A DNA stretch of 64,000 nt, taken from assembly GCA_964560085.1 (NCBI GenBank), contig CAZLKF010000002.1, forward strand, positions 28,240-92,239, in the 5' to 3' direction. Origin of the DNA: an uncultured Muribaculaceae bacterium. GTDB lineage: Bacteria > Bacillota_I > Bacilli_A > RF39 > UBA660. The notes beneath the pieces are model-generated. The model was not told where the DNA came from. It saw nothing but the letters and a program-made list of their open reading frames with translations, and ran no database searches. Below, in pieces: positions 1-64,000 of this stretch; within the stretch, counting starts at the first letter, position 1, and the number at the start of each line of letters is the position of its first letter. The position numbers and the translations under genes were made by a program.

Positions 1-49
1 AATATCCTCAACCTTTTTAGTTGCTTTTTCTTGTTTTAATGTAGCAGGT

Positions 50-409
50 TTATTTTCCAATGATTTTTTTGCAATTTCAACTAATGCTGTGAAAGCTGTT
101 GGATTATCAATTGCTAATTCGCTTAACATTTTGCGATTAAACTCAACACCTGCTTTTGCTAAACCATTAATAAATTTAGAATAACTAATTTCATTTTGAC
201 GGCAAGCTGCATTGATTCTTGTAATCCATAATTTACGGAAATCTCTTTTCTTTTGCTTTCTATCTCTATAAGCATATTTTCCTGAATGCATTACTTGTTC
301 AGCAGCAGTTTTATAAAGTCTATGTTTACTACCAAAGTAACCTTTAGCTTGATCAAGTACTTTTTTGCGACGGGCACGATGAATTGTGCCACCTTTTACT
401 CTTGTCATT
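50..409 (-). CDS. rplT: 50S ribosomal protein L20
   Basis: Minus-strand ORF absent from the ORF track. It starts ATG ACA AGA GTA AAA GGT GG (MTRVKGG) behind AGGGAGGGAAG, ends at TAA 50-52, and is about 119 aa. Confidence 0.85.
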
Positions 410-421
410 TTACTTCCCTCC

Positions 422-616
422 CTATTTGTTTAAAACGTTCTTTAATCTGCTCATATCAGATTTGCTCATATTTGAAGCAGATCTTGTCTTACGATTAAAT
501 GCAGCGTTCTTCTTTCCTGAATTATGTCTTGAACCAGGCATACCGATTTTTACAGTTCCACCTGGACGAACATTTGCAACTTTTGCTGTTCCCTTATGTG
601 TTTTAATTTTTGGCAT
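422..616 (-). CDS. rpmI: 50S ribosomal protein L35
   Basis: 64 aa basic protein beginning MPKIKTHKG, a typical L35 N-terminus, sitting between infC and rplT. Confidence 0.85.
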
Positions 617-627
617 ATATATTCCTC

Positions 628-1158
628 CTATTTTTCTTTTTTGGGTGCTAAAATCATTGTCATGTATCTACCATCTAATGATGGTCTTAATTCGATATCT
701 GAAAATTCAGATAAAGCATTTGCAAAGCGAAGTAAAACTTCTCGTCCCAATTCTGGGTGAGCCATTTCACGGCCTTTAAATTTGATTGATGCCTTAATCT
801 TATGTCCTTTTATTAAATATTTGCTAGAATTTGTTACCCTTGTATTAAAATCATGGACATCAATTGTAACTGACAAACGATATTCTTTCATTTCAAGATT
901 AGTTTCGCGTTGTTTTTTGAAATTCTCTTTTTGTCTTTTCTTGCTTTCATATTTAAATTTGTTATAATCCATTATTTTACATACTGGTGGATTAGCTGTT
1001 GGACTGATTAAGACTAAATCAAAGCCAGCATAGGTTGATAAAGTTAAGGCATCCTTGATATTTTTGACACCTAATTGTTCACCATTTGGACCTATGACCA
1101 TTACTTCTCTTGCGTGGATTTGTTCATTAATGTACAAATCTCTTTCTTTACTAGCGAT
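628..1158 (-). CDS. infC: translation initiation factor IF-3
   Basis: The ...INEQIHAREVMVIGPNGEQLGV... core matches the IF3 family. The ORF-track N-terminus (to 1242) is an artefact. The likely start is an in-frame ATC at 1156-1158, 7 nt after GGAGGTG; IF3 genes classically use AUU/AUC-type starts. Confidence 0.8.
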   Translation of the reverse strand: MASKERDLYINEQIHAREVMVIGPNGEQLGVKNIKDALTLSTYAGFDLVLISPTANPPVCKIMDYNKFKYESKKRQKENFKKQRETNLEMKEYRLSVTIDVHDFNTRVTNSSKYLIKGHKIKASIKFKGREMAHPELGREVLLRFANALSEFSDIELRPSLDGRYMTMILAPKKEK

Positions 1159-1295
1159 AAATTGACACCTCCAAATAAAAAGTGAATGCGAGACGCATCC
1201 ACTATAAAAACCAAATAATACTTCTATCGGCTTTAAACCCAAAGACTTAAGTCAATCGGGTGAGAAGTGGATACTTCTTCTTTCCTTTTTAATAC
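1159..1295 (-). ncRNA. L20-type ribosomal leader with intrinsic attenuator upstream of infC
   Basis: About 135 nt 5' UTR. It has a 9 bp hairpin (GUGGAUGCG ucu CGCAUUCAC, plus coords 1182-1202) followed by UUUUUAUUU just before the infC RBS, an architecture like the Bacillus infC-rpmI-rplT L20 autoregulatory leader. Confidence 0.45.
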
Positions 1296-1301
1296 ATATG
1301 T

Positions 1302-1330
1302 ATTATAAGCAATATTATGTTTCTTGTCAA
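1302..1330 (-). promoter_or_regulatory. sigma-A promoter for the infC-rpmI-rplT operon
   Basis: Minus strand reads TTGACA, a 17 nt spacer, then TATAAT. That is a perfect consensus (-35 at 1325-1330, -10 at 1302-1307). Confidence 0.55.
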
Positions 1331-1399
1331 CCTTTTATTTAAATAATTGCAGAATTTCTATTATTCTTGTATAATAATTTTATTGAAGGAGGCTTAGAA

Positions 1400-1762
1400 A
1401 TGGATTGCTTATTTTGCAAAATTATTAATGGTGAAATTCCAGCATATAAAATATATGAAGATGATATCGTTTTTGCTTTTTTGGACGTTAATCCTCATGG
1501 AAACGGTCATACATTAATAGTACCTAAAAAGCACTATGACGATTGCTTAGAAATTGATAACGATTTATTAATTCATATGTTTAGTGTAGGCAAAAAAATT
1601 CACAAAACTTTAGAAAATAAACTTCATTGTGATGGTATTACATATCTTCATAATTATGGTAATGTTCAAGCTATTAAGCATTATCACTTACATTTAATTC
1701 CTCGTTATGAAAAAGAAGAAAAACTTGCAATTGAAGAAGTATATCAATTGTTAAATAATTAG
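1400..1762 (+). CDS. HIT family (histidine triad) nucleotide hydrolase
   Basis: HIT motif HYHLHLIP near the C-terminus. Start ATG 1400 (MDCLFCKII) follows GAAGGAGG; the ORF-track start 1367 lacks an RBS. Confidence 0.8.
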   Translation: MDCLFCKIINGEIPAYKIYEDDIVFAFLDVNPHGNGHTLIVPKKHYDDCLEIDNDLLIHMFSVGKKIHKTLENKLHCDGITYLHNYGNVQAIKHYHLHLIPRYEKEEKLAIEEVYQLLNN

Positions 1763-1774
1763 ATTGGAGTTTAT

Positions 1775-2302
1775 ATGGAATTTAATTTGGTTGCTACCAT
1801 TAGCATAATAATTGGGTTAATAGCTTGTTTTTTTGGATTCAGTTTGCGAAAAATAGTTGTTGTTATTGCCTGGATTTTAATGGGATACACTATTTCCAAA
1901 GGAATTTTAATTAACTATGTAGATGAAAAAGAATTATTAGAAGGAATGTCAATTATAATTGGTCTAATTTTAGGTGTTGTCAGTCATGAATTAGAATTAA
2001 TTAGTATTTTTGTTGCTGCAGGCTTTTTATGTGGAAACTTTGCTTATCAAAATTTAACATTAAATTCACCTGTAAACATAATAATTGCCGTTATTGTTGG
2101 AATTATTGCTGGCGCACTTTCAATAAAGTTAGTTAAACCAATTTTGATTATCGCTACAGCAATTGCTGGTGGTGGAGCTATCTCTTCAGGACTGGCTACA
2201 ATGTTTAAAGGAATACCTAATTATGGTATATTAATAATTGAAATTGTATTTATTACTCTTGGTATTTTATTTCAATTTAAGGGTAATAAAGGAGAAAATT
2301 AA
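1775..2302 (+). CDS. small integral membrane protein with three internal repeats (sIIIGLI.G)
   Basis: 175 aa, strongly hydrophobic, four or more predicted TM helices. It is likely co-transcribed with the HIT gene. Confidence 0.5.
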   Translation: MEFNLVATISIIIGLIACFFGFSLRKIVVVIAWILMGYTISKGILINYVDEKELLEGMSIIIGLILGVVSHELELISIFVAAGFLCGNFAYQNLTLNSPVNIIIAVIVGIIAGALSIKLVKPILIIATAIAGGGAISSGLATMFKGIPNYGILIIEIVFITLGILFQFKGNKGEN

Positions 2303-2329
2303 AACTCTCTTTCGAGAGCTTTTTTATTA

Positions 2330-3832
2330 CTATTTTTTAATTAATGATTTTCCAGTCATCTCAACTGGTTTTTCTATATCCATAAGTTCTAAAATTGTTG
2401 GGGCAATATCTGATAAGGCCCCTGTATTTAATAATTGAGCTTTGCTATTAAAAATAATTAAAGGAACTAAGTTTGTTGTATGTGCTGTCAAAATATTATT
2501 ATCATCATCCAACATCTCTTCGCAATTGCCATGATCAGCAGTTACAATCATTGCTCCGTTTAATTCTTTAACTTTTGTAATTATTTTCCCTAAGCATTCA
2601 TCCATTGCTTCAATTGCTTTTATAGCTGCATCATATACACCAGTATGTCCGACCATATCACCATTAGCAAAATTTAAGATCACTAAATCAAAATCATTTA
2701 AATTTTCTAACACTTTGTCAGTAACTTCATAAACACTCATTTCAGGTTTTAAATCATATGTTGTTACTTTGGGTGATGGCACTAAAATTCTTTTGCAGCC
2801 TTCTAAATCTTTATCCAATCCACCATCAAAGAAATAAGTTACATGTGCATATTTTTCGGTTTCAGCAATTCGTAATTGCTTAAACCCTAGTTTACTAACA
2901 TATTCACCTAAAGTATTATCTAAAGTTGCAAGTTTGAAAGCATTAGTTGTAATCACATCATCGCTCACTTTCATCATCGTAACCAATTTAATATTGTTTA
3001 ACCTCTTTGCAGGAAATTCATTAAAAGATGGATTGGTGATGCTGTAAAATAGTTCTCTTAAGCGATCAGGTCGATAATTAAAGACAATTAAGCCATCATT
3101 ATCATCTATTGTCCCACTATTATCTAAAACTGTTGGCACAATAAATTCATCTGTCACATTATTTGCATAATTATTGTCAATTACTTCTTTATATGAATTT
3201 GCATGAACTCCAAAACCATTTACAATTGCGTCATAAGCAACTTTTATTCTTTCCCAACGATTATCACGATCCATTGCATAAAAACGACCAGAAATAGTTG
3301 CAATGGTTCCAATTTTTGTTTCAAGTATTTTGGCATTCAATTGTTCAAAAAATTGCATAGAAGAATGAGGTAATGTATCTCTACCATCTGTAAAAAGATG
3401 ATAATACACATCTTTTACTTCTTCTTTTTTACACAATTCAATAATTGCTAATAAGTGATTAATAGTTGAATGAATCCCACCATCACTTAAGAGACCAAAA
3501 ATATGCAATTTTGAATTGTTGATTTTAACATGATTTATTACATTCAATAATTGTTCATTTTGAAAAAATTCACCATTCTTTATTTTGGCATTAATTAATT
3601 CTAATGGTTGATATACTACTCTACCTGCACCAATATTTAAATGACCAACTTCTGAATTTCCCATTTGACCAGCTGGTAAGCCTACTGGTTCACCGCTTGC
3701 AGTTAAAGTTGTATGAGGATAATTATTCCATATATAATTAAAATTAGGTTTATTTGCATTAGCAAAAGCATTCCCTTTCACTTTTTCGCTTAAGCCAACT
3801 CCATCTAAAATTGTTAATACTACTGGTTTCAT
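2330..3832 (-). CDS. gpmI: 2,3-bisphosphoglycerate-independent phosphoglycerate mutase
   Basis: 500 aa carrying the iPGM signatures (MKPVVL.ILDG.G, NSEVGHLNIGAGR, ADHGN). Confidence 0.9.
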   Translation of the reverse strand: MKPVVLTILDGVGLSEKVKGNAFANANKPNFNYIWNNYPHTTLTASGEPVGLPAGQMGNSEVGHLNIGAGRVVYQPLELINAKIKNGEFFQNEQLLNVINHVKINNSKLHIFGLLSDGGIHSTINHLLAIIELCKKEEVKDVYYHLFTDGRDTLPHSSMQFFEQLNAKILETKIGTIATISGRFYAMDRDNRWERIKVAYDAIVNGFGVHANSYKEVIDNNYANNVTDEFIVPTVLDNSGTIDDNDGLIVFNYRPDRLRELFYSITNPSFNEFPAKRLNNIKLVTMMKVSDDVITTNAFKLATLDNTLGEYVSKLGFKQLRIAETEKYAHVTYFFDGGLDKDLEGCKRILVPSPKVTTYDLKPEMSVYEVTDKVLENLNDFDLVILNFANGDMVGHTGVYDAAIKAIEAMDECLGKIITKVKELNGAMIVTADHGNCEEMLDDDNNILTAHTTNLVPLIIFNSKAQLLNTGALSDIAPTILELMDIEKPVEMTGKSLIKK

Positions 3833-3836
3833 AAAC

Positions 3837-4706
3837 TCATCTTCCTTCTATTTTTAAACCAAGTCTTTTCACATCATCAGGAATATTCCTTGTTACAGTT
3901 AAACCATTTTTCAAAATACCAAAATTAAACTTATGATAACTGCGAGCTTCGCCATCTAAATTAGCTGAAATAGCATTTGGTATTATAGCTGTGAAATCTA
4001 AATTAGTAATCATTTCTTTCAAGATTTCTGGTTCTGCTTCATGTTGACCTTTTAATACTTTTAATAATAATTTTAGTAATTTTAATCTTGTTACTTCATT
4101 CAATTGATATGCATCTAAAAGGCCATCATTAATTATAGCATTTGGAGCTATTTTAATGCCATTACCATAGTAGCGTCCATTACAAACTGCTAATAGAGTT
4201 ATTTTTTCAAGTGAATAACCTTTTTCAATAATTTGAAAATTTTGCTCTTTTAAGAATTCTCTAATGATTGCTCGTGGATATGGTAAAAATTTAGCAAAAT
4301 GGCGATTTTTTTCAAGAGTTTCAATTACATTAGCATCAAAACCAACTGATGCAATATTTAAGAAATATTCCTGATTCATTATTCCAACATCTATGGTTGC
4401 TGTATCTTCAATTTTACTTTCTTTCAATGTCTTGTAAAAATCATTACCACTTCCAACCGGAATAACTCCCAATATAGCCTTTGATCCAATAATTCCGTTT
4501 GCCACATTATTAAGTGTTCCATCACCACCGACAGCATAAATAATCATCGGTTCTTCTTTATGACTTTCAACCATACTTATTCTAGTAGTTTCCATTGTTG
4601 ACCCCGGAACTAATATTTTTCTATTATCTTTCTTTTTTAAACCGGATAAAACTTTCAAAGATTTCCCATTTCCAGCATAAGGATTTATTATAAATACTTC
4701 TTTCAT
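3837..4706 (-). CDS. lipid kinase, YegS/BmrU/DagK family
   Basis: DAG-kinase catalytic-domain motifs (IINP.AG.GK, AVGGDGTLN), 289 aa. Confidence 0.75.
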   Translation of the reverse strand: MKEVFIINPYAGNGKSLKVLSGLKKKDNRKILVPGSTMETTRISMVESHKEEPMIIYAVGGDGTLNNVANGIIGSKAILGVIPVGSGNDFYKTLKESKIEDTATIDVGIMNQEYFLNIASVGFDANVIETLEKNRHFAKFLPYPRAIIREFLKEQNFQIIEKGYSLEKITLLAVCNGRYYGNGIKIAPNAIINDGLLDAYQLNEVTRLKLLKLLLKVLKGQHEAEPEILKEMITNLDFTAIIPNAISANLDGEARSYHKFNFGILKNGLTVTRNIPDDVKRLGLKIEGR

Positions 4707-4772
4707 ATTATCCCCCTAGTTAATTTTAACATAAAAGATATATTTTTAAAATAAAAAGTTAAAACTATTGTT

Positions 4773-5540
4773 CTAACTTTTCACTTTATGAAATTCTAAT
4801 CTCAACTTATCAGCAATGGTAACAATGAATTCGGAATTAGTAGGTTTAGCTTTGTCTATATCAACACTATGACCAAATATTTCTTCCATCAGATTCCAGC
4901 TTCCACGATTCCAGCTCACTTCAATTGCATGACGGATAGCTCTCTCAACACGTGAAACTGTAGTTGAAAATTTAGATGCTAATTCAGGGTATAATTCTTT
5001 AGTGATGCCACCAATTGTCTCAGGACGCTCATAAATAATACTTATACCTTCTCTAATATATTGATATCCTTTTATATGTGAAGGAATGCCTAATTCGTGT
5101 AAAATTTTAGTAATAGACATATGTAAATTATCGCGCTTAAAATCAATGTTTTTTGTTTCTAAATTCTTCTTTGTAACATCTTGAATTCTTCTTTCTAAAT
5201 CGTCTAAATCAAATGGTTTTAAAATAAAATAATTCACTCCAAATTCTGATACTTGTCTTATAACTTCACTAGCATTATAGCTAGTTGCAACTATGACATT
5301 TTTTTCAATGTTTCTTTTTTTCATTTCCTCTAAAACATAAATTCCGTCTTTTTTTGGCATTATTAAATCAAGAATTATTAAGTCAATTTTATCACCTAAT
5401 TCTTCAATTAATTTTATTCCTTCTTCACCATCATATGCCCAAGAAGTAATTGCTATGTCTTCACTAGTTGCGAAATACTCTTTAATCATTTCTATTAAAT
5501 TTACATTATCATCAATCATCAAAATTTTAGTTTTTTCCAT
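4773..5540 (-). CDS. spo0A: stage 0 sporulation response regulator Spo0A
   Basis: N-terminal receiver domain (D..D....K). The C-terminal Spo0A_C signature [19 protein letters not shown] is diagnostic for Spo0A. Confidence 0.85.
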
Positions 5541-5612
5541 ATATCCTCCTCATATTACGTTTTCATTATAAATTTTGTAAATGTCGAAATGTGTCATAAA
5601 AATAAAAAGAAG

Positions 5613-6335
5613 CTATTTTTCAACAACTTCTTTCATTTTTAATACTTTCTTATAGTCTAATGATGCTCCACCGATCAAAAAACCATCGACATTATTTATT
5701 TGATTTAATTTCTCAATATTTTTTTCACTGACACTACCTCCATATAGAATGCGAGGTTTTATTTCATAAAGATTTGCAACAATAGTAGAAATAAAATCGA
5801 TTGTTTGTTCAATATCCTCGTTTGTAGGAATTAAACCAGTTCCAATTGACCAAATTGGTTCATAAGCAATGATAACATTTTTTAAATCATCTTTGCTAAC
5901 ATCTTTTAAGCCATTAGTGATTTCTCTTTTTAGTACTCTAGTTGTTCGAAGCATTTCACGCTCTTCTTTGGTTTCACCTATACAAAGAATGACTTTAATT
6001 CCTTCTTTAAGAGAATTCTTAATTTTTCTATTTACTATCAAATCATCTTCGCCTTGTTCACTTCGACGTTCACTATGACCAATTATTGTATATGTACCAC
6101 CAAGACTTTTTAATTGCTGGCAAGAAATTTCTCCTGTATGTGCTCCATTATCATATTCTGATATGTTTTGCAATCCAATTGAATATTCATTGGATATAAA
6201 ATATGGCAAGAATATTGAAGGTGGACAGAAAACAAAAGATGCATTGTTTATTTTTCCTTTGATATTCTCAACATAATCACGAATATCTTTATAATTCAAA
6301 TTCATTTTAAAATTAAAAACCATTAATTTTTTCAT
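5613..6335 (-). CDS. tpiA: triosephosphate isomerase
   Basis: FNFKMN, IIGHSERR and AYEPIWSIGTG motifs. Confidence 0.9.
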   Translation of the reverse strand: MKKLMVFNFKMNLNYKDIRDYVENIKGKINNASFVFCPPSIFLPYFISNEYSIGLQNISEYDNGAHTGEISCQQLKSLGGTYTIIGHSERRSEQGEDDLIVNRKIKNSLKEGIKVILCIGETKEEREMLRTTRVLKREITNGLKDVSKDDLKNVIIAYEPIWSIGTGLIPTNEDIEQTIDFISTIVANLYEIKPRILYGGSVSEKNIEKLNQINNVDGFLIGGASLDYKKVLKMKEVVEK

Positions 6336-7798
6336 CGTCTACCCCTTTTTTGCTCTGTATCGTAGGTTGACTGATAACGTGCTAGGTAAACATTATATTG
6401 TTCAATTGCTCTATCACGTTTTTCAATAAGTGCTTGCACTTTTTTTACTAAACTATTTTTTATATTTGTTAATTCACAAAGTTTCGAATTATATTGATGA
6501 TTTATTTCAGCAACTATTCTTTTCACTTCAATTTCGTAATTGCTTCTATAATTTTTATGCTTAAATTCTTTTTCCTGTGCTTCACTTGTAGCAACAACAT
6601 ATTTTTTGTCCAATTCTTGATAAACTTGATCTTGTCTTAGGATATCATTCTTAATTTTTTCATATTCTTGATTTAAATCATTATGTGATATCAAAAAATT
6701 ATATTTTTCTTGTAAAACCTCGGCATATGTTTTATTAGTTTCTGGATAGTTTGAATAGTATAATTCTCTGTTTGCCCCGCTTTGAACAAATTGCATTTCC
6801 TTGTTATAAAGGGCAACAAAACTATTATAATATTCCAAAAATGCCTGTTGCTTTTGCATTATCAATGGCGTTAAAGTGTTAAAACGATTTTTTAATTCTG
6901 CAAAAATGGCATCAATATTTTGACAAGAGTGTAGATAATCGGCATATAGTTTTCTTTCTCTTTCATTATAAACTTTTTGGACATTATTAGGAAATAACTC
7001 TGTTTCCCATTGTTGATTACTTTTATTAATTTGAGCAGCGTTCTTTTCAATTTCAAAATTAATTTTAGCAATTTTCGTTTTAAAAATTGCTATTTTCTTT
7101 AGGTAAAAATTTTTAATATTTATAAAATCTTGTTCATTGCTAGGTATTTTTTTAAAGACAGCATTCCAACGACTTCTTATCAATTCCCCAAAGCCATATT
7201 GAATTTCTTCTTCAAAATCATCTTCTGCATGATAATGATATTGTCTTTCTTCTGTTTGAGTTTGTTCATAATTTGGCTTAGAATTATATGTCGATTGTCT
7301 ATAATTCGGTCTTGAACCATATGATGATTGTTGTTGATAATAACTTCGTTGTTCTGTATATTGCTGCCTTTCATTATTTTGGTAGTCATTATTATTTGTT
7401 GAACTGTTATTTTGTGCACCTGTAAATTGGCTTTTAAATGCTTCAGTTACATTCGTTTGTTTTGCCTTATTCAAATCAGATGCTAAATTTTGATAGATAC
7501 TATTTATTGCAGCAGTAAATTCTTCAATTTGTTTTTTTAAATTCTCTGATTGTAAAGTATCATACTTATCAGGGTGAATAAAAGTCATTCCTGTTTTATA
7601 TAAAGATTTGAAATTGTAAGTTACAAGATTTAAATTTGTTGCTTTATATTGCGCAATTTTCTCTTTTAAATCAGCCAATTTCTTTAAATCAGCAGCAATC
7701 GTTAATAAATTATTGTAAGTAACAAAATCGGATATTTGTTCTAATAAAAGCATAAATTTTTGAGCATCTTCTTCTAATTTGTAACTTAATTCTGACAT
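6332..7798 (-). CDS. J-domain-like (HPD motif) coiled-coil protein with a Q/N/Y-rich low-complexity tract
   Basis: 488 aa. KSLYKTGMTFIHPDKYD...ENLKKQIEEFTAAINSIY resembles J-domain helices II-III with an HPD loop. Residues around 130-195 are N/Q/Y/S-rich; the rest is predicted coiled coil. It has its own promoter. Confidence 0.5.
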   Translation of the reverse strand: MSELSYKLEEDAQKFMLLLEQISDFVTYNNLLTIAADLKKLADLKEKIAQYKATNLNLVTYNFKSLYKTGMTFIHPDKYDTLQSENLKKQIEEFTAAINSIYQNLASDLNKAKQTNVTEAFKSQFTGAQNNSSTNNNDYQNNERQQYTEQRSYYQQQSSYGSRPNYRQSTYNSKPNYEQTQTEERQYHYHAEDDFEEEIQYGFGELIRSRWNAVFKKIPSNEQDFINIKNFYLKKIAIFKTKIAKINFEIEKNAAQINKSNQQWETELFPNNVQKVYNERERKLYADYLHSCQNIDAIFAELKNRFNTLTPLIMQKQQAFLEYYNSFVALYNKEMQFVQSGANRELYYSNYPETNKTYAEVLQEKYNFLISHNDLNQEYEKIKNDILRQDQVYQELDKKYVVATSEAQEKEFKHKNYRSNYEIEVKRIVAEINHQYNSKLCELTNIKNSLVKKVQALIEKRDRAIEQYNVYLARYQSTYDTEQKRGRR

Positions 7799-7819
7799 AT
7801 ACTCACCTACTCTAATAAG

Positions 7820-7848
7820 ATTCTACCATATATAAGATTTTTTTTCAA
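7820..7848 (-). promoter_or_regulatory. promoter of the J-domain-like gene
   Basis: Minus strand reads TTGAAA, a 17 nt spacer, then TAGAAT, about 25 nt upstream of the AGGTGAG RBS. Confidence 0.4.
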
Positions 7849-7850
7849 TA

Positions 7851-7874
7851 AAAAAGAAGGTTTATTTACCTTCT
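7851..7874 (-). terminator. intrinsic terminator ending the ribosomal alpha operon after rplQ
   Basis: GAAGGU aaauaa ACCUUC followed by UUUUUU; the rplQ stop codon lies inside the stem. Confidence 0.5.
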
Positions 7875-8209
7875 ACAATTTCTAAAATAACCATTAAAGC
7901 GTCATCGCCACGGCGTTCATCTAATTTTAAGATGCGTGTATAGCCTCCATTACGATCACTATATCTAACACTTAAGTCATCAAATACTTTTTTCACAGCT
8001 TCATTATCATTTTCTAAGAAAGCTAGTGCGTTTCTACGAGCAACTAATGTGCCTTTTTTACCATAACTAATCATTTTATCAAAGCAATTTCTTACTTCTT
8101 TAGCACGAGGTTCGGTAGTTTCGATTCTCTCATTCATGATTAAGCTTTTAGTTAAATTAGCTAGCATACTACGACGATGCTTATTAGTTCTACCTAATTT
8201 TCTATACAT
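7862..8209 (-). CDS. rplQ: 50S ribosomal protein L17
   Basis: MYRKLGRT...NERIETTE, the L17 family N-terminus. Confidence 0.9.
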   Translation of the reverse strand: MYRKLGRTNKHRRSMLANLTKSLIMNERIETTEPRAKEVRNCFDKMISYGKKGTLVARRNALAFLENDNEAVKKVFDDLSVRYSDRNGGYTRILKLDERRGDDALMVILEIVEGK

Positions 8210-8220
8210 GAGTTTTCCTC

Positions 8221-9171
8221 CTAATCTTCATCGCGGAATTTAAGCCCCATGTCTTTAATTTTGTCAATGACTTCTTTTAAAGACTTCTTACCTAAATTAC
8301 GAATCTTCATCATTTCTAATTCAGATTTTTCTGTTAAATCACCTAATGTGGCTATTCCTGCTCTTTTTAAGCAATTATAAGCGCGAACTGAGAAATCTAG
8401 ATCATCAATTGATGTTTCTAATTTTTTCTGCTTGCTATCTTCTTGCTTAGCATTCATAATCCCTGTCATATCAGCAATTTCACTAATATTAGTAATTATA
8501 CTTAAATGCTCCATTAAGATTTTTGATCCTAAGGCCATTGCATCTTCAGGACGCATAGAACCATTAGTATAAACATTCATAATCAATTTATCATAATTAG
8601 CATCTTGACCAACACGAGCATTTTCAACTTCATAGTTGATTCTAACAATTGGTGAAAACAAAGCATCAATTGGAATATATCCGATTTTATTATTGTCGGC
8701 ATATTCTGTATTTTCGCCTGCTGGAACATATCCACGGCCATTAGCAATTACTATTTCCATACTTAGCTTTCCACCTTTTGCTAATGTTGCAATAACTTGA
8801 TCTTTATTAACTATCTCTATATCAGAATCACATTCAATGTCAGCAGCTGTAACAACACGTTCTTCTGCAACATTAATATAAACCGTTTTGGCTTCTTCTG
8901 AATGATTTTTTACAACAACATTTTTAAGATTTAAAACTATTGTTGTAACATCTTCAACTATTCCTTCAATTGTTTGGAATTCGTGCATAACACCATCGAT
9001 TTTAATGGCGACGATTGCACTTCCCGGCATGCTTGAAAGCATTACTCTTCTTAAAGCATTACCTAAGGTAATTCCGAACCCTCTTTCTAAAGGTTCAAGT
9101 TCAAATTTTCCATAATTACTATTTTCTACATATTCAGTTATTTTATATGTAGGTTTTTCAAAATTTAACAT
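8221..9171 (-). CDS. rpoA: DNA-directed RNA polymerase alpha subunit
   Basis: FEKP...ERGFGITLGNALRRVLLSS motif. Start ATG 9171 (MLNFEK) follows GGGAGGA; the ORF-track extension to 9231 overlaps rpsK and lacks an RBS. Confidence 0.9.
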   Translation of the reverse strand: MLNFEKPTYKITEYVENSNYGKFELEPLERGFGITLGNALRRVMLSSMPGSAIVAIKIDGVMHEFQTIEGIVEDVTTIVLNLKNVVVKNHSEEAKTVYINVAEERVVTAADIECDSDIEIVNKDQVIATLAKGGKLSMEIVIANGRGYVPAGENTEYADNNKIGYIPIDALFSPIVRINYEVENARVGQDANYDKLIMNVYTNGSMRPEDAMALGSKILMEHLSIITNISEIADMTGIMNAKQEDSKQKKLETSIDDLDFSVRAYNCLKRAGIATLGDLTEKSELEMMKIRNLGKKSLKEVIDKIKDMGLKFRDED

Positions 9172-9196
9172 GTTTCCATCCTCCCTTTTTTTACTA

Positions 9197-9580
9197 TTAG
9201 CCACGTGGACGTTTTGGTGGACGACATCCATTGTGTGGTATAGGTGTTACATCAGAGATGGCAGTTATTTCAAGACCTGCAGTTTGTAGTGAACGAATTG
9301 CTGTTTCACGACCAGATCCTAAGCCTTTTGCATAAACTTCAACTTTACGCATCCCCATATCATATGCTGTTTTGCCAGCTGCTTCAGCAGCCATGCCAGC
9401 AGCAAATGGAGTAGACTTTTTACTTCCTTTAAATCCTAAAGTACCGGCTGAAGCCCAGCTTATTGCATTACCTTCATCATCACAAATAGTAACTATCGTG
9501 TTGTTGAAAGTTGAATGAATGTATGCTTGACCTTGTGGTACATTCTTTTTAACTTTACGTTTTCTTGCTTTATAAGCCAT
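9197..9580 (-). CDS. rpsK: 30S ribosomal protein S11
   Basis: [20 protein letters not shown] and the ...RPPKRPR C-terminus. Confidence 0.9.
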
Positions 9581-9604
9581 TTATATAACCTCCTTTAAAT
9601 TAGA

Positions 9605-9970
9605 TTATTTCTTCTTATTTGCAACTACTTTGCCTTTACCTTTACGTGTTCTAGCATTTCTGTTAGTTCTTTGACCACGAACTGGTAAATTTTTCTTATG
9701 ACGAGTTCCTTCATATGAGTTAATTTCCATTTTTGTTTTAATGTTCATATTAACTTCACGTCTTAATTCGCCTTCGGTTTGATATTTGTTTACTTCATCA
9801 CGAATACGTGTTATTTCATCAGTTGTTAATTCTTCTGCCTTTTTGTTAGCATCTACGTTTGCAGCAGTTAATATTGTATTTGATAATTGTCTGCCAATTC
9901 CGTAAATATAAGTTAGAGCAATTTCAACTCTCTTATTATTTGGTATATCTACACCTTTAATACGTGCCAT
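9605..9970 (-). CDS. rpsM: 30S ribosomal protein S13
   Basis: [10 protein letters not shown]...IYGIG motif. Confidence 0.9.
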
Positions 9971-9987
9971 AAAACACCTCCTATTAT

Positions 9988-10101
9988 TTAACCTTGTTTT
10001 TGTTTATGCTTTGGATTTTCGCATATAACATATACTTTTCCTTTACGTCTTACTATCTTACATTTAGGACAGATAGGTTTTACTGATGGTTTAATTTTCA
10101 T
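9988..10101 (-). CDS. rpmJ: 50S ribosomal protein L36
   Basis: Absent from the ORF track. Minus-strand translation is [37 protein letters not shown], 37 aa with a zinc ribbon. Confidence 0.85.
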
Positions 10102-10113
10102 CTTTAATCCCTC

Positions 10114-10329
10114 CTACTTTCTATAGGTTATGCGCCCACGTGTTAAATCATATAGCGAAATCGCTACTGTTACTGTATCACCTGGTGAAATACGAATGTT
10201 ATTTACTCGCATTTTACCAGAAACCTGGGCTATTACAGTATGTTTATTTTCTAATTCTATTCTAAAGTCTCCTCTAGGTAAAACATCTATTACTTTTCCT
10301 TCAACTTCAATTACATCATCATGCGCCAT
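10114..10329 (-). CDS. infA: translation initiation factor IF-1
   Basis: 71 aa, DVIEVEGKV...[11 protein letters not shown], the S1-like IF1. Confidence 0.9.
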
Positions 10330-10333
10330 TTTA

Positions 10334-11080
10334 TCACCTCTTCGTTAATATTGTATATCCTTCTTTTTCTACCACTATAGTATGTTCAAAATGAGCAGAC
10401 GCTTCACCATCAGCAGTGATTATTGTCCAATCATCATCGAGAATATATATATTGGGGGTTCCTAAATTTAACATCGGTTCTATTGCAATTGTCATACCTG
10501 CTTTTAAAATAGGTCCTTTGCCTGGAAGTCCATAATTGGGAACGTCAGGATTTTCGTGAACTGTTTCACCAATTCCATGACCAACCAACTCTTTTACAAC
10601 TCCAAGTCTATATTTTTTAGCATAAGTTTCAATAGCATTGCCGATATCACTGATATGAATTCCTTCTTTGACAACAGCTAAACCTTCATATAAAGATTTT
10701 TCAGTATGCTCAAGTAAGTACTTCTTTTTTTCACTAATCTGTCCAACAGGATAAGTCCAAGCTGAATCACCATGATAGCCCTTATAACAAGCACCTATAT
10801 CAATTGAAATGATATCACCGTTTTTTAACTTACGGTTTGAGGGAATTCCATGAACAACTTCTTCATTAATTGAAGTACAAATTGTTGCTGGATATCCTTC
10901 ATATCCCTTAAATGATGGAGTCGCATTCTTGCTCAAAATAAAGTCATAAGCTAATTTATCAAGTTCCAAAGTAGAGATACCTGGTTTAACAAATTTCTGC
11001 AAGTAATTGTGAGTTTCCCCAACAATTGATCCAGCTTTTTTCATTAATTCGATTTCTCGATCAGACTTTATCGTTATCAT
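10334..11080 (-). CDS. map: type I methionine aminopeptidase
   Basis: 248 aa with the MetAP metal-ligand context (D..D...H...E..E); canonical position after infA. Confidence 0.85.
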
Positions 11081-11081
11081 T

Positions 11082-11720
11082 TTAATCCTGTTCTTTCAAT
11101 ATATGTTCAATATCAGCAAATGTATCTTCTTTTAATTCATGTGATTTTACAATATAAAGCACTTGTTTTTTACGATAATATTCAAGAATATCTTTTACAT
11201 TGTTAAGGTAGGTATTAAATCTAACCTTAAATGATTCTTCATTATCATCGCTACGACCAGTTAATTCTATATTACAAACATCACATAAACGATCTTTTTT
11301 TGGAGCCATTTCTTTAGAATAAATATTATAAATTTTTCCACACTTACTACAAGTTAAGCGACCAAGTGTTCTTTCTAAAGCGACAATTTCTTCAACTTCA
11401 AAGTTAATTACAATATAATTAGCAAAGAAATTATCTAAAACATGTGCTTGATTTAACGTTCTTGGAAACCCATCTAAAACGACTGGAACATTTCCTAATT
11501 CTTTTAGTTTATTTTGTAATAATTGTGCAGTTGTATTGTCATCGATTAAGATTCCTTTTGAAATATCATCATGAATTTTACGATTAAATTCCGTACTATC
11601 ATCCAAATCTCTAAACAATTGTCCCATTGATATGTGTTTATATCCATATCTGGAAACTAACAATTCACATTGTGTTCCTTTGCCAGCTGCTGGAGCACCA
11701 TATAAAATTATGTTTTTCAT
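11082..11720 (-). CDS. adk: adenylate kinase
   Basis: P-loop GAPAAGKGTQ and a zinc-lid CSKCG...CDVC. Confidence 0.9.
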   Translation of the reverse strand: MKNIILYGAPAAGKGTQCELLVSRYGYKHISMGQLFRDLDDSTEFNRKIHDDISKGILIDDNTTAQLLQNKLKELGNVPVVLDGFPRTLNQAHVLDNFFANYIVINFEVEEIVALERTLGRLTCSKCGKIYNIYSKEMAPKKDRLCDVCNIELTGRSDDNEESFKVRFNTYLNNVKDILEYYRKKQVLYIVKSHELKEDTFADIEHILKEQD

Positions 11721-12974
11721 TTATCTTCTCCCCTTTGAATAATTTCTGCTCAACAATAAACTTTCTAATTGCTTGTATGTTTCTAAAGCAACACCAACAA
11801 CAATCAATAATCCAGTACCACCTAAGGCAATTGAATTATTTAAGCCAGTTACCCAAACAAATATTGTTGGTAAGGCCGCAATCGCTGCTAAGCACAAAGC
11901 TCCAACAAAAGTTATTCGATTAATAATTTTCTTTATATAAACTTCCGTTGCATCACCCGGACGAACTCCAGGAATATAACCACCATTCTTTTGTAAGTTT
12001 GAGGCCATATCTTTTGGTTTTAGTTGTGCATAAGTGTAAAAATATGAAAAACCAAAAATTAATACAATATATAATATAAAGCCAGTTACTGATGAGGTTG
12101 ATAACCATTTTTCAGTAAAAGTTGTTAATGAATCAACTTTTATAAATTGAGCTATGAATGCAGGCATTTGTAGTAAAGCTGATGCAAAAATTACAGGGAT
12201 TACGCCAGCTGAGTTTAAACGGAAAGGAATATAACTTTGTCTTCCGCCAACTGCAGTTGACTTATTTGCATATTGAATTGCAACTCTTCGTTCAGCTGTT
12301 TGTTCATAAACAACAGCCAAGACAATAATTACGTAAACAAGGACATAAGCAACAAACTTGGCAACACCCATTGCTGTACCACCAGTCATAAATGTCTGAT
12401 AAGCATTAGCAAATGTTGCTGGCAAAGTCATTACAATGCCGGCCATAATTATCATTGAAACGCCGTTTCCAATTCCTTTTTGAGTCATTTGGTCACCTAA
12501 CCATAATAACAAAGCTGTTCCAGCAGTCATAACTAAAGAAAAGTTCAAATATTCAGCAAATGTTCCACCTTCGATAATCGCGAATGAGAACATATATCCT
12601 TGAATAAATGCCATTAAGATACCAACATATCTTGTTATTTTATTTAGTTTTACTTGACCTGTGTGTCCTTCTTTTGCTAAATCAGCTAGATATGGAATAA
12701 TATCCATTTGTAATAACTGAATTATGAAAGATGCTGTAATGTATGGTGATACACCTAGAGCAAATATTGAAAATTGTTCTAAAGCGCCTCCAGCCATGAC
12801 ATTTAATAATTGAAAATATTTTAATGTACTTAAACCTAATTGTGCTTGATTAATACCGGGAATAACAATAGTTGTTCCAAGTTTAAAGATAAATAAGGCA
12901 AATAAAGTAAAATATATTTTCTTTCTTATATCTTTGTTTTTTGGATTAAATATTTGCTTCATAGTTGCAAACAT
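11721..12974 (-). CDS. secY: preprotein translocase subunit SecY
   Basis: 417 aa polytopic membrane protein between rplO and adk. Confidence 0.9.
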   Translation of the reverse strand: MFATMKQIFNPKNKDIRKKIYFTLFALFIFKLGTTIVIPGINQAQLGLSTLKYFQLLNVMAGGALEQFSIFALGVSPYITASFIIQLLQMDIIPYLADLAKEGHTGQVKLNKITRYVGILMAFIQGYMFSFAIIEGGTFAEYLNFSLVMTAGTALLLWLGDQMTQKGIGNGVSMIIMAGIVMTLPATFANAYQTFMTGGTAMGVAKFVAYVLVYVIIVLAVVYEQTAERRVAIQYANKSTAVGGRQSYIPFRLNSAGVIPVIFASALLQMPAFIAQFIKVDSLTTFTEKWLSTSSVTGFILYIVLIFGFSYFYTYAQLKPKDMASNLQKNGGYIPGVRPGDATEVYIKKIINRITFVGALCLAAIAALPTIFVWVTGLNNSIALGGTGLLIVVGVALETYKQLESLLLSRNYSKGRR

Positions 12975-12975
12975 T

Positions 12976-13419
12976 TTAGATCACCTCTGCTTTTCCACCT
13001 ATTTTTTCAATCTCTCTTAAGGCAGCATCAGAGAATTTATTCGCTTTTACAGTAATCTTTTTAGTTAATTTTCCATTACCTAAAACTTTTACGCCATCAA
13101 GTTGTTTTTTTAATAGTCCCATTTCTTTTAATAATTCTGGTGTTACTACAGCACCATCATCAAACTTGTCTAAATCACTTAAATTAATAACTGCATAAGT
13201 TGTTTTGAATAATGCATTTTTGAAACCACGTTTTGGTAAACGACGGAATAATGGTAATTGGCCACCTTCAAATCCTGGGCGAACACCACCACCACTTCTT
13301 GCATTTTGACCCTTATGGCCTTTGCCAGAAGTTTTTCCTAAACCGGAACCAGTTCCACGGCCAACTCTTTTACGAGTTTGCTTAGCACCCTCTGGTGCAT
13401 ACATACAATTTAACTTCAT
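12976..13419 (-). CDS. rplO: 50S ribosomal protein L15
   Basis: Gly-rich basic N-terminus ([19 protein letters not shown]). Confidence 0.9.
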
Positions 13420-13922
13420 TATAACTCCTCAACTTTCTTACCGCGAAGTTCTGCAACTTCTTCAGTAGTTTTTTGAGCTCTTAATGCTTTCAATGTTGCT
13501 TGAGCCATATTAATTTTTGTACTTGAACCAAGTGATTTTGATAAGATATCTTTTACGCCGGCTAATTCTAATACCGCGCGAACAGGACCACCAGCTTTAA
13601 CACCAGTACCAGCAGCTGCTGGCTTTAACATAACTTTACTAGCACCTTCAACACCATATGCTTCATGAGGAATTGTTCTATTATCAACTAATGAAACTTT
13701 AACGATGTCTTTAGTTGCAGCCGCACTTGCCTTTTTAATAGCATCTGGAACTTCATTAGCTTTGCCAGTACCAATACCAACTAAGCCATTACGATTTCCA
13801 ACTGCAACAGTTGCTGAAAAACGGAAATGACGACCACCTTTTGTTACTTTTGTAACTCTGCCAATATTGATTATTTCTTCATCATATTGTTTTTGACGTG
13901 GTTCTCTTCTAGATTTTTCCAT
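13419..13922 (-). CDS. rpsE: 30S ribosomal protein S5
   Basis: The S5 dsRBD-like motif. Its stop overlaps the rplO start (ATGA), so no rpmD lies between them. Confidence 0.9.
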
Positions 13923-13935
13923 TGTTTTCCTCCTT

Positions 13936-14298
13936 TTAGAATTCTAATCCATTTTCACGTGCAGCTTCTGCTAGAGCTTCTACACGTCCATGATAAAGGT
14001 ATCCACCTCTATCGAAAACTACTTTAGTTATTTTTGCTTCTTTTGCTCTTTTTGCAAGAAGAACGCCAACTTGAATAGCAGCTTCAGTATTACTACCATT
14101 CTTAAGTTTTAATTCTTTATCGATAGAAGAAGCACTAACTAACGTAACCGCATTTTCATCATCTATAATTTGTGCAAAAATATTAGCGTTTGATCTAAAA
14201 ACATTTAAACGTGGAATACTTTTTGTTCCAACAACATTTTCTCTAACACGCTCATGTCTTGCTTTTCGCATATCATTACGAGATTCTTTTTTAATCAT
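13936..14298 (-). CDS. rplR: 50S ribosomal protein L18
   Basis: 120 aa; the ...[12 protein letters not shown]... motif. Confidence 0.9.
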
Positions 14299-14321
14299 GA
14301 GTATTACTCTCCTTTACTTAA

Positions 14322-14852
14322 TTAAGCCGCTTTTTTACCGACTTTACGGCGAACAATTTCGCCACTATAACGAATTCCTTTACCTTTATAAGGTTCTGGT
14401 TTTCTAATCTTTCTGATGTCAGCAGCATATTCCCCAACAAGACATTTATCAATACCTCTTATAAATAATTCAGTATTACTTGGAGATTCAAGTTTAATGC
14501 CTTCAGGAATATCCACTTCAACTGGATGTGAAAATCCAGCAGTTATAACTAATTTGTTACCTTTTAAAGTAAAACGATATCCTACACCTACAGCTTCAAG
14601 CTTTTTTTCAAATCCTTCAGTTACACCAATAATAGCGTTATTAAGATTTGCATTAACTGTTCCATGTAAATTTTTAATTTCATCATTTGCTCTTGTAACC
14701 ATTACTTCTGTACCATTAACACTTACCTGAATTCCAGTAGGAACATTGACATTAAGTTCGCCTTTTTGTCCTTTTACAATAACATTGTTTTCATTAACAG
14801 TTAATGTAACTGAAGCAGGTATAGTTAAAATTTTATTACCTATACGACTCAT
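14322..14852 (-). CDS. rplF: 50S ribosomal protein L6
   Basis: MSRIGNK..IP..V family start, 176 aa. Confidence 0.9.
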   Translation of the reverse strand: MSRIGNKILTIPASVTLTVNENNVIVKGQKGELNVNVPTGIQVSVNGTEVMVTRANDEIKNLHGTVNANLNNAIIGVTEGFEKKLEAVGVGYRFTLKGNKLVITAGFSHPVEVDIPEGIKLESPSNTELFIRGIDKCLVGEYAADIRKIRKPEPYKGKGIRYSGEIVRRKVGKKAA

Positions 14853-14866
14853 AATATCTCTCCATT

Positions 14867-15262
14867 CTACCAGATGTAAGCTAGAAGTTCGCCACCAACG
14901 TTTTCAGTTCTTGCATTCTTATCAGTCATAACACCTTTTGGTGTAGAAAGAATTGCAATACCTAAACCATTTAATACTTTTGGTACTTCATCAGCTTTTA
15001 CATAAACACGTAAGCCCGGTTTAGAAATTCTCTTTAAACCAGTTATAACACGTTCTCTTTTTTCAGTATATTTTAAGTTTAAAACAATAACATTTTGTAT
15101 ATTGTTTTTCTTAACCTTATAATCATTAATAAATCCTTCGTCCTTTAAAATACGAGCGATTTCTTCTTTTAATTTTGAAGCGGGTACTTCAACTTCTTTA
15201 TCGCGCATTTGATTTGCATTACGAACTCGCGTAAGCATATCTGCGATTGGGTCTGTTACCAT
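14867..15262 (-). CDS. rpsH: 30S ribosomal protein S8
   Basis: [16 protein letters not shown], the S8 signature. Confidence 0.9.
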
Positions 15263-15283
15263 ATATATCCTCCCTTCGTTATC

Positions 15284-15469
15284 CTACCAGCTAGATTTTT
15301 TCATTCCTGGTATTTGTCCTTTATAAGCTAATTCCCTAAAACAAATACGACAGATGCCATATTTACTAAGTACTGCATGTGGTCTTCCACAACGATTACA
15401 ACGAGTGTAAGCACGTGTCGAGAACTTAGGTTTACGGTTAGCTTTTATAATCATGCTTTTTTTAGCCAT
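15284..15469 (-). CDS. rpsN: 30S ribosomal protein S14, zinc-binding type Z
   Basis: 61 aa with C-x2-C...C-x2-C ([20 protein letters not shown]). Confidence 0.9.
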
Positions 15470-15488
15470 AATATCCTCCTAATTATAG

Positions 15489-16028
15489 TTATTTTTTAAA
15501 CGGCATCCCAAAGCCTTTTAATAAGTCATACGCTTCTTCATTAGATTTAGCAGTTGTTACAAATACTACATCCATGCCACGTACTTTAACTACGTTATCG
15601 TATTCAATTTCAGAAAAAATTAATTGTTCAGTTAATCCTAATGTATAGTTACCTCTGCCGTCAAATGCTTTATTAGAAATTCCTCTAAAGTCTCTTACAC
15701 GAGGTAGGGCAATACTAATTAACTTTTCTAAGAAGTTATACATTTTTTCGCCTCTTAGAGTTACCTTACATCCGATTGCTTGACCAGCTCTTAATTTAAA
15801 ACCAGCAATTGCTTTTTTTGCTTTAGTTGCTACTGGTTTTTGACCAGTGATTAATTCAAGTTCTTGCATAGCTGCTTCTAATAATTTTGAGTTAGTTGTT
15901 GCATCTCCTGTTCCAATATTAACAACGATTTTGTCTAACTTTGGAACATTCATAACAGATGTATATTTATATTTTTCTGTCATTGCAGGTACGATTTCTT
16001 TCATATATTTTTCTTTTAGGTGGTTCAT
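15489..16028 (-). CDS. rplE: 50S ribosomal protein L5
   Basis: MNHLKEKY...VPKL.KIVVN.G family start. Confidence 0.9.
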
Positions 16029-16045
16029 AAATACCCTCCTTCCAA

Positions 16046-16354
16046 TTAATCAAGGCTTTCATTAGAAGTGCGTGCAATTCTAACTTTTTTGCCCTTTTTA
16101 TCTACAGTATGTCCGATACGAGTAGGTTTCTTTGTTTTTGGATCCATTAACATTACATTTGAAGCATGAATAGGCGCTTCACGATCAACAATACTACCTT
16201 CTTTTTGACCATTTGGCTTTAAATGCTTTTTATGAATATTAATACCTTCAACAACTACTCTGTTTTCATCACGTAAAATTTTAGTTATTTTACCTTCTTT
16301 ACCTTTTGATGAACCAGCTATAACAACTACTCTATCTCCAGTTTTAAAGTTCAT
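16046..16354 (-). CDS. rplX: 50S ribosomal protein L24
   Basis: KOW motif ([14 protein letters not shown]). Confidence 0.9.
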
Positions 16355-16373
16355 GTTTTACCTCCTTTAAGGT

Positions 16374-16742
16374 TTATATTACTTCTTTTGCAAGTGAAAC
16401 GATCTTCATATAATCTTTATCACGTAATTCACGTGCAACTGGCCCGAATACACGAGTACCTACTGGACTCTTATCATCTTTAATAATAACGCAAGCGTTA
16501 TCATCAAACTTAATATAAGATCCGTCCGCTCTTCTAAGCCCAAATCTACTTCTAACAACTACAGCCTTAACAACTTTGCCTTTTCTAACTGTACCATTAG
16601 GAGTTGCTTTCTTTATAGCCCCTACGACTACATCTCCAATATTTCCCGTTTTTACTTTACTTCCACCAAGAACACGAATAACAGATAGTTCACGTGCGCC
16701 TGAGTTATCAGCAACTTTCAAACGACTTTCTGGTTGAATCAT
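16374..16742 (-). CDS. rplN: 50S ribosomal protein L14
   Basis: [16 protein letters not shown], the L14 signature. Confidence 0.9.
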
Positions 16743-16767
16743 ATATTAATCCTCCTATCGTTTACAA

Positions 16768-17028
16768 TTATAGAATAATTGCTTTTTCGACAACTTCAAC
16801 TAAACGAAAATGCTTTGTTTTTGAAAGCGGTCTAGTTTCAGCTATACGAACTATGTCACCAGTTTGTGCAACACTTTGTTCATCGTGTGCAGCATATTTT
16901 TTAGAGTATTTAACACGTTTCCCGTATTTAGAATTAACTTTATAAGTTTCAACTAATACTGTAATAGTTTTATCACATTTATTGCTTACAACTTTACCGA
17001 TTAATTCTCTAGCGTTTTTTTCTTTCAT
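16768..17028 (-). CDS. rpsQ: 30S ribosomal protein S17
   Basis: Start ATG 17028 (MKEKNAREL) follows GGAGGT. The ORF-track start at 17040 sits inside the RBS. Confidence 0.85.
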
Positions 17029-17039
17029 AAATACCTCCA

Positions 17040-17228
17040 TTAATTTTCGCGTTCACGCATAATTGTTTTCATACGTGCGACTAACTTTCTAAGTTCTTTG
17101 ATTCTTGAAGGTTTTTCTAAACTACCTGATGCTTGGCTTAAACGCAAATTAAATAATTCCTCTTTATATTCAACAATTTTCTTACTCATTTCTTCATTGC
17201 TCAATGCTCTAAGTTCTTTATTATTCAT
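17040..17228 (-). CDS. rpmC: 50S ribosomal protein L29
   Basis: Start ATG 17228 (MNNKELRAL) has GGTGA 5 nt upstream; [12 protein letters not shown] motif. Confidence 0.85.
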
Positions 17229-17646
17229 GCGCTTCACCATCTTTCTTCACAAATTTACATCTGATTGGTAGTTTATGCATAGCTAAACGTAATGCTTCAC
17301 GAGCTGTTGCTTCGTCTACCTCACTAATTTCAAACATAATTTTATTTTTCTTAACAACTGCAACCCATACTTCTGGTTGACCTTTTCCTTTACCCATACG
17401 AGTTTCTAAAGGAATTTTAGTTAATGAAAGATGTGGAAAAATATTTATCCATACTTTGCCACCACGTTTCATATAACGAGTCATCGCAACACGTGCTGCT
17501 TCAATTTGTTGTTGGGTAATCCAGGCCCCTTCTAAGGCCATTAAACCATATTCACCAAAGTGTAATTCAGTATTACCTCTAGCTACTCCATCATATACTA
17601 AACGATGAGGACGACGGTATTTAGTTCTTTTTGGAATTACTGCCAT
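17221..17646 (-). CDS. rplP: 50S ribosomal protein L16
   Basis: [14 protein letters not shown]; start 17646 follows GGAGGAG. Confidence 0.9.
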
Positions 17647-18298
17647 TTGTTTCTCCTCCTTCGTTTTTCTTTGCTAAGATTTCTCCTTTATAAATCCAAA
17701 CCTTAACTCCGATTTTTCCATATGTTGTATCTGCTTCAACATGAGCATAATCAACATCTGCTCTCAATGTGTGCAATGGAATATTACCTTCTGTATAGCC
17801 TTCGGTTCTTGCCATATCAGCGCCGCCTAAACGTCCTGAAACAGCAGTCTTGATTCCTTTAGCTCCAGCTTTCATCGTATTTCTAATTGCTCTTTTTTGA
17901 GATACTCTGAATGATACTCTTCCTTCAATTTGTTTTGCAATTCCTTCGGCTACTAATCTAGCATTTAAGTCAGGATTCTTAACTTCCATAATTGAAATTT
18001 GAATATCTTCTTTAACTAGTTTAACTAATTCTTTCTTAACTTTTTCTATTTCTTCACCGCTGTGTCCAATTACAACACCAGGTTTTGCAGTATTAATAAT
18101 AACTTCTGTTTTACCTTTGCTTCTTTCAATTACAATACTTGAAACAGCAGCATCTTTTAGCTTTGCGTATAAAAACTTACGGATCTTAACATCGGCATCA
18201 AGATATTTTGCAAAATCTTTATTATCTGCAAACCATTTTGATTCCCAAGTCTTATTAATTCCCATTCTAAGTCCTATTGGACTAACTTTTTGACCCAC
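17621..18298 (-). CDS. rpsC: 30S ribosomal protein S3
   Basis: [11 protein letters not shown]... KH domain; its last 26 nt overlap rplP. Confidence 0.9.
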
Positions 18299-18315
18299 GA
18301 GTTTACCTCCTTTAT

Positions 18316-18651
18316 CTAATTTTTATCACTAACAACTATTGTTATGTGACTTGTTCTTTTCTTAATTGGATCGACATGTCCACGTGATCCAAAACGCATT
18401 CTTTTTAAGGTTCTACCTTCATTAATGAAGGCTTCTTTTACATATAAATTTTCTTTATTTAATCCTTGGTTATTTTCAGCATTAGCTGTAGCAGAAATTA
18501 ATACTTTGCGAATAATTCTTGCTGATTCTTTATTTAAATTTTTTAAAATAACATCGGCTTCTTTAACTGATTTGCCACGAATTAAATCGATTACTAAGCG
18601 TGCTTTACGAGGTACTGTACGAACCCCTTTAGCGATTGCTTTAGCTTCCAT
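18316..18651 (-). CDS. rplV: 50S ribosomal protein L22
   Basis: 111 aa, between rpsS and rpsC, with L22 family similarity. Confidence 0.9.
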
Positions 18652-18668
18652 TTTGAAACCTCCTATCT

Positions 18669-18941
18669 CTATTTACTATCTTTTTCGGTTCCGTGTCCAC
18701 CAAACTTACGAGTAAGTGCGAATTCACCTAATTTATGGCCTACCATATCTTCAGTAACATAAACTGGAATAAATTCTTTTCCATTATGAACTGCAAATGT
18801 GTGACCAATAAATTCAGGGAATATAGTAGAACGACGAGACCATGTTTTTATTACTTCTTTTTTACCATTGTCATTTAAAACTTTTACTTTTTTAAGCAAA
18901 GATTCATCTGCAAATGGTCCTTTTTTTAAACTTCTAGCCAT
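18669..18941 (-). CDS. rpsS: 30S ribosomal protein S19
   Basis: [10 protein letters not shown]...GH.FAVHNGK motif. Confidence 0.9.
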
Positions 18942-18957
18942 TTATATCATCCTTTCA

Positions 18958-19788
18958 CTATTTTGTACGACGACGTACGATTAGCTTAGTTGAAGCTTTT
19001 TTATTCTTACGTGTCTTATATCCAAGTGTTGGCTTACCCCATGGAGTAACAGGTCCTTTACGTCCGATTGGTGCACGACCTTCACCACCACCATGTGGGT
19101 GATCGTTAGGGTTCATAACAGAACCACGAACTGTTGGTTTAATTCCCATATGACGTGTACGTCCTGCTTTTCCAAGACTTACTAATTCGTGATCTAAGTT
19201 TCCTACTTCACCAATTGTAGCACGGCAAGTTCCTAAAACCTTGCGAACTTCCCCACTACGTAAACGAATCATTACATATTTTCCTTCGCTACCTAGTATT
19301 TGAACACTTGATCCAGCTGAACGAGCCATTTGGCCACCTTTGCCTGGTTTTAATTCAACATTGTGAACTAAAGTTCCTTCTGGGATATTTGCAAGTGGTA
19401 AATTATTACCAACTTTAATATCAACATTTTCTCCACTGACAACTTTATCTCCAACTTTAATATTGTTAGGAGCTAAGATATATCTTTTTTCGCCATCAGC
19501 ATAAGTAATTAAGGCAATGTTAGCTGTTCTATTAGGATCATATTCGATAGAACTAACAGTTCCAACAATGCCATCTTTAAAGCGTTTAAAATCAATAATA
19601 CGATATTTTCTTTTAGCGCCACCACCACGGTGTCTTAAAGTTATCCTACCTTGATTATTACGTCCGCCATTTTTCTTTATTGTTACAACCAATGATTTTT
19701 CAGGAGTGGCTTTTGTAATCACATCATTAATTAATGTTGACATGCCACGTTGCCCATTAGTCATTGATTTGAAATTTCTTACTGGCAT
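18958..19788 (-). CDS. rplB: 50S ribosomal protein L2
   Basis: 276 aa; ...HPHGGGEGR... motif. Confidence 0.9.
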
Positions 19789-19807
19789 AACTTTTCCTCC
19801 TTTAAGA

Positions 19808-20089
19808 TTAGTTAAGTTCGATTGAACTTCCTGCTTTTAACTTAACAATTGCTTTCTTTACTTTATTTGTTTTACCACTATAACGACCTACTCTTTTATC
19901 TTTTGGTCTTACTGTTATAGTATTTACGCTTTCAACTTTAACTTTGAAAACTTCTTCAATTGCTTGTTTAATTTGTATTTTATTAGCTTTTACATCAACA
20001 CTAAATGTATATGTATTAGCATTTTGCTTTAAATCAGCACTTTTCTCAGTAATGATTGTGCCTTTAATAATATCGCGTGCATTAGTCAT
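19808..20089 (-). CDS. rplW: 50S ribosomal protein L23
   Basis: 93 aa, positional and family match. Confidence 0.85.
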
Positions 20090-20712
20090 TATTTTAACGC
20101 CTCCTCAATATTTTTAAGAGCAGATTCAGTTATGATTAATTTGTCAGCACGGACAATATCTAAAGTATTGATTTCATTATCAGCAAGTAAAATTATATTG
20201 TTTAAATTTCTTGTTGCTAATATTAAATTATCATTTAATTCTTCAACAACGATTAAAACATTTTTATTTGCGCCTAATGTATTTAATATTGCTTTAACTT
20301 CTTTAGTTTTATTACTTTCTAAAGCAAAGTTATCAACAACGATTAATTCACTACCTAATACTTTATAAGCAAGAGCTGACTTTAATGCTAAACGTCTTTC
20401 TTTCTTATTCATTTTTGTTTTGTATGAACGTGGATGTGGTCCGAATACGATTCCACCACCTGGCCAGTTTGGAGATCTACGACTTCCTTGGCGAGCACGT
20501 CCAGTACCCTTTTGACGCCATGGTTTAGCGCCACCGCCACTTACTTCACTACGAGTTTTTGTACTAGCAGTTCCTTGACGTAAAGAGTTTTGTGATAAAG
20601 TTATCGCATCATATAATACTGCATCATTTGGTTCAATTGCCCAAACTTCTTTATTTAATGTTGTATCTTTAACTTTTTCACCTTTAATGTTTAATATAGA
20701 TACTTTACTCAT
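20089..20712 (-). CDS. rplD: 50S ribosomal protein L4
   Basis: 207 aa; ...[19 protein letters not shown]... motif. Confidence 0.9.
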
Positions 20713-20725
20713 TTTCTATGCCCTC

Positions 20726-21499
20726 CTACTCGCTTACACTTTCTGAAGTAACTTCTTCTACAGCTTCAGTTTCTTCAACTGCTGATTCTTCAGTAACTTC
20801 TTCAGTGCTAACTTCTTCTACAGCATCAACTACAGTTTCGTAGCAAACAAGTTCATCTATCTCATTTACCTTATTTGGATTCTTAACAGCTGATTTAATA
20901 AATACTAATGAATTTTTAGCTCCAGGAATATTTCCTTTAACTAATACGACATTTTCTTCTAAATTAACTGCAACGATTTCTAAATTTTGAATTGTAACTG
21001 TTGCAACACCCATGTGTCCTGGTAATTTTTTACCTTTTAATACATGCATTGGTCTCATTGTTCCCATTGAGCCTGGTCTTCTATGATAATGTGAGCCATG
21101 TCCCATTGGTCCTCTTGATTGACCATGACGTTTGATAACGCCTTGAAATCCTTTACCTTTTGTGGTTCCGGTAACATCAACAACTTCGCCTTCAGTAAAG
21201 ATATCAGCTTTGATTTCTTGGCCAAGCGTATAATCATTAATGTTAACGCCTTTGATTTCTTTAAAGAAGCGCTTAGGTGATGTAGTAGCTTTATTAGTAT
21301 GACCTAATGAAGCTTTTGTTGTTAATTTCTCACGTTTTGTATCAAATCCAAGTTGAACTGCCTCATAACCATCATTTTCAGTAGTCTTAATTTGTGTTAC
21401 CACATTTGGTTCAACTGAAACAACAGTTACAGGAATCAATTCACCTGATTTTGTAAAAACTTGAGTCATTCCGATCTTGCGACCTAAGATTCCTTTCAT
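20726..21499 (-). CDS. rplC: 50S ribosomal protein L3 with an acidic C-terminal extension
   Basis: Conserved L3 core ([15 protein letters not shown]). The last roughly 47 aa form an E/V/T/S-rich acidic tail (...[31 protein letters not shown]). Confidence 0.85.
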
Positions 21500-21508
21500 A
21501 TTTTCCTC

Positions 21509-21817
21509 CTATAATTTAATTTGGATATCAACACCGCTTGGAATATCTAAATGTGCTAATGCATCAATAGTTTCCTTGCTTGGATTAATGATATCAATAA
21601 GTCTTTTGTGTGTTCTTTTTTCAAATTGTTCACGTGAATCTTTGTATTTGTGAACTGCTCTCAAAATAGTGATTTTTTCAATGTCGGTTGGTAGTGGAAT
21701 TGGTCCAACTACTTCGCCACCTGTTCTTTTCACTGTTTCGATAATTTTGCCACAAGCTGCATCTAACGTCTTGTGTTCAAATGCTTTTAATCTGATTCGA
21801 ACTTTTGTCTTTGACAT
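21509..21817 (-). CDS. rpsJ: 30S ribosomal protein S10
   Basis: 102 aa; [16 protein letters not shown]... Confidence 0.9.
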
Positions 21818-21947
21818 ATTATCCTCCCCTCGCCTATATCTAGTATAGACTCGCTCCGTGTAAAAACCTAATAACCCAATCTTATATAAAACAACTTAAC
21901 CGGGTGTATCAGCAACCTCACACATCATTGCGTGCCACACGTTTAAG

Positions 21948-21976
21948 ATTATACACAATAATTATATGAATTGCAA
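21948..21976 (-). promoter_or_regulatory. sigma-A promoter of the S10 ribosomal superoperon
   Basis: Minus strand reads TTGCAA, a 17 nt spacer, then TATAAT, followed by a roughly 125 nt leader before rpsJ. Confidence 0.55.
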
Positions 21977-21995
21977 GGATTTTTTGATGTTTTTT

Positions 21996-22022
21996 ATAAA
22001 AAAAACAAGAATTAATTCTCGT
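21996..22022 (-). terminator. intrinsic terminator after the acyl-CoA ligase gene
   Basis: ACGAGAAUU/AAUUCUUGU hairpin followed by an 8-9 U run. The stop codon at 22012-22014 sits at the apex. Confidence 0.5.
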
Positions 22023-23742
22023 TTTCATCTTCTAATTTTTTGTATGCTACTTTTCCAACCAGAGTTCTTGGTAAAGAATCACGATATTCAAATATGGCTG
22101 GCATAGAATACTTAGCTAAATTCTTTGCACAATGTTCTTCAATCTCTTTTTTCAGTCTTTCAGTTATTTCAACATCCTCATTCAAAACAACATATGCTTT
22201 TGCAACTTGCACTTTATGAGGATGACTCACCCCAATTACTGTTGAAGTTAAAACTGCCGGATGTTCATTGATAACTTTTTCAACATGCGATGGATAAATA
22301 TTATAACCAGAAGAAACAATAATTCGTTTTATTCGTTGTTTAAAATAAACATAACCATCTTCATCCATACTTCCCATATCACCTGTGTGTAACCAAGTAT
22401 GGCCATCTTCATGAACACGCAACGTTTGTATTGTTTCATTTATATTATCTAGATAGCCTAACATAACTGAAGGACCAGTTATACATATTTCACCATCCGT
22501 ATTACGTGGAGCTTCGTCATGAGTTCCATTGATAACAATTTTAAAATAGGTGTCTGGATAAGGAATACCAATACTGCCTTTGCGATAATAATTATCAGGA
22601 GTTAAACATGTGGCGCCTGCGCATTCAGTTAGACCATATCCTTCTCTTATATAGGCATTACTTCCGTGATCACGCAAATACTTGTCAACACGCGTTTTTA
22701 ATTCTGTATCAAGTGAGTCACCACCACAAATAGCATTTGTAACGCATGCAAGTTCATTTTTACCGAATTCGCTTTTAGTTAAACTGTCGAATAAAGTAGG
22801 TACTCCAGCGACAAAATTAGGGCGATATTTTCTAATTAATCCCACAAATTTACGAGCTGAAAAATCAGGAATTAAGATACACTTCATTCCACTTGATAAT
22901 GGTGTATGAATGCATACGCTTAATCCAAAGCCATGAAAAATCGGCATAATTGATAAAACTGATTCCCCTGGTTTGCTATGACACATCAAATTACTTTGTA
23001 AGGCCATAGAATTAAAGTTTTTATTTGAAAGCATTATTCCCTTAGGGCTTCCAGTTGTTCCACCACTATAAAGAATTACGGCAACACTATCAGCCATTTT
23101 ATGACATTTATAATTGCCTGCATATTTACGACCAGATTCAATAAACTCTTTCCAGTCAATTATGTCTTCTTTTTCAATTTTAGTATTTAGTTTACGTCCT
23201 TTAGTTAGCCAATAAAGAAAAGTCATAGCAAAACCGAAATCGTGAGCGGCAGAAACAACAACCATTTTCTCAACTTTTGTGTTATCGATTATATGCATGA
23301 TTTTTTCATATGATATATCAATTGTAATTAAAAATTTTGTGTTTGATAAATTTAGATAAAATTCAATTTCATTTTCAGCGGATAAAGGATGAATCATATT
23401 AGCAATTGCTCCAACCATATTAACTGCATAAAAAGCAATTAATCCTTGTGGTGTATTAGGCATGCAAATTGTAACACGATCATTTTCTTTGATTCCTTGA
23501 GCTTTTAAAGCTTTAGCAGCTTCTTCGATTTTCTTATAGAAATCTTTATATGTACACTTTGTTCCATAATATTCATAAGCAATATTATCAGCAAATTTAT
23601 TGCTTGATGCTTCAATCATTTCGGATATTGTTCCTTGAAAATAATTCAAATTAGGAGGAACATCCCCATAATATTTAATCCATGGTGCATTTAATTTTTG
23701 GGCATTGTTATTTTGTATTTTCCTCTTGAATAACCTTTTCAC
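22012..23742 (-). CDS. AMP-dependent acyl-CoA synthetase/ligase (long-chain fatty acid--CoA ligase-like)
   Basis: 576 aa; AMP-binding signature YSGGTTGSPKG and C-terminal ...GK... motifs. Confidence 0.8.
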   Translation of the reverse strand: MKRLFKRKIQNNNAQKLNAPWIKYYGDVPPNLNYFQGTISEMIEASSNKFADNIAYEYYGTKCTYKDFYKKIEEAAKALKAQGIKENDRVTICMPNTPQGLIAFYAVNMVGAIANMIHPLSAENEIEFYLNLSNTKFLITIDISYEKIMHIIDNTKVEKMVVVSAAHDFGFAMTFLYWLTKGRKLNTKIEKEDIIDWKEFIESGRKYAGNYKCHKMADSVAVILYSGGTTGSPKGIMLSNKNFNSMALQSNLMCHSKPGESVLSIMPIFHGFGLSVCIHTPLSSGMKCILIPDFSARKFVGLIRKYRPNFVAGVPTLFDSLTKSEFGKNELACVTNAICGGDSLDTELKTRVDKYLRDHGSNAYIREGYGLTECAGATCLTPDNYYRKGSIGIPYPDTYFKIVINGTHDEAPRNTDGEICITGPSVMLGYLDNINETIQTLRVHEDGHTWLHTGDMGSMDEDGYVYFKQRIKRIIVSSGYNIYPSHVEKVINEHPAVLTSTVIGVSHPHKVQVAKAYVVLNEDVEITERLKKEIEEHCAKNLAKYSMPAIFEYRDSLPRTLVGKVAYKKLEDENEN

Positions 23743-24592
23743 TTACATTTTCCTCCAACATTTCAGGGTGTAACATTATATATTCAAACAATTTAATTGA
23801 CTTTGCAAAATAAAAGCCATCGGCAATTCTCTCATCTAATGTTATGCCAAATTCACAAAAATCATGAATTTCAACTTTGCCTTTTTCATTAACATATGGC
23901 TCTTTTTTTATTTCTCCAATTGTTAAAAGAATTGAATTAGTACCAAAATCAGTTAGATTATGATATATTGCTCCACATTCAATACTACCTAGATTAGATA
24001 ATATTATAGAGCTATGGTAAATTGAATTTCCAATCATTGATTCTGGTAATAAATCATGGCGATCGGCCCATTTCAATATTCCCATAATCATTTTAAATAA
24101 ACCTTTTGGTAATTTTCCTAATTTTTGAATTGTATCATCAGTTGAGTTATTTGAATCACTACGAACTTTTTTAACAACATTACTTATTTTTTCATTAACT
24201 TTATTAATATTGTCTTCTTCGTCTATCTTTATAACTGTTAAATTTTCTTTTGCTTCATCAGAAAACTCTACTTTAGCAACAAAAGATAGCGAAACATTAT
24301 CACGATCAAAATAATCCCCATTTATAACAAAACGATTTAATAATGGTCGATTGTATATTGTTCTAGCAATGCCTGTTGCAAAGGCGTGAAAATACGTGAA
24401 TTTACTATCAGGATTTTCTTTCTTTTTTTGAGCAATATAATTAACTAAATTAGTAACATCTATTTTATGATTTATATATACATCCGAATCGCAACGAAGT
24501 GGTTTAAGGCGTAACATAAATTTATGAACACCATCCATATCACGGACTTTATAGCCATCATGACGATCGCCGAATCTTTTTTTCTTATCCAT
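23708..24592 (-). CDS. 2-oxoacid dehydrogenase E2 / CAT-like acyltransferase catalytic-domain protein
   Basis: 294 aa. C-terminal ...LDERIADGFYFAKSIKLFE... resembles the DHRxxDG catalytic segment of E2/CAT-fold acyltransferases, with Glu in place of His. It overlaps the ligase gene by 35 nt. Confidence 0.5.
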   Translation of the reverse strand: MDKKKRFGDRHDGYKVRDMDGVHKFMLRLKPLRCDSDVYINHKIDVTNLVNYIAQKKKENPDSKFTYFHAFATGIARTIYNRPLLNRFVINGDYFDRDNVSLSFVAKVEFSDEAKENLTVIKIDEEDNINKVNEKISNVVKKVRSDSNNSTDDTIQKLGKLPKGLFKMIMGILKWADRHDLLPESMIGNSIYHSSIILSNLGSIECGAIYHNLTDFGTNSILLTIGEIKKEPYVNEKGKVEIHDFCEFGITLDERIADGFYFAKSIKLFEYIMLHPEMLEENVSEKVIQEENTK

Positions 24593-24660
24593 TTTTACCT
24601 CCTAAAAACATTAATAACATTTTAACATTTTTTTCTTCCTTTTTCAAATAGGTAATACTT

Positions 24661-24694
24661 ATAATAAAAAAGTAACTACTTTTTGTAATTACTT
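24661..24694 (-). terminator. intrinsic terminator after trpS
   Basis: 10 bp stem with one mismatch (AAGUAAUUAC aaaaa GUAGUUACUU) followed by a U run; it overlaps the trpS stop. Confidence 0.45.
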
Positions 24695-25680
24695 TATCTA
24701 ATTGTGCCAATTTTTTGCTTCATTTGTTCATACTTTTCCTTGGCAATTTTTCTAGTAATACTAGCGCCTTTATCAAGAATAGCATCTAATTCACCACTAT
24801 TCACTAATTCTTCATATCTTACTTGAAAACTAGTGATTTTTTCGGCCGTCACTTCGCCAACATAAGCTTTAAATTCGCCATAGTTTTTGCCAACAAACAT
24901 ATTCTCTAATTCTTCAATCGTTTTACCAGTCATAACACTCGCGATATTTAACAAATTTGATATGCCAGGTTTATTTTCTTCATCATATTTTACTAACATA
25001 TCAGAGTCAGTTGTTGAACTTTTAATTTTTTTGATAATTGTTTCTTTTGAATCATATAAAGAAATTACCCCATTAGGATTTTCTTCTGATTTGCTCATCT
25101 TCTTACTAGGATCTTTCAAATCCTTTATTTTTGTTCCAACTTGCGTAATATATGCAGTAGGAATCTTAAATGTTTCCCCATACGTATGATTAAATCTGAT
25201 TGCAATGTCACGGGCTAATTCAACATGTTGTTTTTGATCTTCGCCAACCGGAACATAATCCGCATCACAGAATAAGATGTCTGATGCCATCAAAACTGGA
25301 TATGTTAATAAGCCAACTGAAAAATTATTTTTTCCTTTGCTTTTCTCCTTAAACTGAATCATTCTTGATGCTTCCCCATAATAAGTGTTGCATTCTAATA
25401 TCCAAGAAATTGCTGGAATAAATTCATTTTCTGATTGAATGTATATTACGACTTTGTTAGAATCTATCCCACATGCAATATAAGTGGCCACAAACCTTTT
25501 TATTCTATCTCTCAATAATTTTGGATCTTGCATCACTGTTAAAGCATGTAAGTCAGCAACAAACAAAAATATTTCATCAAATTCTTTTTGCATTTCAACT
25601 AATTGTCTTATTGCTCCAATATAATTTCCTAATGTTAATTCCCCTGTTGGTTTTAAACCTGTTAATAATCTTTTCTTCAT
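24694..25680 (-). CDS. trpS: tryptophan--tRNA ligase
   Basis: 328 aa; class I motifs (P.GELTLGNYIGA HIGH-like, KMSKS). Confidence 0.9.
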   Translation of the reverse strand: MKKRLLTGLKPTGELTLGNYIGAIRQLVEMQKEFDEIFLFVADLHALTVMQDPKLLRDRIKRFVATYIACGIDSNKVVIYIQSENEFIPAISWILECNTYYGEASRMIQFKEKSKGKNNFSVGLLTYPVLMASDILFCDADYVPVGEDQKQHVELARDIAIRFNHTYGETFKIPTAYITQVGTKIKDLKDPSKKMSKSEENPNGVISLYDSKETIIKKIKSSTTDSDMLVKYDEENKPGISNLLNIASVMTGKTIEELENMFVGKNYGEFKAYVGEVTAEKITSFQVRYEELVNSGELDAILDKGASITRKIAKEKYEQMKQKIGTIR

Positions 25681-25689
25681 AAATTCCTC

Positions 25690-26748
25690 CTATTTATTAC
25701 ATAATTCTAATAATATTTTTTTATATATTCTAACAGTCTCATTTAATGATGACCTACTAATATGTTCATTATCTTTATGAGCTGTAATTGGACCTGGGCC
25801 TAAAATAATTTTATTTTTATTTAAAACACTTGCTTCTGATAAACCAAAGAATTTTTTACATTTTTTGTTTGTTATTTTTTCATAGTATTTAATTATTTCG
25901 TCATTATTATAAAATGGCAGAAAATCAAATTTAATTATATATTCTATATTATGTTTCTTAGCTAAAGCATTAACATATTTCTTAATATGATTATATTCTT
26001 TAACATCTTTTGTAATTCGAAAATCACAAGTAGCTTTGGTATAATTAGGAACAATATTTACTCTTTCTCCACCATTTATTATACCATAATTCATCGTTGT
26101 ATGCCCAAACTCATATTCATCACACCAACTTTTATGAAAATAGCTCTCTAATTTTAACAATTCATTTAAAAATTTCACACATTTTACATTTGAACTTTCA
26201 ATTGGCATACTTGAATGACTGCTTATACCATTAAATCTAAACTCATATTCAATGACGCCTTTTGAACCATTCATCGGTACATTGTCAGTTGGTTCACCAA
26301 TTATCAAATATTCAGGATAATTAAGATTTAAGCTTTTAAAATACTTTATACCGCCAAAGGATATTTCCTCATCATAGGTAAGAATAATTGTCATTCCATA
26401 TTTTAATTCAGCAAAATCTATTTCTGCCACAGCTTTCAAAATTGCGGCAATACCTCCTTTCATATCACTCGTGCCTAAGCCATATAAATTCCCATTGTTT
26501 TCAGTTAATTTAAAAGGATTACCGCCAAAAGTGTTACGATAACTAACAGTATCGGTATGTCCAACAAAGCCAACCGTTTGTTTTTCTTTTATTGTTGCTA
26601 CAAGAATCTTTTTATCCGCCCCATAAAGTGTACATCTAAAATTTAACTTCTCTAGATAATCCTTTACATATTGCATAATTTTCAAATTATCTTGATCATT
26701 AATGGTATTAAATGCAACCAAATCTTTTAATATTTCTTCAACTTTCAT
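25690..26748 (-). CDS. M20 family metallopeptidase / amidohydrolase (ArgE/DapE-like)
   Basis: 352 aa; GHTDTV metal-binding motif and a dimerisation lid. It is the first gene after the Trp T-box leader and lies 9 nt upstream of trpS. Confidence 0.7.
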   Translation of the reverse strand: MKVEEILKDLVAFNTINDQDNLKIMQYVKDYLEKLNFRCTLYGADKKILVATIKEKQTVGFVGHTDTVSYRNTFGGNPFKLTENNGNLYGLGTSDMKGGIAAILKAVAEIDFAELKYGMTIILTYDEEISFGGIKYFKSLNLNYPEYLIIGEPTDNVPMNGSKGVIEYEFRFNGISSHSSMPIESSNVKCVKFLNELLKLESYFHKSWCDEYEFGHTTMNYGIINGGERVNIVPNYTKATCDFRITKDVKEYNHIKKYVNALAKKHNIEYIIKFDFLPFYNNDEIIKYYEKITNKKCKKFFGLSEASVLNKNKIILGPGPITAHKDNEHISRSSLNETVRIYKKILLELCNK

Positions 26749-26761
26749 ATTATCACCTCAC

Positions 26762-27005
26762 AAAAAAATCCTATCCTAATTATTAGGATAAGATTATATT
26801 CTTATTATGCCACCTATAATGACTACTTTGTACTAACATACAAGTTCCTTTGCTAACAGAGGGAATTCTCCGTACTTGCCTACTACAATTTCGGAAGTCT
26901 TTCATTGGCCCATTCAGCAACTTTAATTTATGGTTTTTCATCAACCAACCACTTTCTAAAAAATTAAATATCACTTACTTCTCCAAATCAACAATTTGCT
27001 TTGTT
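26762..27005 (-). ncRNA. T-box riboswitch leader, Trp-specific (specifier UGG)
   Basis: Read on the minus strand. Stem I has a GA/K-turn base (UUGG..UGAU/UGAAA..CCAA) and a distal loop GGUUGAUGAAAA, with the specifier context GAA-UGG-G. The antiterminator is A1 AUUAUAGG/CCUAaUAAU, a 7 nt bulge UGGCAUA (UGGC pairs with tRNA GCCA), A2 AUAAGA/UCUUAU and an F-box-like CUGUUA. The competing terminator UAUCCUAAU a AUUAGGAUA + GGAUUUUUUU lies 13 nt before the RBS. Confidence 0.6.
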
Positions 27006-27011
27006 AATTTG

Positions 27012-27040
27012 ATTATATAATTGATGTCGTTAAAAGTCAA
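27012..27040 (-). promoter_or_regulatory. sigma-A promoter of the T-box/M20 peptidase/trpS unit
   Basis: Minus strand reads TTGACT, a 17 nt spacer, then TATAAT. Confidence 0.55.
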
Positions 27041-27064
27041 GAAAATTACATTTGACTATCAAAT

Positions 27065-27649
27065 TTAATGCGTTATTTTTTTATGAATATATTCAGCTAT
27101 TTTAGCATGGCCCATATTATTAGGGTGTAATCCATCGGTTAATTCTTCTAAATTAACTATATTCTTCATGTTTATATATGTTACACCATTCTCTTCGCAT
27201 AACTGTTTTAATAAACTATCAATTGCTTCTATATTTGCTTGTTTATACATATCTCTTTTTTCTAAATCAATATCTAATAATCCTAAGAATAAAATGTCTT
27301 TAGTAAATTTTTGAGAAATATGTATTATTTTCAAGACATTTTTTTCAAATATTTTTAAATGTGAAAATCCTTTATTTAATATTAAAGCATCTTTTATACC
27401 AAAAGCAAATAACAATTTAAATTCATCTTCAGTATTGAATCTGTTTTTTAACTCTACCATAAATCGTTTGGCAATGTCTGTCGAACATTGTCCAGGAATA
27501 CTCATATTAAAATAGAACTTTTTTAAATTATTATTATCTTTTCCTTTTAGTCTATTAACCCAACCAAAGCATTCATTATCGCCTACACCATAAGCAATAA
27601 TATCACCAAAAACAATATAAACTTGATCTTTCGCTTGCCCTCTCATCAA
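27065..27649 (-). CDS. SGNH/GDSL-like hydrolase
   Basis: 194 aa; N-terminal IVFGD.I..G block and C-terminal DGLHPN catalytic block. Confidence 0.65.
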   Translation of the reverse strand: MMRGQAKDQVYIVFGDIIAYGVGDNECFGWVNRLKGKDNNNLKKFYFNMSIPGQCSTDIAKRFMVELKNRFNTEDEFKLLFAFGIKDALILNKGFSHLKIFEKNVLKIIHISQKFTKDILFLGLLDIDLEKRDMYKQANIEAIDSLLKQLCEENGVTYINMKNIVNLEELTDGLHPNNMGHAKIAEYIHKKITH

Positions 27650-27712
27650 GCAACATCCTTTCTAAATTAATTAAAATGATATCTATTAATAATATTTTAT
27701 CATTATTTATTT

Positions 27713-27739
27713 AAAAAAAGAAATTGCAAAAGCAATTTC
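27713..27739 (-). terminator. intrinsic terminator after the NUDIX gene
   Basis: GAAAUUGC uuuu GCAAUUUC plus UUUUUUU; the TAG stop lies in the 5' stem. Confidence 0.5.
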
Positions 27740-28233
27740 TATAAATCTTCTTCTTCAACAAATTCAAATGTATCATTTATATTTGTTAGTTTTTCTTTCA
27801 AATAATCTGGTTTTATTGGACTACTTGTAATTTCATTTATATCAATCCATTTATAGACAATTTCTTTATCTTCTTCTATACCTGCAAATTCAACTTGTGA
27901 TAATAATTTTGAATCATCTGGTACATCTACTAAATATCCGAGAATGTATTGATGTTGTTTTTTGTTATCAAAATTAAAGAAATATTCTACAAACCACAAT
28001 GGTCTAACAATTGAAGCTTTATCTTCACCAGTTTCCTCAAGCAATTCTCTTTTTACGACGTCAGTACCTCTTTCAAGAGTACCAATTGCTCCTCCAGGTA
28101 ATGCCCAAAAAGAATCTTTTTTGCGCTTTTGAAATAAAACTTTATTGTTTTTTATAATGACTGCTGCGGCTCTAGCACTAAATTTGACTTCATTAATCAT
28201 TAATCTAATATCATTATTTTCCATATTTCTCAC
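27739..28233 (-). CDS. NUDIX hydrolase
   Basis: Nudix box GGAIGTLERGTDVVKRELLEETGE. Confidence 0.85.
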   Translation of the reverse strand: MRNMENNDIRLMINEVKFSARAAAVIIKNNKVLFQKRKKDSFWALPGGAIGTLERGTDVVKRELLEETGEDKASIVRPLWFVEYFFNFDNKKQHQYILGYLVDVPDDSKLLSQVEFAGIEEDKEIVYKWIDINEITSSPIKPDYLKEKLTNINDTFEFVEEEDL

Positions 28234-28260
28234 CTCAATTATATTTTATCACATATATAA

Positions 28261-29403
28261 TTATAATATCAACTTTAGCTTTCTCCCCAATAATTGAAAA
28301 AAAGTTATTTTTTCTACATCTTCTTTGACCGTTAAATCGACCATTTCTTGATGACCATTTATCTTAATTGTTAATGATCCAACTATATCTCCTTTTTTGA
28401 TAGGAGCAACTAGTTTGTCAAGGTTTACATTATAATCTATTTTGGCATCATCATCCATTTTCTTTTTCAAATATGTTACCTTTTCTATGGGTATTATATC
28501 GATTTTTTCGACATAGCCTTTTTCTACTTTATTGTTAGATACAATTTTATCTTGATCGATTGCAGTCTTTAATTCATATTGAGCATAAGCATAATCAAGC
28601 ATTTCACTCACTTCTTTGTTGCGGACTTCACTACTTGGTTCATCTAAAACAATCGCGATGATTCGCATATCGTTTTTTAAAGCTGTTGCAACTAAACAAT
28701 AACCAGCTTCTGTTGTATACCCGGTTTTCAAGCCATCAACGCCATCGTAGAAGCGTACTAACTTGTTGGTATTAACAAGCCACAATCGACGATCAGTATT
28801 TTCTCTTAAATAACTTTCATAAACCGAGGTATATTTAAATATCTCTTCATGTTTACTTAAAGCTCTAGCAATAACAGCTAAATCAGCTGCACTTGTATAA
28901 TGATTACTAGCTGTTAAACCATGTGAATTTTGAAAATTCGTATTTTTTAACCCCAATTCTTTACTTCTTTTGTTCATTAAATTAACAAAATTAGCTTCAG
29001 TCCCAGCTATTTTTTCGGCTAAAGCCACCACTGCATCATTGCCACTAGCAATAGCTATCCCTTTAAATAAATCTTCTACGCTCATCCTTTCATTTGTTTC
29101 AAGCAATATCTGGCTACCACCCATAGCTGAAGCATTAGCACTTACTTGCACAATCTCTTTCCAATCAATAACTCCTTTATCAATCGCTTCCACAATTAAT
29201 AACATTGACATCATTTTTGTTAAAGATGCTGGTTCTAACTTCTCGTTAGGATTTTTTGAAAATATAATTTCACCAGTACTAGCTTCTAATAATAAAGCTG
29301 ACCTAGCATTAGTTGCTAACGTTAAATCATCGGCTTTAACCGTAACTCCTAAAATAAAAATACTTAATATCAAAACAGCAAACTTTTTCATATTCCACCT
29401 CAA
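28261..29403 (-). CDS. D-alanyl-D-alanine carboxypeptidase (PBP5/DacB-DacF-like)
   Basis: Signal peptide plus SLTK (SxxK), SGN and KTG motifs; 380 aa. Confidence 0.85.
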   Translation of the reverse strand: MRWNMKKFAVLILSIFILGVTVKADDLTLATNARSALLLEASTGEIIFSKNPNEKLEPASLTKMMSMLLIVEAIDKGVIDWKEIVQVSANASAMGGSQILLETNERMSVEDLFKGIAIASGNDAVVALAEKIAGTEANFVNLMNKRSKELGLKNTNFQNSHGLTASNHYTSAADLAVIARALSKHEEIFKYTSVYESYLRENTDRRLWLVNTNKLVRFYDGVDGLKTGYTTEAGYCLVATALKNDMRIIAIVLDEPSSEVRNKEVSEMLDYAYAQYELKTAIDQDKIVSNNKVEKGYVEKIDIIPIEKVTYLKKKMDDDAKIDYNVNLDKLVAPIKKGDIVGSLTIKINGHQEMVDLTVKEDVEKITFFQLLGRKLKLIL

Positions 29404-29434
29404 TTAAACATATGAAAAAGAATAGTTATAATTA

Positions 29435-30682
29435 CTATTCTTCATTCCAACCATATATTTTAATTAATCTTTTTCCCGCATAATTATAAGCGGAAAGTGG
29501 ATAATTTTTGCGGTCTGTCGTATTAGATGTCGTTAGCAAATCAACTATCTTTCCATCTTCCTCAACAATTCCTGATACGACAATTGTATGTACCCATTTA
29601 TTCATAGAACCGACTTGCATAACATCACCAGCCTCAGCAGCAAAATAATTAATATTAACACTAGCACATAAGCCATAACCATTATTGTTACGTGCATAAT
29701 CATAAAATTGGCTAACACCAGTCCATGAAGGAGTGCGACCTTTTTCAAGAGAAGTTTCATCAACACCACTACCATAATATTTCCATTTATAAATTCCGGT
29801 TAAATCATTTGGAATTCCGCCACTCTTTAAAACCTGTGAAGCGTAATTTTGACAATTTCCACCATATATATCATAAGCAGCATATTCACTATTTCTTTTT
29901 AAAGACCATTCTAAGGCATAATTGCTGGCCATTTCTCGATCATAAGTATGATCACATTTCTTAGGAGCAACAAGTTTGTTCGTTAAATATGCTTCATAAT
30001 AACTTTTCTCAGTTACAACTGCTTTTTTAACATCACTTATTGCTTGTTCTTTGAATGTTTCTAATTCTGTTTTTATTATTTGATCAGTATTTTCTTCTTT
30101 AAATTCATAATTATCAGTAATAACATTATAAAAATCCGCGAATTTTTCATAAGCAATCAATTCATTATCATTAGAAAAAGTAAATTTGTTTTTAATATTT
30201 AAACTTTCAGATCTAATATCTTTCATAAAAGCAAAATTAACAAAACTATCTTCGTTGACCGTTAAAACTATTTTTTCAGTATCTTCATCTACTTTTTTAA
30301 TATCTAAATTGTAATAGCAATCAGTAAGTTTCAAATCATTTCTTTGACTTAAACGATAACTTATTAAATAAGACATTGCTGTTTGTGTTAAATAAGCTTC
30401 TTTAGAGGTCGGTTCACTAAACAAATACATCATATTATATTCATTTAATTCTTTCATTGACAAATAATATAAATCTACAAATTCTACTATTTTTTTCTTT
30501 ATTTCCTCATCTACTATTATTCCTGAACTATTAGTAAATTCTTTGATAAAAGTTGTCGGTTTAGGTGTTATTATCTCTTCTTCTTTCTTGGTACAAGAAC
30601 CAATTAGCAAAATGAGACTAATAATAACAATACCTAAAACAGTAACTGGAATTATTTTAATTCTTATTTTTTTTCTTTTCAT
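29435..30682 (-). CDS. lipoprotein with a C-terminal putative amidase / papain-like cysteine hydrolase domain
   Basis: Lipobox LLIGSC. The C-terminal approximately 160 aa carry a conserved Cys (GGNCQNYASQ) and a downstream His (WVHTIVV), typical of amidase_6/CHAP-like folds. Confidence 0.45.
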   Translation of the reverse strand: MKRKKIRIKIIPVTVLGIVIISLILLIGSCTKKEEEIITPKPTTFIKEFTNSSGIIVDEEIKKKIVEFVDLYYLSMKELNEYNMMYLFSEPTSKEAYLTQTAMSYLISYRLSQRNDLKLTDCYYNLDIKKVDEDTEKIVLTVNEDSFVNFAFMKDIRSESLNIKNKFTFSNDNELIAYEKFADFYNVITDNYEFKEENTDQIIKTELETFKEQAISDVKKAVVTEKSYYEAYLTNKLVAPKKCDHTYDREMASNYALEWSLKRNSEYAAYDIYGGNCQNYASQVLKSGGIPNDLTGIYKWKYYGSGVDETSLEKGRTPSWTGVSQFYDYARNNNGYGLCASVNINYFAAEAGDVMQVGSMNKWVHTIVVSGIVEEDGKIVDLLTTSNTTDRKNYPLSAYNYAGKRLIKIYGWNEE

Positions 30683-30692
30683 AATTTGCTCC

Positions 30693-33281
30693 TTACTTTA
30701 CTTGATACCAATCACTTCCATAATCAACTTCTACTTTAAGTGGGACTTTCAACTCACATATGTTTTCCATCACGTCAGTTACCAAAGTTGTTATATCGTT
30801 TATTTCCTCATTTAAGCAATCAAATACTAACTCATCGTGAACTTGTAAAATCATTTTTGATTTCAAATTTTGTTTTTTTATCTCATTTGCCACTTTTATC
30901 ATAGCCATTTTTAGAATGTCCGCGCTTGTTCCTTGAATTGGGGTATTTAAAGCCATTCTTTCACCACTACTGCGAATCAAATAATTTTTATTTTGTAGTT
31001 CGGGAATATTTCTTTTACGCCCAAACAAAGTTTTAACATAGCCATCTTCGTGAGCTTTCTTAATGCATTCATCCATATATATTTTAATACCTGGATAAGC
31101 CTTAAAATAATCATCAATAAATTGCTTAGCGTCCTTTGTAAAAATGTTTAAATTTTCAGCTAAGCCAAAACTACTTATACCATAAATAATACCGAAATTA
31201 ACAGCTTTAGCAACTCTTCGCATTTCTTTAGTTACCAAATCTTCAGTAACATGAAAAACATCACTAGCTGTTTTAGTATGGATATCTTTACCAGCTTTAA
31301 AAGCTTCTATTAAGGTTTCATTATCAGCCATATGTGATAATATTCGAAGCTCAATCTGGGAATAATCGCTACTTAAAATAACAGAGTTTTTACTAGGAAC
31401 AAATGCTTTTCTAATTAACTTACCAAGTTCATTACGAATGGGAATATTTTGTAGATTTGGTTCGATCGAAGATAGTCTTCCCGTTCTTGTTAATGTTTGG
31501 GTATAAATCGTATGAATTTTTCCATCTTCCATAATCATACTAAGCAATCCTTCAATGTAAGTCGTATAAAGTTTAGTTACGGTGCGATATTCGATAATCT
31601 TATCAATTATAATATGTTTACCTTTTAACTTATTTAAAACATCAATTGAAGTTGAATAGCCATTGGCATTTTTTTTGCCATGTGGTAAAGCTAATTTTTC
31701 AAATAAAATTTCTCCTAATTGCTTAGGTGATGAAATGTTGAATTCGCAGCCGGCCAAATTATAAATGTCTTTAGTCATTAATTCTATTTTTATGGCGAAC
31801 TCTTCCTTCATATCAAGTAAAGTATCTTTAGAAACACAAACACCATTATATTCCATATCACCTAAAACATAAGCCAAAGGATGTTCTATATCATAATATA
31901 GATTTCCCATTTCTAGGACTTTTAATTCTTCATTAAATTTACTATATGTTTCGTAAATAAATTTAGCCTTTAAACTGGCAGTACTCGCTATTTCTTCTAA
32001 AGTTGGTTCATTAAATTTATCATTTTTACCATATACATTTTCATAAAAAGGAATATCATAATTAAAATTGTTAGCTAAATATGCAACATCATCTTTAATA
32101 TTATAATCAAGTAAATAAGCAGCAATCATTGTATCAAAAACGATATTTGGGATTTCAATATTTTTCCATTTTAAGGCAACATATAATTTTTTTAAATCAT
32201 ATGTGTATTTGTTAATATTATCGATTACATGAGGATTGTCTTTAAATACCTCAAAAGGAATATAATAATTATTAACATCATTATATATTGCAAGGCCTAA
32301 AACTTTAGCATTGTGATAATTAGTTCCTAATAATTCCAAGTAAATGGCACTATCTTTCGTGACATTAATTTCATTGATATCATCAATTATCTGAACTTTA
32401 GTCGATTCTTTAATAGAAAATTTTTTTTCTTGTTTTTTTATAAATGAATAAAATTCCAATTCTTCATATAAATCATTCAATTCAGCAGTTTCGCCGTTAT
32501 ATTTAATTTCATTTAAATTAAAAGGAATAGGTACATTTCTATTAATTGTTGCTAATTCATAACTTAAATATGCATTTTCTTTATCGTTTTCAAGTTTTTC
32601 ACGCATTTTTGGTGTTAATTTGTCTAAATTTTCATAAACACCATCTAATGTTTTATAATCTTGAAGCAACTTTAAAGCAGTTTTTTCACCAATACCTTTA
32701 ACACCAGGAATATTATCTGACGTGTCTCCTTGTAAAGCTTTTAAATCAATTATTCTTATTGGTTCAATACCATAATCAGCAAAAAAAGTCTTTTCATTAT
32801 AACGAATATAGTCTTTAGACTTTAACATCTTCATTTCAACATCGGCAGCTATTAATTGCAACAAATCATGATCACTACTGATAATTGTCGCATCAAAATT
32901 TTTATCTTCGTTACAATATCTTGCAAATGTACCGATTATATCATCGGCTTCATAATTATCAATTTCATAATATTTAATACCCATTGCTGTTAATAGTTTG
33001 CGTGAATATGGGGTTTGTAATTTCAATTCATCTGGGGTTTCCATACGTCCAGCCTTATAATCTTTATACTTATCATGTCTAAAAGTTTTTCCTTTATCAA
33101 AAGCCACCATTATATAAACTGGTTGTTCTTCATTGATTATTTTATTCATCATGTTGGCAAAACCAAATAAAGCATTAGTTGGAAAATTTTTACTATTATG
33201 CATAAAATTTCCATTATATGCTGTTGCATAATAACTTCGATATAAAAGGTTGTTGCCGTCTACTAATATTATCTTCTCCAT
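30693..33281 (-). CDS. polA: DNA polymerase I
   Basis: 862 aa; an N-terminal 5'-3' exonuclease and a C-terminal family A polymerase with motifs A, B and C. Confidence 0.9.
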   Translation of the reverse strand: MEKIILVDGNNLLYRSYYATAYNGNFMHNSKNFPTNALFGFANMMNKIINEEQPVYIMVAFDKGKTFRHDKYKDYKAGRMETPDELKLQTPYSRKLLTAMGIKYYEIDNYEADDIIGTFARYCNEDKNFDATIISSDHDLLQLIAADVEMKMLKSKDYIRYNEKTFFADYGIEPIRIIDLKALQGDTSDNIPGVKGIGEKTALKLLQDYKTLDGVYENLDKLTPKMREKLENDKENAYLSYELATINRNVPIPFNLNEIKYNGETAELNDLYEELEFYSFIKKQEKKFSIKESTKVQIIDDINEINVTKDSAIYLELLGTNYHNAKVLGLAIYNDVNNYYIPFEVFKDNPHVIDNINKYTYDLKKLYVALKWKNIEIPNIVFDTMIAAYLLDYNIKDDVAYLANNFNYDIPFYENVYGKNDKFNEPTLEEIASTASLKAKFIYETYSKFNEELKVLEMGNLYYDIEHPLAYVLGDMEYNGVCVSKDTLLDMKEEFAIKIELMTKDIYNLAGCEFNISSPKQLGEILFEKLALPHGKKNANGYSTSIDVLNKLKGKHIIIDKIIEYRTVTKLYTTYIEGLLSMIMEDGKIHTIYTQTLTRTGRLSSIEPNLQNIPIRNELGKLIRKAFVPSKNSVILSSDYSQIELRILSHMADNETLIEAFKAGKDIHTKTASDVFHVTEDLVTKEMRRVAKAVNFGIIYGISSFGLAENLNIFTKDAKQFIDDYFKAYPGIKIYMDECIKKAHEDGYVKTLFGRKRNIPELQNKNYLIRSSGERMALNTPIQGTSADILKMAMIKVANEIKKQNLKSKMILQVHDELVFDCLNEEINDITTLVTDVMENICELKVPLKVEVDYGSDWYQVK

Positions 33282-33318
33282 ATTCCCTCCTTTATTATTA
33301 TAACATATTTTTCATATT

Positions 33319-33354
33319 CAAAAAGAAAGATGTATCATTAAATACACCTTTCTT
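33319..33354 (-). terminator. intrinsic terminator after polC
   Basis: About 11-13 bp stem (GAAAGgUGUAU uuaaug AUACAuCUUUC) followed by UUUUUG. Confidence 0.5.
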
Positions 33355-36300
33355 AAAACAAACTCAATTGATTTGATTCATCCATTCCATCTAGTATTCC
33401 CATTTGACGCATTGTTTCGATAATTGTTTGGGAAACTTTTCCACGTTTTTGCAAATCTTCGATACATGAAAATGGATGTTTTGTTCTTTCATCTATAATT
33501 GTCTGGGCTACTGTATCACCTAAACCATCAATAGTTGCAAAAGATGGATACATTGTTTTTTCATCTTTTACAATAAACATTCTTGCATCACTTTTGTTGA
33601 TATCTATCGGTGCAAATTTAATACCACGAGCTGTTGCTTCTAAAGCAATCTTTAAAGTTTCTAAAACTGCTAAATCTTTATTAGTCGCTTCTTTTCCTTT
33701 ATTGCTAATTTCTAACATTCGGTTTTTAATTGCATTATAACCTTTGCACATTGTTGCAATGTCATAATCAGTAATTCTGGCCGAAAAATAAGTAGCATAA
33801 TAATAAACTGGCATATGAACTTTAAACCAAGCAATTCTAAAAGCACTGATAACATAAGCAGCAGCATGAGCCTTCGGGAACATATACTTTATTTTTTGAC
33901 ATGAATCAATAAACCAAGGCTCAATTCCCGCTTTTTCCATTGTGGCTTTATGATCAACCCAAGCATCTGGTTCTTTACTTGCCTTCCCTTTTCGAACAAA
34001 TTCCATAATTTTGAATGCTTTAATTGGTGCTAGCCCATGGTACATTAAATAGACCATTATATCATCACGACAACCAATAACTTCTTTAAAAGGAACTACT
34101 TGATTACGAATTAATTCTTGAGCATTGCCTAGCCAAACATCTGTTCCATGTGAAAGACCAGATATTTTTATAAGTTCTGAAAATGTAGTTGGTTTTGTAT
34201 CAACAAGCATACCAATAGTAAAATTAGTCCCAAATTCTGGAATTCCTAAAGTCCCCGTTGGGCACATTATTTGTTCTTCTGTTACTCCAAGTGGTTTTGG
34301 CGATAAAAAGATATCCATTGTTTCTTTGTCATCCAAAGGCACATCAGTAACATTTATTTTTGTTAAGTCTTGTAAATATCGTAATTGTGTCGGATCGGAG
34401 TGACCCAAAATATCTAACTTTAACAAATCTTGATCTATAGCATGGTAATCAAAATGAGTCGTTCGCCATTCAGCGGTACTATCATCAGCTGGATATTGAT
34501 AAGGTGTGAAGTCATAAACATCTCTATAATGAGGAACTACGACAATACCTCCCGGATGTTGACCAGTTGTTCTTTTAACACCCGTGCAACCAACTGCTAA
34601 ACGTTCGATTTCTGGTGAACGTTTATTGATGCCACGATCTTCATAAAAACCTTTAACATAACCATAAGCTGTTTTGTCAGCAACTGTGCCAATTGTACCA
34701 GCACGATATACATTATCTTCACCAAACAAAACTTTGGTATAAGCATGAGCTGATGCTTGATTTAAATCCGAAAAATTCAAGTCAATATCAGGTACTTTAT
34801 CAGCATTAAAGCCTAGGAAAGTCGCGAAAGGCATATCTTGACCATCTTTAAATAAAGTTTCACCGCAATGTGGACATTTTTTATCCGGCAAATCAAAACC
34901 GCTTGAATAAATTGAACCTAATGATTTACCATCTTCTGCTTCAAAGATACTATGCATACATTTCAAGCAACGATAATGAGCCGGTAATGGATTTACTTCC
35001 GTTATTCCCATCATTGTTGCAACAAATGACGAGCCAACTGAACCACGGGAGCCAACTAAATACCCATCGTCGTTTGAATGTTTTACTAACTTTTGGGCAA
35101 TTAAGTATATAACATCAAAACCGCCACCAATAATACCACCCAGTTCTTTCTGAATGGCTTTTTCTAAATCTTTTTCAGTGATTTCTGGATTCTTTTCTTT
35201 AATGCTATTACCTATCAATTTCTGAACAGCTTCATATCCTTCATTAATAACGTTATGAACCATTTCAAAAGTTTTATTTATGACATCATTGGGAAATTCT
35301 TTCTCGGCTATTTCTTTACAGCAATTATAAACTGCGTCACCATATAATTCCTTAGCAATTCTCTCCTCTATATTAAAAGGAAGAGGATCTCCATACCAAG
35401 ATTTGGCTTTTTCATAAACCAAATCAGTAGTTGTTTTCTGACTATCGGGGATAACTGGTGAGTATGGTTTGTCGGGATATTCAATTACTTCATAATCATC
35501 ACACAATTCGGCTATTTTATATGTATTATCAATAACAATCTCATTACGAGTTTCTTCATCAAGAAAGTTAAATTCTTCTAACATCTCATCAGTTGTTCTT
35601 AAATATTGTGGAGGAATCCGATTATATCCTTCTTTTCCTAGATATCTTGCTAATGGATGTCTTCCTTTACCAGGGACATTTTGATTAACTACAAATTCAC
35701 GGTAAATTGTATCTTCCTTAGTTATTGAATGGGCATCACTAGTAGCTACTACTAATTTCCCGATTTCTTTGGCACAACGAATAATCTTTTTTAAAGCATA
35801 TATTAAATCCTCATATGAACTTATATCATGAGAAAATACTAAATGTTCATAATTTGATGGTGGTTGAACTTCAATATAATCATAAAATTCCATTGCCTTC
35901 TTTAAATCTTCATCACATCTTGCAAGGGCAACATTAAATATTTCACCATTCATACAACCACTACCAATTAAAACGTCCTCACGATTTTCAGCGATTATAT
36001 GTTTAGGAATCCTAGCACTTTTAACTAAATATTTAGTGTTGGCAAAACTAATCATTTTAAATAAATTTTTCAAGCCTTTTTTGGTTCGTGCAATCATATT
36101 GACATGCATTTCTTTAACTATGGCATTAGTTTCAAATTCATCAACTATATTGTTTAAATCAATAAAAGTTTTAATATCTTCACGTTTTTCTAGTTGTTTT
36201 AACATTTTATAGAAAATGCTGCCAGTTGCTTCTGCATCATAGTCAGCTCGATGATGATGAGCAGCAGCCGTTGTATCTTCATCATCATCACTTTTAACAT

Positions 36301-38152
36301 TCTCATCAAATTTAATTTTGTAATATTTAGCTAGTGCCGTTAGCCCATGCTTTTTACAATCTTTATTTATGGCTTTTGAAAGCATCCAAGTATCAATTAC
36401 AGGATTTGTTAAAACTCCCAAATTATATTTATGATAAGCCATCTCTAGCATATCCATATCAAATTTTGCATTGTGAGCAACAAGTGGTAAAGAACCAATC
36501 CACGTTTTAAACTTCATAGTGGCATCTTGTTCATTCATACAATTTTTAACCATTTCATCAGTAATTCCTGTTAAATTGGTAATCTCTTCATCAATATGAT
36601 GACCAGGATTGATTAGTTCATCAAACCTTTCAATCACATTACCATCTTTAATTTTAACAGCCCCGATTTCAATCATTGAGTCATTTAGTCCCGGGTTAAA
36701 GCCGGTCGTTTCTGTATCAAAAACAACATAAGTTGTGTCAAACAAATTAGTATCATCAGCATTGACAACAATATTAGCTGAATCACTTGACAATTCTAAT
36801 TCAACACCATACATTCCTTTAAACAAAGGTAGTTTTTTTAATGATTCTTTTTTTTCAGCTATTTCAGAATTTATCTTGGCAATTTCTGACTCTTCGGTCG
36901 TATTTTTTAATTGTTCTTCTAATTCTTTAATACGATCTTTATAAGGAGCTTTTAATTCTTTATTATATTTACCAATATCTCCATAAACATGAGGGAAAGC
37001 TTGACACCCATCATGATCAGTTATAGCTAAACCCAAATGACCTAATTTTGTTACCGCTTTAACTAAAGCTGACTCATCAGCAACTCCATCCATTTGACTC
37101 ATCATTGTATGAGCATGAAGTTCAATTCTTTTTTTAGGAGCATTGTCTACTCTTTTTTCCTCTTTTTTATCAAATATATTAATATCAGTTAATGAATAAG
37201 TTATTTCTTTGGCGTATTCATCATATTTAATGCTGCCCCTAAATTTATACCATTTGCCAACTTTTACATTTTTAGAAAATTCGGCAAAGTTTTCATCACC
37301 ATCAATAAATGTTTTAGCATATATACTATCAGTATTATCGGTTATTTTAAGGGTCACTATTCTTAAACCGGGTTTTTTCCTTGACTCAATTACATCAAGA
37401 CCAAAAACTTTGGCTTCTACAATAGCTTTATCCATATATTTTAATACTTCTAAAGCATTTATTTCATTAATATCAACAGGGACTGTTTTTAGCAATGTTA
37501 CCGCACTATTTTCAATGACATTCCCCATAATAACGCGTTCATCATCAATTTTAAAAATACGTTTGTTATAATATCTTTTTTTTGGTTCTTCTATGATTGC
37601 TGGTTGAGGTTTTTCAACTATTTTTACTTCTTTTTCTAAATCATTTTTAATTTCATTAACAATTTCTTCATTTAAATTTTTTTCGATTTTGACTTTAAAA
37701 TTATAATTCTTAAAACCAATTAATGCTAAATCTTTCATAATTTTAGGAGATAATGCTAACATTTGTTTTTCTTCAACAATATTACTGACACTCATAATTA
37801 CTTTTTGTTCAGTAATTACTACAGGATTATTTATAAAAAGAGTTAGAACAGAGTCCTTTAAAGCTACTAAATTCATTATATCTTGAAAACTCTTTAGGAC
37901 CTCTTCATCAGTATATTCTTCAATTTCAAATTCCAATTCTACATTATCAATTTCATTAAATTTATTTCTAATCAACTCTTTTAAATTCAAATATTCACTA
38001 TAAGATATAGGTGATTTTAAACAAACAACAAATATACACTTTGTTTTTTCCTTATTGCGGACTATTTTTTTTAAAACTGCTCCTTGAAATATTTCTTCCT
38101 TAGCAGTTGGAAAATCGATTTGTGTAAATAGTTTTTCTAAATTTTTATCCAT
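33353..38152 (-). CDS. polC: PolC-type DNA polymerase III alpha subunit
   Basis: PHP (HAHTMMSQMDG), DEDDh exonuclease (FDTETTGF), zinc finger (CPHCG) and the polymerase core. Start ATG 38152 (MDKNLEK) follows AGGTGA; the ORF-track GTG at 38161 has no RBS. About 1599 aa. Confidence 0.9.
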   Translation of the reverse strand: MDKNLEKLFTQIDFPTAKEEIFQGAVLKKIVRNKEKTKCIFVVCLKSPISYSEYLNLKELIRNKFNEIDNVELEFEIEEYTDEEVLKSFQDIMNLVALKDSVLTLFINNPVVITEQKVIMSVSNIVEEKQMLALSPKIMKDLALIGFKNYNFKVKIEKNLNEEIVNEIKNDLEKEVKIVEKPQPAIIEEPKKRYYNKRIFKIDDERVIMGNVIENSAVTLLKTVPVDINEINALEVLKYMDKAIVEAKVFGLDVIESRKKPGLRIVTLKITDNTDSIYAKTFIDGDENFAEFSKNVKVGKWYKFRGSIKYDEYAKEITYSLTDINIFDKKEEKRVDNAPKKRIELHAHTMMSQMDGVADESALVKAVTKLGHLGLAITDHDGCQAFPHVYGDIGKYNKELKAPYKDRIKELEEQLKNTTEESEIAKINSEIAEKKESLKKLPLFKGMYGVELELSSDSANIVVNADDTNLFDTTYVVFDTETTGFNPGLNDSMIEIGAVKIKDGNVIERFDELINPGHHIDEEITNLTGITDEMVKNCMNEQDATMKFKTWIGSLPLVAHNAKFDMDMLEMAYHKYNLGVLTNPVIDTWMLSKAINKDCKKHGLTALAKYYKIKFDENVKSDDDEDTTAAAHHHRADYDAEATGSIFYKMLKQLEKREDIKTFIDLNNIVDEFETNAIVKEMHVNMIARTKKGLKNLFKMISFANTKYLVKSARIPKHIIAENREDVLIGSGCMNGEIFNVALARCDEDLKKAMEFYDYIEVQPPSNYEHLVFSHDISSYEDLIYALKKIIRCAKEIGKLVVATSDAHSITKEDTIYREFVVNQNVPGKGRHPLARYLGKEGYNRIPPQYLRTTDEMLEEFNFLDEETRNEIVIDNTYKIAELCDDYEVIEYPDKPYSPVIPDSQKTTTDLVYEKAKSWYGDPLPFNIEERIAKELYGDAVYNCCKEIAEKEFPNDVINKTFEMVHNVINEGYEAVQKLIGNSIKEKNPEITEKDLEKAIQKELGGIIGGGFDVIYLIAQKLVKHSNDDGYLVGSRGSVGSSFVATMMGITEVNPLPAHYRCLKCMHSIFEAEDGKSLGSIYSSGFDLPDKKCPHCGETLFKDGQDMPFATFLGFNADKVPDIDLNFSDLNQASAHAYTKVLFGEDNVYRAGTIGTVADKTAYGYVKGFYEDRGINKRSPEIERLAVGCTGVKRTTGQHPGGIVVVPHYRDVYDFTPYQYPADDSTAEWRTTHFDYHAIDQDLLKLDILGHSDPTQLRYLQDLTKINVTDVPLDDKETMDIFLSPKPLGVTEEQIMCPTGTLGIPEFGTNFTIGMLVDTKPTTFSELIKISGLSHGTDVWLGNAQELIRNQVVPFKEVIGCRDDIMVYLMYHGLAPIKAFKIMEFVRKGKASKEPDAWVDHKATMEKAGIEPWFIDSCQKIKYMFPKAHAAAYVISAFRIAWFKVHMPVYYYATYFSARITDYDIATMCKGYNAIKNRMLEISNKGKEATNKDLAVLETLKIALEATARGIKFAPIDINKSDARMFIVKDEKTMYPSFATIDGLGDTVAQTIIDERTKHPFSCIEDLQKRGKVSQTIIETMRQMGILDGMDESNQLSLF

Positions 38153-38218
38153 GTTGATCACCTATAAAAATTGTATCACATTTTAGGTTTTGTTAAAAGA
38201 AAAAGACAACATGTTGTC

Positions 38219-38923
38219 TTATTTAACAAATATAAAAGCAAATCTTTCTCTTCCACTTAAATCTTTTTCAACAATTGCTTCTTCATTTAAATATTCAAAT
38301 GCCATTTTTTTAATGGCATCACCTTGTTTTTCACCAATTTCAAAAGCAATTATAGCTTTCTTATTTAAACATTTTTTTATATTTTTAAGCATTTCATCAT
38401 AATAATATAATCCATTATTTTCAGCATATAAAGCAATATGTGGTTCGTTATTCTTAACAATAGGTTGAATGTTTTCATCATATGAAATATATGGTGGATT
38501 ACTAACAATAATATCATATTTTTCGTCTAAAGGTTCAAGCAAATTTCCTTTTCTAAAATCTATTTCCACTTTATTATTAAAAGCATTAGCTTTTGCAACT
38601 TCCAGCGCTTGATTTGAAATATCTGTAGCTGTTACAATTGCATCTAAATTTTTTTTAAGAGCAATTGCAATAGCACCAGAGCCTGTTCCAATATCAGCTA
38701 TTCTCAATGGTTTATTAAAATCTTCAGAATACTTTATAACTCTTGAAACAAGTTCTTCTGTTTCGAATCTCGGAATTAAAACATTTTTATTAACTATCAA
38801 TTCATAACCATAGAAAGAAACATTTCCAACAATATATTGAACAGGTTCTCCTCCTTCAAGTTTTCTTAATGCTTCATCAAATGAACCTTTATAATACTTT
38901 TTTAAGTATTCTTGATCAGTCAT
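38219..38923 (-). CDS. prmC: release factor glutamine N5-methyltransferase PrmC/HemK (short form)
   Basis: NPPY motif (IVSNPPYI) and a SAM-binding G.GSG; the stop overlaps the prfA region. Confidence 0.8.
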   Translation of the reverse strand: MTDQEYLKKYYKGSFDEALRKLEGGEPVQYIVGNVSFYGYELIVNKNVLIPRFETEELVSRVIKYSEDFNKPLRIADIGTGSGAIAIALKKNLDAIVTATDISNQALEVAKANAFNNKVEIDFRKGNLLEPLDEKYDIIVSNPPYISYDENIQPIVKNNEPHIALYAENNGLYYYDEMLKNIKKCLNKKAIIAFEIGEKQGDAIKKMAFEYLNEEAIVEKDLSGRERFAFIFVK

Positions 38924-39978
38924 TATTCGCCTCTCAATTTACGATTTTGATCCTCTATTATTAAAGCTTCAACCACTTTACCAAGGTCACCTTCCATAAC
39001 GCGATCTAAAGTGTTAATAGTAAAACCAATACGATGATCAGTTACTCTATTTTGCGGATAATTATATGTTCTTATTTTTTCTGAGCGATCACCTGTTCCA
39101 ATTTTACTACGTCTTTCAGCCCCTAATTCTTGCTCACGCTCTTGATTTTTCAAATCATATAAACGCGTTGTTAATATTTTTATCGCTTTGTCTTTATTCT
39201 TTATTTGGGATCTTTCCGTTTGTGAATAAACAACTATTCCCGTCGGAATATGGGTTAGACGAACTGCCGAATCAGTTGTGTTAACTCCTTGACCACCACA
39301 ACCACTACTTCTAGTAATATCAATTCGAACTTCACTCATATCAAGTTCAAAATCGACTTCTTCAGCTTCTGGCATAACTAATACCGTAGCTGTTGAAGTA
39401 TGAACTCTTCCTTGAGTTTCTGTTTCTGGTACTCTTTGCACACGATGAGCACCACTTTCGTATTTTAATTTACTATAGACATTTTCGCCTTTAATCATAA
39501 AACTTACTTGTGAATATCCACCAGCTGTTCCTTCTTCCGAGTCAAGTTCTTCGATTTTCCAACCTTCTCTTTCTGCATATCTTGTATACATACGATACAA
39601 GTCACCAGCGAAAATATTGCCTTCATCGCCACCAGCAGCTCCACGAATTTCAACGATTACATTTTTGCCATCGTTAGGATCTTTGGGTAATAAAATTATT
39701 TCAATTTCTGAATCCAATTTTGCTTTTTCTTCTTGCAAAGTTGTTAATTCTTCACGAGCCATTTCTCCTAATTCTGGATCTTTCAACATTTCCTCATCAT
39801 TTTCAATATCTTTTAGAACTTTTTTGTATACTTGATAAATATCATATGCTTCTCTTAACGTTGCTTGTTCTTTAGTTATTTCTAAAGTTCTTTTGATATT
39901 CGCAATAGTTTCTGGTTGTTCTAACTCTTTTTCTAATTCCAAAAATTTATCTTCTATTTTTTGTAATCTCTCTAGCAT
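38923..39978 (-). CDS. prfA: peptide chain release factor 1
   Basis: GGQ motif ([23 protein letters not shown]); an RF1-type PxT region. Confidence 0.9.
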
Positions 39979-40114
39979 TATTTCGCCTCTTTCGATAAAG
40001 ATTATACTATATTAATTAATGTTAGTAAAGAAAAAGCTAAACTTATAATTCTATCTTTTTAAACTTTTTCTACATTTAAATGAAAATTTATGATAAAATT
40101 GTTATGGTGATATT

Positions 40115-40963
40115 ATGAAGAATATAAAGTTTCCCAGAATAATTAAAATTATCTTTATTTTAGCTATTATTTTCTTTATTTTTATCATGATTTTACGTTT
40201 TTTTGGAACTTCAGGTTTAAAAGTTAAAGAATACAAAATTGTAAATACTAATATTAATGAAAACTATCACGGTTTAAAAATAGTTCATTTCTCAGATATT
40301 CATTATAAAACCACCATTGATTATGATGACCTAGAGGAAATAGTTGAAAAAATTAATTATATTAATCCTGACATTGTAGTTTTTACAGGTGATATATTTG
40401 ATTCACATCTAAAATATGACGAAAAAGACATCGAGAATTTAGCAACTTTATTTAGAAAAATAAAGGCATCATACAAAAAATATGCTATAAGTGGCAATCA
40501 TGATAATCTTGATATGTGGAAAAGCGTAATAAATAGCAGCGATTTTATTAATTTAAATGATAATTATGAATTAATATATATGAATGATTTAAAACCTATT
40601 TTAATTGCTGGCATCAGTTCTGGTTTAGATAATATTGAAGAAAAACTATTAAAAGTTAATAAATATCTTTATAGTGATGAAGCTAACCAGATATATTCTA
40701 TTTTACTAATGCACGAACCTGATAATATCAAATATACCGAGGATTTTGATTTGGTTTTAGCAGGTCATTCCCATAACGGACAAGTAAGATTGCCATTTAT
40801 CGGTTCAATTATAACTCCAAATGGTTCAAAAAATTATTATGATGAATACTACAAAGTTAAAGACACCGAATTATATATTTCTGGTGGTATAGGAACTTCA
40901 ATTGTAAAATTAAGAATGTTTAACAGACCATCCATTAACTTTTATCGCCTTACTAACAAATAG
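40115..40963 (+). CDS. membrane-anchored calcineurin-like metallophosphoesterase
   Basis: N-terminal TM helix; GDxHY, GDxxD and GNHD motifs. Confidence 0.75.
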   Translation: MKNIKFPRIIKIIFILAIIFFIFIMILRFFGTSGLKVKEYKIVNTNINENYHGLKIVHFSDIHYKTTIDYDDLEEIVEKINYINPDIVVFTGDIFDSHLKYDEKDIENLATLFRKIKASYKKYAISGNHDNLDMWKSVINSSDFINLNDNYELIYMNDLKPILIAGISSGLDNIEEKLLKVNKYLYSDEANQIYSILLMHEPDNIKYTEDFDLVLAGHSHNGQVRLPFIGSIITPNGSKNYYDEYYKVKDTELYISGGIGTSIVKLRMFNRPSINFYRLTNK

Positions 40964-40981
40964 ACTTTGGTCTATTTTTTT
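40961..40981 (+). terminator. weak intrinsic terminator after the phosphoesterase gene
   Basis: UAGAC uuug GUCUA followed by UUUUUUU; the stop codon lies in the stem. Confidence 0.35.
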
Positions 40982-41027
40982 ATTATATTTTACTTTTATT
41001 TGTTAATAATAAAGACGAGGGATCTTT

Positions 41028-42488
41028 ATGAAGTTTAGTAAAAAACTTAATATTAATTTAGAAAACGTAAAAAAATCTAACAATAATAGTAGCGATATAA
41101 ACATTCGAACAATTAAAATTGGTTTTAAGACAATTGGTTATATATTCTTAGAAAGTACAAGCAGTGATGATAAAATAAGTAATTATTTTATGAAGGATAT
41201 CAGTACAACCATCAAATTTAAACATCATAATTTTTTTAATGACTTATTTGTTGATTTGCAAAATCAAATACCAAATAGTAAATTAAAGATTATTGAAGAT
41301 AGAAATGAAGCATTTTATTATTTAGCTGCCGGTTTTACTCTTATTTTTGTTGACGAAGTTGACAAAGCAATAGTAATCGAAACAAAAGCCAAATTAGATC
41401 GCAGTATAGCCGAGCCCACAACCGAAATAATAATTAGAGGTCCAAAAGATTGTTTCATTGAAAACTATAATGTTAATATCGGTCTCATTAGAAAAAGAAT
41501 TAAAGACGAAAAATTGTTTTTTGATGAAATAAAAGTTGGTAGGCGTACTAAAAGTAAAGTTGCAATATCTTATATTGATGATATCGTCAATCATGAAACT
41601 GTCGATAAAATCAAAAAAATAATAAGCAATATCGATATCGATGCCATAACTGATAGTGGTATTTTAAAAGAATATATTGGACCTAGTACAAAAACAAACT
41701 ATCCTTTGGTCAAAAGTTCTGAACGCCCAGATATTGTATGTCAAGCTTTATTAGCAGGAAAAATATCTATAATTGTTGAAAATTCTCCTTTTGTTCTTAT
41801 TTTTCCCACTTTCTTTATCGATTATTTCAAAATAAGTGAAGATTATTACGAAAAAGCCTTCAATACAAATATGACAAGGCTATTAAGATTTCTGGCATTT
41901 TTTATAACTTTACTTACACCAGCTCTATATATTGCCGTCATGACTTATAATTATGAAATAATACCCGATTCATTGTTAATAAGTTTAGCAGTTCAAAGAG
42001 AAGGTGTTCCTTTTCCAACAGGAATTGAAGTAATTTTACTAGCAACGGCTTTTGAAATATTACGCGAAAGTGATATTCGTATGCCTTCCATTATGGGAGC
42101 ATCAATCAGTATTGTCGGTGCTTTAGTATTAGGAGATGCAGCCGTTAATGCAGGAATTGTTTCGCCTTTTGTCGTTATAGTTATTGCAATTACAGCTATC
42201 TGCGGACTTATATTCTCGGACGTTGATTTTGTCAATGCTACAAGATGGTGGCGAGCCTTATTTATCTTTGGCGCCATTGCTCTTGGTATTCTTGGAATCA
42301 CAACTGTTGGTTTGATATTTATAATTCATCTAATAAATGCCGAAGAATTAAACATTCCTTTTATGTATCCATTAACTCCCAAAGATCGCCACGAAGATAT
42401 TTTAAGACCTTCCCAAAGGAAAAACTATTACCGAAGCGAATTATTAACTAAAAATATTATTAAAATGAGGAATAACAATGAAAACTAA
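41028..42488 (+). CDS. spore germination protein, GerA family A subunit
   Basis: 486 aa; N-terminal soluble GerAA-type region (…IRGPKDCFIENYNVNIGLIRKRIKD…) and C-terminal TM helices. Confidence 0.85.
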   Translation: MKFSKKLNINLENVKKSNNNSSDINIRTIKIGFKTIGYIFLESTSSDDKISNYFMKDISTTIKFKHHNFFNDLFVDLQNQIPNSKLKIIEDRNEAFYYLAAGFTLIFVDEVDKAIVIETKAKLDRSIAEPTTEIIIRGPKDCFIENYNVNIGLIRKRIKDEKLFFDEIKVGRRTKSKVAISYIDDIVNHETVDKIKKIISNIDIDAITDSGILKEYIGPSTKTNYPLVKSSERPDIVCQALLAGKISIIVENSPFVLIFPTFFIDYFKISEDYYEKAFNTNMTRLLRFLAFFITLLTPALYIAVMTYNYEIIPDSLLISLAVQREGVPFPTGIEVILLATAFEILRESDIRMPSIMGASISIVGALVLGDAAVNAGIVSPFVVIVIAITAICGLIFSDVDFVNATRWWRALFIFGAIALGILGITTVGLIFIIHLINAEELNIPFMYPLTPKDRHEDILRPSQRKNYYRSELLTKNIIKMRNNNEN

Positions 42489-43659
42489 GTTGATTTTTTT
42501 ATTTATTTGTACTTGTCTTTTAACTGGCTGCTGGAACTATAACGAATTAAATGAACTGGCGATTGTAAAAGCTGTTTCTGTTGACAAAAAAGGTGAAGAA
42601 TATATTGTAAATTATATGATATCCAATGCTGTTACCGAAAAAGGTGGCGGTCAAAATTCTAAACCCCAAAGTGCCATTTTAGAAGGAACTGGTGCAACAA
42701 TCAGTGAAGCGGTAACCAAAATAAATTTAACAAGTCCCAAAAAAACTTATATTGGCCATATGCTTGCCTATATTATTTCTGAAGATATTGCAAAAGAAGG
42801 TATAAAAGAAGTTAGTGATTACTTTTTTCGAAACAACAACTCTAAAAAATTCTTTAATCTTATTATTTCCAAAGATTGTAAAGCAAAAGATGTATTGGCT
42901 ATATTGTCTCCCCTTGATTCATTTCCATCGGATAACATTGTAGAAAATCTCGCAACGTCTGAAGCAATAGAAGCTTATGTCTCAGATATCACTTTTCCAT
43001 ATTTTATTAGAACAATTATGAGTGAAGGAATGGAAGCAACAACTAATGGTATTATCGTCATTGGTAGTTCTAAAAAAGGAGCAGAAGAAAAAAGTTTAGA
43101 AACGTCAACTATTGATAATTATATAAAGGTTGATACTTTAGGTCTTTTTAGAGGTAGTAAACTAATCACTTGGGCTGATCAGGATGTTAGTAAGGGTATT
43201 AATTTACTTCTAAATACAGTCACTCATTTTGAAGTTCCAGCTGATTGTGATGGTAAAAAGGTAATTTTTTTGATAAATAACATTAAAGAAAAAATCGATG
43301 TAAACTTAAAGAATAACATCGTTTTCAATATCGAAATTAATAGTGATAGTAAAATTGAAGAAATGACTTGTAACGTTAATGTGAGTGATGAAAAAGAACT
43401 AAAAAAATTAGAAAATATCCTTAAAAACGAAATATTAAAATTATTAGAAAAAACTTTAGATTTTGTCAAAAAAAATAAAACTGATGTTTTTGGATTAGGT
43501 AATCACATCTATTTAAATCATTACAAGGAATGGCAGAAATATAAAGATAACTGGAATGAATTATATTTTCCAGATATAATTGTTAATTTCAAAGTAAAAA
43601 CTAATTTATTAGTTCAAGAAAATACTAATGAAGGAGTGCAGAAATTAAAAGATGAATAA
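42478..43659 (+). CDS. spore germination lipoprotein, Ger(x)C family
   Basis: Lipobox LLTGCW and the GerxC N-terminal signature YNELNELAIV.A..VD. Confidence 0.85.
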   Translation: MKTKLIFLFICTCLLTGCWNYNELNELAIVKAVSVDKKGEEYIVNYMISNAVTEKGGGQNSKPQSAILEGTGATISEAVTKINLTSPKKTYIGHMLAYIISEDIAKEGIKEVSDYFFRNNNSKKFFNLIISKDCKAKDVLAILSPLDSFPSDNIVENLATSEAIEAYVSDITFPYFIRTIMSEGMEATTNGIIVIGSSKKGAEEKSLETSTIDNYIKVDTLGLFRGSKLITWADQDVSKGINLLLNTVTHFEVPADCDGKKVIFLINNIKEKIDVNLKNNIVFNIEINSDSKIEEMTCNVNVSDEKELKKLENILKNEILKLLEKTLDFVKKNKTDVFGLGNHIYLNHYKEWQKYKDNWNELYFPDIIVNFKVKTNLLVQENTNEGVQKLKDE

Positions 43660-44728
43660 AGAAAAAAGTATTCCTATCGGGCCAACTTTTACGTTAATGT
43701 TACTTGCAACCGTACCTGGCATTACTTTCTACACGTTTAAAGAAACAAGTGCCCAAAATAGTTGGTTATCTTTACTAATTGGATCATTATTGGGAGTATT
43801 ATTTATTTGGATGATCATTTCAATTAGAAATTATAGTGAAAAAAGCATTTTTGAAATCAATAAAATTGCTTTAGGGAAAATTTTCGGAACAATTGTTAAC
43901 TTTATATTCTGTCTCGTTTTTATTCTCTTTGCAATAATAATCTCTTGGCATTCATATGTATTCTTAAAAAGTCAATATTTAAATGAGACTCCTTTCATTG
44001 TCATTGCAATATCTTTATTATTACCAGGGTTATTTATGATTTCAAAAAGCAACACGATCTTAATAAAAATGAATATGTTTATTTTTCCGGCTATTGCCTT
44101 ATTATGCATTTTTGCAGTTGTCGGTTTAGTTTTTCAATTGGATATAGATAATATTAAACCTTTTGCCGAAATCGAAAATGCATCAATGTTATATGGGATA
44201 TTCACGTATTTTTCAATCACTATTCTTCCAACATACGCAATTACAAGCATCAGCAATTTAAAGAATAAAAAAAATATCTTTAAATACTTTGCAATCGGAA
44301 TCATATTAAATTTTTGTATTACACTCTTTACTTATCTAGTATTAGGGCGAATACTTGTTGATTTTGTTGATTTTCCAGAATTTTTTGTTTTGCGTAAAAT
44401 CGGAAATTCTACAAACAGTGCACGAATTGATAGTTTTATTATTGTTGAATGGATAATCTGCATCTTTTCGACAGTGAGTTGTTGTTTCTTCTTTGTAAAA
44501 AATTGTTTAAAAAATTATATTAAAAACTACAATAGCATAATTACATACATCTTTGGTTTTATTATCTCATTTGTATCTCTTTATGCCTTTGAAAGTATTA
44601 CTGATGGTAAAAACTTTATTCTTAAGGTATTGCCTTACATATCGTTCTTCACAATTTTTGTTACTAATTTTATAATTTTCATCATATTGAAAATAAAAAA
44701 GAAACCATTAAAGGTTTCACATAAATAG
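43652..44728 (+). CDS. spore germination protein B subunit (APC-superfamily permease)
   Basis: 358 aa, about 10 TM helices, overlapping the gerC stop; the operon order is A-C-B. Confidence 0.8.
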   Translation: MNKEKSIPIGPTFTLMLLATVPGITFYTFKETSAQNSWLSLLIGSLLGVLFIWMIISIRNYSEKSIFEINKIALGKIFGTIVNFIFCLVFILFAIIISWHSYVFLKSQYLNETPFIVIAISLLLPGLFMISKSNTILIKMNMFIFPAIALLCIFAVVGLVFQLDIDNIKPFAEIENASMLYGIFTYFSITILPTYAITSISNLKNKKNIFKYFAIGIILNFCITLFTYLVLGRILVDFVDFPEFFVLRKIGNSTNSARIDSFIIVEWIICIFSTVSCCFFFVKNCLKNYIKNYNSIITYIFGFIISFVSLYAFESITDGKNFILKVLPYISFFTIFVTNFIIFIILKIKKKPLKVSHK

Positions 44729-45436
44729 CAAAAAAGCAACTAAAGCAATAATTACAATGACTAAAATGATCATAACTATTTTTACAACAATTGAAGTTCC
44801 TTCTTCTTCTTCATTTTCTTGATCCGAAAGATGAATTTTAATTGAATCTGTAAAAAATGTATTATCGCCAGTATTTTCAATCTCTTCTATCGAGCTTTTA
44901 GTTTCTTCTTCATCAGTTTCTTCTTCATAAACCGATTCGTCTGAATCATCAGCTAAATTATCAAACATATTTAAGCTTAACTCAGTATTTCCCATATTCC
45001 TTAAAGCATCAATGCTTGTTTTATCATCTTTCTCTATTACTTCTTCTGTTTCATCATCAGAGGCAACAGTTGTAACTTCAACATCTAACTTATGATATGG
45101 TTCAACATCGCGCTCAGAAGCCGCTTTATTTAAATAATCATTAATATCATAATTTTTTTCTTCGGTATGTTCTACTTCGGTTATCTCTTCTTCTTTAGGC
45201 TTAATAATATTTAATTCGCGCATTTTTATTTCTTTACGATAATTTTCACGACTCTTTAATAATTCGCGAACTTTTTCAATATCAATTTCATTAGTACGTT
45301 CTATGTTGGTAGGTTTTTCAATATTAGAAAAATATGAATTTTCCTCATATATTTTCTGATATAATTCTTGATTTCTAACAACACGACTATTGTTTTTGTT
45401 TAATTCATAATCATGTCTATCTAATCTACTCGACAT
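44717..45436 (-). CDS. highly acidic, low-complexity protein with a C-terminal transmembrane anchor
   Basis: 239 aa, E/D-rich, ending in a hydrophobic helix (IVVKIVMIILVIVIIALVAFLLFM). It converges on the ger operon. Confidence 0.45.
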   Translation of the reverse strand: MSSRLDRHDYELNKNNSRVVRNQELYQKIYEENSYFSNIEKPTNIERTNEIDIEKVRELLKSRENYRKEIKMRELNIIKPKEEEITEVEHTEEKNYDINDYLNKAASERDVEPYHKLDVEVTTVASDDETEEVIEKDDKTSIDALRNMGNTELSLNMFDNLADDSDESVYEEETDEEETKSSIEEIENTGDNTFFTDSIKIHLSDQENEEEEGTSIVVKIVMIILVIVIIALVAFLLFM

Positions 45437-45542
45437 AATATCACCATCTATTCTTAAATATATAATATCATAAATATTAGAATTTTTAAACAGTTTATTG
45501 CTTTTTAGACATTTTTTAGTGTATACTTGTTTAAGGAGGAAT

Positions 45543-45740
45543 ATGATGAAAAAAGTAAAAATAGATAATGAAACTTGTATATGCTGTGGTAGTTGTGTTG
45601 CAACTTGTGAAGACGTTTTTGGTTGGACTGATGATGGAACCGCTTGCGTAAAAGAAGATGCTAAGCTTGAAGAAAATAAAGAATTAGTTGAAAAAGCTAT
45701 AGAACAATGCCCAACTAGTGCAATTAAATATGATGAATAA
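45543..45740 (+). CDS. 4Fe-4S ferredoxin (Bacillus Fer-like, single cluster)
   Basis: C-x2-C-x2-C ... CP motif (CICCGSCVATCE...EQCPTSAI). Start ATG 45543 follows AAGGAGGA; the ORF-track start 45498 lacks an RBS. Confidence 0.8.
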   Translation: MMKKVKIDNETCICCGSCVATCEDVFGWTDDGTACVKEDAKLEENKELVEKAIEQCPTSAIKYDE

Positions 45741-45766
45741 AACCTGATAATATCAGGTTTTTTTGT
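45740..45766. terminator. bidirectional intrinsic terminator (ferredoxin / pilin genes)
   Basis: Perfect 9 bp palindrome AACCUGAUA a UAUCAGGUU flanked by a U run on the plus strand and an A run on the other side. Confidence 0.6.
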
Positions 45767-45767
45767 A

Positions 45768-47198
45768 CTATTTCATAACTAAACGCGTACTATTAGTCCC
45801 ACTACAGACAGATGCTGCAAAAGCAAATATCCCATTACTTGTTATACCTCCACCACGTGTTAGACAAAGAGAAGTGCCACCATCAAAACTCGAATGGTAA
45901 CTACCGTAACTTCCCATCGCCACATTAATAGCTTCATCTACAGAGTTGACATTGATGCTTTTTTTAGTGACCCATTCGTTTTCGCCACCATTCATTCCAT
46001 AAACACCTGTCATATTTCTCGTTGTGCTTGCAAAAACAGAACGCTCACTATAATAAATTTCATTAGTGTAATTAGCAAAATTATCGATAGTATAAGAAAG
46101 TGGTTTAACTTCATAAAGTCTATTACTAGAAATATTCTCTAAAGCATAATCTAAGATTGTTCCTGTATAAATATCTGTCGGATACACTTTTTCAGCATTA
46201 ATTCCATACTTGCTGTGAGTTAAATAAGCAATGGCAGCCCACTCTTTATTACTTATCATATTTAAATTTACTTCGCTTCTTAAAAAGCTATAAGCAGAAT
46301 TATACAATCCTTGAATATTTAAAATCATATTATCATAATTATTCCGATAAATTTTTTGACTATAACTACTATTTATTGTATTTCCAACTGGACTAGCTGG
46401 ATTTAATGTCGTAAGCTCATATTTACTAACCCAAAAACCACTTATTGCTTCTGTATCGTTAGTAAATGCCGAATGAGTAGTATAAACACCATTAGAACTG
46501 GTTGTTAAGCCTTTTTCAAAAATTATTTTTGCTGTTTTAAAAATATTATTTTCAGTTATAATCTCATATTTGTATCGCGGAATCCAAACTGCAAAAATAA
46601 CCTCATCGTTTATTTCATTAAATGGAATCACTAAATCACCGACTTGTAAACTCTTATATTTAGAAAGCAATTTCTGAGGAACTATTAAAGCATTAGCCCA
46701 TTTTCCTTCTTCATAGTTATACCATCTATCAGAATTAACTGTATCCGCGATAATAATATTGTTGTTGCTATCCCATGTAATTGGAATCATATTCGATAAT
46801 AGTAAAGGCTTATTAGGCAAGATTTCTTCAATATTAGCACTACAACTATTAACAACATCATAAATAACATTCTTACTTGAAAAAGTAATTTTTACTTTAA
46901 TTTTTGAATCTGTAATATTACTATTGGTTTTCGCACTTAAATCGGCAATATTTTCACTTAACAAAATTTCGCTTAAATCAATGCAATAAACATTACCGGT
47001 TTTATTCGAAAAATTATCTTTGTGTTTAGCATAATAACTTTGAGCAGCATTGGCTATTATCGATGATGTTGCTTCATCTATTTCCAAATTAGTTTCATCC
47101 ATTTTATCTAAAATAATTGAAACAGTAAAAACTCCAAGCATCGTTAAAATAACAATAACTGCCAGTAATTCTACTAAAGTAAACCCTTTTTTATTCAT
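45768..47198 (-). CDS. large prepilin-type (type IV pilin-like) protein with a C-terminal FGE-sulfatase/SUMF1-like domain
   Basis: N-terminal class III signal MNKKGFTLVELLAVIVIL (G/FTLVE cleavage-methylation motif). The C-terminus has ...EWAAIAYL... and GVYGMNGGENEWV, resembling the GxYDMxGNVWEW signature of FGE-sulfatase folds. Confidence 0.55.
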   Translation of the reverse strand: MNKKGFTLVELLAVIVILTMLGVFTVSIILDKMDETNLEIDEATSSIIANAAQSYYAKHKDNFSNKTGNVYCIDLSEILLSENIADLSAKTNSNITDSKIKVKITFSSKNVIYDVVNSCSANIEEILPNKPLLLSNMIPITWDSNNNIIIADTVNSDRWYNYEEGKWANALIVPQKLLSKYKSLQVGDLVIPFNEINDEVIFAVWIPRYKYEIITENNIFKTAKIIFEKGLTTSSNGVYTTHSAFTNDTEAISGFWVSKYELTTLNPASPVGNTINSSYSQKIYRNNYDNMILNIQGLYNSAYSFLRSEVNLNMISNKEWAAIAYLTHSKYGINAEKVYPTDIYTGTILDYALENISSNRLYEVKPLSYTIDNFANYTNEIYYSERSVFASTTRNMTGVYGMNGGENEWVTKKSINVNSVDEAINVAMGSYGSYHSSFDGGTSLCLTRGGGITSNGIFAFAASVCSGTNSTRLVMK

Positions 47199-47207
47199 TA
47201 TTGCCTC

Positions 47208-47777
47208 CTAACACGCTTCATTATAATTGCTAATAATCGTTTCACCACTTCGCGTTAATTTTATAGTTGCATCAGTTGCATAGAAATTTTCGGCTTCGTT
47301 TATTATATTAGGTGACAAATAATATGCATTTTGTAAAGCCAAAATATTTATACATTTACTCTCACCTTCAGCAATTGCAATATTTCCATCATTATAATAA
47401 CTTACAGCTGCTTCATTTATTTCTGACTCGGTTACAATACACTTTTGATTAACATCAAAAGAATTTCCTTTTTTAGCTATTTTTACTAGCATCTCCGATG
47501 GTAAAAGTTTACCATCACTATCTTTAACATCAGCAGATAATAACCCATCTTCTTGTAAAGTTAAAATTGTAACACAATAATCTAAATCATAAATATTATT
47601 TTTATTTTCTTCATAATAATCCTTAGCGGCTTCAACTACTAATAATTCTGTTGCTTCGTCTAACTTGTTAGTTGCATCAAAGAAACTACTAATAATGTTG
47701 GGAAACATTATTAGTGCCAACAAAGAGATAATTATAATGACGCCTAATAATTCGATCAATGTAAAACCTTTGTTCAT
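47208..47777 (-). CDS. prepilin-type N-terminal cleavage/methylation domain protein (type IV pilin / pseudopilin)
   Basis: Start ATG 47777 (MNKGFTLIELLGVIIIISLLA) follows AGGTGAT. Pilin-like globular domain with a C-terminal Cys. Confidence 0.7.
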   Translation of the reverse strand: MNKGFTLIELLGVIIIISLLALIMFPNIISSFFDATNKLDEATELLVVEAAKDYYEENKNNIYDLDYCVTILTLQEDGLLSADVKDSDGKLLPSEMLVKIAKKGNSFDVNQKCIVTESEINEAAVSYYNDGNIAIAEGESKCINILALQNAYYLSPNIINEAENFYATDATIKLTRSGETIISNYNEAC

Positions 47778-47812
47778 ATTATCACCTAGCTTAATTATAT
47801 CTTTTTTAGCAC

Positions 47813-47836
47813 TAAAAAACAACTATTATTTAGTTG
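47813..47836 (-). terminator. intrinsic terminator immediately after rpmF
   Basis: CAACUA aauaa UAGUUG followed by UUUUUU; the rpmF stop codon is in the loop. Confidence 0.45.
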
Positions 47837-48011
47837 CTTCTTCTTTTTTAAGAACTTCTTTTCCCTTATAAGTTCCACAATTTTTACATACTCTGTGTGG
47901 CTTAACATCGCTTCCACATTTTGGGCATGTAGTTGTAGTATTAGCATCAATTTTGTAATGAGTACGACGCATTCTACCTCTTGTTTTACTAATTTTTCTA
48001 AATGGTACAGC
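47826..48011 (-). CDS. rpmF: 50S ribosomal protein L32
   Basis: Start ATG 48011 (MAVPFRKISKTRGRMRR) follows AGAGGTG; zinc ribbon C-x2-C...C-x2-C. Confidence 0.85.
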   Translation of the reverse strand, partial: AVPFRKISKTRGRMRRTHYKIDANTTTTCPKCGSDVKPHRVCKNCGTYKGKEVLKKEEATK

Positions 48012-48033
48012 CATTTTTAACACCTCTTCTCTT

Positions 48034-48510
48034 TTATAATAGATCTTTTAATTTACTTAATTCTGAATTTCCTGCGGAATCACTCTTATTTAAGCGCCAT
48101 CCATCACCTTCAAGTTCCATAGATGATGCATCTTCACTTACAATATGAGTAGGAATTTCCATGAGTATATTTTCCCATATAATAGGCAAAATATCAATAG
48201 TATTCCCAATATTTTTAATATTTATGCTACTTTCTTCATATAAATTTAATAATTCGTCATTAATCGTAAAATCAAAACTATATGGAACATCCTTTAATGT
48301 AATTGCGCACTCTAAAATTGCCGTCCCTTTGACATTTACATCTAATACAAATTCACCCAAACTATCACGAGTGACTATACCTTTAATCTTAACATTGTTT
48401 AATTCTTTAATATCGCTTTTATCTAGTTGTTCAGTTGTAAACGAATATTCAAAATCAATGCCCGTATATTTATCAACGCCACCACGTAATCTCGTTAAAT
48501 CTATATTCAT
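48034..48510 (-). CDS. yceD: YceD/DUF177 family protein (large-subunit accumulation factor)
   Basis: 158 aa acidic protein in the conserved position upstream of rpmF. Confidence 0.65.
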   Translation of the reverse strand: MNIDLTRLRGGVDKYTGIDFEYSFTTEQLDKSDIKELNNVKIKGIVTRDSLGEFVLDVNVKGTAILECAITLKDVPYSFDFTINDELLNLYEESSINIKNIGNTIDILPIIWENILMEIPTHIVSEDASSMELEGDGWRLNKSDSAGNSELSKLKDLL

Positions 48511-48615
48511 AAAATCTCCTCGCTAAAAGATTATACATAAATATTTATAAAATTGCAAGTTTTTTTTATTTGTTTTAAGATTTTATATGTTATCATATTA
48601 ACAAGAGGTGATATC

Positions 48616-49746
48616 ATGAAAATAGGGATAGTTTGTGAGTACAATCCTTTTCATAATGGTCATATCTACCATATTAATAAAATTAAAGAACTATATCCAG
48701 ATTCAACAATTGTTTTAGTCGTTGATTCGTGTTTTTCTGAACGTGGGGACATTAGTGTTTTAGATAAATATGCTAAAACAGAAATTGCTTTAGCTAACAA
48801 TATAGACCTGATTGTTGAGCTTCCATTTGTTTTTGCAACTCAAAGTGCCGATACGTTTGCATATGGAGCCATTTCCATTCTAGATAAATTGAATGTGGAT
48901 ATGTTAATATTCGGTAGTGAATCAAATAATATTGACGAATTAAAACATGCAGCTTTAACGCAAATTGAAGATGAATCTTGTGATAATCTCATTAAAGAAT
49001 ATTTGGACGATGGTAGTAATTACCCAACAGCTTTAGCAAAAGCCTTAAATATGTTGACAGGAAAGACTTTTAGCAAACCTAACGATATTTTAGGCATCAG
49101 CTATATTAAAGCGATAATGGTAACAAATTCCCGAATTAAGCCTTTAACAATTGAAAGAACAAATGATTACAATGATTTGACATTAAACAGCATTTCAAGC
49201 GCTAGTGCTATTCGCAAAGCTTTAAATAGTAATAATGATATATCTTTATCAGTTCCGGAAATAACAAAAAAATATGTACGATTTATTGATGAAAATATTT
49301 TATTTAATTATTTAAAATTTAAAATCATCTCTGAAATTGATAATTTAAATACATACAAAGATGTTGATGAAGGAATTGAAAATCGCATCAAAAAATATAT
49401 TAATTGTTCTAATTCTTTAGACGAATTTATCTTAAACATCAAAACCAAGCGCTACACATATAATAAAATAAAAAGAATGCTAATTCACATTTTATGTGGT
49501 TTAAAAAAAGAAGATTGTCATAATTTAGAAATTGAATATATTAGAATTCTTGGATTCAATAAAAAAGGACAAGAAGTGTTAAATAAAATCAAAAAAAATA
49601 TTGATGTTCCTATTTACTTAAAATATAAAGAAAATTTAAATAAATTCTTTGATTTAGAATTTAAGGCATTATCTATTTATGCTTTAATTACTAATGATAA
49701 TAGTTTAATCGATAAAGAATACAAAAATGGTCCTATTATAAAATGA
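48616..49746 (+). CDS. tmcAL: tRNA(Met) cytidine acetate ligase TmcAL (YlbM/UPF0348 family)
   Basis: MKIGIVCEYNPFHNGHIYHINKIK..., the HxGH nucleotidyltransferase start characteristic of YlbM/TmcAL. Start 48616 follows GAGGTGA. Confidence 0.7.
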   Translation: MKIGIVCEYNPFHNGHIYHINKIKELYPDSTIVLVVDSCFSERGDISVLDKYAKTEIALANNIDLIVELPFVFATQSADTFAYGAISILDKLNVDMLIFGSESNNIDELKHAALTQIEDESCDNLIKEYLDDGSNYPTALAKALNMLTGKTFSKPNDILGISYIKAIMVTNSRIKPLTIERTNDYNDLTLNSISSASAIRKALNSNNDISLSVPEITKKYVRFIDENILFNYLKFKIISEIDNLNTYKDVDEGIENRIKKYINCSNSLDEFILNIKTKRYTYNKIKRMLIHILCGLKKEDCHNLEIEYIRILGFNKKGQEVLNKIKKNIDVPIYLKYKENLNKFFDLEFKALSIYALITNDNSLIDKEYKNGPIIK

Positions 49747-49758
49747 TATATTTCTATA

Positions 49759-50586
49759 TCATTTTTCTTTTTGACAAACCGGACAATAATAAGTTCCACG
49801 TCCACCAATTACCACTTTAATTATTGTATTGCCACATATATGGCATGATTCGTCTTTTCGTTGATGAACGTTCAATTTTTGTTGAAATCTTCCGTGGACG
49901 CCTTCACTTGATGTATATGATTTAATAGTTGTTCCGCCTTCTTTAATAGCGTTTTCAAGCACAATTTTTGTATTTGAAATTATAGTTTGCAATTGTTCAT
50001 TACTTAATGAACTAGCTAAAGTATATGGATTAATCTTCGACAAAAACAATATTTCATCCGCATAAATATTGCCAATCCCAACAATAATACTTTGATCTAA
50101 TATTACTTCTTTAATCGGTTTGTTCTTTTTTTGATAAGCTTCTTTTAAATAGTTCGGTAATAATGCATCATCCCAAGGCTCCAAACCTAATTCACTAAGA
50201 GGTAATTTATTATAAACATCAGCTTTTTCATATAAATACATGCGTCCAAACTTGCGCGTATCTTGATATCTTAAAGAAGTATTATCAGTAAATACAAATT
50301 CAATATGTTCGTGTTTATTTAATTCATCAGTTGGTTTTTTATAATTATATTTACCTTCCATTCTTAAATGACTTAACAAATAATACTTATCAAGTTCAAA
50401 CATCAACCATTTTCCACGTCTTTTAACATCTTTTATTGTTTGATTTAACAAGTTTTTTACAAATTCATCATTAGTAGGATATTCAACAATTTTACCATAA
50501 TAGATTTTAACATCTTTTATTTTTTTACCTAAAACTTTTGTTTTTAAAACTTCTTTTACAGTTTCGACTTCTGGTAATTCTGGCAT
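49759..50586 (-). CDS. mutM: formamidopyrimidine-DNA glycosylase
   Basis: MPELPEVETV N-terminus, H2TH and a C-terminal zinc finger CHICG...CPVCQ. Confidence 0.9.
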   Translation of the reverse strand: MPELPEVETVKEVLKTKVLGKKIKDVKIYYGKIVEYPTNDEFVKNLLNQTIKDVKRRGKWLMFELDKYYLLSHLRMEGKYNYKKPTDELNKHEHIEFVFTDNTSLRYQDTRKFGRMYLYEKADVYNKLPLSELGLEPWDDALLPNYLKEAYQKKNKPIKEVILDQSIIVGIGNIYADEILFLSKINPYTLASSLSNEQLQTIISNTKIVLENAIKEGGTTIKSYTSSEGVHGRFQQKLNVHQRKDESCHICGNTIIKVVIGGRGTYYCPVCQKEK

Positions 50587-50595
50587 ACTACTCTC

Positions 50596-51315
50596 CTATA
50601 ATCTTATTTCTTTTATTACATAATTTTCAAAATTCTTTTCAATGAATCTCTCAATAAATTCATTAATATTACTAAAATAAAACGTCAATTTATACTCTTT
50701 ATCTTCTAAAACAATACTATTTGCTAATATTTCACCCATATCAATAAACTCAATTTGCTTATTAAAAAAATCCGCAATATTATCTTTAATTAATGGATAA
50801 TGTGTACATCCAAGGACAATTGTTTGAGCATCCACATTGGTTAAATATTCAACCAAAACATCCTTCATCTCAAGACTATTAATCTCACCATTTTCAATCA
50901 AAGGTACAATCTTTGGACAAGCAATTTGCTTAAAAGGGTTAAATATTCCGCTTTGAATAGTCATAGATGTTGCCATAACAAGTATATTTTCAATTTTATT
51001 CTTATTTAAATAATTAATAGTTGGACTTAAAATATCTAGTATTGGAATCGAGTATTTTTCTTTTAAATATTTATAAACATTAGAGCTGATTGTTCCACAA
51101 GCAATTATTATTTGATCAACCTTTTTCTCAATGAAAAATTCAACTATTTTTGAACTTAGATTAAGTAATTCTTCTTTTGTTTTATTGCCATAAGGGGCGT
51201 TTAAAGTGTCTCCAAAATAAATATACTCATTATTGGGGTATTTTTTTATTAAAGAAGATAAAACTGTTAACCCACCAAAGCCTGAATCAAAAACACCAAT
51301 TCGCATATTTTTCAC
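50596..51315 (-). CDS. murI: glutamate racemase
   Basis: GVFDSGFGGLTV and IIACGT motifs; 239 aa. Confidence 0.85.
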   Translation of the reverse strand: MKNMRIGVFDSGFGGLTVLSSLIKKYPNNEYIYFGDTLNAPYGNKTKEELLNLSSKIVEFFIEKKVDQIIIACGTISSNVYKYLKEKYSIPILDILSPTINYLNKNKIENILVMATSMTIQSGIFNPFKQIACPKIVPLIENGEINSLEMKDVLVEYLTNVDAQTIVLGCTHYPLIKDNIADFFNKQIEFIDMGEILANSIVLEDKEYKLTFYFSNINEFIERFIEKNFENYVIKEIRL

Positions 51316-51353
51316 CTCATTTGATTATTATAGCATATTTTTTATATTACTCT

Positions 51354-51376
51354 TCAAAAAAAGAGTTTACACTCTT
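51354..51376 (-). terminator. intrinsic terminator after serS
   Basis: AAGAGU guaa ACUCUU plus UUUUUUUG; it overlaps the serS stop. Confidence 0.5.
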
Positions 51377-52668
51377 TATTTTATTTTAAATGGTGTTATT
51401 ACTTCTTTATTGCCCATATATTTCCTTAAAGATTCTGGAATAGTAATACTTCCATCTTCATTGTAATTGTTCTCAAGTAAGGCAATTAAGGCCCTAGTAC
51501 TTGCTAAAACGGTATTATTCAATGTATGAACAAAATATGTGCCATTTTCACCCTTTGCTCTAATACCTAAGCGGCGTGCTTGAGCATCACCTAAAGTTGA
51601 GCAAGAACAAACTTCAAAATATTTTTGTTGTCTAGGACTCCATGCCTCAATATCACATGATTTAACTTTTAAATCGGCCAAATCACCACTACAACATTCA
51701 AGAGTTCTAACTGGAATATTCAAAGTTCTAAATAATTCAACTGAATAATTCCACATTTTGTTATACCAATCCATTGATTCTTCAGGTTTGCATAAAACTA
51801 CCATTTCTTGCTTTTCAAATTGATGAACACGGTAAATTCCACGCTCTTCAATACCATGAGCACCTACTTCTTTTCTAAAACATGGTGAATAACTAGTCAT
51901 TGTTATTGGCAAATTTTCTTCTTTGATTATCTGATCTTTAAATTTTCCAATCATTGAATGTTCACTTGTTCCTATTAAATATAAATCTTCGCCTTCAATT
52001 TTGTACATCATAGCATCCATTTCAGCAAATGACATAACACCATTAACAACATCGCCTCTTATCATAAAGGGTGGCAAACAATAAGTAAAACCTTTATCAA
52101 TCATAAAATCCCTAGCATAACTAATCATTGCACTTATAAGGCGAGCGCCATCGCCCATTAAGTAATAGAAACCATTGCCACTTGTTCTACCTGCACTATC
52201 TTTATCAAGACCATTAAAACTTTCTAAAATATCAGCATGATATGGTATTTCATAAGCAGGAACAATTGGTTCTCCGAATTTTTGATTTTCAACATTTTTA
52301 GTGTCATTTTCACCAATTGGCACCGAAGCGTCAATAATATTTGGTATTACCATCATCTTATTTTTAATTTCAATTGCTAATTGTTCTTCTGCTTGATCTA
52401 ATTCTGTTATTCTATCACCATATGAAGCGATTTGTTCCTTAACTTGCATCGCTTCTTCTTTTTTGCCATCACGCATTAAATTACCAATTAAAGCACTTTT
52501 AGCGTTTTTTTCGGCTCTTAAAGCATCACCTTTTTGTTTCGCTTCACGATATTTTAAATCAAGATCATAAATTTCATCAACTAAAGGTAATTTTTGATCT
52601 TGAAATTTCTTCTTTATATTTTCTTTAACTAATTCTTTATTTTCTCTTATTAAATTAATGTCTATCAT
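51376..52668 (-). CDS. serS: serine--tRNA ligase
   Basis: 430 aa; N-terminal coiled-coil arm; class II core (…FRKEVGAHG…, …GDAQARRLGIR…). Confidence 0.9.
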   Translation of the reverse strand: MIDINLIRENKELVKENIKKKFQDQKLPLVDEIYDLDLKYREAKQKGDALRAEKNAKSALIGNLMRDGKKEEAMQVKEQIASYGDRITELDQAEEQLAIEIKNKMMVIPNIIDASVPIGENDTKNVENQKFGEPIVPAYEIPYHADILESFNGLDKDSAGRTSGNGFYYLMGDGARLISAMISYARDFMIDKGFTYCLPPFMIRGDVVNGVMSFAEMDAMMYKIEGEDLYLIGTSEHSMIGKFKDQIIKEENLPITMTSYSPCFRKEVGAHGIEERGIYRVHQFEKQEMVVLCKPEESMDWYNKMWNYSVELFRTLNIPVRTLECCSGDLADLKVKSCDIEAWSPRQQKYFEVCSCSTLGDAQARRLGIRAKGENGTYFVHTLNNTVLASTRALIALLENNYNEDGSITIPESLRKYMGNKEVITPFKIK

Positions 52669-53120
52669 TTTAATTCCTCCAATTTTGCTTGTATTTTTAT
52701 GTAAGCTGGTCGATATCTTTTCTCTACTCTATCCATATCTTTTATGGTTGGATTTTTTATACGTGAAATATCCATGTTATGATTTAAATCAGCTAATTTC
52801 ACATTTAAAGCATCAATATTGTTCGAGGCAACAATACGATCTATATACTCCCTATAATCTTCATTATCTTTTCTTGTTAATATTTGAATTGCTTCGATTA
52901 TCTCCATAGCAAAGCCTGCTTCTTTTAAATCTTCGGCTGTCATATTAGTATCTTCAATAACATCATGTAAAAGACCAATTATTTTGGTATTTTCACCACT
53001 CACGCGATTGCTTACCTCATAAAGATGATCTAGGTAAGGATACCCACCCTTATCTAGTTTGTCAGAAAATAAATTTTTAATTATTTCCTCACTTTTTTCC
53101 AAAGCATTAAATTCTTTCAT
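52665..53120 (-). CDS. small alarmone hydrolase: HD-domain (p)ppGpp pyrophosphohydrolase of the RelA/SpoT hydrolase family
   Basis: 151 aa single domain; HD (YLDH), LLHDVIEDT and KLADLNHNM motifs match the SpoT/Mesh1 hydrolase signature. Start ATG 53120 follows GGAGGA; the stop overlaps the serS start. Confidence 0.75.
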   Translation of the reverse strand: MKEFNALEKSEEIIKNLFSDKLDKGGYPYLDHLYEVSNRVSGENTKIIGLLHDVIEDTNMTAEDLKEAGFAMEIIEAIQILTRKDNEDYREYIDRIVASNNIDALNVKLADLNHNMDISRIKNPTIKDMDRVEKRYRPAYIKIQAKLEELK

Positions 53121-53124
53121 ATAT

Positions 53125-53300
53125 CCTCCTCTACAAAAAAAGACTATTATAGGAGTGCCTTGCACGGTACCATCCTACTAGTCCTTAATTTTTATAACGG
53201 TTCCCCGGAGAAGTTTTGCTTCTCTCATCCGAAGTAGATTCATAAATTTAATTGACTAGTTTCCATCAACCACTAATTTTCTATCACAATACCATTTATT
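53125..53300 (-). ncRNA. T-box riboswitch leader, Ser-specific (specifier UCU)
   Basis: Read on the minus strand: Stem I distal loop GGUUGAUGGAAA; specifier context GAA-UCU-A; F-box CCGUUA. The T-box core UAGUAGGAUGGUACCGUG matches the AGGGUGGNACCGCG consensus with a canonical 7 nt bulge UGGUACC, a small helix GUGC aag GCAC, then UCCUAUAAUAGUC and U7 right before the RBS. Confidence 0.65.
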
Positions 53301-53346
53301 ACTATTCTTCTTCAACGATTTACAATGTTATTATACATTCTGCCAT

Positions 53347-54684
53347 TTATTTAGTCAACTCTTGTAAAACAATTTGCTTGAATTCATTTCCTCTTTCTTC
53401 AAAGCTCTTATATTGATCCCATGATGCACATGCTGGGCTTAAAAGAATAACATCATTAGAACTTGATTCTTTGTAAGCTGTCGTAACAGCTTCTCTTAAA
53501 TTATTGACAACATAACATCTAATATTTAATTTATTAATAAATTCTTCAATTTTATATTTAGTTTCTCCGTAACAAACAACACATTTAACATTTGTCATAA
53601 ATGGTTCTAGATCATCAAATGGCAGATTGCGATCTAATCCTCCCAACAACAAAATTGTTGGTACTTTAAAGGCATTTAAAGCTATCTGAGTTGATCTAAC
53701 ATTTGTCGATTTTGAATCATTGTAAAATTCACGATCATTTATTTTACCAACAAACTCAATACGATGTTCAACTCCTTTAAATGTTTCTAAAGTTTCTTTT
53801 ATTACTTTAGTTCCAACATTAAGTCGCTTAGCAACTAATATAGCACACATCATATTCTCATAATTGTGATTACCTTTTAAAATTACTTTATCAGTATCAA
53901 CTATTGCTTCATCTTGATAATAAATAACTCCATCCTTCAAATAACTATCTGCTTTATTTAGACTTGAAAAATATTCTTTTGTACTTCCTATATTTTTTGT
54001 CTCATCCATAACATCTTGATTTTCCATGTTTAAGATTGCTAAGTCATCAATAGTTTGGTGTCTAAAAATCAAGCATTTATTATGCTTATAATTTTCATAA
54101 GTTCCAAAATGATCTAAATGGACAACACTTAAATTTGTCATAACAGCAATATCCACCTTAAAGTTAACAAAATCATGTAATTGATGTCCTGATATTTCTA
54201 AAACTAAAATGTCATTCTCTTTTACATCTGCCAACAAACTGGACATTGGATAACCAATATTTCCACCTAAATGAACTGGTAATCCTGCATTTTTTAAAAC
54301 TTCATATATTAAAGTTGTTGTTGTCGTTTTTCCATTAGAACCAGTAATACCTATAATTTTTACGTTTTTAGGTAACAAATTATAAGCAACCTCTAATTCA
54401 TTAATAACTGGGATATTCAAACTTTCGGCTTTAACGACGGTAGGATTAGTAAATTTAATCCCGGGGTTCTTAATAACATAGTCAAACGTTTTATCTAATA
54501 ACTCATCTTGTTTATCTGTTATAAACACTTGTACTCCTAAAGACTTTAATTCATTTATTTTGTCCTCATCATCACCCTTTAAATCAGTAACAATGACTTC
54601 ATTATTACGAGCAATAAGGACTTTTGCAACTTCGTATCCACTTCTAGCCAATCCTAATACTAGAAATTTTTGATTTTTATACAT
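53347..54684 (-). CDS. murD: UDP-N-acetylmuramoylalanine--D-glutamate ligase
   Basis: Mur ligase P-loop GITGSNGKTTTT and the MurD N-terminal Rossmann domain. Confidence 0.85.
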   Translation of the reverse strand: MYKNQKFLVLGLARSGYEVAKVLIARNNEVIVTDLKGDDEDKINELKSLGVQVFITDKQDELLDKTFDYVIKNPGIKFTNPTVVKAESLNIPVINELEVAYNLLPKNVKIIGITGSNGKTTTTTLIYEVLKNAGLPVHLGGNIGYPMSSLLADVKENDILVLEISGHQLHDFVNFKVDIAVMTNLSVVHLDHFGTYENYKHNKCLIFRHQTIDDLAILNMENQDVMDETKNIGSTKEYFSSLNKADSYLKDGVIYYQDEAIVDTDKVILKGNHNYENMMCAILVAKRLNVGTKVIKETLETFKGVEHRIEFVGKINDREFYNDSKSTNVRSTQIALNAFKVPTILLLGGLDRNLPFDDLEPFMTNVKCVVCYGETKYKIEEFINKLNIRCYVVNNLREAVTTAYKESSSNDVILLSPACASWDQYKSFEERGNEFKQIVLQELTK

Positions 54685-55519
54685 ATTGATTCTCCTTTAT
54701 TTTATATAGAACTTCTTTAATTAAAATCTCACAACCAATTTCATGAATAGTTTTTTTACTATTCTTATTGTTTGCTAATATTTCAAGTCCAACTCTTATA
54801 TTTTTAGGTACCTCTTTATCTTCTTTTAACTGTTCTAAAATTGGAAAAGTTGTCACTAAATTATCTTTTGTGCAAAAACTTTTCTCATTTATAATCATAA
54901 CAATAAATTGAATAAAGCCATCATCAATTTCAATATTTATTTTTTTTAAGCTTTTAAATAATTTTTCCAAGTTTAAATCTTCTAATTTTTTAGCCAAACT
55001 TTTAGTTTTCAAAGATTTATATAGTTTCCTAATATCTTCATCAGTCTTTACAATTTCTGCACTTTGTATTAATAAAAATATTGATAACAAATGTTTGTTG
55101 ACTGATTTATTTTTTTCTTTATCACTAAATGTATAATTAGCAATAGCTTCGATTGTCTTAGCTTTCTCAATTAAAGGAATTATTTCCATTACTTTATCTC
55201 TAGTTAGATCATATTCTTCATCTTTCTCGATTAACTTGATTTTTTTGTCAATTTCCCCTATTTTTTTTAACAAATTATTTTTTGTTTCTGAATAGTGTTC
55301 CAAATTAACATTATAATTTTTATATTTCTGAGTTTGCAGTAATTTCTCAATATTATTATATTCTTTTTTTGGTTCCTTTAAATTAGCTATTCTGCGTTTT
55401 ATTCTTGCTTTTTCTGATTTTAAATTACTTAATATTTCTTTCTTTGGTGGATAACTTTCTAATAATGACTGTAATTTTTGCACCTCAATTTTTTTTATTT
55501 CTTCTATCAAGGTGATCAC
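54677..55519 (-). CDS. hypothetical K/E-rich, predicted coiled-coil protein
   Basis: 280 aa with no recognisable motif; it overlaps the murD start by 8 nt and abuts the ABC permease stop. Confidence 0.4.
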   Translation of the reverse strand: MITLIEEIKKIEVQKLQSLLESYPPKKEILSNLKSEKARIKRRIANLKEPKKEYNNIEKLLQTQKYKNYNVNLEHYSETKNNLLKKIGEIDKKIKLIEKDEEYDLTRDKVMEIIPLIEKAKTIEAIANYTFSDKEKNKSVNKHLLSIFLLIQSAEIVKTDEDIRKLYKSLKTKSLAKKLEDLNLEKLFKSLKKINIEIDDGFIQFIVMIINEKSFCTKDNLVTTFPILEQLKEDKEVPKNIRVGLEILANNKNSKKTIHEIGCEILIKEVLYKIKENQYV

Positions 55520-56311
55520 CTAAGCAAATTCTTTTCTATTGTAGTTATAATATGTCAAGCCTAAAAATAAAATTGTAATTAAACATGATATAACTATACT
55601 TCCATAACTAAATGTGTTTGTTGTGATATATTCGCGAAAAGACGATAAGCTAAAAACACTGAAATATTTAATAAACTCGACTTTTGAACTTAGATCACTA
55701 ATAATTTTTATAAAATATTGAACTATTGCAAAAGCCAAACCCATCATTAAAGTTTTCTTTGTTCTTTTGAAATACGTCGAAATAAATAAAGATATTGCAA
55801 AAATCGGGAAAAATGACAATATTTGATAAAAACTAATAGTCATGAACTTTACTAATTCAAGATCGTTGCTAAAATACAATCCAACTATATTAACTATCAT
55901 AATTATTAGATTAAAAACAAAGATGTTGAAAAAACAAACAAGAATTTTATTAGTAATTATTTTATTTTTACTAATTGGTTTCGAATATAAATATTCAATT
56001 GTTTTTTCATCTTCTTCTTTTGTTAAAATTGTTGATCCTAAAATGGATGCATAAATTGAACCGATAATAACTAATAAAACAAAACCTTCTGTGTAAAACC
56101 AGCCAGAAACCTTTTCTAATGACAAAATATCCATGTTGAACATCTTTAGCATTTCTTGTGGCATTGTTGCTAACATATCACGCATTAACGAAGCATTACT
56201 TTCAGACATTAAACTTGGATAAATTATAAAAACGACAATATAGAGAAAAGAAACACTTATTGTCCATAACAATAAACTCTTAAAATTTGTCTTAAATTCA
56301 TACTTTATCAT
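55520..56311 (-). CDS. ABC-2 type transporter permease
   Basis: Start ATG 56311 (MIKYEFKT) follows AAGGAGGA; six predicted TM helices; it overlaps the ATPase stop. Confidence 0.7.
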   Translation of the reverse strand: MIKYEFKTNFKSLLLWTISVSFLYIVVFIIYPSLMSESNASLMRDMLATMPQEMLKMFNMDILSLEKVSGWFYTEGFVLLVIIGSIYASILGSTILTKEEDEKTIEYLYSKPISKNKIITNKILVCFFNIFVFNLIIMIVNIVGLYFSNDLELVKFMTISFYQILSFFPIFAISLFISTYFKRTKKTLMMGLAFAIVQYFIKIISDLSSKVEFIKYFSVFSLSSFREYITTNTFSYGSIVISCLITILFLGLTYYNYNRKEFA

Positions 56312-57164
56312 TATAATCCTCCTTATAATAATGAAGAAAAATATCTTCGATTGTTGATTCCTCAATTAGTAACTTATCAAGTTTAATATCTTTTAAAATA
56401 CTAATTAAGTCATTAATATTTCCTTTATAGATAAAATTTATTTCATCTTTTGCCATTGTTCTAACTTGCATATTCTTAAGTGGTAAATTAACTTTTTTAA
56501 TATTTGGTGCTTTTATTGTTACAATGCAAAAATCATAGTTAGTTAAGTCTTTAATTGAAATAGTATCAACTATTTTTCCATCTTTTATAATAGCCACACG
56601 ATCACATATTTTTTTTATTTCCGGCAAATTATGTGATGAAAAGAAAATGGTTTTTCCCTTTTCTTTTTCTTCCTCTAAAATATCAAAAAATTCATTCTGC
56701 ATAAGAGGATCTAATCCACTAGTTGGCTCATCCAAAATAATAAATTGCGGATTGTGCATAAGTGCAAGAACAATTCCCAATTTCTTTAGATTCCCAAATG
56801 ATAATTCATTTATTATTTTATTAGTGTCTAAAGCTAATCTTTTAGCTATTTTTAACCCATTATTAAAGTATTTATTATTGTAAAATGAATCGTTATATTT
56901 TAACATTTCTAAAACTGTTAAATCATCATATAAATTAACTTCAGCTGGCAAATAACCTATTTCTTCTTTGAATTTATCTAGTTTTAAATTTATTAGGCCT
57001 TTATCTTTCTTGATAAATTCTAGAATTGTTCTTATAGTCGTTGATTTACCAGCGCCATTTGGGCCAATAAAACCAAATATTTCGCCAGTTTTTATCTCTA
57101 AATTAACATCTTCAATTCCTCTATTTTTACCATAATATTTTGTTAATTCTTCTAATTTTAACAT
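56298..57164 (-). CDS. ABC transporter ATP-binding protein
   Basis: Walker A GPNGAGKST, ABC signature LSFGNLKKL and Walker B ILDEPTSGLD. Confidence 0.85.
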   Translation of the reverse strand: MLKLEELTKYYGKNRGIEDVNLEIKTGEIFGFIGPNGAGKSTTIRTILEFIKKDKGLINLKLDKFKEEIGYLPAEVNLYDDLTVLEMLKYNDSFYNNKYFNNGLKIAKRLALDTNKIINELSFGNLKKLGIVLALMHNPQFIILDEPTSGLDPLMQNEFFDILEEEKEKGKTIFFSSHNLPEIKKICDRVAIIKDGKIVDTISIKDLTNYDFCIVTIKAPNIKKVNLPLKNMQVRTMAKDEINFIYKGNINDLISILKDIKLDKLLIEESTIEDIFLHYYKEDYNDKV

Positions 57165-57227
57165 ATCATCACCTAATTTATTATATCACATGTTACACTG
57201 AATAAAAAAGAATGATTTGTATCATTC

Positions 57228-58622
57228 TTAATCAAGATTATTCAAAATATCCCTAGCTGCAACTAATCCTGTTGCGGCGGCCGCAACGATATTGCCAGCT
57301 TTCCCAGCACCATCACCAATAAAATAAACATCATAATTATCTAATTTGAATTTATTATTGGTAGTAATTTCATTGCTAAAAAATTTTATTTCCGGGCCAT
57401 ATAATATGGTTTCATCATTGTTTACACCAGGAATCACTTTATCAAGTTCTTCTAAGCCTTCTAAAATATTTGTAATGATTCGATGAGGTAAAACCAATGC
57501 TAAATCTCCTGCCACACAGTCCTTTAAAGTTGGTTCAATAAACATTTTGTCAATACGTTGCCATTTGCTTCGGCGCCCTTGGCGTAAATCTTTTAGTGTT
57601 TGAATAATTGGCTTAGAATCGCCTAGAACATTAGCAATTCTAGCAATTGACTCTCCATATTCGCGTGTATTTGTAACTGGGGTTGTTAAATTAACTTTGC
57701 TAATAAAAGCAAAATTAGAATTATTTGACTTTACTTCTTTTAGTGAATGACCATTAACACAAATATAACCATAATAATTTTCTTTCGTTACATAACCTCC
57801 AGGATTTGTACAAAAAGTTCTTATTTCATCACCATAAGTATCAGTTTTTATAAAAATTGTAGGATCATATATAACACTACATATGTCTTCCATAATTTCT
57901 TTACGGACTTCAACTCTAACACCAATTTCAATACTTTGTGAAACATAAGGAATATTATATTTATCTGCTAATTCTTGAATCCATTTTGCACCTGTTCTAC
58001 CAGGAGCTACTACTACACTTTTGGCTTTTATTTCTTGTTTATCATTTATTATAATCGTGTGATCATTCTTTGCAATACTTTTTATATCTGTAACTTCGGA
58101 ATCAGCAAATATTGCTATTCCTTTATTCTCTAAATAATTCGTAAAATCAATGATATATTGTGGCAATTTATCGCTTCCCAAATGTTTTTGCTTTATAACA
58201 AGTAATCTTTGACCATATAATGCTACTTGCTTTTTTATTTTTAAAGCTTCATCCATATTACTCGGATAAACATCAGCATCCATTTTAAATTTCGTAAAAA
58301 TTTTTTCAGTATCATCAATAAGCTTATAGGCCTCTTGCTCACCCATATATTTAAAAAGATCAGATTTTCCTAATTTGGGGATAAAATTTAGTTTACCATC
58401 AGAAAAAGTTCCAGCCCCACCAAAACCTGCTAAAATTCCACAATTCTTACAATTTTGACATGATGTTTTAAATTTGTTCATTGGACAAACACGATTTTCT
58501 GCCTTTTTTCCTTTATCCAATAAAGCTATTTTTAGTTTACTATTCTTTTCAATCAATTCATAAGCACAGAAGAGCCCCGCTGGACCTGCACCTACTATTA
58601 CTACATCATACATTTTAATCAC
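57228..58622 (-). CDS. FAD-dependent oxidoreductase (COG2509-like NAD/FAD-utilising family)
   Basis: N-terminal dinucleotide fold VVIVGAGPAGL; an internal Cys cluster C..C..C.NC; 464 aa. Confidence 0.65.
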   Translation of the reverse strand: MIKMYDVVIVGAGPAGLFCAYELIEKNSKLKIALLDKGKKAENRVCPMNKFKTSCQNCKNCGILAGFGGAGTFSDGKLNFIPKLGKSDLFKYMGEQEAYKLIDDTEKIFTKFKMDADVYPSNMDEALKIKKQVALYGQRLLVIKQKHLGSDKLPQYIIDFTNYLENKGIAIFADSEVTDIKSIAKNDHTIIINDKQEIKAKSVVVAPGRTGAKWIQELADKYNIPYVSQSIEIGVRVEVRKEIMEDICSVIYDPTIFIKTDTYGDEIRTFCTNPGGYVTKENYYGYICVNGHSLKEVKSNNSNFAFISKVNLTTPVTNTREYGESIARIANVLGDSKPIIQTLKDLRQGRRSKWQRIDKMFIEPTLKDCVAGDLALVLPHRIITNILEGLEELDKVIPGVNNDETILYGPEIKFFSNEITTNNKFKLDNYDVYFIGDGAGKAGNIVAAAATGLVAARDILNNLD

Positions 58623-58635
58623 CTATTTAATTATA

Positions 58636-58663
58636 ACAAAAAAAATCTATGTTAAACATAGAT
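58636..58663 (-). terminator. intrinsic terminator after the zinc-ribbon membrane protein gene
   Basis: AUCUAUG uuuaa CAUAGAU followed by an 8 U run. Confidence 0.5.
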
Positions 58664-58681
58664 TTTAATCAATTTTATTTT

Positions 58682-59680
58682 TTATTCAGCACTATCAGTT
58701 GATTGAACAGGAGTTTCTTCAACATTCAAATCAACATTCATGATTTGATCAAAAAAATTATTTTCTTCCATATTTGAAGCAGTTGAAACAGTAGCATTCT
58801 TTATTATACTTAAAATTTCTTCGATTTGACTTGTAGTTAAATATGTTGTTTCCGTTTTTTCTGCTGCTGATATCATCCATATTCCACCAGTTGATCTTGC
58901 AGTATATACTCCGGTTGCAACTTTATTACCCGTATTCAAAGCCATATCTATTTGCCAGTACTTAAGACCCGAATATTGTTTTTCTTTAATCAAATTTATC
59001 TTCATAGTAGTATAAGCAGCAAAAGCTTGTCGGAGATTAGCTTCTGTAAAAACACCATAACTAGGAGTTTCTGCATATTGAATAATAGTTTTATAACTAC
59101 CTGTATCGATCGCTAATCCTTCACTTGAAACACCAGATACATAACTACCATTTATTGTAAATTTATATCCACCATAGACAATATTAAGATTATCATGAAC
59201 CGTTACTGTTGTTCCGCCGACATTAGTTACCTCTTTCTTACCAAAAACTCCAGCATCAATTAATAAATATACAACAACGGCAACTGCTAAAATTCCAACA
59301 ACAATACCAATAATTAAAAATGGTGTCTTACTCTTACTTTCTGTAGGTGTTGTTGTCGGTGATGTAAATACTGGTTGAGGTTGTTGAGGCATTGGCTGTT
59401 CAAAGTTTACAGGTTGAGGTTGAGGCATAATTGGTGCCATTGGTTGTTGAAAATTTTGTGTTGGGTTTGGTTGTGGTGAAACTGGTTGCACATTCTGAAA
59501 AGGTTGAGCTTGTTGTCCTTGTGGCATAACTGAATTTCCATAATTCTGTATTCCCACAGGATTAGGTTCTACAGTTGGGGTAACTGGTTGAGCATTATTT
59601 TGATTATTATTAGATGCCCCACAATTTTTACAAAAAACGTCGCCAGGGTTTAAAGCAGCTCCGCAAATCTTACAATACAT
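58682..59680 (-). CDS. zinc-ribbon / P,Q-rich linker / single-TM / extracytoplasmic domain protein
   Basis: N-terminal C-x2-C...C-x2-C (MYCKICGA...CKNCGA), about 100 aa Pro/Gln-rich, one TM helix, then a 190 aa C-terminal domain. Confidence 0.55.
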   Translation of the reverse strand: MYCKICGAALNPGDVFCKNCGASNNNQNNAQPVTPTVEPNPVGIQNYGNSVMPQGQQAQPFQNVQPVSPQPNPTQNFQQPMAPIMPQPQPVNFEQPMPQQPQPVFTSPTTTPTESKSKTPFLIIGIVVGILAVAVVVYLLIDAGVFGKKEVTNVGGTTVTVHDNLNIVYGGYKFTINGSYVSGVSSEGLAIDTGSYKTIIQYAETPSYGVFTEANLRQAFAAYTTMKINLIKEKQYSGLKYWQIDMALNTGNKVATGVYTARSTGGIWMISAAEKTETTYLTTSQIEEILSIIKNATVSTASNMEENNFFDQIMNVDLNVEETPVQSTDSAE

Positions 59681-59756
59681 TGTTCATTCCTACTTTCTAT
59701 TCTTACCATTATAATAACACAAATATCATAATTTCGCAACAATAATTTTATACTTG

Positions 59757-60386
59757 TTATTTTTTAAAAACAGTTGGAATTTTTAATTCTAAAAACACTT
59801 CTTTTTTTGTTATTGGATGAACAAATTTCAAAGAATTTGCTTGAAGTAACATATAAGGCCCTTTACAATTTCCATATTTCTTATCACCAACAATAGGATG
59901 ACCAATGTCTTTCATATGAACACGTATTTGATTTTTACGTCCCGTCAATAAATTTATTCTAACAATGGAAAATTTATCATTCGCACTTATCACTTCATAT
60001 TCGGTCTTCGCGAATTTTCCCTTTGAATTATTAGTTGAATACGTTAGTAATGTTTTGGTTTCCATTAAATATGATTCAATAATGTCATGCTTTTTTTCAA
60101 CTTTTCCTGTTAAAACAGCAATGTATTTTCTTTCAACATCATCCCAATTATTTTGAAAACATTGTTTTATTTTTTCACTTTTAGCAAATAAAACTAAACC
60201 TGATGTTTCAAAATCTAAACGATGAACAATAAAAACTTTATTATTTTTATTCTTCTGTTTTAAATAAGTACTGACAAAGTGAAAAAGCGTTCTGTTTTTC
60301 TCCTTATCAGTTGCAACAGTTAATAGTTTTGGTGGTTTATTCACAACAATCAAATATTTGTCTTCGTATATTATATCTAACATCAT
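59757..60386 (-). CDS. RluA-family pseudouridine synthase (short)
   Basis: Catalytic HRLDFETSGLVLFAKS motif; 209 aa. Confidence 0.75.
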   Translation of the reverse strand: MMLDIIYEDKYLIVVNKPPKLLTVATDKEKNRTLFHFVSTYLKQKNKNNKVFIVHRLDFETSGLVLFAKSEKIKQCFQNNWDDVERKYIAVLTGKVEKKHDIIESYLMETKTLLTYSTNNSKGKFAKTEYEVISANDKFSIVRINLLTGRKNQIRVHMKDIGHPIVGDKKYGNCKGPYMLLQANSLKFVHPITKKEVFLELKIPTVFKK

Positions 60387-61618
60387 TTCACCATATTTGA
60401 TAGAGCAACTAACAAAGCGATTTTACCATATTCATATGTTAATGATCCCTGTTGATATGCAATGAACGGCTCCCTTAAAGGACCGTCACAAGATATTTCA
60501 ATCGATGATCCTTGCGTAAAACTACCAGATGCCATAATTATTTCATCAACATATCCCGGCATCAACGATGGCTCAGGAATTGCCATTGAGTCGATTGCTG
60601 AGCCCATTTGAATCCCTTGACAATATTTAATCATTTTTTCACGGTTTCCAAAACAAATTGTTTGAACAATATCAGCTCTCTTTTCAAAAATTTCCGGTTT
60701 TACAGAATAATTTAATTCTGTAAAAGCCATACTTGTAAGTAAAGCAACTTTTAGACTACTTGCAACTGCATTTGGAGCCATATAGATCCCTTGCAAAAAC
60801 ATTTTATTAGTTCCTCCGCTTGGACCGACTTCTTTTCCCAACCCTGGTGCTGTTAAACGTTCGGAAATTAATTCAATAAGATTTCTTTTACCAACAACGT
60901 AAGCACCATTAGAGGCAATTCCACCACCCAGATTTTTAATTAAAGATCCAACAGCAATGTCCGCACCAATCTCTATAGGTTCTTTTATATCAACGAATTC
61001 ACAGTAGCAATTATCTATCATAATAATTACTTGTGTATCAATATTTTTAATAAAGCTAATTACTTTTTCGAGTTTTTCTATAGTAATGCTTTCGCGTGTT
61101 GAATATCCTCTCGATCTTTGAATCTCAATCACGCTAATTTTTTTGCTTTTAAGGATTTTTTCTATCTCATCATAATTGAACTCATTATCAATTAAATCAA
61201 TTTGCTCATAATTAATACCATAACTTTTTAAAGAACTATTATTGCCCTTAATACCTATCACTTCATCTAATGTATCGTATGGCTTACCTGTAATACTTAA
61301 TAGCGTATCATTTGGTCGCAACAAGCCAAATAAAGAAACGGTCAAAGCATGAGTACCTGAAATAAATTGATTTCTAACTAATGCATCTTCTGCCTTAAAA
61401 ATGTCGGCAAAAACTTTTTCGATCATATCTCGTCCGTCATCATTGTAGCCGTAACCTGTTGTCGTATTGAAATGGCGTTCCTCTATTCCATTCTTGTTAA
61501 AAGCATCTAGCACTTTAAAACTATTATAAAAACAAACGTCATCAATTTTTTGAAATTGATTTAGTAATTTTTTTTCGCTATCACCTACAATTTTTTTTAT
61601 CTCTTGATTAATATACAT
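60383..61618 (-). CDS. YnbB / aluminium-resistance-type PLP-dependent Cys/Met-metabolism family protein
   Basis: About 411 aa with that family's layout. The preferred start is ATG 61618 (MYINQEI), with GGTGA 8 nt upstream, which avoids overlap with the SDR gene. Confidence 0.5.
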   Translation of the reverse strand: MYINQEIKKIVGDSEKKLLNQFQKIDDVCFYNSFKVLDAFNKNGIEERHFNTTTGYGYNDDGRDMIEKVFADIFKAEDALVRNQFISGTHALTVSLFGLLRPNDTLLSITGKPYDTLDEVIGIKGNNSSLKSYGINYEQIDLIDNEFNYDEIEKILKSKKISVIEIQRSRGYSTRESITIEKLEKVISFIKNIDTQVIIMIDNCYCEFVDIKEPIEIGADIAVGSLIKNLGGGIASNGAYVVGKRNLIELISERLTAPGLGKEVGPSGGTNKMFLQGIYMAPNAVASSLKVALLTSMAFTELNYSVKPEIFEKRADIVQTICFGNREKMIKYCQGIQMGSAIDSMAIPEPSLMPGYVDEIIMASGSFTQGSSIEISCDGPLREPFIAYQQGSLTYEYGKIALLVALSNMVK

Positions 61619-62291
61619 TTTCATTTTCACCATCAATTCTAATAATATTGCCACTCGTATACTTATTATCTAATATGTCACTTATTTTTTTTATGATATC
61701 CTCAATTTGGACCATTTTTTTCTGATTTGTTCGTTTCATCTCAGCATGCAAATATTCTTGATTTATTTCTTTGTTTTTTTGAGTATCAACCCATCCTGGA
61801 GCTATTGCAAAAACTCTTGTCTGTGGCAAAGCCATTGCTAAAGTCTTTGTTAGATTATTTAGTGCTGCTTTGGAAGCACAATAATCCATGCTAATATCAT
61901 TATAAGTATCAATACCATCAGCTGATGATATATTAATTATGTAACCATTTTTAGTATTTAAATTTTTTGCTAGCAAAAAAGTGGAAACCACATTCACTTC
62001 ATAAGTTTTCATAAATTCTGCTTTGCTTTTTTCTAAAAAATTACAATCAAAACAAACTGCGGCCACATTTACAAGCAAATCAACTTTCATCGTTAACTCA
62101 CATAAACTTTTAATTTCATCCTCATTTGTTAAATCACATTTTTTAGTTGTCATGTATTCACTTTTAATTTTGTCTAAATTTCGCCTTCCATTGTGATAAC
62201 AAGCAATAACTTCATAATTTCTTCCCAAAAGAAACTTACAAATATTAACACCAATTTCACTATTTGCTCCAGTTACAATCGCTTTAAGCAT
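61608..62291 (-). CDS. short-chain dehydrogenase/reductase (SDR)
   Basis: TGANSEIG cofactor motif and the YCASK catalytic dyad. Start ATG 62291 (MLKAIVTG) follows GGAGGAA. Confidence 0.8.
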   Translation of the reverse strand: MLKAIVTGANSEIGVNICKFLLGRNYEVIACYHNGRRNLDKIKSEYMTTKKCDLTNEDEIKSLCELTMKVDLLVNVAAVCFDCNFLEKSKAEFMKTYEVNVVSTFLLAKNLNTKNGYIINISSADGIDTYNDISMDYCASKAALNNLTKTLAMALPQTRVFAIAPGWVDTQKNKEINQEYLHAEMKRTNQKKMVQIEDIIKKISDILDNKYTSGNIIRIDGENENVY

Positions 62292-62402
62292 AATTATTCC
62301 TCCAAAAACAAATATATTATAACACAAGAATATTTAATAAATAGTCAATTTTATCTCTTGCATTGCATATTTTTATGTTATAATTATAAAAGAGGTGATT
62401 AA

Positions 62403-63242
62403 ATGAAATATGTATGCGAAAAATGCAACAAAAAATTCAACAAATACGTAAGCACATGTGATGAATGTGATGGAAAGGTAATCGCCAAGAAAACAAATCG
62501 TTTTTTAGGCACATTGATATTAATTTTAGTAACTGCAATTGTTAGTTCTTTAGCAACTTACCAATTTATGAAAGAAAATTCTTGCAATAACAAAGGAAAT
62601 GTTAACCTTAAGGGCTCTTGGTATAGTACTTATGCAGGTTCAACATTTATGCTATCTCTAACAGAAGATGGCAATTGTGAATATGGATATGAAGATGCTG
62701 ATAAGACAAAATGTACATATGAATATTCTAATGAAGTTCTTCAATTAAAGACTTCAGAAGGCACGGATAAATTGATATATAACCTTGAAAAAGATGTTTT
62801 ATATATAAATTCCTCTCCATACTACAATAGTAAAGAAACAAGCAGTAAAAATGATGCATATTATTATGTCCCAGAAGGATACGATATATCAATGTTTACG
62901 AAGATTACACCAGAAGAATTTATTTCAAAGTTCAATAATGGCGATGAAATGTTTGTTCTAACTGCTAGAAGTAGTTGTCAACATTGTCAAGATTTTAGAC
63001 CAATAGCTGCCCAAACAGTTGAATCACATAACTATAAATTATATTATCTTGACACTGCAACATTAACTGATACAACATACGCAAATATCAAAGCATTAGA
63101 TACAAAGCTTAATGAAACATTTGGAGCAACTCCTAATGTCTATTATGTTAAGGGCAAAAAAGTTGTTGATACTAATGAGGGTGCTACTACTCTAGCACAA
63201 TATACGCAATTTATTGAAACACATGGCGTAAAGAAAAAATAA
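62403..63242 (+). CDS. zinc-ribbon / TM / thioredoxin-like (CxxC) extracytoplasmic protein
   Basis: N-terminal C-x2-C...C-x2-C, one TM helix and a C-terminal domain with CQHC in a thioredoxin-fold-like context. Confidence 0.5.
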   Translation: MKYVCEKCNKKFNKYVSTCDECDGKVIAKKTNRFLGTLILILVTAIVSSLATYQFMKENSCNNKGNVNLKGSWYSTYAGSTFMLSLTEDGNCEYGYEDADKTKCTYEYSNEVLQLKTSEGTDKLIYNLEKDVLYINSSPYYNSKETSSKNDAYYYVPEGYDISMFTKITPEEFISKFNNGDEMFVLTARSSCQHCQDFRPIAAQTVESHNYKLYYLDTATLTDTTYANIKALDTKLNETFGATPNVYYVKGKKVVDTNEGATTLAQYTQFIETHGVKKK

Positions 63243-63260
63243 AGCAAGAAATTGCTTTTT

Positions 63261-63536
63261 TTATTTTCCACACTTTATATCATCTATTTCACTGCTAAGG
63301 GCTTTCCTCATTTTTTCTAGCAAAATCAATGTATTATCATCACTAATATTATTATTTCGTTCTGCTTGAACTTGCTTATAATAAGCGTTGGTGCATAAAA
63401 CTTGTGCTGTCAGCATTAGCCAATTACCAAGAGCATTTTGCTCATTGGCGCTTAAATCGTCTATTAACAAATACCCAACGGCTACTGCCGACAAAGAAAA
63501 AATTTTAGGCGAAACGTTAGGAATTAAATTGCTCAT
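63261..63536 (-). CDS. hypothetical small protein
   Basis: 91 aa ORF with an N-terminal hydrophobic segment and no motif; the orientation matches the flanking terminator-less spacing. Confidence 0.3.
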   Translation of the reverse strand: MSNLIPNVSPKIFSLSAVAVGYLLIDDLSANEQNALGNWLMLTAQVLCTNAYYKQVQAERNNNISDDNTLILLEKMRKALSSEIDDIKCGK

Positions 63537-63568
63537 ATTAAATTATATTAAAATGAATATATATTAGT

Positions 63569-63919
63569 ATGAATGACAACGAAAGATATAAAAAAATTGC
63601 AGTTGAGAATATTATTTTTTACATATATTTTATAATTATTGCTTTATCTCTTTATGATAATTATTTAGAAGTTATATATCTACAAAATAAGACAGAAGCA
63701 AATAAGCAAAATTATCGGCAACTACTAATCCTAATTTTTTTAATTACCACTATTATATACATTTATTTTGCATATGACAGCTATAAAGATTTAGCTACAA
63801 ATCAGAAATATTCACGCCTTGCTTTCATTGGAAGCTTATTAGTAGTAATTAGTGGTTTAATTTTTTTATATATTGCTAGCACTGATGAATACATTGAAAC
63901 CGAAATTTCTTTTAATTAA
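63569..63919 (+). CDS. hypothetical small membrane protein
   Basis: 116 aa with three predicted TM helices. Confidence 0.35.
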   Translation: MNDNERYKKIAVENIIFYIYFIIIALSLYDNYLEVIYLQNKTEANKQNYRQLLILIFLITTIIYIYFAYDSYKDLATNQKYSRLAFIGSLLVVISGLIFLYIASTDEYIETEISFN

Positions 63920-64000
63920 TGGTTGGTGTTTAAGTCGAAAAATGGTATAATATTTTAAGAGATTTGAGGATGATTTTACTTGAAAAAAATTATGTTGTTA

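Follow-up and report, generated by a model that had tools for sequence, protein, structure and literature searches.

A J-domain-like helix-HPD-helix hairpin in a fast-evolving coiled-coil protein encoded between rplQ and tpiA

At the tip of the helical bundle of a J domain (PF00226), an H-P-D loop connects a basic amphipathic helix to a second one; in the compact fold of ~70 residues, short helices I and IV pack on this hairpin of helices II and III. Zuotin, a eukaryotic ribosome-associated J protein, contains a basic region and a long helix besides its J-type module and a bundle of helices. In DnaJ, K26 and R22 touch DnaK, and replacing H33 or D35 abolishes activity (PMC8215388). A survey of ~280,000 J-domain proteins found an almost universal HPD, with HPE in ~1% (PMC10410713). 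The class C (type III) J proteins, which in bacteria include HscB and DjlA, are very heterogeneous, with frequent unannotated domains or disordered regions (PMC8215388, PMC10410713).

Here, we analysed gene X, which lies between rplQ and tpiA in the window, the whole 64-kb stretch of DNA under study (Table 1). Like the class C proteins, X runs from a J-like module through a low-complexity linker into a helical C-terminal domain; unlike class A/B DnaJ, it has neither a Gly/Phe region nor a beta-sandwich, and its C-terminal domain is all-helical. X also differs from J proteins in general, since Tyr, Gln, Asn and Ser abound in its linker rather than Gly and Phe (3 Gly and 2 Phe in 79 residues), its C-terminal domain matches none of the known client-binding or dimerisation domains, and its dependence on Hsp70 is putative. 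The AF2 model was confident for both the N- and the C-terminal domain.

Table 1. Features of gene X and its surroundings, in window coordinates.
Feature	Residues	Coordinates	Strand	Remarks
Gene X	1-488	6332..7798	(-)	488 aa, ATG start, stop codon within the coordinates; unnamed family, no Pfam domain
N-terminal domain	1-122	7433..7798	(-)	four-helix bundle: helices 2-28, 35-53, 63-74/76-79 and 85-115
J-domain-like helix-HPD-helix hairpin	58-115	7454..7627	(-)	hhalign against a J-domain profile
HPD codons	75-77	7568..7576	(-)	H in 16/16, P in 12/16 and D in 15/16 members
Disordered, polar, Tyr-rich linker	123-202	7193..7432	(-)	includes the Q/N/Y/S tract
C-terminal all-helical domain	203-480	6359..7192	(-)	opens with conserved FxKIPSxxxDY; P219 invariant
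Basic tail	481-488	6335..6358	(-)	...TEQKRGRR; K/R-rich tail in all members
Shine-Dalgarno-like AGGTGAG		7802..7808	(-)	3 nt before the ATG of X; read from sequence
Sigma-70-type promoter-like site		7820..7848	(-)	TTGAAA-17-TAGAAT, extended -10 TG
rplQ terminator-like hairpin		7845..7874	(-)	AGAAGGT-AAATAA-ACCTTCT and T-run; 5' arm overlaps the rplQ end
tpiA		5613..6335	(-)	coupled in translation with X; stop and start codons overlap as ATGA at 6332-6335

The first-pass annotation, made from the letters of the DNA, had reported a 488-residue reading frame at this place, and its coordinates and frame proved correct. The N-terminal Met lined up in 16/16 family members. A pseudogene or spurious ORF was rejected in view of the conserved length, the confident AF2 model and the conservation of the start codon, the Shine-Dalgarno site and the promoter; furthermore, the protein was found in identical copies in two sequencing runs and one NCBI record. 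A scan of the whole 64-kb window with Rfam detected no RNA element. The terminator and the promoter that had been noted upstream of X correspond to a hairpin with a T-run at 7874..7855 and a promoter-like site, and both are conserved in two loci whose X proteins share just 26-29% identity with X. The hairpin recurs in the related locus L014 and, through a compensatory change from GGT/ACC to GGC/GCC, in L006, while TTGAAA-17-TAGAAT had the best score among the promoter-like sites of the region, with a -35 TTGnnn and a TGnTAnAAT at the equivalent place in L006 and L014. The gene had also been described as insulated between its neighbours, which holds on the upstream but not on the downstream side: the TGA of X overlaps the ATG of tpiA, so X heads an operon. 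This overlap is again ATGA in L006 and L014, and by coordinates it measures 4 nt in L016 and 8 nt in L018. In the clade of the window, the sigma-A-type promoter and the translational coupling to tpiA point to vegetative, housekeeping-level expression.

An exhaustive HMMER search retrieved 15 relatives that aligned over the full length (E 2e-18 to 9e-4) and that together with X form the family alignment (n = 16). Word-indexed searches with the full protein and with the full-family alignment (best 8,000 candidates in each case), and with the N-domain alignment, gave almost no matches; in the first two, candidates were probably swamped by the low-complexity linker. Conserved 7-10-mers are absent from both the 16- and the 8-sequence family alignments. 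No relatives were found by two scans of genome contigs, a viral scan or a JGI metagenome scan, and phmmer against PDB sequences gave no match. Searches of NCBIfam, PADLOC and PHROGs returned scattered chance coiled-coil matches alone, which excludes a reading of X as a defence-system or phage protein. The hosts of the family are Firmicutes of 27-30% GC, which encode Spo0A at least in the rplQ-X-tpiA clade. Between loci, X is 25-29% identical, compared with 88-92% for RpoA and 61-66% for TpiA. The other clade, clade B, lies entirely in an unrelated PTAC/lemA/UDG neighbourhood; the two clades share no conserved neighbour, and Hsp70, grpE or dnaJ genes adjoin X in neither conserved context. X is a real, fast-evolving gene of a small unnamed family of low-GC Firmicutes.

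Residues 63-77 are the best-conserved 15-mer of X, and the HPD stands at its end, between helices 63-74 and 85-115. This HPD is unique among the ORFs of at least 100 aa in the 64-kb window, with a chance expectation of 0.011 per 488 aa, and the motif is retained between loci despite the low identity of the protein. With its invariant His and near-invariant Asp inside the most conserved segment of X, the tripeptide is not fortuitous. Five of the 16 members carry variants in which Pro or Asp is replaced (HAD, HSD twice, HDD and HPN), of types that are very rare among true J-domain proteins (PMC10410713). Seven positions before the His, Lys or Arg is found in 15/16 members, and 11 positions before it in 10/16; these positions are the equivalents of DnaJ K26 and R22. 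In addition, hydrophobic residues at positions -12, -9, -5, -4 and -1 follow the pattern of J-domain helix II, and hydrophobic and basic residues precede the His at the spacing of DnaJ residues 21-32. A metal-binding or catalytic role of the His and Asp was considered but rejected, as the N-terminal domain has no further invariant polar residue.

The first-pass annotation had pointed to a segment resembling a J domain, to be checked with the PF00226 HMM. PF00226 did not match X at E values up to 10 or any of the 16 members at E values up to 1, so that support from this HMM is absent for X and its 15 relatives. The same model gave scores of 22-106 bits for nine reference J domains used as a positive control, and recovered the divergent J domains of HscB, SV40 T antigen, auxilin and Pam18 at 22-32 bits. 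Pairwise comparison by hhalign with a profile of 14 J domains, whose reference alignment was typed by hand and validated by Pfam for 9/14 sequences, gave a probability of 88.4 (P 2.8e-6, 50 columns, score 37.2) with the HPDs aligned and the hairpin of X paired in register with J-domain helix II, HPD and helix III, while 32 reversed or shuffled controls scored at most 12.4. When the HPD was masked on both sides, the score was 18.1 (P 0.014) and the register was unchanged; the similarity outside the HPD is marginal. These alignments give modest support to a profile likeness that extends beyond the HPD to helix II, with its basic and amphipathic character, and to helix III. The J domains of auxilin/GAK (PDB 1NZ6, 2QWN/2QWO) are the closest known counterparts in this respect, and auxilin J domains were the sole functionally annotated family found both by HMM search of PDB sequences (E 0.6-1.5) and by Foldseek (2.9 A over 44 columns, at ranks 6, 12 and 49); these matches are weak and not significant, but in register.

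As in J domains, the hairpin of X sits at the tip of a helical bundle, but the setting differs: X lacks the compact J fold, its hairpin belongs to an up-and-down four-helix bundle of 115 residues in which two long N-terminal helices replace the short helices I and IV, and the equivalent of helix III has 31 residues. The term J-domain-like therefore stands as a statement of resemblance, which the conserved HPD and the in-register profile alignment bear out, and membership of the J-domain family is not supported.

The reading that we prefer, with a probability of about 0.4, is that X is a cytoplasmic two-domain scaffold of a lineage-restricted family whose J-like hairpin acts on DnaK. The most likely mechanism would be that the tip of the N-terminal bundle, with its basic helix, H-P-D loop and second helix, docks where the nucleotide-binding domain, the interdomain linker and the substrate-binding domain of ATP-bound DnaK (Hsp70) meet. 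There, contacts made by the His, the Asp and the basic residue conserved at position -7 would trigger ATP hydrolysis, and DnaK would thereby be loaded onto a partner of the antiparallel coiled-coil C-terminal domain (~280 aa) and the basic tail. The Tyr-rich linker would serve as a flexible spacer, placed like the G/F region of DnaJ. We infer that the order of J-like module, disordered aromatic-rich linker and helical C-terminal domain reflects the generic J-protein layout. It is possible, though less likely than not, that the family defines a new Hsp70 co-chaperone module, with a J-type hairpin mounted on a long four-helix bundle, invisible to the Pfam DnaJ model, and with a Tyr-rich disordered linker leading to a coiled-coil domain of a new kind that would serve for targeting. 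On this reading, the position of X at the end of the ribosomal alpha operon, long kept in one clade, and its coupling to tpiA would fit a bacterial equivalent of J proteins that are associated with ribosomes or metabolism. The likeness to Zuotin would be an analogy alone: one clade lies at the end of a ribosomal-protein operon, the context of clade B is not ribosomal, and no match between Zuotin and X was found in sequence or structure.

A competing explanation, which we regard as quite possible, is that X is a coiled-coil protein with a structural or scaffolding role that does not involve Hsp70. Its conserved H-x-D loop, at the tip of an ordinary four-helix bundle, would bind another partner, and the J likeness would be convergent or coincidental; the long antiparallel helices and the basic tail would anchor or arrange something at the membrane, nucleoid or ribosome, as proteins of the EzrA, DivIVA or GpsB type do. 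The coiled coil noted in the first-pass annotation is well predicted, with long helices at residues 222-267, 270-339, 391-419 and 421-479 (pLDDT 97-98) in a C-terminal domain of pLDDT 89-98 that dips at residues 331-360. Foldseek matched this domain to generic antiparallel coiled coils (best E 0.011), and its profile gave chance coiled-coil matches alone against PDB. The best Foldseek matches were the long antiparallel coiled coils of SMC/MukB arms, SH3BP5 and chemoreceptor cytoplasmic domains, and the helices of this domain, 46-70 residues long, likewise fold back on one another. However, these matches are non-significant (E at least 0.011, TM at most 0.2) and reflect generic coiled-coil likeness, and unlike SMC-type or chemoreceptor proteins X lacks an ATPase head (Pfam, NCBIfam), a HAMP or signalling module and a transmembrane segment. 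The lack of a transmembrane segment also speaks against an Hsp70-independent scaffold, as does the fact that no known cytoskeletal or division family was matched. Moreover, the in-register match to J helices II and III survives masking of the HPD, the two residues retained, His and Asp, are those essential in J domains, and no neighbour shared by both clades hints at a different partner.

The first-pass annotation had further seen a prion-like Q/N/Y-rich tract. On one reading, its formation of a condensate or amyloid would be the main function, with the folded domains as accessories; we consider this improbable. The linker is predicted to be disordered (AF2 pLDDT 31-44 at residues 124-202), and the depletion of hydrophobic residues is real: residues ~128-190 contain no A, V, I, L, M, F, W or C, a 60-aa stretch without hydrophobics is unique in the 64-kb window (next lowest 0.17), and 11 Tyr spaced 5-10 residues apart among Arg, Ser, Gln and Asn fit a 'sticker-spacer' pattern. 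What is conserved is a polar linker with few hydrophobics and 5-18% Tyr, present in 16/16 members. However, contrary to the earlier statement, charged residues are well represented in the tract, at 15-20% (9 E, 3 D, 5 R and 1 K in 79 aa). Nor are Q/N-rich linkers rare in the vicinity, since another protein of the window, at 58682..59680, exceeds X in Q/N count. The Michelitsch-Weissman criterion calls for at least 30 Q+N per 80 residues; X falls short with 27 in its best 80-aa window (residues 102-181), and the other members have 13-24. An approximate PAPA-like score for residues 120-200 was 0.00 against a cut-off of 0.05. Across the family, the tract ranges from 29 to 101 aa (29-45 aa in four members) and from 0 to 33% Q+N, its sequence is not conserved, and conservation along the protein is lowest in the linker (mean column score -0.18 versus 0.71 and 0.56 for the two domains). 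In addition, AT-rich codon bias at 27-30% GC favours N, Y, K and Q. The disorder and the hydrophobic depletion thus stood up while the Q+N content and the conservation did not, which leaves a weak prion-like label, the least robust part of the earlier view, and the Q/N-rich stretch is a variable flexible linker.

A link to sporulation had been offered as a guess, for which we find no support; a sporulation-stage factor tied to Spo0A is more improbable still. Only in some loci of one clade is spo0A close to X: it stands two genes downstream in the window, in L006 and in L018, it is not near L013 or L014, and clade B has the PTAC/lemA/UDG context. The sigma-A-like promoter with its extended -10 and the coupling to the glycolytic gene tpiA also argue against this guess, and inspection by eye of the 63 nt upstream showed no 0A-box-like TGNCGAA.

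If the N-terminal bundle activates DnaK, J function could reside in a fold that escapes the present domain models, and censuses of Hsp70 co-chaperones would undercount; the survey of ~280,000 J proteins, which was built from InterPro annotation (PMC10410713), would then undercount too. HAD, HSD, HDD and HPN would form a natural variant series for asking to what extent the triad is required. If DnaK is not activated, X would be a routine uncharacterised coiled-coil protein, and it would still be a clear case of a very fast-evolving orphan (25-29% identity) that stays in one place between housekeeping genes of high conservation (RpoA ~90% identical).

Searches of Pfam, NCBIfam and the PDB sequences with X, the 488-aa protein encoded between rplQ and tpiA, gave no matches, and a word-indexed search returned only X itself among the matches listed. 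An exhaustive phmmer search of 1.84 billion cluster representatives recovered 15 relatives (E 1.9e-18 to 9.4e-4) of 423-489 aa with 22-27% identity, most of them aligned over nearly the full length. The relatives are all unnamed, and Pfam recognises no domain in any of them. Metagenome assemblies were the source throughout; beyond these, the window's own protein has a single NCBI record. No relatives were found in the GTDB representative genomes, IMG/VR or JGI metagenomes that were scanned; GC content was 27-30% at every family locus. The X family is real but tiny, undescribed and lineage-restricted, and does not represent a new principle. In the 90% cluster of the member P0013, a 55-aa JGI fragment is labelled 'exodeoxyribonuclease VII small subunit'; this helical fragment has most likely been mis-annotated and offers no functional clue.

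The family comprises two sequence clades, which match two conserved gene neighbourhoods (types A and B in the table) with no neighbour gene in common. The X stop overlaps the tpiA start at every type A locus, three of which carry spo0A, usually a DAGK-type kinase gene, and gpmI downstream; Spo0A is encoded at the rplQ-X-tpiA loci of P0001, P0004 and P0020. When syntenic copies of X were compared (6332..7798 in the window, 6001-7467 in the related locus L006 and 1436-2749 in L014), identity between type A loci was merely 25-29%, against 88-92% for RpoA, 87-91% for RplQ, 83% for Spo0A, 76% for GpmI and 61-66% for TpiA. X is a positional orthologue that evolves unusually fast in a fixed housekeeping position. 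Two short predicted proteins, P0029 (675-bp ENA contig) and P0030 (615-bp ENA contig), open with the N-terminal 35-63 residues of a clade B member and continue with unrelated sequence, in P0030 a NUMOD1/I-HmuI-like homing-endonuclease module; they are either assembly chimeras or products of a mobile-element insertion into a clade B gene. In the window, spo0A (4773..5540) and a DAGK/YegS-type lipid kinase gene (3837..4706) lie between the glycolytic genes tpiA and gpmI (2330..6335, minus strand). L006 has the same order of tpiA, spo0A, kinase and gpmI, and at L018 spo0A and gpmI occur without the intervening kinase gene. The mechanical rpoA ORF (8221..9231, minus strand) encodes 336 aa and overlaps rpsK (9197..9580); because identical contigs were annotated with a 316-aa product, rpoA probably starts at an internal ATG at ~9171. 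Ribosomal-protein leaders are often present at clusters of the S10-spc-alpha and infC-rpmI-rplT types. Rfam gave no family at gathering score over the whole window (1..64000), despite the presence of both.

The X protein agrees with its first-pass annotation, and the promoter-like site that had been proposed for it was the top match of the region, with an extended -10 TG and with a hairpin and T-run at the end of rplQ. As the X TGA overlaps the tpiA ATG, X is insulated on its upstream, rplQ side only and is coupled to tpiA on the other, which halves the earlier claim of an insulated gene. The rplQ terminator hairpin was retained in the type A loci compared, with a compensatory change from GGT/ACC to GGC/GCC, and so were both promoter elements upstream of X (-35 TTGnnn, extended -10 TGnTAnAAT). 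This retention supports a real sigma-A-type promoter, which would drive an X-tpiA operon.

Features of gene X, parts of its protein and neighbourhoods of its family
Feature	Position	Strand	Details
X ORF	6332..7798	minus	488 aa; read from the window sequence
Promoter-like site	7848..7820	minus	TTGAAA-17-TAGAAT, extended -10 TG; best promoter-like match of region
Hairpin and T-run	7874..7855	minus	overlaps rplQ stop; read from sequence
X TGA/tpiA ATG overlap	6332-6335	minus	ATGA; read from sequence
N-terminal domain	residues 1-120		helices 2-28, 35-53, 63-74/76-79, 85-115 (AF2)
Disordered segment	residues 124-202		pLDDT 31-44 (AF2)
C-terminal all-helical domain	residues 203-480		helices up to 70 residues, pLDDT up to 98 (AF2)
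Type A neighbourhood			rpoA-rplQ-X-tpiA; P0001, P0004, P0006, P0003 cluster (via P0020), P0010
Type B neighbourhood			PBP1A, PTAC (opposite strand), X, lemA, UDG (opposite strand); P0002, P0011, P0013, P0014, P0012

The AF2 model of X, built from the 16-sequence alignment, had a mean pLDDT of 80.8 and consisted of three parts followed by a short basic tail after residue 480; the N-domain modelled by itself reached a pLDDT of 89.9 and a pTM of 0.80. Foldseek matched the C-domain only to generic antiparallel coiled coils, among them SMC and MukB arms, SH3BP5 and chemoreceptors (E at least 0.011, TM at most 0.2). Its profile gave chance coiled-coil matches only among PDB sequences, and PADLOC and PHROGs gave no consistent match. 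Only two landmarks stand out here: FxKIPSxxxDY, a conserved motif at the entry to the domain, and the tail rich in K/R. Only five columns of the family alignment were invariant (M1, L19, H75, P219 and Y475). The most conserved 15-residue window of the whole protein was 63-77, FKSLYKTGMTFIHPD, followed by 211-225, WNAVFKKIPSNEQDF, in the opening segment of the C-domain.

The HPD of X (residues 75-77) is unique among window ORFs of 100 aa or more (64 kb), with a composition expectation of 0.011 per 488 aa. Neither X nor any relative matched PF00226, although nine reference J domains were detected in the same run, including four very divergent ones: HscB and SV40 T antigen (27 bits each), auxilin (32) and Pam18 (22). 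Foldseek with the N-domain gave nothing significant (best E 0.22). In an hhalign comparison with a profile of 14 J domains, residues 58-115 of the N-domain profile paired with DnaJ 16-63, HPD opposite HPD (score 37.2, probability 88.4, P 2.8e-6). Scores were at most 12.4 when either profile was reversed or the J-domain columns were shuffled 30 times; masking HPD in both profiles left 18.1 (P 0.014) in an unchanged register. In the family motif, [YF]-[ND]-[FY]-x-x-[LI]-K-[RK]-x-[VIL]-A-x-[VIL]-[FI]-H-P-D, the hydrophobic positions -12, -9, -5, -4 and -1 are spaced as I21, A24, L28, A29 and Y32 of DnaJ, and the basic positions -11 and -7 as R22 and K26. R22 and K26 contact DnaK, and mutation of H33 or D35 abolished activity in every system tested (PMC8215388). 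The auxilin J domain was the sole functionally annotated family found both when PDB sequences were searched with an HMM (E 0.6-1.5, spanning helix II, HPD and helix III) and by Foldseek (ranks 6, 12 and 49), neither match being significant; auxilin 1nz6 could be superposed on the N-domain over 44 columns (2.9 A, 25% identity). In our reading, the N-domain lies outside PF00226 and lacks the compact J fold. It is a larger bundle whose tip bears a J-like helix-HPD-helix hairpin, and no other part of X is as strongly constrained.

The best-supported model, to which we give a probability of roughly 0.4, takes X for a divergent J-like co-chaperone. In this model, DnaK would be recruited and activated by the HPD hairpin, with the Tyr-rich linker serving as a spacer and the target or location set by the coiled-coil domain together with its basic tail. 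Only slightly less probable is the main rival, a coiled-coil scaffold that acts without Hsp70 and whose HxD loop has some other binding partner. The HPD-aligned profiles speak for the co-chaperone model, as does the retention of His in all 16 members and of Asp in 15; against it, no Hsp70, grpE or dnaJ gene is adjacent to X in type A or type B, and 5 of the 16 members carry HPD variants (HAD, HSD twice, HDD and HPN). Among ~280,000 J-domain proteins surveyed, HPD was nearly universal and HPE occurred in ~1% (PMC10410713). The sporulation role once guessed for X is highly improbable: nothing speaks for sporulation-specific control, and the promoter is of the sigma-A type.

That X is chiefly a prion-like or condensate protein, as its Q/N/Y-rich tract had suggested, seems unlikely. 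The tract is real and predicted to be disordered; residues ~128-190 contain no hydrophobic residue, and such a 60-aa stretch is unique to X among window ORFs (next lowest hydrophobic fraction 0.17). It is nevertheless conserved less than any other part of X, with a mean column score of -0.18 where the N-domain reaches 0.71 and the C-domain 0.56, and 15-20% of its residues are charged. The prion-like label is weak: the best 80-residue window holds 27 Q+N, under the classical threshold of 30, and an approximate PAPA score was 0.00 (cut-off 0.05). Linker length in the family varies from 29 to 101 aa, with 0-33% Q+N, 5-18% Tyr and 5-14% hydrophobic residues (24% in the shortest). Its polar, Tyr-rich character is conserved, together with an S-[FY]-[FK]-[YW] aromatic opening and an acidic/aromatic patch at the end. 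This fits a flexible spacer, placed where DnaJ-type proteins have their G/F region, and the linker may have weak 'sticker' properties. The window also encodes a 332-aa protein (58682..59680, minus strand) that starts with a CxxC...CxxC zinc ribbon and ends in a folded domain; it also has a Q/P/N-rich low-complexity tract and a single predicted transmembrane helix. Since its best 80 aa hold 31 Q+N, exceeding X, Q/N-rich linkers are unexceptional in this genome, contrary to the rarity first supposed.

Follow-up and report, generated by a model that had tools for sequence, protein, structure and literature searches.

A two-gene operon lies on the minus strand of the window, the 64-kb stretch of DNA analysed here, with all of its elements where an earlier sequence-only reading had placed them. 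It is headed by a sigma-70-type promoter (TTGACT-17-TATAAT, 27012..27040) with 11 of 12 matches, the top site in the 3.3 kb scanned (24500..27800) and near-consensus, in keeping with its earlier description. About 12 nt separate this promoter from the first base of a T-box match (26781..27000), which runs into an intrinsic terminator (26762..26795). The leader, counted from the predicted transcription start to the ATG, is ~255 nt long, somewhat more than the ~240 nt previously estimated. The first open reading frame, ORF1 (25690..26748), encodes a 352-aa ArgE/DapE-like M20 metallohydrolase (deacylase) with Peptidase_M20 and M20_dimer domains. The second, ORF2 (24694..25680), is trpS, encoding a 328-aa tryptophan--tRNA ligase; it scores 334.1 bits against TIGR00233, whose equivalog cutoff is 176.75, with residues 1–325 of 328 covered. 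These assignments agree with the proposed gene order, M20 first and trpS 9 nt later. Within that gap the M20 stop codon overlaps the trpS ribosome-binding site (UAG-GAGGAAUUU-AUG), an arrangement by which trpS is apparently translationally coupled to ORF1.

Directly 3' of the trpS stop is a likely operon terminator (24665..24695), an AU-rich hairpin of 11-bp stem (AAAGUAAUUAC/GUAGUUACUUU) followed by a U-run (UUUUUAUUAU), which our terminator scan passed over because its stem has fewer than three G-C pairs. Given this terminator, the operon appears bicistronic, consisting of M20 and trpS. A promoter-like site follows downstream of it (24647..24619). The promoter scan also found promoter-like sites inside the M20 gene, which could permit T-box-independent expression of trpS. 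The interval between the leader terminator and the M20 ribosome-binding site is too short to accommodate a promoter of M20's own.

The leader matches the Rfam T-box model RF00230 over its entire length (model positions 1–219) at 79.5 bits, E 1.4e-17; the covariance model thus does not reject it. A default Rfam scan at the gathering score returned no T-box in the window, because 79.5 bits lies under the curated value of 93, and the permissive mode was needed. This gathering threshold is an annotation cutoff rather than a structural feature, and all eight T-boxes that we found in the window and in close-clade loci scored below it, at 70–89 bits. Low scores are therefore typical of this lineage of ~30% GC, and as the cutoff is too strict for AT-rich members, we judged membership on structural features.

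By alignment to RF00230 and covariation across five lineages, the leader comprises Stem I, Stem II, IIA/B, Stem III and the antiterminator. Stem I (26905..26986; helices 1–3) was delimited by covariation and folding and is reproduced in the minimum free energy (MFE) fold of the single sequence. It carries the GA/K-turn (UGA...GAA), the specifier loop, the AG bulge (AGAAA) and the distal loop, GGUUGAUGAAAA, aligned to the model at 26946..26935. In the antiterminator (26784..26816), UAGG and AUAAG flank the 7-nt bulge UGGCAUA (26812..26806) and pair across a loop with CUUAU and CCUA, within CUUAUCCUA; the bulge, already proposed from the sequence, is aligned to RF00230 and reproduced by single-sequence folding. 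The terminator, located by scan and by folding, has a 13-bp stem (26795..26767), a 3-nt loop and a U-run. The 5' arm of this stem and the antiterminator's 3' strand overlap in CUUAUCCUA, and the two alternatives both fold, at -4.6 kcal/mol for the antiterminator and -17.0 kcal/mol for the terminator (3' domain). One detail needs correction: rather than lying 13 nt before the ribosome-binding site, the terminator has its stem end ~7 nt before GAGG and its U-run end only 2 nt before. The T-box core sequence itself is divergent and AU-rich (AUAGGUGGCAUAAUAAG), and the earlier observation that its pairing partners are nonetheless present stands, with all of the canonical motifs found.

The sub-threshold score, the divergent T-box sequence and the weak, AU-rich antiterminator helices could be taken as marks of a decayed, non-functional T-box, or of a mere terminator. 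A weak antiterminator is normal, though, because the tRNA stabilises it, and the score belongs to the range shared by every T-box found in the window and close clade, including a canonical-looking one specific for serine. Decay is also hard to reconcile with an E value of 1e-17 over the full model, with a bulge that agrees with the tRNA-Trp 3' end, and with the conservation of the leader. In an alignment of leaders from five lineages, 94% of cells pair, vs 39–50% when the partners are slid, and 23 of 47 pairs show compensatory changes, vs 3–7 when slid. Among 500 shuffles, none reached the observed values on four of five measures, and seven did so on the fifth. The Stem I helices 1–3 were 84–100% paired, with compensatory changes in 18 of 24 pairs, and the terminator helix 6 was 100% paired across lineages, with two compensatory pairs. 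A long-range helix proposed by RNAalifold (108-113/202-206) was treated as spurious and excluded from the pair counts. UGG, UGGC, AGAGA, AGUA and GGUGG are invariant in lineages whose proteins are only ~60–65% identical. We give a decayed leader an extremely slim chance.

The specifier stretch (26909..26915) reads GAA-UGG-G, with the Trp codon UGG at 26912..26910 followed by a purine at 26909. GAAUGGG is unpaired both in the MFE fold and in the RNAalifold consensus, so the specifier loop presents UGG, as the sequence-only reading had supposed. A specifier could in principle be read in another register, such that the switch would not sense tRNA-Trp: GAAUGGGCC includes overlapping AUG (Met) and GGG (Gly), three relatives have an extra G (GAAGUGGG), and GUG (Val) could be read in leaders of the L083 type. 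Against this, when seven leaders are compared, the one triplet that holds its register to the 3' helix throughout is UGG, which with its following purine directly adjoins the closing helix on the 5' side; AUG is absent from L083, L174 and L178 and GGG from L180 (GAAUGGA). TrpRS is moreover the downstream synthetase. The window was found to hold no tRNA gene, and we therefore tested the tRNA pairing in relatives. In L090, L178 and L180 the tRNA-Trp(CCA) genes have GCCA (G73-CCA) at their 3' end, complementary as had been claimed to the UGGC of the antiterminator bulge, itself invariant in 7/7 leaders, so that the bulge fits the G73 of these genes. Together these points make another register scarcely credible.

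We propose that a class-I transcription-attenuating T-box riboswitch for tRNA-Trp controls the M20-trpS operon. RNA polymerase would start ~5 nt upstream of the leader, and Stem I would bind tRNA-Trp at two places, the UGG specifier (26912..26910), which pairs with the CCA anticodon, and the distal-loop platform, on which the tRNA stacks. With uncharged tRNA, the free 3'-GCCA end would pair with the UGGC of the 7-nt bulge and stabilise the weak antiterminator (26816..26784), which would sequester the terminator 5' arm and let transcription proceed into M20 and trpS. With charged tRNA, the far stabler terminator (26795..26762) would form and transcription would stop 14 nt before the ATG. Such tRNA-dependent antitermination in vivo is very probable, given the anatomy of the leader and established T-box biology.

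The ORF1 product scores 88.5 bits to PF01546 and 57.9 bits to PF07687, each above cutoff, and has no evident signal peptide. Its AF2 model (pLDDT 90.6) superposes on ArgE with TM 0.86–0.91 at a sequence identity of 25–26%, and alignment to E. coli ArgE (7rsf, E 4e-32) brings the metal and catalytic motifs into register. The motifs GHTDTV, DMKGG, DEE, GEPT, AHxxxEH and HSS, around the di-metal ligands, the catalytic Glu and the dimerisation-domain His, are invariant. H64, D95, E127/E128, E152 and H324 are invariant in two alignments (A1 and A3); H178 is invariant in A3 and conserved to at least 90% in A1. From these features the protein is predicted to be a cytoplasmic, catalytically competent di-metal deacylase of the ArgE/DapE type. 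Both in fold and in sequence it comes nearest to deacylases of N-acyl amino acids.

Is it then simply a biosynthetic ArgE or DapE, placed in a Trp operon by chance? Its best NCBIfam matches are indeed ArgE and DapE models, and among solved structures it comes nearest to E. coli ArgE, with DapE next. The scores nevertheless fall far under every ArgE and DapE equivalog cutoff (TIGR01892, 190.6 vs 297.7; NF003474, 185.1 vs 460; TIGR01246, 119 vs 362), and even the cutoff of the subfamily model TIGR01910 is missed (163 vs 217.6); we therefore did not file ORF1 as ArgE or DapE. Nor did arg or dap genes adjoin M20 in any of the loci examined, where its partners are a GNAT acetyltransferase, trpS, a DcuC/AbgT-type carrier or fmt. 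With identity to ArgE as low as it is, we hold an ordinary ArgE or DapE very unlikely.

Leaders homologous to this Trp T-box stand directly in front of M20 in six further lineages from metagenomes (L083/84, L174/75, L178, L090-93, L085/86 and L180). The comparison recommended by the sequence-only reading thus showed the linkage to recur, within a narrow clade and not in distant homologs. The operon includes trpS in four of the six (five of seven with the window) and lacks it in two. In L085 the order is T-box, M20, HD_4, CYTH, and in L180 it is T-box, GNAT, M20; in neither is there a trpS in the operon or within 9–10.7 kb. A small GNAT family, of only 46 clusters, accompanies M20 in most relatives. 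Homologs of the GNAT, a decarboxylase and HD_4 were sought in the window and none was found. The neighbouring PLP decarboxylase raised the idea of a tryptamine pathway; its nearest matches are histidine and serine decarboxylases, and the idea was dropped because known Trp decarboxylases are absent from its PDB matches.

Outside this clade the pairing fades. Among 80 GTDB species-representative loci with M20 homologs of up to 51% identity, none had a neighbouring trpS or a leader detectable by nhmmer, and Rfam found no T-box before M20 in eight GTDB loci with large upstream gaps. Taken together, distant homologs (160 loci in all, with identity to the window protein of at most 51% in the genome scan and under 60% in the metagenome scan) showed no T-box or trpS linkage among the matches listed. 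The listed matches of the metagenome scan were filled by distant homologs and included almost no further close relatives. Some close relatives (55–58% identity, adjoining fmt), as well as L173, have no T-box. In L097, trpS lies downstream of M20 with a terminator and promoter between them, and nhmmer matched no leader; L024 has two T-boxes downstream of M20, before other genes. Elsewhere the wider M20 family is also paired with DcuC/AbgT-type carriers (L004, L006).

These distributions bear on whether the T-box serves trpS alone, with M20 (and GNAT in relatives) a passenger without a role in tryptophan supply. Leading non-synthetase genes are common in T-box operons of aminoacyl-tRNA synthetases, among them COG4894-alaS, SP_0565-rimL-SP_0567-valS and pheS-paiA-pheT in a published regulon account, and the Ser T-box operon of the window likewise has a non-synthetase first gene. 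The absence of any trpS or T-box link across the wider M20 family, among the matches listed, also suits a passenger, as does the lack of a T-box in some close relatives. However, L085 and L180 keep an intact Trp T-box before M20 or GNAT-M20 with no trpS within 9–10.7 kb, and hitch-hiking is hard to invoke for L180, whose divergent M20 (only 26–35% identical to the other M20s) again follows a Trp T-box together with a member of that GNAT family. Because the T-box controls M20 without trpS in these two lineages, we argue that M20 is a member of the Trp regulon and consider the passenger explanation unlikely.

The recurrence of the T-box/M20 pairing in related uncultured low-GC bacteria suggests that the hydrolase probably helps tryptophan supply. 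In our proposal M20 would most likely cleave tryptophan that is N-acylated or conjugated in some other way, yielding the free amino acid when charging of tRNA-Trp drops, alongside a rise in TrpRS. We favour a deacylase over a dipeptidase, from the fold and sequence similarity to ArgE/DapE and from the GNAT partner in relatives. Nothing in the M20 sequence points specifically to tryptophan, and Trp-releasing activity as such we put at somewhat short of an even chance. The co-induced GNAT acetyltransferase of the relatives fits awkwardly with a simple model of N-acetyl-Trp deacetylation. Conceivably, M20 and this GNAT make up a dedicated two-enzyme module that responds to uncharged tRNA-Trp and, with N-acetyl groups as protection, salvages or repairs modified or conjugated tryptophan into a usable form; we regard this as speculative and rather improbable. 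Such a module would resemble in its logic ArgA/ArgE, or cysteine salvage in Bacillus subtilis, which acetylates, transforms and then deacetylates. Were this true, uncultured and probably auxotrophic low-GC Bacillota would have a new route of tryptophan supply. As a whole, the reading of this locus as a Trp T-box operon in which M20 truly belongs to the Trp regulon and is likely a Trp-releasing deacylase is one that we consider probable.

The window's other T-box, specific for Ser and scoring 80 bits, heads an operon whose first gene resembles small alarmone hydrolases and is followed by serS. A literature search returned nothing that joined a T-box with a small alarmone hydrolase. Together with the HD_4 and CYTH genes of L085, this operon hints, more speculatively, that T-boxes in the lineage may wire tRNA-charging status directly to stress physiology.

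The specifier of a T-box is among the few clues by which an amino acid can be assigned from sequence to genes without known function. Here, a conserved Trp T-box marks an M20 subfamily and, by way of its relatives, a GNAT family as tryptophan-responsive in uncultured low-GC Bacillota of gut and anaerobic-digester metagenomes, a placement taken from the names of relatives with 42–51% identity. That the RF00230 threshold misses all eight T-boxes found matters for automated annotation of AT-rich metagenome-assembled genomes.

In architecture the leader is like the class-I T-box leaders of RF00230, such as those of Bacillus subtilis trpS, tyrS and glyQS, sharing with them the K-turn, the specifier loop whose codon precedes a purine, the AG bulge, the distal loop, Stem II, IIA/B, Stem III, the 7-nt UGGN bulge and the mutually exclusive terminator. 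It differs from class-I synthetase T-boxes in its AU-rich, divergent core and sub-threshold score, in having M20 first, and in that the synthetase is missing in two related lineages. For many Firmicutes the regulon account lists trpS behind a leader with a Trp specifier, and it also gives the trp operon, trpXYZ, trpP, trpB2, oppA, rtpA-ycbK and yhdH as non-synthetase members. The Trp T-box regulon thus already reaches beyond trpS to biosynthesis, uptake (the peptide-binding oppA) and regulation. The Trp column of its table, in the first of two parts, holds no hydrolase, deacylase or GNAT, and our literature search turned up no earlier account in which a Trp T-box is joined to M20 or GNAT.

One precedent is the known Met T-box with the hmrB amidohydrolase and an ABC transporter, where again an amidohydrolase and genes that restore supply of an amino acid are induced by a T-box specific for it. 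It differs in sensing Met rather than Trp, and in that the partner is an ABC transporter rather than the synthetase found here (plus GNAT in relatives). The HmrB protein is of the M20D/HmrA type, whereas the enzyme here is M20A, ArgE/DapE-like. E. coli ArgE (7rsf, 8uw6) and DapE (5vo3) share with it the two-domain M20 fold (TM 0.86–0.91), the di-metal ligands, the catalytic Glu and the HSS histidine; they differ in that identity is only 25–26% and in that M20 here lies outside any arginine or lysine pathway context and under Trp control. In Clostridioides difficile, a Lys riboswitch is found with yfcC, a DcuC-family carrier gene, and an M20D amidohydrolase (PMC11477304). That system too sets an amino-acid-sensing leader RNA over an M20 amidohydrolase, and pairing with a DcuC-type carrier is also seen in the wider M20 family described above; it differs in being a metabolite riboswitch rather than a tRNA-sensing T-box, and in its M20 subfamily. 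Amidohydrolases under amino-acid-sensing leaders are thus already known, and what the present operon adds is a hydrolase in the Trp T-box regulon.

The operon lies wholly on the minus strand of the window, from promoter to trpS. The promoter proposed from the sequence alone (TTGACT-17-TATAAT) is the top site of its region, at 27040..27012, with 11 of 12 consensus matches. It is followed by a T-box leader (27000..26781), by ORF1, encoding a 352-aa protein with Peptidase_M20 and M20_dimer domains (26748..25690; here M20), and by trpS, encoding tryptophan--tRNA ligase (25680..24694, 328 aa; TIGR00233 334 bits, cutoff 177). Gene order and the 9-nt intergenic gap were as first read; the gap is UAG-GAGGAAUUU-AUG, so that the ribosome-binding site of trpS and the stop codon of M20 overlap. 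The operon looks bicistronic, since an AU-rich hairpin with a U-run directly follows trpS (about 24695..24665) and the next element is a promoter-like site (24647..24619). The next transcription unit (22012–24592, minus strand) encodes a 294-aa protein without an NCBIfam match, whose sole domain is C-terminal and 2-oxoacid dehydrogenase acyltransferase-like, and a 576-aa AMP-binding acyl-CoA ligase, the two genes overlapping by 35 nt.

The leader matches Rfam model RF00230 over its full length (model 1–219, 79.5 bits, E 1.4e-17) in permissive mode only, below the gathering score of 93 bits; a default Rfam scan of the entire window reported no match. This is no problem: the cutoff is simply too strict for a lineage of roughly 30% GC, because the window's second T-box (80 bits, canonical core) and the six homologous leaders in relatives (70–89 bits) also fall below it. 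Such low-scoring T-boxes expose an annotation blind spot. Elsewhere in the window, a ribosomal protein L20 leader (RF00558, 1168–1288, minus strand) narrowly missed its gathering score (58.2 against 58.7 bits).

The architecture claimed by the sequence-only reading is borne out by both the model alignment and the raw sequence: a GA/K-turn motif, the AG bulge AGAAA, distal loop GGUUGAUGAAAA (26946..26935), specifier GAA-UGG-G (UGG at 26912..26910), Stem II, IIA/B and Stem III, the antiterminator UAGG[UGGCAUA]AUAAG-loop-CUUAUCCUA (26816..26784), and a 13-bp terminator with U-run (26795..26762), which uses the antiterminator 3' strand as its 5' arm. Two distances needed correction: the leader is about 255 nt rather than roughly 240, and the terminator does precede the ribosome-binding site, but about 7 nt, not 13, separate its stem from GAGG. 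Single-sequence folding displays GAAUGGG as single-stranded within the internal loop of Stem I, reproduces the 7-nt antiterminator bulge, and gives −4.6 kcal/mol for the antiterminator versus −17.0 for the competing terminator domain. This is the anatomy of a canonical transcriptional T-box.

Covariation supports the fold. From an alignment of leaders of five lineages (77% mean column identity), RNAalifold independently recovered Stem I, IIA/B, Stem III and the terminator, leaving the Stem I specifier unpaired. Over the 47 pairs counted, 94% of cells can pair, versus 39–50% with slid partners, and 23 pairs show compensatory changes, versus 3–7. Shuffles never reached the observed values on four of five measures (0 of 500), and did so 7 times in 500 on the fifth. 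UGG plus a purine, directly 5' of the closing helix, is the sole triplet kept in register in all seven leaders; an AUG register is absent in L083, L174 and L178, and a GGG register in L180. tRNA-Trp(CCA) genes adjoin Trp T-box loci in three lineages (L090 1840–2226; L178 1803–1876; L180 1540–1613), and all three encode G73-CCA, the exact complement of the invariant UGGC bulge. In L090 the T-box match starts on the last base of the tRNA gene, and a promoter-like site (TTGACT-17-TATACT) is common to both, so that the tRNA and the RNA sensing it may be co-transcribed. Together with the RF00230 match, these results support the proposed Trp-specific T-box regulating M20 and trpS. By the established T-box mechanism and the covariation, UGG would pair with the anticodon of uncharged tRNA-Trp and UGGC with the tRNA's GCCA end, stabilizing the antiterminator and allowing read-through into M20 and trpS; with charged tRNA-Trp the terminator would form.

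We found 805 M20 relatives at E ≤ 1e-20; only about 20 clusters, all metagenomic, are 55–66% identical to M20. Loci were scanned in 80 species-representative genomes (≤51% identity) and at 80 metagenome loci. The linkage recurs in relatives, as T-box, M20, a small GNAT acetyltransferase gene and trpS, in L083/84 (65% identity; GNAT of 226 aa), L174/75 (62%) and L178 (64%), and with tRNA-Trp ahead of the same series in L090–93 (64%). M20 shares its leader with trpS in these four lineages. It might hitch-hike under the Trp T-box; we consider this main rival explanation unlikely. Two lineages have no trpS nearby yet keep a Trp T-box ahead of M20, which indicates, on comparative grounds, that M20 itself is a selected target. 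L085/86 (59%) has T-box, M20, HD_4 and CYTH, with trpS absent within 9 kb. L180 has a Trp T-box (88.8 bits, GAA-UGG-A, UGGC), then GNAT and an M20 merely 26–35% identical to the others, with no trpS within 10.7 kb.

Outside the T-box clade, none of the more distant homologs among the 80 genome and 80 metagenome loci listed adjoined trpS or had this leader, and at eight loci with large upstream gaps no T-box was found before M20. The T-box-less L173 (decarboxylase, M20, GNAT, Peptidase_S51) and L087, L176 and L177 (fmt then M20) nest within the T-box-bearing clade of a neighbour-joining tree drawn without support values, which suggests that the T-box was lost secondarily. In L024 a distant M20 homolog is followed, at 4426–6088, by two full-score T-boxes, at 104.5 and 105.7 bits, and two tRNA genes in tandem; lying downstream, these T-boxes were rejected as regulators of the M20 gene, to which they are unrelated.

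The GNAT family (220–233 aa) numbers 46 clusters among 5.8 billion sequences, and has no database name beyond one 'hypothetical protein' label. It adjoins M20 in six of seven contexts examined, mostly between M20 and trpS (L083 5068–5748; L090 3291–3953; L174 1887–2573; L173 2438–3118; L178 5001–5687; L180 5001–5702). Its order with the very divergent M20 of L180 is reversed, and in L179 it stands without M20 amid SIR2 and HIRAN genes. The sequence had no meaningful match in the PDB; the predicted fold is a generic GNAT, nearest the amino-group acetyltransferases EctA, RimI and Ard1/Naa. No GNAT homolog occurs in the 64-kb window. A gene for a PLP-dependent group II decarboxylase is conserved as a neighbour upstream of the T-box/M20 locus (L083 2297–3688; L090 373–1788; L173 2–1342, where 14 nt and no leader separate it from M20; L178 2250–3620; L180 26–1495); the enzyme is nearest histidine and serine decarboxylases (NF002748 237 bits, below cutoff; PDB 8jij and 7erv, about 1e-38). 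Alarmone-related genes also cluster with these loci: the HD_4 (RelA/SpoT hydrolase-type, 317 aa) and CYTH genes directly after the T-box-controlled M20 of L085 (5099–6635), and full RelA/SpoT homologs flanking the locus in L083 (774–1973), L090 (5365–6804) and L180 (7671–9113).

Among solved structures, E. coli ArgE (7rsf, E 4e-32) is nearest M20 in sequence, with metal and catalytic motifs aligned. H64, D95, E127/E128, E152 and H324 are invariant in both family alignments; H178 is fully conserved in one of them and nearly so in the other. The AlphaFold model (pLDDT 90.6) superposes best on ArgE (TM 0.86–0.91), then DapE, and less well on carboxypeptidase G2, LysK and carnosinase/PepV types. 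M20 falls below every ArgE and DapE equivalog cutoff of NCBIfam and never sits beside arg or dap genes in the loci examined, so we describe it as a putative ArgE/DapE-like deacylase and file it as neither. A signal peptide is not evident. M20 may free tryptophan from an acyl derivative or a conjugate, a role to which we give slightly less than an even chance.

The second T-box, from the permissive whole-window scan, carries a Ser specifier, GAA-UCU-A (53323..53148, minus strand). Its operon (51376–53323) begins with a gene of about 151 aa (ATG 53120 to 52665), overlapping serS (52668..51376) by 4 nt. The product has no Pfam match; it matches a small alarmone hydrolase, the (p)ppApp hydrolase of PDB 7smg (E 5.8e-24), then RelA/SpoT hydrolase domains. 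The 3' domain (53105–53200) forms a long hairpin with a U-run (−23.6 kcal/mol, z −3.1); the antiterminator outer helix lies within this hairpin rather than competing with it. An alternative pairing of CUCCUAUA with UGUAGAGGAG could sequester the ribosome-binding site; control may be either transcriptional or translational. Our literature search found no paper joining 'T-box' and 'small alarmone hydrolase', and this arrangement ahead of serS may merit its own study.

In the part of the RegPrecise table covered (PMC3766115, supplement 2), Trp T-box genes are trpS, trp operons, trpXYZ, trpP, trpB2, oppA, rtpA-ycbK and yhdH, with no hydrolase among them. A literature search found no report linking an M20 or GNAT gene to a Trp T-box, but there are close precedents; the operon therefore expands the Trp T-box regulon, and is not mechanistically surprising. 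For two uncharacterised families the linkage offers a good pointer to function. In the wider M20 family a DcuC/AbgT-type carrier often follows M20, as in L004 (5129–6475) and L006 (5136–6560), at about 45% identity; these pairs resemble the abgT-abgAB and yfcC-M20D arrangements that import a conjugate and hydrolyse it. The latter, a yfcC with an M20D amidohydrolase under a lysine riboswitch in C. difficile (PMC11477304), is a close precedent for the T-box/M20 operon.

Follow-up and report, generated by a model that had tools for sequence, protein, structure and literature searches.

Modular pilins, in which a pilin module is joined to a domain that is not pilus specific, are an established and widespread class (PMC8179133). 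Together with the glycan-binding PilA-PilC tip complex, they provide the precedent for the gene pair described here (PMC8179133, PMC9934059), the larger member of which, pilin2, is a modular pilin in the sense of the 2021 survey of these proteins (PMC8179133). The modular pilins of Streptococcus sanguinis, PilC (whose partner is PilA) and PilB, resemble pilin2 in fusing an N-terminal portion, made up of a class III signal and a small pilin module, to a bulky, non-pilin binding module, in having a small pilin gene adjacent, in belonging to a monoderm Firmicute, and in their likely role in adhesion. The module borne by pilin2 has an FGE-type C-type-lectin (CLec) fold, however, whereas those of S. 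sanguinis are a ConA-like lectin or a vWA domain; the pair follows rpmF rather than residing in a pil operon; and both of its pilins keep Glu5. Unlike the S. sanguinis proteins, the pair is known from sequence and models alone.

A second precedent involves IPR005532, the SUMF/FGE domain. The IPR012902-IPR005532 architecture is represented by 8 proteins in Dataset S1 of the modular-pilin survey (PMC8179133), and a preliminary description of our locus, which held a pseudopilin with an FGE-like domain beside a ribosomal protein gene to be an undescribed arrangement, was in this respect too strong. The catalogued proteins have the same two-part domain architecture as pilin2 and are unstudied; pilin2 itself falls under the Pfam FGE-sulfatase threshold and would thus be missed by such surveys. 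Finally, the type V tip pilins of Bacteroides, which are static in BovFim1C and diversified by diversity-generating retroelements (DGRs) in BunT and BfrT (bioRxiv 10.1101/2024.11.15.621889), likewise place a lectin-fold head on a gut-bacterial pilus subunit and combine static and DGR-diversified forms in one family. These pili belong to Bacteroidota and employ sortase-like strand exchange, in contrast to the type IV pilin signal that we find in Firmicutes, and the pilin parts of the two systems have no sequence relationship.

Two pilin genes downstream of rpmF

The window, by which we mean the whole 64-kb stretch of DNA analyzed, comes from a spore-forming gut Firmicute of low GC content that is a relative of the Erysipelotrichaceae. 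Its minus strand carries, in order, yceD (48034..48510; 158 aa; PF02620, E 6.5e-11), rpmF, encoding ribosomal protein L32 (47826..48014; 62 aa; PF01783, E 9e-23; TIGR01031, E 7e-23), and the type IV pilin-like genes pilin1 (47208..47777; 189 aa from ATG) and pilin2 (45768..47198; 476 aa; N-terminus MNKKGFTLVELL), with a converging ferredoxin gene beyond pilin2. The start ATG of pilin1 is matched by independent gene calls from two metagenome contigs, and the start codon of pilin2, preceded by AGGAGG, lies 9 nt past the pilin1 stop. The same yceD-rpmF-pilin-pilin-ferredoxin order is found in three further loci (L083, L084, and L085), in which yceD is 63–77% and rpmF 87–92% identical. The small-pilin partner is strictly co-conserved, with pilin1 and pilin2 orthologues residing on contigs of identical length. 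Identity of the large pilin across the three further genomes is 38–56%, versus 75–92% for housekeeping genes; of all the genes in the neighborhood pilin2 evolves fastest, which would be expected of a surface protein, while its GC content is that of the genome.

The preliminary description had recognized two type IV pilin-like genes at this position, and profile searches bear it out: the pilins score 24.6 and 25.5 bits against the prepilin motif PF07963 (curated cut-off 21.2) and 23.2 and 23.5 bits against TIGR02532 (cut-off 16.3). Both exhibit the class III layout, in which a short basic leader ends in Gly and is followed by Phe at +1, Glu at +5, and a hydrophobic stretch of ~20 residues. The leaders read MNKG/FTLIELL in pilin1 and MNKKG/FTLVELL in pilin2, and the models predict alpha-1 helices at residues 7–57 and 8–38, respectively. 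Orthologues of both pilins keep Gly-1, Phe+1, and Glu+5 down to 38% identity, and the pilin2 residues G5, F6, T7, L8, E10, and L11 vary little or not at all across 58 homologues. Beyond the signal, pilin1 comprises a pair of small subdomains, each bracketed by cysteines (C68-C113 and C142-C189), and a search with its globular part yielded no convincing structural match. Residues 1–120 of pilin2 (46839..47198, minus strand), comprising its class III signal and a small pilin module, include conserved C72 and C119, and the pilin2 family profile matches solved pilins, namely PilE1 (E 1.6e-11), geopilin, and MshA.

Several candidate expression signals flank these genes. A promoter-like TTGCAA-17-TATAAT upstream of yceD (48530..48558, minus strand; 10/12 matches in a consensus scan) is probably the promoter of the yceD-rpmF unit, a call that is a pattern match alone and of a kind no commoner in the region than in shuffled sequence. 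The rpmF-pilin1 junction (47782..47840, minus strand) includes an A/U-rich hairpin (47816–47840) that overlaps the rpmF stop codon and is accompanied by a T-run; at −8.1 to −8.8 kcal/mol and z −0.55 it is weak, no more stable than shuffles. The junction also includes, in a promoter-like arrangement, TTGTTT (47817–47822) and, 17 nt away, TATAAT (47794–47799), a pair absent from the consensus-scan output because its −35 element matches at only 3/6 positions, and AGGTGA (47782–47787), the ribosome-binding site of pilin1. An alignment of the three orthologous loci reveals that the hairpin, T-run, TATAAT, and GGTGA are almost invariant. These coordinates locate the weak hairpin and TATAAT that had been placed between rpmF and the first pilin, and the signals' conservation accords with the earlier suggestion that read-through and independent expression are both possible: transcripts covering the pilin pair may continue past the leaky rpmF hairpin, originate at the conserved TATAAT close upstream, or arise in both ways. 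At the far end, a 10-bp hairpin with T-runs on either side (45739..45761; terminator scan, fold z −2.7), situated in the gap that separates the stop codons of the convergent pilin2 and ferredoxin genes, is likely a bidirectional terminator closing the unit.

A lectin-fold head without conserved catalytic residues

Direct searches with the 476-aa pilin2 sequence (Pfam, NCBIfam, and phmmer against PDB) returned the pilin motif and nothing else, and the link of its head to FGE came instead from the family profile and a structure model. The small pilin module gives way to a conserved beta-rich region (residues 121–240; 46479..46838, minus strand) bearing the pattern NMIPI..W.NY..KWANA..WIPRYKY, with P131, W159, Y162, W167, A168, N169, and P207 invariant. 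This region is modelled at high confidence (pLDDT about 90–96) and runs into the head (residues 241–476; 45771..46478, minus strand). Structural comparison of the C-terminal region, proposed in the preliminary description, assigned the head to the FGE-type CLec fold, which is common to FGE, EgtB, and OvoA, with the non-enzymatic proteins TaqVP, TvpA, and PvdO as its best matches. The two motifs on which an FGE-like domain had been proposed, EWAAIAYL (residue 319) and GVYGMNGGENEWV (residue 398), align in the family profile with 'NAEWAAVALL' and 'GIADLVGNVWEWV' of TaqVP and also with 'GVYDMHGNVYEWV' of PvdO. In a search with the FGE-sulfatase model itself, PF03781, pilin2 gave no match at E ≤ 1 and missed the gathering threshold, with weak matches found in 21 of the 58 homologues (best E 3.3e-4).

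The shared fold and these weak matches among relatives would be the grounds for regarding the head as catalytic, for example as a surface oxidase that, like FGE or EgtB, uses a cysteine or a thiol as its substrate. We consider this very improbable. The invariant and near-invariant columns of the pilin2 family (58 homologues) include zero Cys and zero His, Pfam detects no DinB/iron domain in pilin2 such as that of EgtB, and the top structural matches are non-enzymatic. The catalytic, copper-binding cysteines of FGE are a close-set pair. The only cysteines of the pilin2 head, C445 and C465, are 19 residues apart, flank an RGG motif, and are clade specific, occurring in 17/17 close orthologues and 0/41 other family members. 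Because the family conserves no Cys or His, the head is judged from its sequence to be without the FGE catalytic cysteine pair and not to be an FGE enzyme, and the term "enzyme-like" that had been applied to it is abandoned here. In having no conserved catalytic cysteine pair, DinB/iron domain, or Pfam match, pilin2 departs from FGE/SUMF1, EgtB, and OvoA alike.

Kinship with DGR variable proteins

The closest structural and sequence relatives of the pilin2 head are DGR variable proteins. Two of its structural matches, TaqVP (5VF4) and TvpA (2Y3C), are FGE-type CLec DGR variable proteins and are not pilins. Within the pilin2 family, three relatives from other gut MAGs (L008, L031, and L067) are true DGR targets, with variable/template repeat pairs that contain 0 non-adenine mismatches and 12, 19, and 13 adenine mismatches, respectively; when all 97 family genes were scanned with tolerance for adenine mismatches, template repeats turned up in these three only. 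Pfam confirmed RVT_1, MutS_I, and bAvd genes in the L008 cassette and RVT_1 and MutS_I in that of L031, where an ORF also occupies the bAvd position. Residues 445–476 of pilin2 (45771..45866, minus strand) correspond to the variable regions of L008 and L031, the variable repeats of which lie at 11517–11632 and 11520–11650 of their loci, respectively. The same surface binds ligands in DGR proteins (PMC6328139, PMC2408619), and by analogy this segment is presumably the ligand-contact surface of pilin2. Neither the DGR kinship of the head nor the existence of DGR-target family members had been part of the preliminary description. A further locus, L058, has a reverse-transcriptase-family ORF by BLAST clustering, and no repeat was found for the last 90 nt.

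Since homologues are diversified at exactly this region, pilin2 could itself be an active target, its 3' end hypermutated by a retroelement elsewhere in the genome. Several observations make this scarcely credible. In contrast to TaqVP and TvpA, pilin2 is accompanied by no variable/template repeat pair, nearby reverse transcriptase, or Avd: the window contains no template repeat for it (the repeat search was empty at 45768–46000), and neither RVT_1 nor bAvd was detected among the scanned window ORFs. Exact copies (100% identity) of the pilin2 protein occur in two independent samples and also in an NCBI genome, and divergence between orthologues at residues 445–476 equals that of the rest of the protein. 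The corresponding nucleotides are 39% GC, versus repeats in L008 and L031 that appear GC-rich by eye in alignments (GC not computed). The segment is fixed in its own lineage, where it is bracketed and braced by the clade-specific C445 and C465.

Pilus machinery and the likely role of the pair

The statement that no prepilin peptidase, PilB/PilT ATPase, or PilC platform is encoded in the 64 kb agrees with our searches. Pfam identified no T2SSE/PilB, T2SSF/PilC, or Peptidase_A24 among window ORFs of at least 200 aa (four genes being judged from precomputed annotation), and tblastn with a T2SSE ATPase from the related locus L074 found nothing in the window. Our reach beyond the window extended about 9 kb to the right and about 0.3 kb to the left on a parent contig of 216 kb, and exact-protein look-ups detected no pilus genes in the ~9 kb past the right edge; for a stretch of this extent, the earlier label "orphan" for the pair was overstated. 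A machinery gene lies beside a family member (±10 kb) in only 1 of 85 related loci, namely L074, where the family member adjoins the T2SSE ATPase (Walker A GATGTGKST); family genes are otherwise dispersed among housekeeping genes.

We moderately favor the view that the locus encodes a small pilin and a modular pilin with a ligand-binding head, akin to PilA and PilC. Pilin1 would be the small pilin, and in pilin2 the short pilin module (residues 1–120) would bear a beta-rich neck and FGE-type CLec head (about residues 121–476). A prepilin peptidase would cleave both proteins after Gly, and both would be assembled as minor subunits, probably at the tip, by a machine of the type IV filament or competence type whose genes lie in another part of the genome, with pilin1 partnering and stabilizing pilin2 as PilA does PilC in Streptococcus sanguinis. 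The filament could then display the head, a predicted non-enzymatic module contacting its ligand through the C-terminal residues 445–476, and so mediate adhesion to a ligand of host, dietary, or microbial origin. Known tip complexes have a capping subunit without Glu5 (PMC9934059); Glu5 is kept in both of our pilins, and tip placement is therefore not indicated by sequence.

The lack of machinery genes in the window or just past its right edge, the scattering of family genes among housekeeping genes, and the fusion of the same head to other hydrophobic N-termini would all suit an arrangement that dispenses with a filament, in which the class III signal and hydrophobic helix, cleaved or not, serve as the membrane anchor of a lectin-fold receptor. 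We regard this as rather unlikely, as retention of the full Gly-1/Phe+1/Glu+5 signature down to 38% identity would be surprising if no peptidase acted on the proteins and no filament contacts were made, and a second small pilin is strictly co-conserved. Moreover, minor pilin genes are commonly distant from their machinery. A more elaborate form, which strikes us as improbable, takes the rpmF-linked pair to be without any pilus machine and the pilin fold to be a self-contained membrane anchor and pairing device for a lectin-fold surface receptor of fixed specificity, descended from the DGR-diversified heads that type IV pilins bear in related gut Bacilli; co-expression with ribosomal genes would cause the receptor level to follow growth rate. 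Alternatively, the pair could be accessory pilins of a ComG-type DNA-uptake filament, with the head binding DNA or cell-wall material. Com machinery is the most frequent type IV filament of Firmicutes (PMC7212644, PMC12153270), and the N-terminal 60–65 residues of both pilins match the ComGC model NF040999 (E 2e-10 for pilin1 and 1e-5 for pilin2). The corresponding scores of 40.6 and 25.6 bits fall far under the equivalog cut-off of 75, however, and ComGD/E/F matches are weaker than those to ComGC and likewise all under NCBIfam equivalog cut-offs (ComGE, 22.1 and 17.6 versus 49). Given also that comG genes are not adjacent and that the nearest relatives of the head are ligand-binding DGR proteins rather than DNA receptors, we doubt that the pair belongs to a Com pseudopilus and rate this as quite unlikely.

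Taken by itself, the window is of modest significance, containing a conserved and probably ordinary minor-pilin pair at an unusual site. Read as a small pilin and a modular pilin, the pair extends the modular-pilin concept, for uncultured gut Firmicutes, to an uncharacterized head type, the FGE/CLec fold, and it allows residues 445–476 of pilin2 to be named as a predicted binding surface. Homologues of pilin2 number more than 800, some of which already bear the label 'type II secretion system protein' or else 'prepilin-type ... domain-containing protein', and the wider family comprises cluster representatives numbering about 1,900. This head likewise turns up behind non-pilin N-termini and within giant multi-copy proteins, indicating that it does not need a pilus; the assignment of these non-pilin N-termini (…GxSYAFF…) as SipW/TasA-type signals was unsupported by NCBIfam and was dropped. 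Family members of all three kinds, those with type IV pilin signals, those with other N-termini, and those within giant multi-copy proteins, are probably gut adhesins and make up a large group that is unstudied. Among them are DGR targets borne on type IV pilins, on which the surveys consulted touch only briefly; in Firmicutes these would parallel the recently described type V pilus tips of Bacteroides that DGRs diversify. Some homologues additionally carry adhesin-type repeats (PF09479, PF16403, and PF02368).

A pilin pair behind rpmF

The two pilin genes close a minus-strand unit that opens with a promoter-like TTGCAA-17-TATAAT (48530-48558) and runs through yceD (48034-48510), rpmF (47826-48014), a 48-nt spacer, the gene for the small protein pilin1 (189 aa; 47208-47777) and, after a 9-nt gap preceded by AGGAGG, that for the larger pilin2 (476 aa; 45768-47198). 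A hairpin at 45739-45761 is common to the end of pilin2 and a converging ferredoxin gene. Both proteins begin MNK(K)G|FTL(I/V)ELL and score above the curated PF07963 and TIGR02532 thresholds, which bears out the class III prepilin signals reported in the preliminary description; the two pilin2 motifs quoted there are likewise present, at residues 319 and 398. Its statement that the 64 kb hold no pilus machinery also stood: T2SSE, T2SSF and Peptidase_A24 domains were absent from window ORFs of at least 200 aa, and tblastn with a genuine T2SSE ATPase from a related locus found no match in the window. Given these signals, motifs and the lack of machinery in the window, the observation is confirmed and the finding is real.

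Gene order (yceD-rpmF-pilin-pilin-converging ferredoxin-orf-GerB/C/A) is retained in three long contigs. Between the window and three orthologous loci, identity is 38-56% for pilin2 and 52-60% for pilin1, alongside 87-92% for rpmF, 87% for RF1 and 75% for fpg, and the GC content of both pilin genes is that of the genome. Together, these features indicate a vertically inherited, fast-evolving, co-conserved pair. The pilin1 family is narrow (about 31 orthologues, 51-64% identity), and its members and pilin2 orthologues occur on same-sized contigs, e.g., 197763, 875341, 37688, 17616 and 35931. The confident pilin1 model (pLDDT 93) shows an alpha-1 helix of 50 residues together with a pair of small subdomains, each bracketed by Cys.

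The spacer between rpmF and pilin1 contains an A/U-rich hairpin over the rpmF stop codon, a T-run, a TTGTTT-17-TATAAT and a GGTGA ribosome-binding site. The hairpin and TATAAT noted earlier are both present; the fold of the hairpin is no more stable than that of shuffled sequence. Every one of these elements is invariant across the four orthologous loci despite flanking pilin proteins that are only 38-60% identical, which argues for a functional spacer. Read-through from rpmF and a separate promoter are both possible for the pilin genes. In E. coli, rpmF likewise precedes co-transcribed non-ribosomal genes (plsX-fab).

An FGE-type head on a modular pilin

From sequence alone, pilin2 matches nothing beyond the pilin motif, and nearly all of its more than 800 homologues combine that motif with an unannotated C-terminal region. 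An alignment of 58 family members revealed the conserved blocks HPAFTFG..GxWVGKFE, HMMKNxEWGAVAYL, ASTTGNITGVYDMSGGAxEYV, RGG and SxRxV. The family profile matched TaqVP, the variable protein of a Thermus aquaticus diversity-generating retroelement (DGR), at E ~8e-5 and PvdO at E 0.2-0.4, and profile alignment placed the previously quoted motifs opposite NAEWAAVALL, GIADLVGNVWEWV and GVYDMHGNVYEWV. A PF03781 (FGE-sulfatase) search gave weak matches in 21/58 relatives, although pilin2 itself matched only the pilin motif. These blocks and matches tie the C-terminal region to the FGE fold. Structural relatives of this head comprised TaqVP (score 18.6; 212 residues, 3.0 Å), TvpA (12.2), PvdO (11.5), CarF (11.0), OvoA, ToxD and EgtB (about 10), and Mtd, SUMF2 and PorK (9.8), in agreement with the fold originally assigned, which was correct.

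That the head is an enzyme of a known kind is very unlikely on three counts: no Cys or His occupies an invariant or near-invariant column of the 58-sequence alignment, Pfam found no DinB or iron-binding domain in pilin2, and the nearest structural relatives (TaqVP, TvpA and PvdO) are all non-catalysts. The only cysteines in the head, C445 and C465, are present in 17/17 close orthologues and 0/41 other family members. They flank the RGG motif, 19 residues apart; the catalytic cysteines of FGE are close together.

Searching 1.84 billion cluster representatives with the C-terminal 352 residues of pilin2 yielded 1,906 relatives (E <=1e-3), including giants of 3.7-4.5 kaa with 5-9 head copies (proteins P0177, P0178 and P0298). 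In related loci L013-L082, the head also follows non-pilin hydrophobic N-termini (…GxSYAFF…, …IGYALLS…), as at L022:2540-4453, L025:2367-4061 and L043:5566-7599; reading these as SipW/TasA-type signals was a guess without NCBIfam support. The head is a general extracellular module for which pilin fusion is one presentation route.

The preliminary description held this arrangement to be undescribed, which overstates the case. IPR005532 is the SUMF/FGE domain. Modular pilins are an established, widespread class (264 architectures and >1,200 proteins in one survey), and an IPR012902-IPR005532 architecture is listed there for 8 proteins (Dataset S1; PMC8179133). The closest functional precedent is PilA-PilC of S. 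sanguinis, in which the small pilin PilA stabilises the lectin-bearing modular pilin PilC at the pilus tip (PMC9934059). We consider pilin2 best filed as an uncharacterised modular type IV pilin with a head of the FGE-type lectin fold, a putative binding module. Its placement after rpmF is lineage-specific and conserved, not a new kind of system.

Retroelement-diversified relatives

Among 80 related loci from GTDB genomes, L008 and L031 each carry a pilin-headed family member and, after it, a repeat. Next come a small ORF with a MutS_I domain, an Avd gene (bAvd Pfam-confirmed in L008, assigned by equivalent position only in L031) and an RVT_1 reverse transcriptase. Mismatches between the target 3' end and the downstream repeat are confined to sites with adenine in the downstream copy: 12 A and 0 non-A in 90 nt in L008, 19 and 0 in L031, and 13 and 0 in a third locus, L067. 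This is the textbook pattern of variable/template repeat pairs. Because its TIGR02532 score (30.4 bits) clears the cut-off, the L008 target is a type IV pilin-like protein diversified by a DGR. Complete cassettes span L008:9989-13962, L031:9998-13989 and L067:302-3123; their targets share the lectin-fold head behind a type IV pilin signal in L008 and L031 and 'GITLIAL' in L067. The MutS domain I ORFs (123-125 aa; L008:12207-12584, E 2e-9; L031:12232-12603, E 5e-8) lie between template repeat and Avd, and we know of no described DGR accessory protein with this domain.

Neither a variable/template repeat nor a reverse transcriptase was found in the window, and the pilin2 sequence is identical across two independent samples and an NCBI genome. 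Pilin2 is therefore a static family member, and we class it as a static relative of the variable proteins of DGRs. The variable region of its relatives maps onto residues 445-476, by homology the likely ligand-contact surface. A GspG-type pilin domain is noted for rare targets in one DGR survey (PMC11661182), and a large one does not mention pilins (PMC8144416); these surveys barely mention type IV pilin-borne targets in gut Bacilli. In Bacteroides, DGR-diversified heads sit on type V pilus tips (bioRxiv 10.1101/2024.11.15.621889).

Genomic surroundings

About 9 kb past the window's right edge are also free of pilus machinery and encode CotJB/CotJC, Ddl, an ABC-F protein, BipA and an NlpC/P60 surface protein. 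Among 85 related loci (1.24 Mb), a T2SSE ATPase adjoins a family member only in L074 (E 3e-119); elsewhere, family genes are interspersed with housekeeping genes, era-recO-glyS being one example. A scattered location is therefore the norm in this family. At L074:7985-11389, the PilB/ComGA-type ATPase is divergent from a 650-aa head-family protein with a degenerate pilin-like N-terminus, KGFALLET.

The window (GC ~30%) contains the Firmicute sporulation and germination genes Spo0A and GerA/GerB/GerC, the ribosomal cluster S10-spc-alpha with SecY, Adk, Map and RpoA, and housekeeping genes for PolC, PolA, RF1, PrmC, SerRS, MurI, Fpg and IF3. After the ferredoxin gene, 44717-45436 (-) encodes a very acidic 239-aa protein with a C-terminal membrane helix and no confident Pfam match, found at the same place in 3/3 orthologous loci (49-55% identity). 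Pfam scans likewise gave no match for 280-aa (54677-55519, -) and 279-aa (62403-63242, +) ORFs, the latter PedC-like in a precomputed annotation table, and only an N-terminal zinc ribbon for a 332-aa ORF (58682-59680, -). A 488-aa ORF between tpiA and rplQ (6332-7798, -), with no Pfam match at E <=0.01, was also called independently on metagenome contig L088. At 22012-24592 (-), a 576-aa AMP-binding (acyl-CoA ligase-like) gene shares a 35-nt overlap with a 294-aa ORF that matches 2-oxoacid dehydrogenase acyltransferases in their C-terminal catalytic part only, an unusual pairing. PolC (33353-38161, -) has ~1,600 aa, and 1597-1601 aa in orthologous loci, over 100 aa more than the usual ~1,430-1,460 aa.

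Follow-up and report, generated by a model that had tools for sequence, protein, structure and literature searches.

Two questions are raised by a serine-type T-box leader that precedes an HD-domain hydrolase gene and serS: why would uncharged tRNA(Ser) induce an alarmone hydrolase just when RelA should be making ppGpp, and how does a leader terminate transcription when a U-tract follows its antiterminator almost at once? Both stem from an original prediction made on a 64,000-nucleotide stretch of contig CAZLKF010000002.1, here called the window, which assigned the hydrolase to the SpoT/Mesh1 type. Our analysis favors, as the probable reading, a two-gene operon that has a promoter of its own, a T-box leader that senses tRNA(Ser), a variant terminator, and genes for a predicted Aph1-family hydrolase and seryl-tRNA synthetase (Table 1).

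Table 1. Features of the T-box, HD gene and serS locus in window coordinates, listed in the direction of transcription.
Feature	Position	Strand	Remarks
Sigma-70-type promoter	53330..53358	-	TTGACT 53358..53353, 17-nt spacer, TATAAT 53335..53330
T-box leader	53148..53323	-	Stem I, short Stem II without S-turn, Stem IIA/F-box, antiterminator
Specifier codon UCU (Ser)	53236..53238	-	context GAA-UCU-A at 53241..53235
Stem IIA hairpin and F-box, CGGGGAACCGUUA	53195..53207	-	RF00230 alignment; F-box CCGUUA inside
P0 5' strand, AAGGACUA	53179..53186	-	occupies the place of the RRRx purine string and the stem III 5' strand
Antiterminator core	53149..53178	-	RF00230 alignment
A1 5' strand, GUAGGA	53178..53173	-	
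Antiterminator bulge, UGGUACC	53172..53166	-	
A2 hairpin, GUGCAAGGCAC	53165..53155	-	
A1 3' strand, UCCUAU	53154..53149	-	
P0 3' strand, UAGUCUUU	53139..53146	-	runs into the U7 tract
U7 tract	53135..53141	-	exactly seven U; starts 8 nt past the antiterminator 3' strand
Shine-Dalgarno of the HD gene, GAGGAGGA	53124..53131	-	
HD-domain protein, 151 aa	52665..53120	-	Aph1 family, predicted (p)ppApp 3'-pyrophosphohydrolase
serS, seryl-tRNA synthetase, 430 aa	51376..52668	-	
Terminator-like hairpin AAAGAGU-GUAA-ACUCUUU, then U run	51356..51377	-	by eye and fold; probable operon end

The hallmarks that had been proposed for a Ser T-box were all located on the minus strand: the core sequence UAGUAGGAUGGUACCGUG, the UGGUACC bulge, the GAA-UCU-A specifier and the CCGUUA F-box. 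Scanning with the Rfam T-box model RF00230, the check suggested with that proposal, returned an end-to-end match (model positions 1-219; 53323..53148) of 80 bits and E = 6.1e-18, with UCU in the specifier position. Because the curated gathering score of the model is 93, the window leader goes unreported in a default scan; its shortfall stems from the short Stem II and a missing insert. The match is far beyond chance despite its sub-cut-off score. Orthologous leaders in relatives scored 87-113 bits with RF00230, and a model of Stem I (R1) gave 98.7 bits on the window leader. In the covariance-model alignment, the specifier column read UCU or UCA in every homologous leader upstream of an HD gene or serS. 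Across 17 relatives, A1 was 98.8% and A2 98.5% paired, with compensatory changes, and in the window and its relatives the bulge conformed to UGGNACC with N being U or C. The discriminator of bacterial tRNA(Ser) is generally G73, with which either base could pair; no tRNA genes were found within the window. Judged by these sequence features, the leader is a Ser-specific T-box whose UGGU bulge is predicted to be able to pair with the tRNA 3' end.

The 3' domain of this leader is unusual. A Trp T-box elsewhere in the window is canonical: it contains stem III, and its terminator pairs a downstream strand with the antiterminator 3' half. The stem III hairpin is absent from the Ser leader, which has 1 nt (0-1 nt in orthologues) where RF00230 allows a 17-19-nt insert, and no hairpin can form in the 17-nt A-rich linker from the F-box to A1. 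The AAG of the purine string is kept, and the purine motif as a whole, AAGGAC...UAG, departs from the RRRxG...AA consensus. A U7 run close behind the antiterminator 3' strand, with no separate terminator strand downstream, had been noted previously and is present, with 8 nt between the two. The antiterminator 3' half does not serve as the terminator 5' strand here; the strand that precedes the U-tract pairs upstream of A1. Together, this P0 3' strand and U7 (53135..53146) form an intrinsic-terminator-like element. Folding of the two conformers gave -14.2 kcal/mol for P0 with A1 and A2 compared with -6.4 for A1 and A2 alone, and the terminator fold had z = -2.3. On its sequence, then, the putative terminator is the helix AAGGACUA/UAGUCUUU followed by U7, and it encloses the whole antiterminator.

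In 17 related leaders, each of them without stem III, P0 was found to covary. Four of the seven P0 pairs were altered on both sides, cognate P0 strands paired at -6.9 kcal/mol compared with -4.6 for non-cognate strands (permutation p ~5e-5), and the P0 covariation score was 0.296 compared with 0.097 in shuffles (0 of 500 reached 0.296) and at most 0.054 in slid registers. The underlying 3'-domain alignment (MAFFT, U-runs trimmed) retains one shifted row, L119, which counts against P0. This covariation bears out the non-canonical geometry that the original prediction had suspected, and supports the second of its two options, an extended GACUA..UAGUC helix. Nor is the arrangement confined to this operon; it was also seen in leaders of Thr and Ala type from the same bacterial group. 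Stem III is missing from more than 80 natural leaders, and in about 18 of these a covarying helix surrounds the antiterminator. All leaders classed as type C have a U-run immediately 3' of P0 in a fold-based platform classification that mis-typed a few leaders by reading a loop U-run as a terminator tract.

P0 and the antiterminator do not compete for base pairs, and the switch must therefore differ from the canonical one. Nor did we find a competitor helix for either P0 strand that was conserved across leaders among the candidates considered (the Stem I 3' strand ACUAGUC, the IIA loop and the Shine-Dalgarno region). We propose that the conserved AAG purine string, a motif whose role has been described (PMC7583486), is contained within the P0 5' strand and could make the decision. 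Without uncharged tRNA, AAG would pair with CUU/UUU and the terminator would form; tRNA-dependent docking would withhold AAG from P0 and so weaken the terminator base. With AAG docked, P0 would lose its three foot pairs and retain five inner base pairs, at -11.6 kcal/mol with A1 and A2, and these remaining pairs count against the proposal. That P0 and the antiterminator are not mutually exclusive would also suit a translational decision, in which the P0 hairpin and U7 are a constitutive partial attenuator and the A1 3' strand, as CUCCUAU, acts on the Shine-Dalgarno. CUCCUA(U) is indeed complementary to the Shine-Dalgarno region, by up to 7 bp in the leader L084. CUCC/GGAG complementarity, however, follows automatically from the T-box consensus and holds for most T-boxes, and the window pairing amounts to just 5 bp plus 2 bp with a mismatch. 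Moreover, the U-run directly after P0 in all type-C leaders is a feature absent from known translational T-boxes such as those of actinobacterial ileS. We therefore give the translational decision little credence and retain transcription termination at P0 as the preferred reading.

Upstream of the leader, a sigma-70-type promoter with 11 of 12 consensus matches was the top-scoring site of the region covered by a consensus scan. It overlaps the end of murD, and the T-box model starts ~7 nt downstream of its -10 element. The product of the distal gene is a seryl-tRNA synthetase by TIGR00414 (409 bits; cut-off 301.65) and by the Pfam domains Seryl_tRNA_N and tRNA-synt_2b. As had been noted, the TGA stop of the HD gene and the ATG of serS overlap by 4 nt as ATGA (52668..52665). 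A promoter between the two genes would have spoken for independent transcription; the consensus scan found 15 promoter-like sites within the HD gene compared with 14.0 +/- 4.1 expected, none of them above background. The overlap, the promoter scan and the adjacency kept in relatives agree with the claim that the HD gene and serS are one unit. The hairpin after serS, with fewer than three G-C pairs in its stem and for that reason unreported by the consensus scan, is the probable end of the operon. By the established T-box mechanism, uncharged tRNA(Ser) would permit RNA polymerase to read through the leader, and both SerRS and the hydrolase would be made.

A search of related genomes, which had been recommended as a check on co-occurrence, found the HD gene next to serS behind a Ser T-box in 9 of 11 relatives looked up (46-80% identity), among which the flanking genes vary. 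In eight of them (P0016, P0041, P0072, P0028, P0045, P0036, P0088 and P0059) serS comes after HD, mostly with a stop and a start codon that overlap or abut, and in P0115 a single GNAT gene separates the two; the family members P0055 and P0064 lie away from serS. Ser T-boxes were located upstream in L081, L084, L087, L090, L096, L218 and L219, and the HD-serS pair in L093 is without one. A contig scan with the protein alignment was dominated by generic RSH patterns and yielded relatives of at most 44% identity, which were used as a negative control for serS linkage: 0 of 68 distant HD homologues had serS within 3 kb. The pairing is thus specific to this subfamily.

In this lineage, slots between T-boxes and their aminoacyl-tRNA synthetase genes can pick up unrelated genes, and the HD gene might be such a passenger, its co-regulation with serS functionally meaningless. 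In other operons, the slot between the Ser T-box and serS holds DUF1653, an M19 dipeptidase, GNAT acetyltransferases or a nucleotidyltransferase, and an M20 peptidase gene precedes trpS behind the Trp T-box of the window. Against this, the HD-serS pairing is retained in differing neighborhoods at protein identities between 46% and 80%, its stop and start codons usually overlap or abut, and it is confined to one HD subfamily. The persistence of the pairing argues for selection on co-expression, and we regard a meaningless association as unlikely.

What the hydrolase acts on determines whether its induction is paradoxical. The motifs LLHDVIEDT and KLADLNHNM, on which its assignment to the SpoT/Mesh1-type (p)ppGpp hydrolases was based, are present in the 151-aa ORF (53120..52665), as are the metal-binding residues H32, H52-D53 and D111. 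Sequence, structure model and specificity residues nonetheless point away from that assignment and to Aph1. Among PDB sequences searched with phmmer, the best solved relative was 7SMG (E 5.8e-24, compared with 1e-6 for Rel and 3e-4 for Mesh1). An AF2 model of the protein (pLDDT 95.8) matched 7SMG in Foldseek with TM 0.87/0.93 (0.93 relative to the target), rmsd 1.2 A and 41% identity over 141 columns, compared with TM 0.63-0.77 and 17-22% identity for Mesh1, PaSAH and RelH. The metal and catalytic residues H32, H52-D53, E56-D57 and D111 align with Aph1 H33, H53-D54, E57-D58 and D110, and are invariant in 34 homologues save for D57 (at least 90%). The Aph1 specificity signature comprises D24, R96, D116, R119, K133 and Y134 (PMC10083569), and the corresponding window residues D23, R95, D117, R120, K134 and Y136 are identical to it. 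Within the subfamily, D23 and R120 never vary, conservation of D117 and Y136 is 90% or more, and some members differ at R95 and K134. The positions equivalent to TtRel R43/R44 are D23 and K24 here, as in Aph1. The protein has the compact Aph1 fold and lacks the additional helices that ppGpp hydrolases have at both termini; the marks of the Mesh1/SpoT type, guanine-recognizing residues and at least nine helices, were not seen in it. By sequence and model, the HD protein looks like a member of the Aph1 family and is predicted to hydrolyze (p)ppApp, not (p)ppGpp.

All 12 Aph1-family members tested hydrolyze ppApp, and 2 of the 12 had modest ppGpp activity (PMC10083569), by analogy with which some ppGpp activity may also be present here. 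The latter activity, the RSH-hydrolase motifs HD, ED and KLADxxHNM, and weak matches to TIGR00691 spoT_relA (2.5e-10) and Pfam HD_4 would all accord with a protein that degrades (p)ppGpp, so that uncharged tRNA(Ser) would induce a damping of the stringent response. We consider this very unlikely: in sequence and structure alike, Aph1 is a much closer relative of the protein than any ppGpp hydrolase is, the protein matches Aph1 in its compact length (~150 aa), and it keeps D23 and R120, the counterparts of Aph1 D24 and R119, whose mutation confers ppGpp activity on Aph1 (PMC10083569). With the hydrolase assigned to the Aph1 family, the paradox of inducing it while RelA makes ppGpp largely disappears and was probably never real. 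Homology suggests instead that the enzyme would act on adenosine nucleotides ((p)ppApp), cleaving off their 3'-pyrophosphate, and spare (p)ppGpp. In serine-starved cells, SerRS would accordingly increase and adenosine alarmones would be broken down, with the stringent-response signal left untouched.

A different substrate would explain why a hydrolase gene lies beside an aminoacyl-tRNA synthetase gene: the enzyme could repair tRNA by stripping a 3'-pyrophosphate, added by a toxSAS of the FaRel2/CapRel type, from the terminal adenosine, restoring a substrate for SerRS. Since the modification leaves a 3'-pyrophosphate on an adenosine, it would fit the preference of Aph enzymes for adenine. The source of FaRel2 is Coprobacillus sp. 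D7, a member of the Erysipelotrichaceae, and the closest named relatives of the window SerRS are from Erysipelotrichaceae and Bacilli MAGs. Some SAHs, MESH1 and ATfaRel, do restore aminoacylation of tRNA modified by FaRel2 (bioRxiv 10.1101/2021.04.30.441581). Yet none of the loci showed a toxSAS gene in its flanks, and FaRel2 favors tRNA(Gly) and tRNA(Thr) over tRNA(Ser) (PMC11245113). In addition, the steric filter of the T-box would probably exclude tRNA that carries a 3'-pyrophosphate, just as it excludes charged tRNA, and such tRNA would not induce the operon. For these reasons tRNA repair seems to us improbable, and hydrolysis of (p)ppApp remains the preferred function. Membership in a known defense system was dropped when PADLOC gave no match, and nothing supports, for this fold, a link to Ap4A via SerRS (PMC10148737).

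What the widespread Aph (p)ppApp hydrolases do physiologically, other than in toxin immunity, is an open question according to their discoverers (PMC10083569), and the terms "serS", "seryl" and "T-box" are absent from the main text of that report. Our results tie one Aph subfamily to serS and to a defined signal, uncharged tRNA(Ser), and predict that adenosine 3'-pyrophosphate compounds go up under serine limitation. Current T-box models hold that stem III is universal and needed for capture of the tRNA 3' end, and that the terminator competes for the antiterminator 3' strand; leaders without stem III and with an enclosing helix challenge both assumptions. Such leaders are missed by standard annotation, as they score below the Rfam cut-off, and they offer compact natural templates for mechanistic work. 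We tentatively suggest that they may represent an undescribed T-box class, which would lack stem III, have a terminator that encloses and does not compete, and decide by purine-string competition or a route without helix exchange, and that this may be the first control of a (p)ppApp-type hydrolase by tRNA charging. If true, adenosine alarmones or 3'-pyrophosphorylated tRNA ends would gain a housekeeping role in how one group of gut Bacilli copes with starvation.

Compared with known transcriptional T-boxes (RF00230), such as B. subtilis tyrS and glyQS, the window leader shares Stem I with its GA motif, the specifier loop codon followed by a purine, the distal loop motifs, the Stem IIA/F-box, the UGGN bulge between A1 and A2, a U-tract terminator and a downstream aminoacyl-tRNA synthetase gene. 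It differs in lacking stem III, with a 17-nt linker between F-box and A1, in a short Stem II without S-turn, in an A2 foot pair that is G-C and not G-U, and in a terminator that leaves the antiterminator 3' strand unused and encloses an intact antiterminator.

The hydrolase shares with Aph1, the adenosine 3'-pyrophosphohydrolase 1 of Bacteroides caccae (PDB 7SMG; PMC10083569), a compact all-helical HD fold of ~150 aa, 41% identity, the metal and catalytic residues listed above together with N115, and all six specificity residues. Aph1 belongs to a phage-associated three-gene cluster and provides immunity against Apk2, a MuF-fused (p)ppApp synthetase toxin (Ahmad et al. 2023, PMC10083569), whereas the window gene is chromosomal, lies between murD and serS with no toxin gene nearby, and is predicted to be under T-box control and translationally coupled to serS. 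With the Mesh1/SpoT-type SAHs (Mesh1, PaSAH and RelH) it has in common the HD-domain RSH hydrolase fold and catalytic motifs, at ~20% identity and TM of at most 0.77; those proteins are 175-200 aa long with extra helices and carry guanine-contacting residues, in contrast to the Aph-type D23 and R120 found here.

The HD-domain protein and seryl-tRNA synthetase are encoded by a single minus-strand operon, whose features are collected in the table below. The motifs named in the original prediction were all found where it had placed them, and its proposal that the HD gene and serS form one operon is supported by the overlap of the HD stop codon with the serS start codon (ATGA), by promoter-like sites within the HD gene that a promoter scan rated no better than background, and by conservation of the pairing in relatives. 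The window lineage is an uncultured, low-GC, gut Bacilli-type, peptidoglycan-making one; the closest named SerRS relatives are from MAGs labelled Erysipelotrichaceae (the family that includes Coprobacillus sp. D7), Bacilli and Candidatus Pelethosoma.

Features of the two T-box operons and the other structured leaders in the window
Feature	Position	Strand	Remarks
murD	54684..53347	minus	Mur ligase domains
Promoter TTGACT-17-TATAAT	53358..53330	minus	near-consensus, 11/12 matches
Leader, ~200 nt	between promoter and Shine-Dalgarno sequence	minus	
RF00230 match	53323..53148	minus	full length
Shine-Dalgarno sequence GAGGAGGA	ahead of 151-aa ORF	minus	
151-aa ORF (HD protein)	53120..52665	minus	
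serS	52668..51376	minus	TIGR00414, 409 bits
Weak hairpin, then U run	51377..51356	minus	
murI	next after hairpin and U run	minus-strand reading order	
Trp T-box	27000..26781	minus	specifier UGG
M20 peptidase gene, after Trp T-box	25690-26748	minus	
trpS, after M20 peptidase gene	24694-25680	minus	
S10-Clostridia leader	21830-21936	minus	
L20 leader	1168-1288	minus	

An Rfam scan of the window at default settings reported no match. The predicted T-box was recovered by a permissive scan of the leader, as a full-length match of 80 bits (E 6.1e-18), which falls below the RF00230 gathering score of 93. The leader carries a UGGUACC bulge and the specifier GAA-UCU-A, and its cognate ligand is therefore tRNA(Ser). 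The Trp T-box (79.5 bits) is likewise below the Rfam cut-off, and the L20 leader (58.2 bits versus 58.7) and S10-Clostridia leader (33.9 versus 35.1) lie just under theirs; each of the window's four structured leaders thus escapes default annotation.

As the original prediction had noted, the U7 run follows the antiterminator 3' strand almost directly; a terminator 3' strand of the canonical type would not fit into the 8 nt between them. We found that UAGUCUUU (53146..53139), before the U-tract, pairs with AAGGACUA (53186..53179), just upstream of antiterminator helix A1, forming an enclosing helix, P0, and hence a single long hairpin of P0, A1, bulge and A2 that runs into U7. Folding, which had been proposed with that prediction, gave a minimum free energy of -16.2 kcal/mol for the 56-nt segment; P0+A1+A2 comes to -14.2 kcal/mol, versus -6.4 for the antiterminator core without P0. 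Orthologous leaders share the P0-A1-A2 layout, and a metagenome scan for stem-III-less T-box cores (pattern AATTAAG-N7-9-AGGATGGNACCG) identified at least 80 loci. Comparison of the leaders demonstrated that the P0 helix covaries: cognate strands pair at -6.9 kcal/mol versus -4.6 for non-cognate ones (permutation p ~5e-5), positions individually exchange C-G, U-A and A-U, and among 17 aligned sequences both partners are exchanged in 4 of the 7 P0 pairs, with 92% of cells paired. For the structure as a whole, this alignment gives a covariation score of 0.296, versus 0.097 in shuffles; none of 500 shuffles attains 0.296, and each slid register scores at most 0.054. Stem III is missing from all these leaders, in which the 17-19-nt insert of the Rfam model shrinks to 0-1 nt; we found no description of stem-III-less T-boxes in the literature searched.

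When about 86 leaders without stem III were classified by fold, three platforms emerged: canonical (A, about 30), 'mirror' (B, about 38, the most frequent design among these leaders) and enclosing helix (C, about 18, including the window leader). In the mirror platform (L098, L108, L114, L145, L141, L095 and about 30 more loci of L097-L176), the T-box sequence AAGGAUGGUAC is itself captured by GUACCAUYCUU, a strand that lies downstream and leads into a U-run, and this pairing leaves the A1 3' strand as a loop; we found no account of such a design in the papers searched. Some leaders specifying Thr (ACU) or Ala (GCU) are also of type C, which is thus a lineage-level variant rather than a peculiarity of the HD-serS operon. 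Within the window, the type C Ser leader differs from the Trp T-box, which is canonical, with stem III and a downstream terminator strand. Some stem-III-less T-boxes precede genes atypical for T-box regulons: DNMK-like P-loop kinases (L135, L165, L110, L130), cmk (L174, L140, L151), GNAT (L173) and HD (L128). The specifier reads as Ala (GCU) in L165, L173 and L174, and is ambiguous between Thr (ACU) and Tyr (UAC) in L130.

The analysis establishes a Ser specifier, a UGGU bulge and a covarying enclosing helix directly followed by a U-tract, ahead of coupled HD and serS genes. If the leader works as established for T-boxes, tRNA(Ser) in its uncharged state would bind specifier and bulge and thereby permit read-through. 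Because P0 and the antiterminator are nested, not exclusive, they cannot switch by the usual competition between strands. Solved T-box-tRNA complexes (role of the purine string, PMC7583486) show another partner for only one part of P0, the AAG purines at the 5' end of its 5' strand. We therefore propose that the docked AAG and the P0 base, in which AAG pairs with CUU/UUU, would be mutually exclusive. Removing the three AAG pairs leaves 5 inner pairs, at -11.6 kcal/mol with A1 and A2. Alternatives are that steric or linker-tension effects operate the switch in place of AAG competition, or that it is purely translational, through CUCCUA:UAGGAG pairing.

The HD protein has weak matches to Pfam HD_4 (18 bits) and NCBIfam spoT_relA. 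Among sequences of solved structures, its best match by far is the '(p)ppApp hydrolase' 7SMG (149 aa, E 5.8e-24), with Rel/SpoT hydrolase domains at ~1e-6 and Mesh1 at 3e-4. 7SMG is Aph1 of Bacteroides caccae; ppApp is hydrolysed by Aph1 and by each of the 12 homologues tested, only two of which have modest ppGpp activity, and six residues (D24, R96, D116, R119, K133, Y134) define the family; a D24R/R119A double change confers ppGpp activity on Aph1 (PMC10083569). The HD protein has identical residues at all six positions (D23, R95, D117, R120, K134, Y136) and also shares the metal and catalytic residues. A confident AlphaFold model (pLDDT 95.8, 34 homologues in the input) superimposes on Aph1 (7SMG) at an rmsd of 1.2 A, with TM 0.87/0.93 and 41% identity, versus TM of at most 0.77 and ~20% identity for Mesh1, PaSAH, RelH and Rel. 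Match, specificity residues and model therefore identify the HD protein as an Aph-family member and predicted (p)ppApp hydrolase. The (p)ppGpp hydrolase of the original prediction becomes less likely, and the paradox proposed there, of ppGpp breakdown while RelA is making it, falls away together with that assignment. At E <=1e-10 the superfamily comprises 5,314 clusters and is thus large, but the close subfamily is small (18 at E <=1e-30); related phage proteins are present in PHROGs, and none was found in PADLOC. The best-scoring library representative outside the immediate cluster, P0242 (319 aa), has two Aph-like stretches, apparently a tandem domain duplication.

Co-occurrence in related genomes, which the original prediction had suggested as a check, was examined on contigs of 11 family members (46-71% identity): serS immediately follows HD in 8 (P0016, P0041, P0072, P0028, P0045, P0036, P0088, P0059), usually with an overlap or 1-2-nt gap, a GNAT gene intervenes in one (P0115), and two lack the linkage (P0055, P0064). 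Flanking genes vary between lineages. Among 68 distant HD homologues belonging to other phyla, not one has serS less than 3 kb away, so the link is specific to this subfamily. A Ser T-box (UCU or UCA) lies directly ahead of HD at six loci (L081, L084, L087, L090, L218, L219), and ~2 kb upstream at L096, where it heads a six-gene operon. Ser T-boxes also lie upstream of HD at L095, L119, L141, L145, L156 and L147. The HD-serS pair of L093 (2243-4031; P0028, 59% identity) has only 94 nt of upstream gap and lacks a T-box, so that at least one lineage keeps the two genes coupled in the absence of the riboswitch. At L095, serS after HD was called as two ORFs (3503-4786; 166 and 257 aa), from a frameshift or assembly error; this contig also carries RNase P RNA (1118-1461).

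Other genes occupy the slot between Ser T-box and serS in relatives: DUF1653 (L103, L160), M19 dipeptidase (L104, L163), GNAT (L166, L176, L090) and nucleotidyltransferase (L147, which has a second Ser-type T-box directly upstream of HD-serS). The Trp operon of the window, like the Ser operon, runs T-box, passenger gene, aaRS gene. This order is a habit of the lineage, and co-regulation alone is thus no proof of a serine-specific hydrolase function. Serine limitation would raise SerRS together with an enzyme predicted to strip 3'-pyrophosphates from adenosine nucleotides. The small alarmone synthetases of Firmicutes are able to produce ppApp as well as guanosine alarmones (PMC7492591), and such a by-product would be cleared by a hydrolase specific for (p)ppApp, leaving (p)ppGpp untouched. 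A bolder alternative to ppApp clearance is that the HD protein may repair tRNA CCA ends pyrophosphorylated by toxSAS enzymes, a reaction within reach of some small alarmone hydrolases; one such toxSAS originates from Coprobacillus sp. D7 (bioRxiv 10.1101/2021.04.30.441581).

The original observation is thus confirmed and its interpretation partly supported. Both components, T-box and Aph, are of known kinds. Their combination, in which an Aph gene shares a conserved operon with serS under a Ser T-box that has no stem III and a terminator enclosing its antiterminator, appears undescribed in the literature searched (gene-neighbourhood tables in the Aph paper's supplement excepted).
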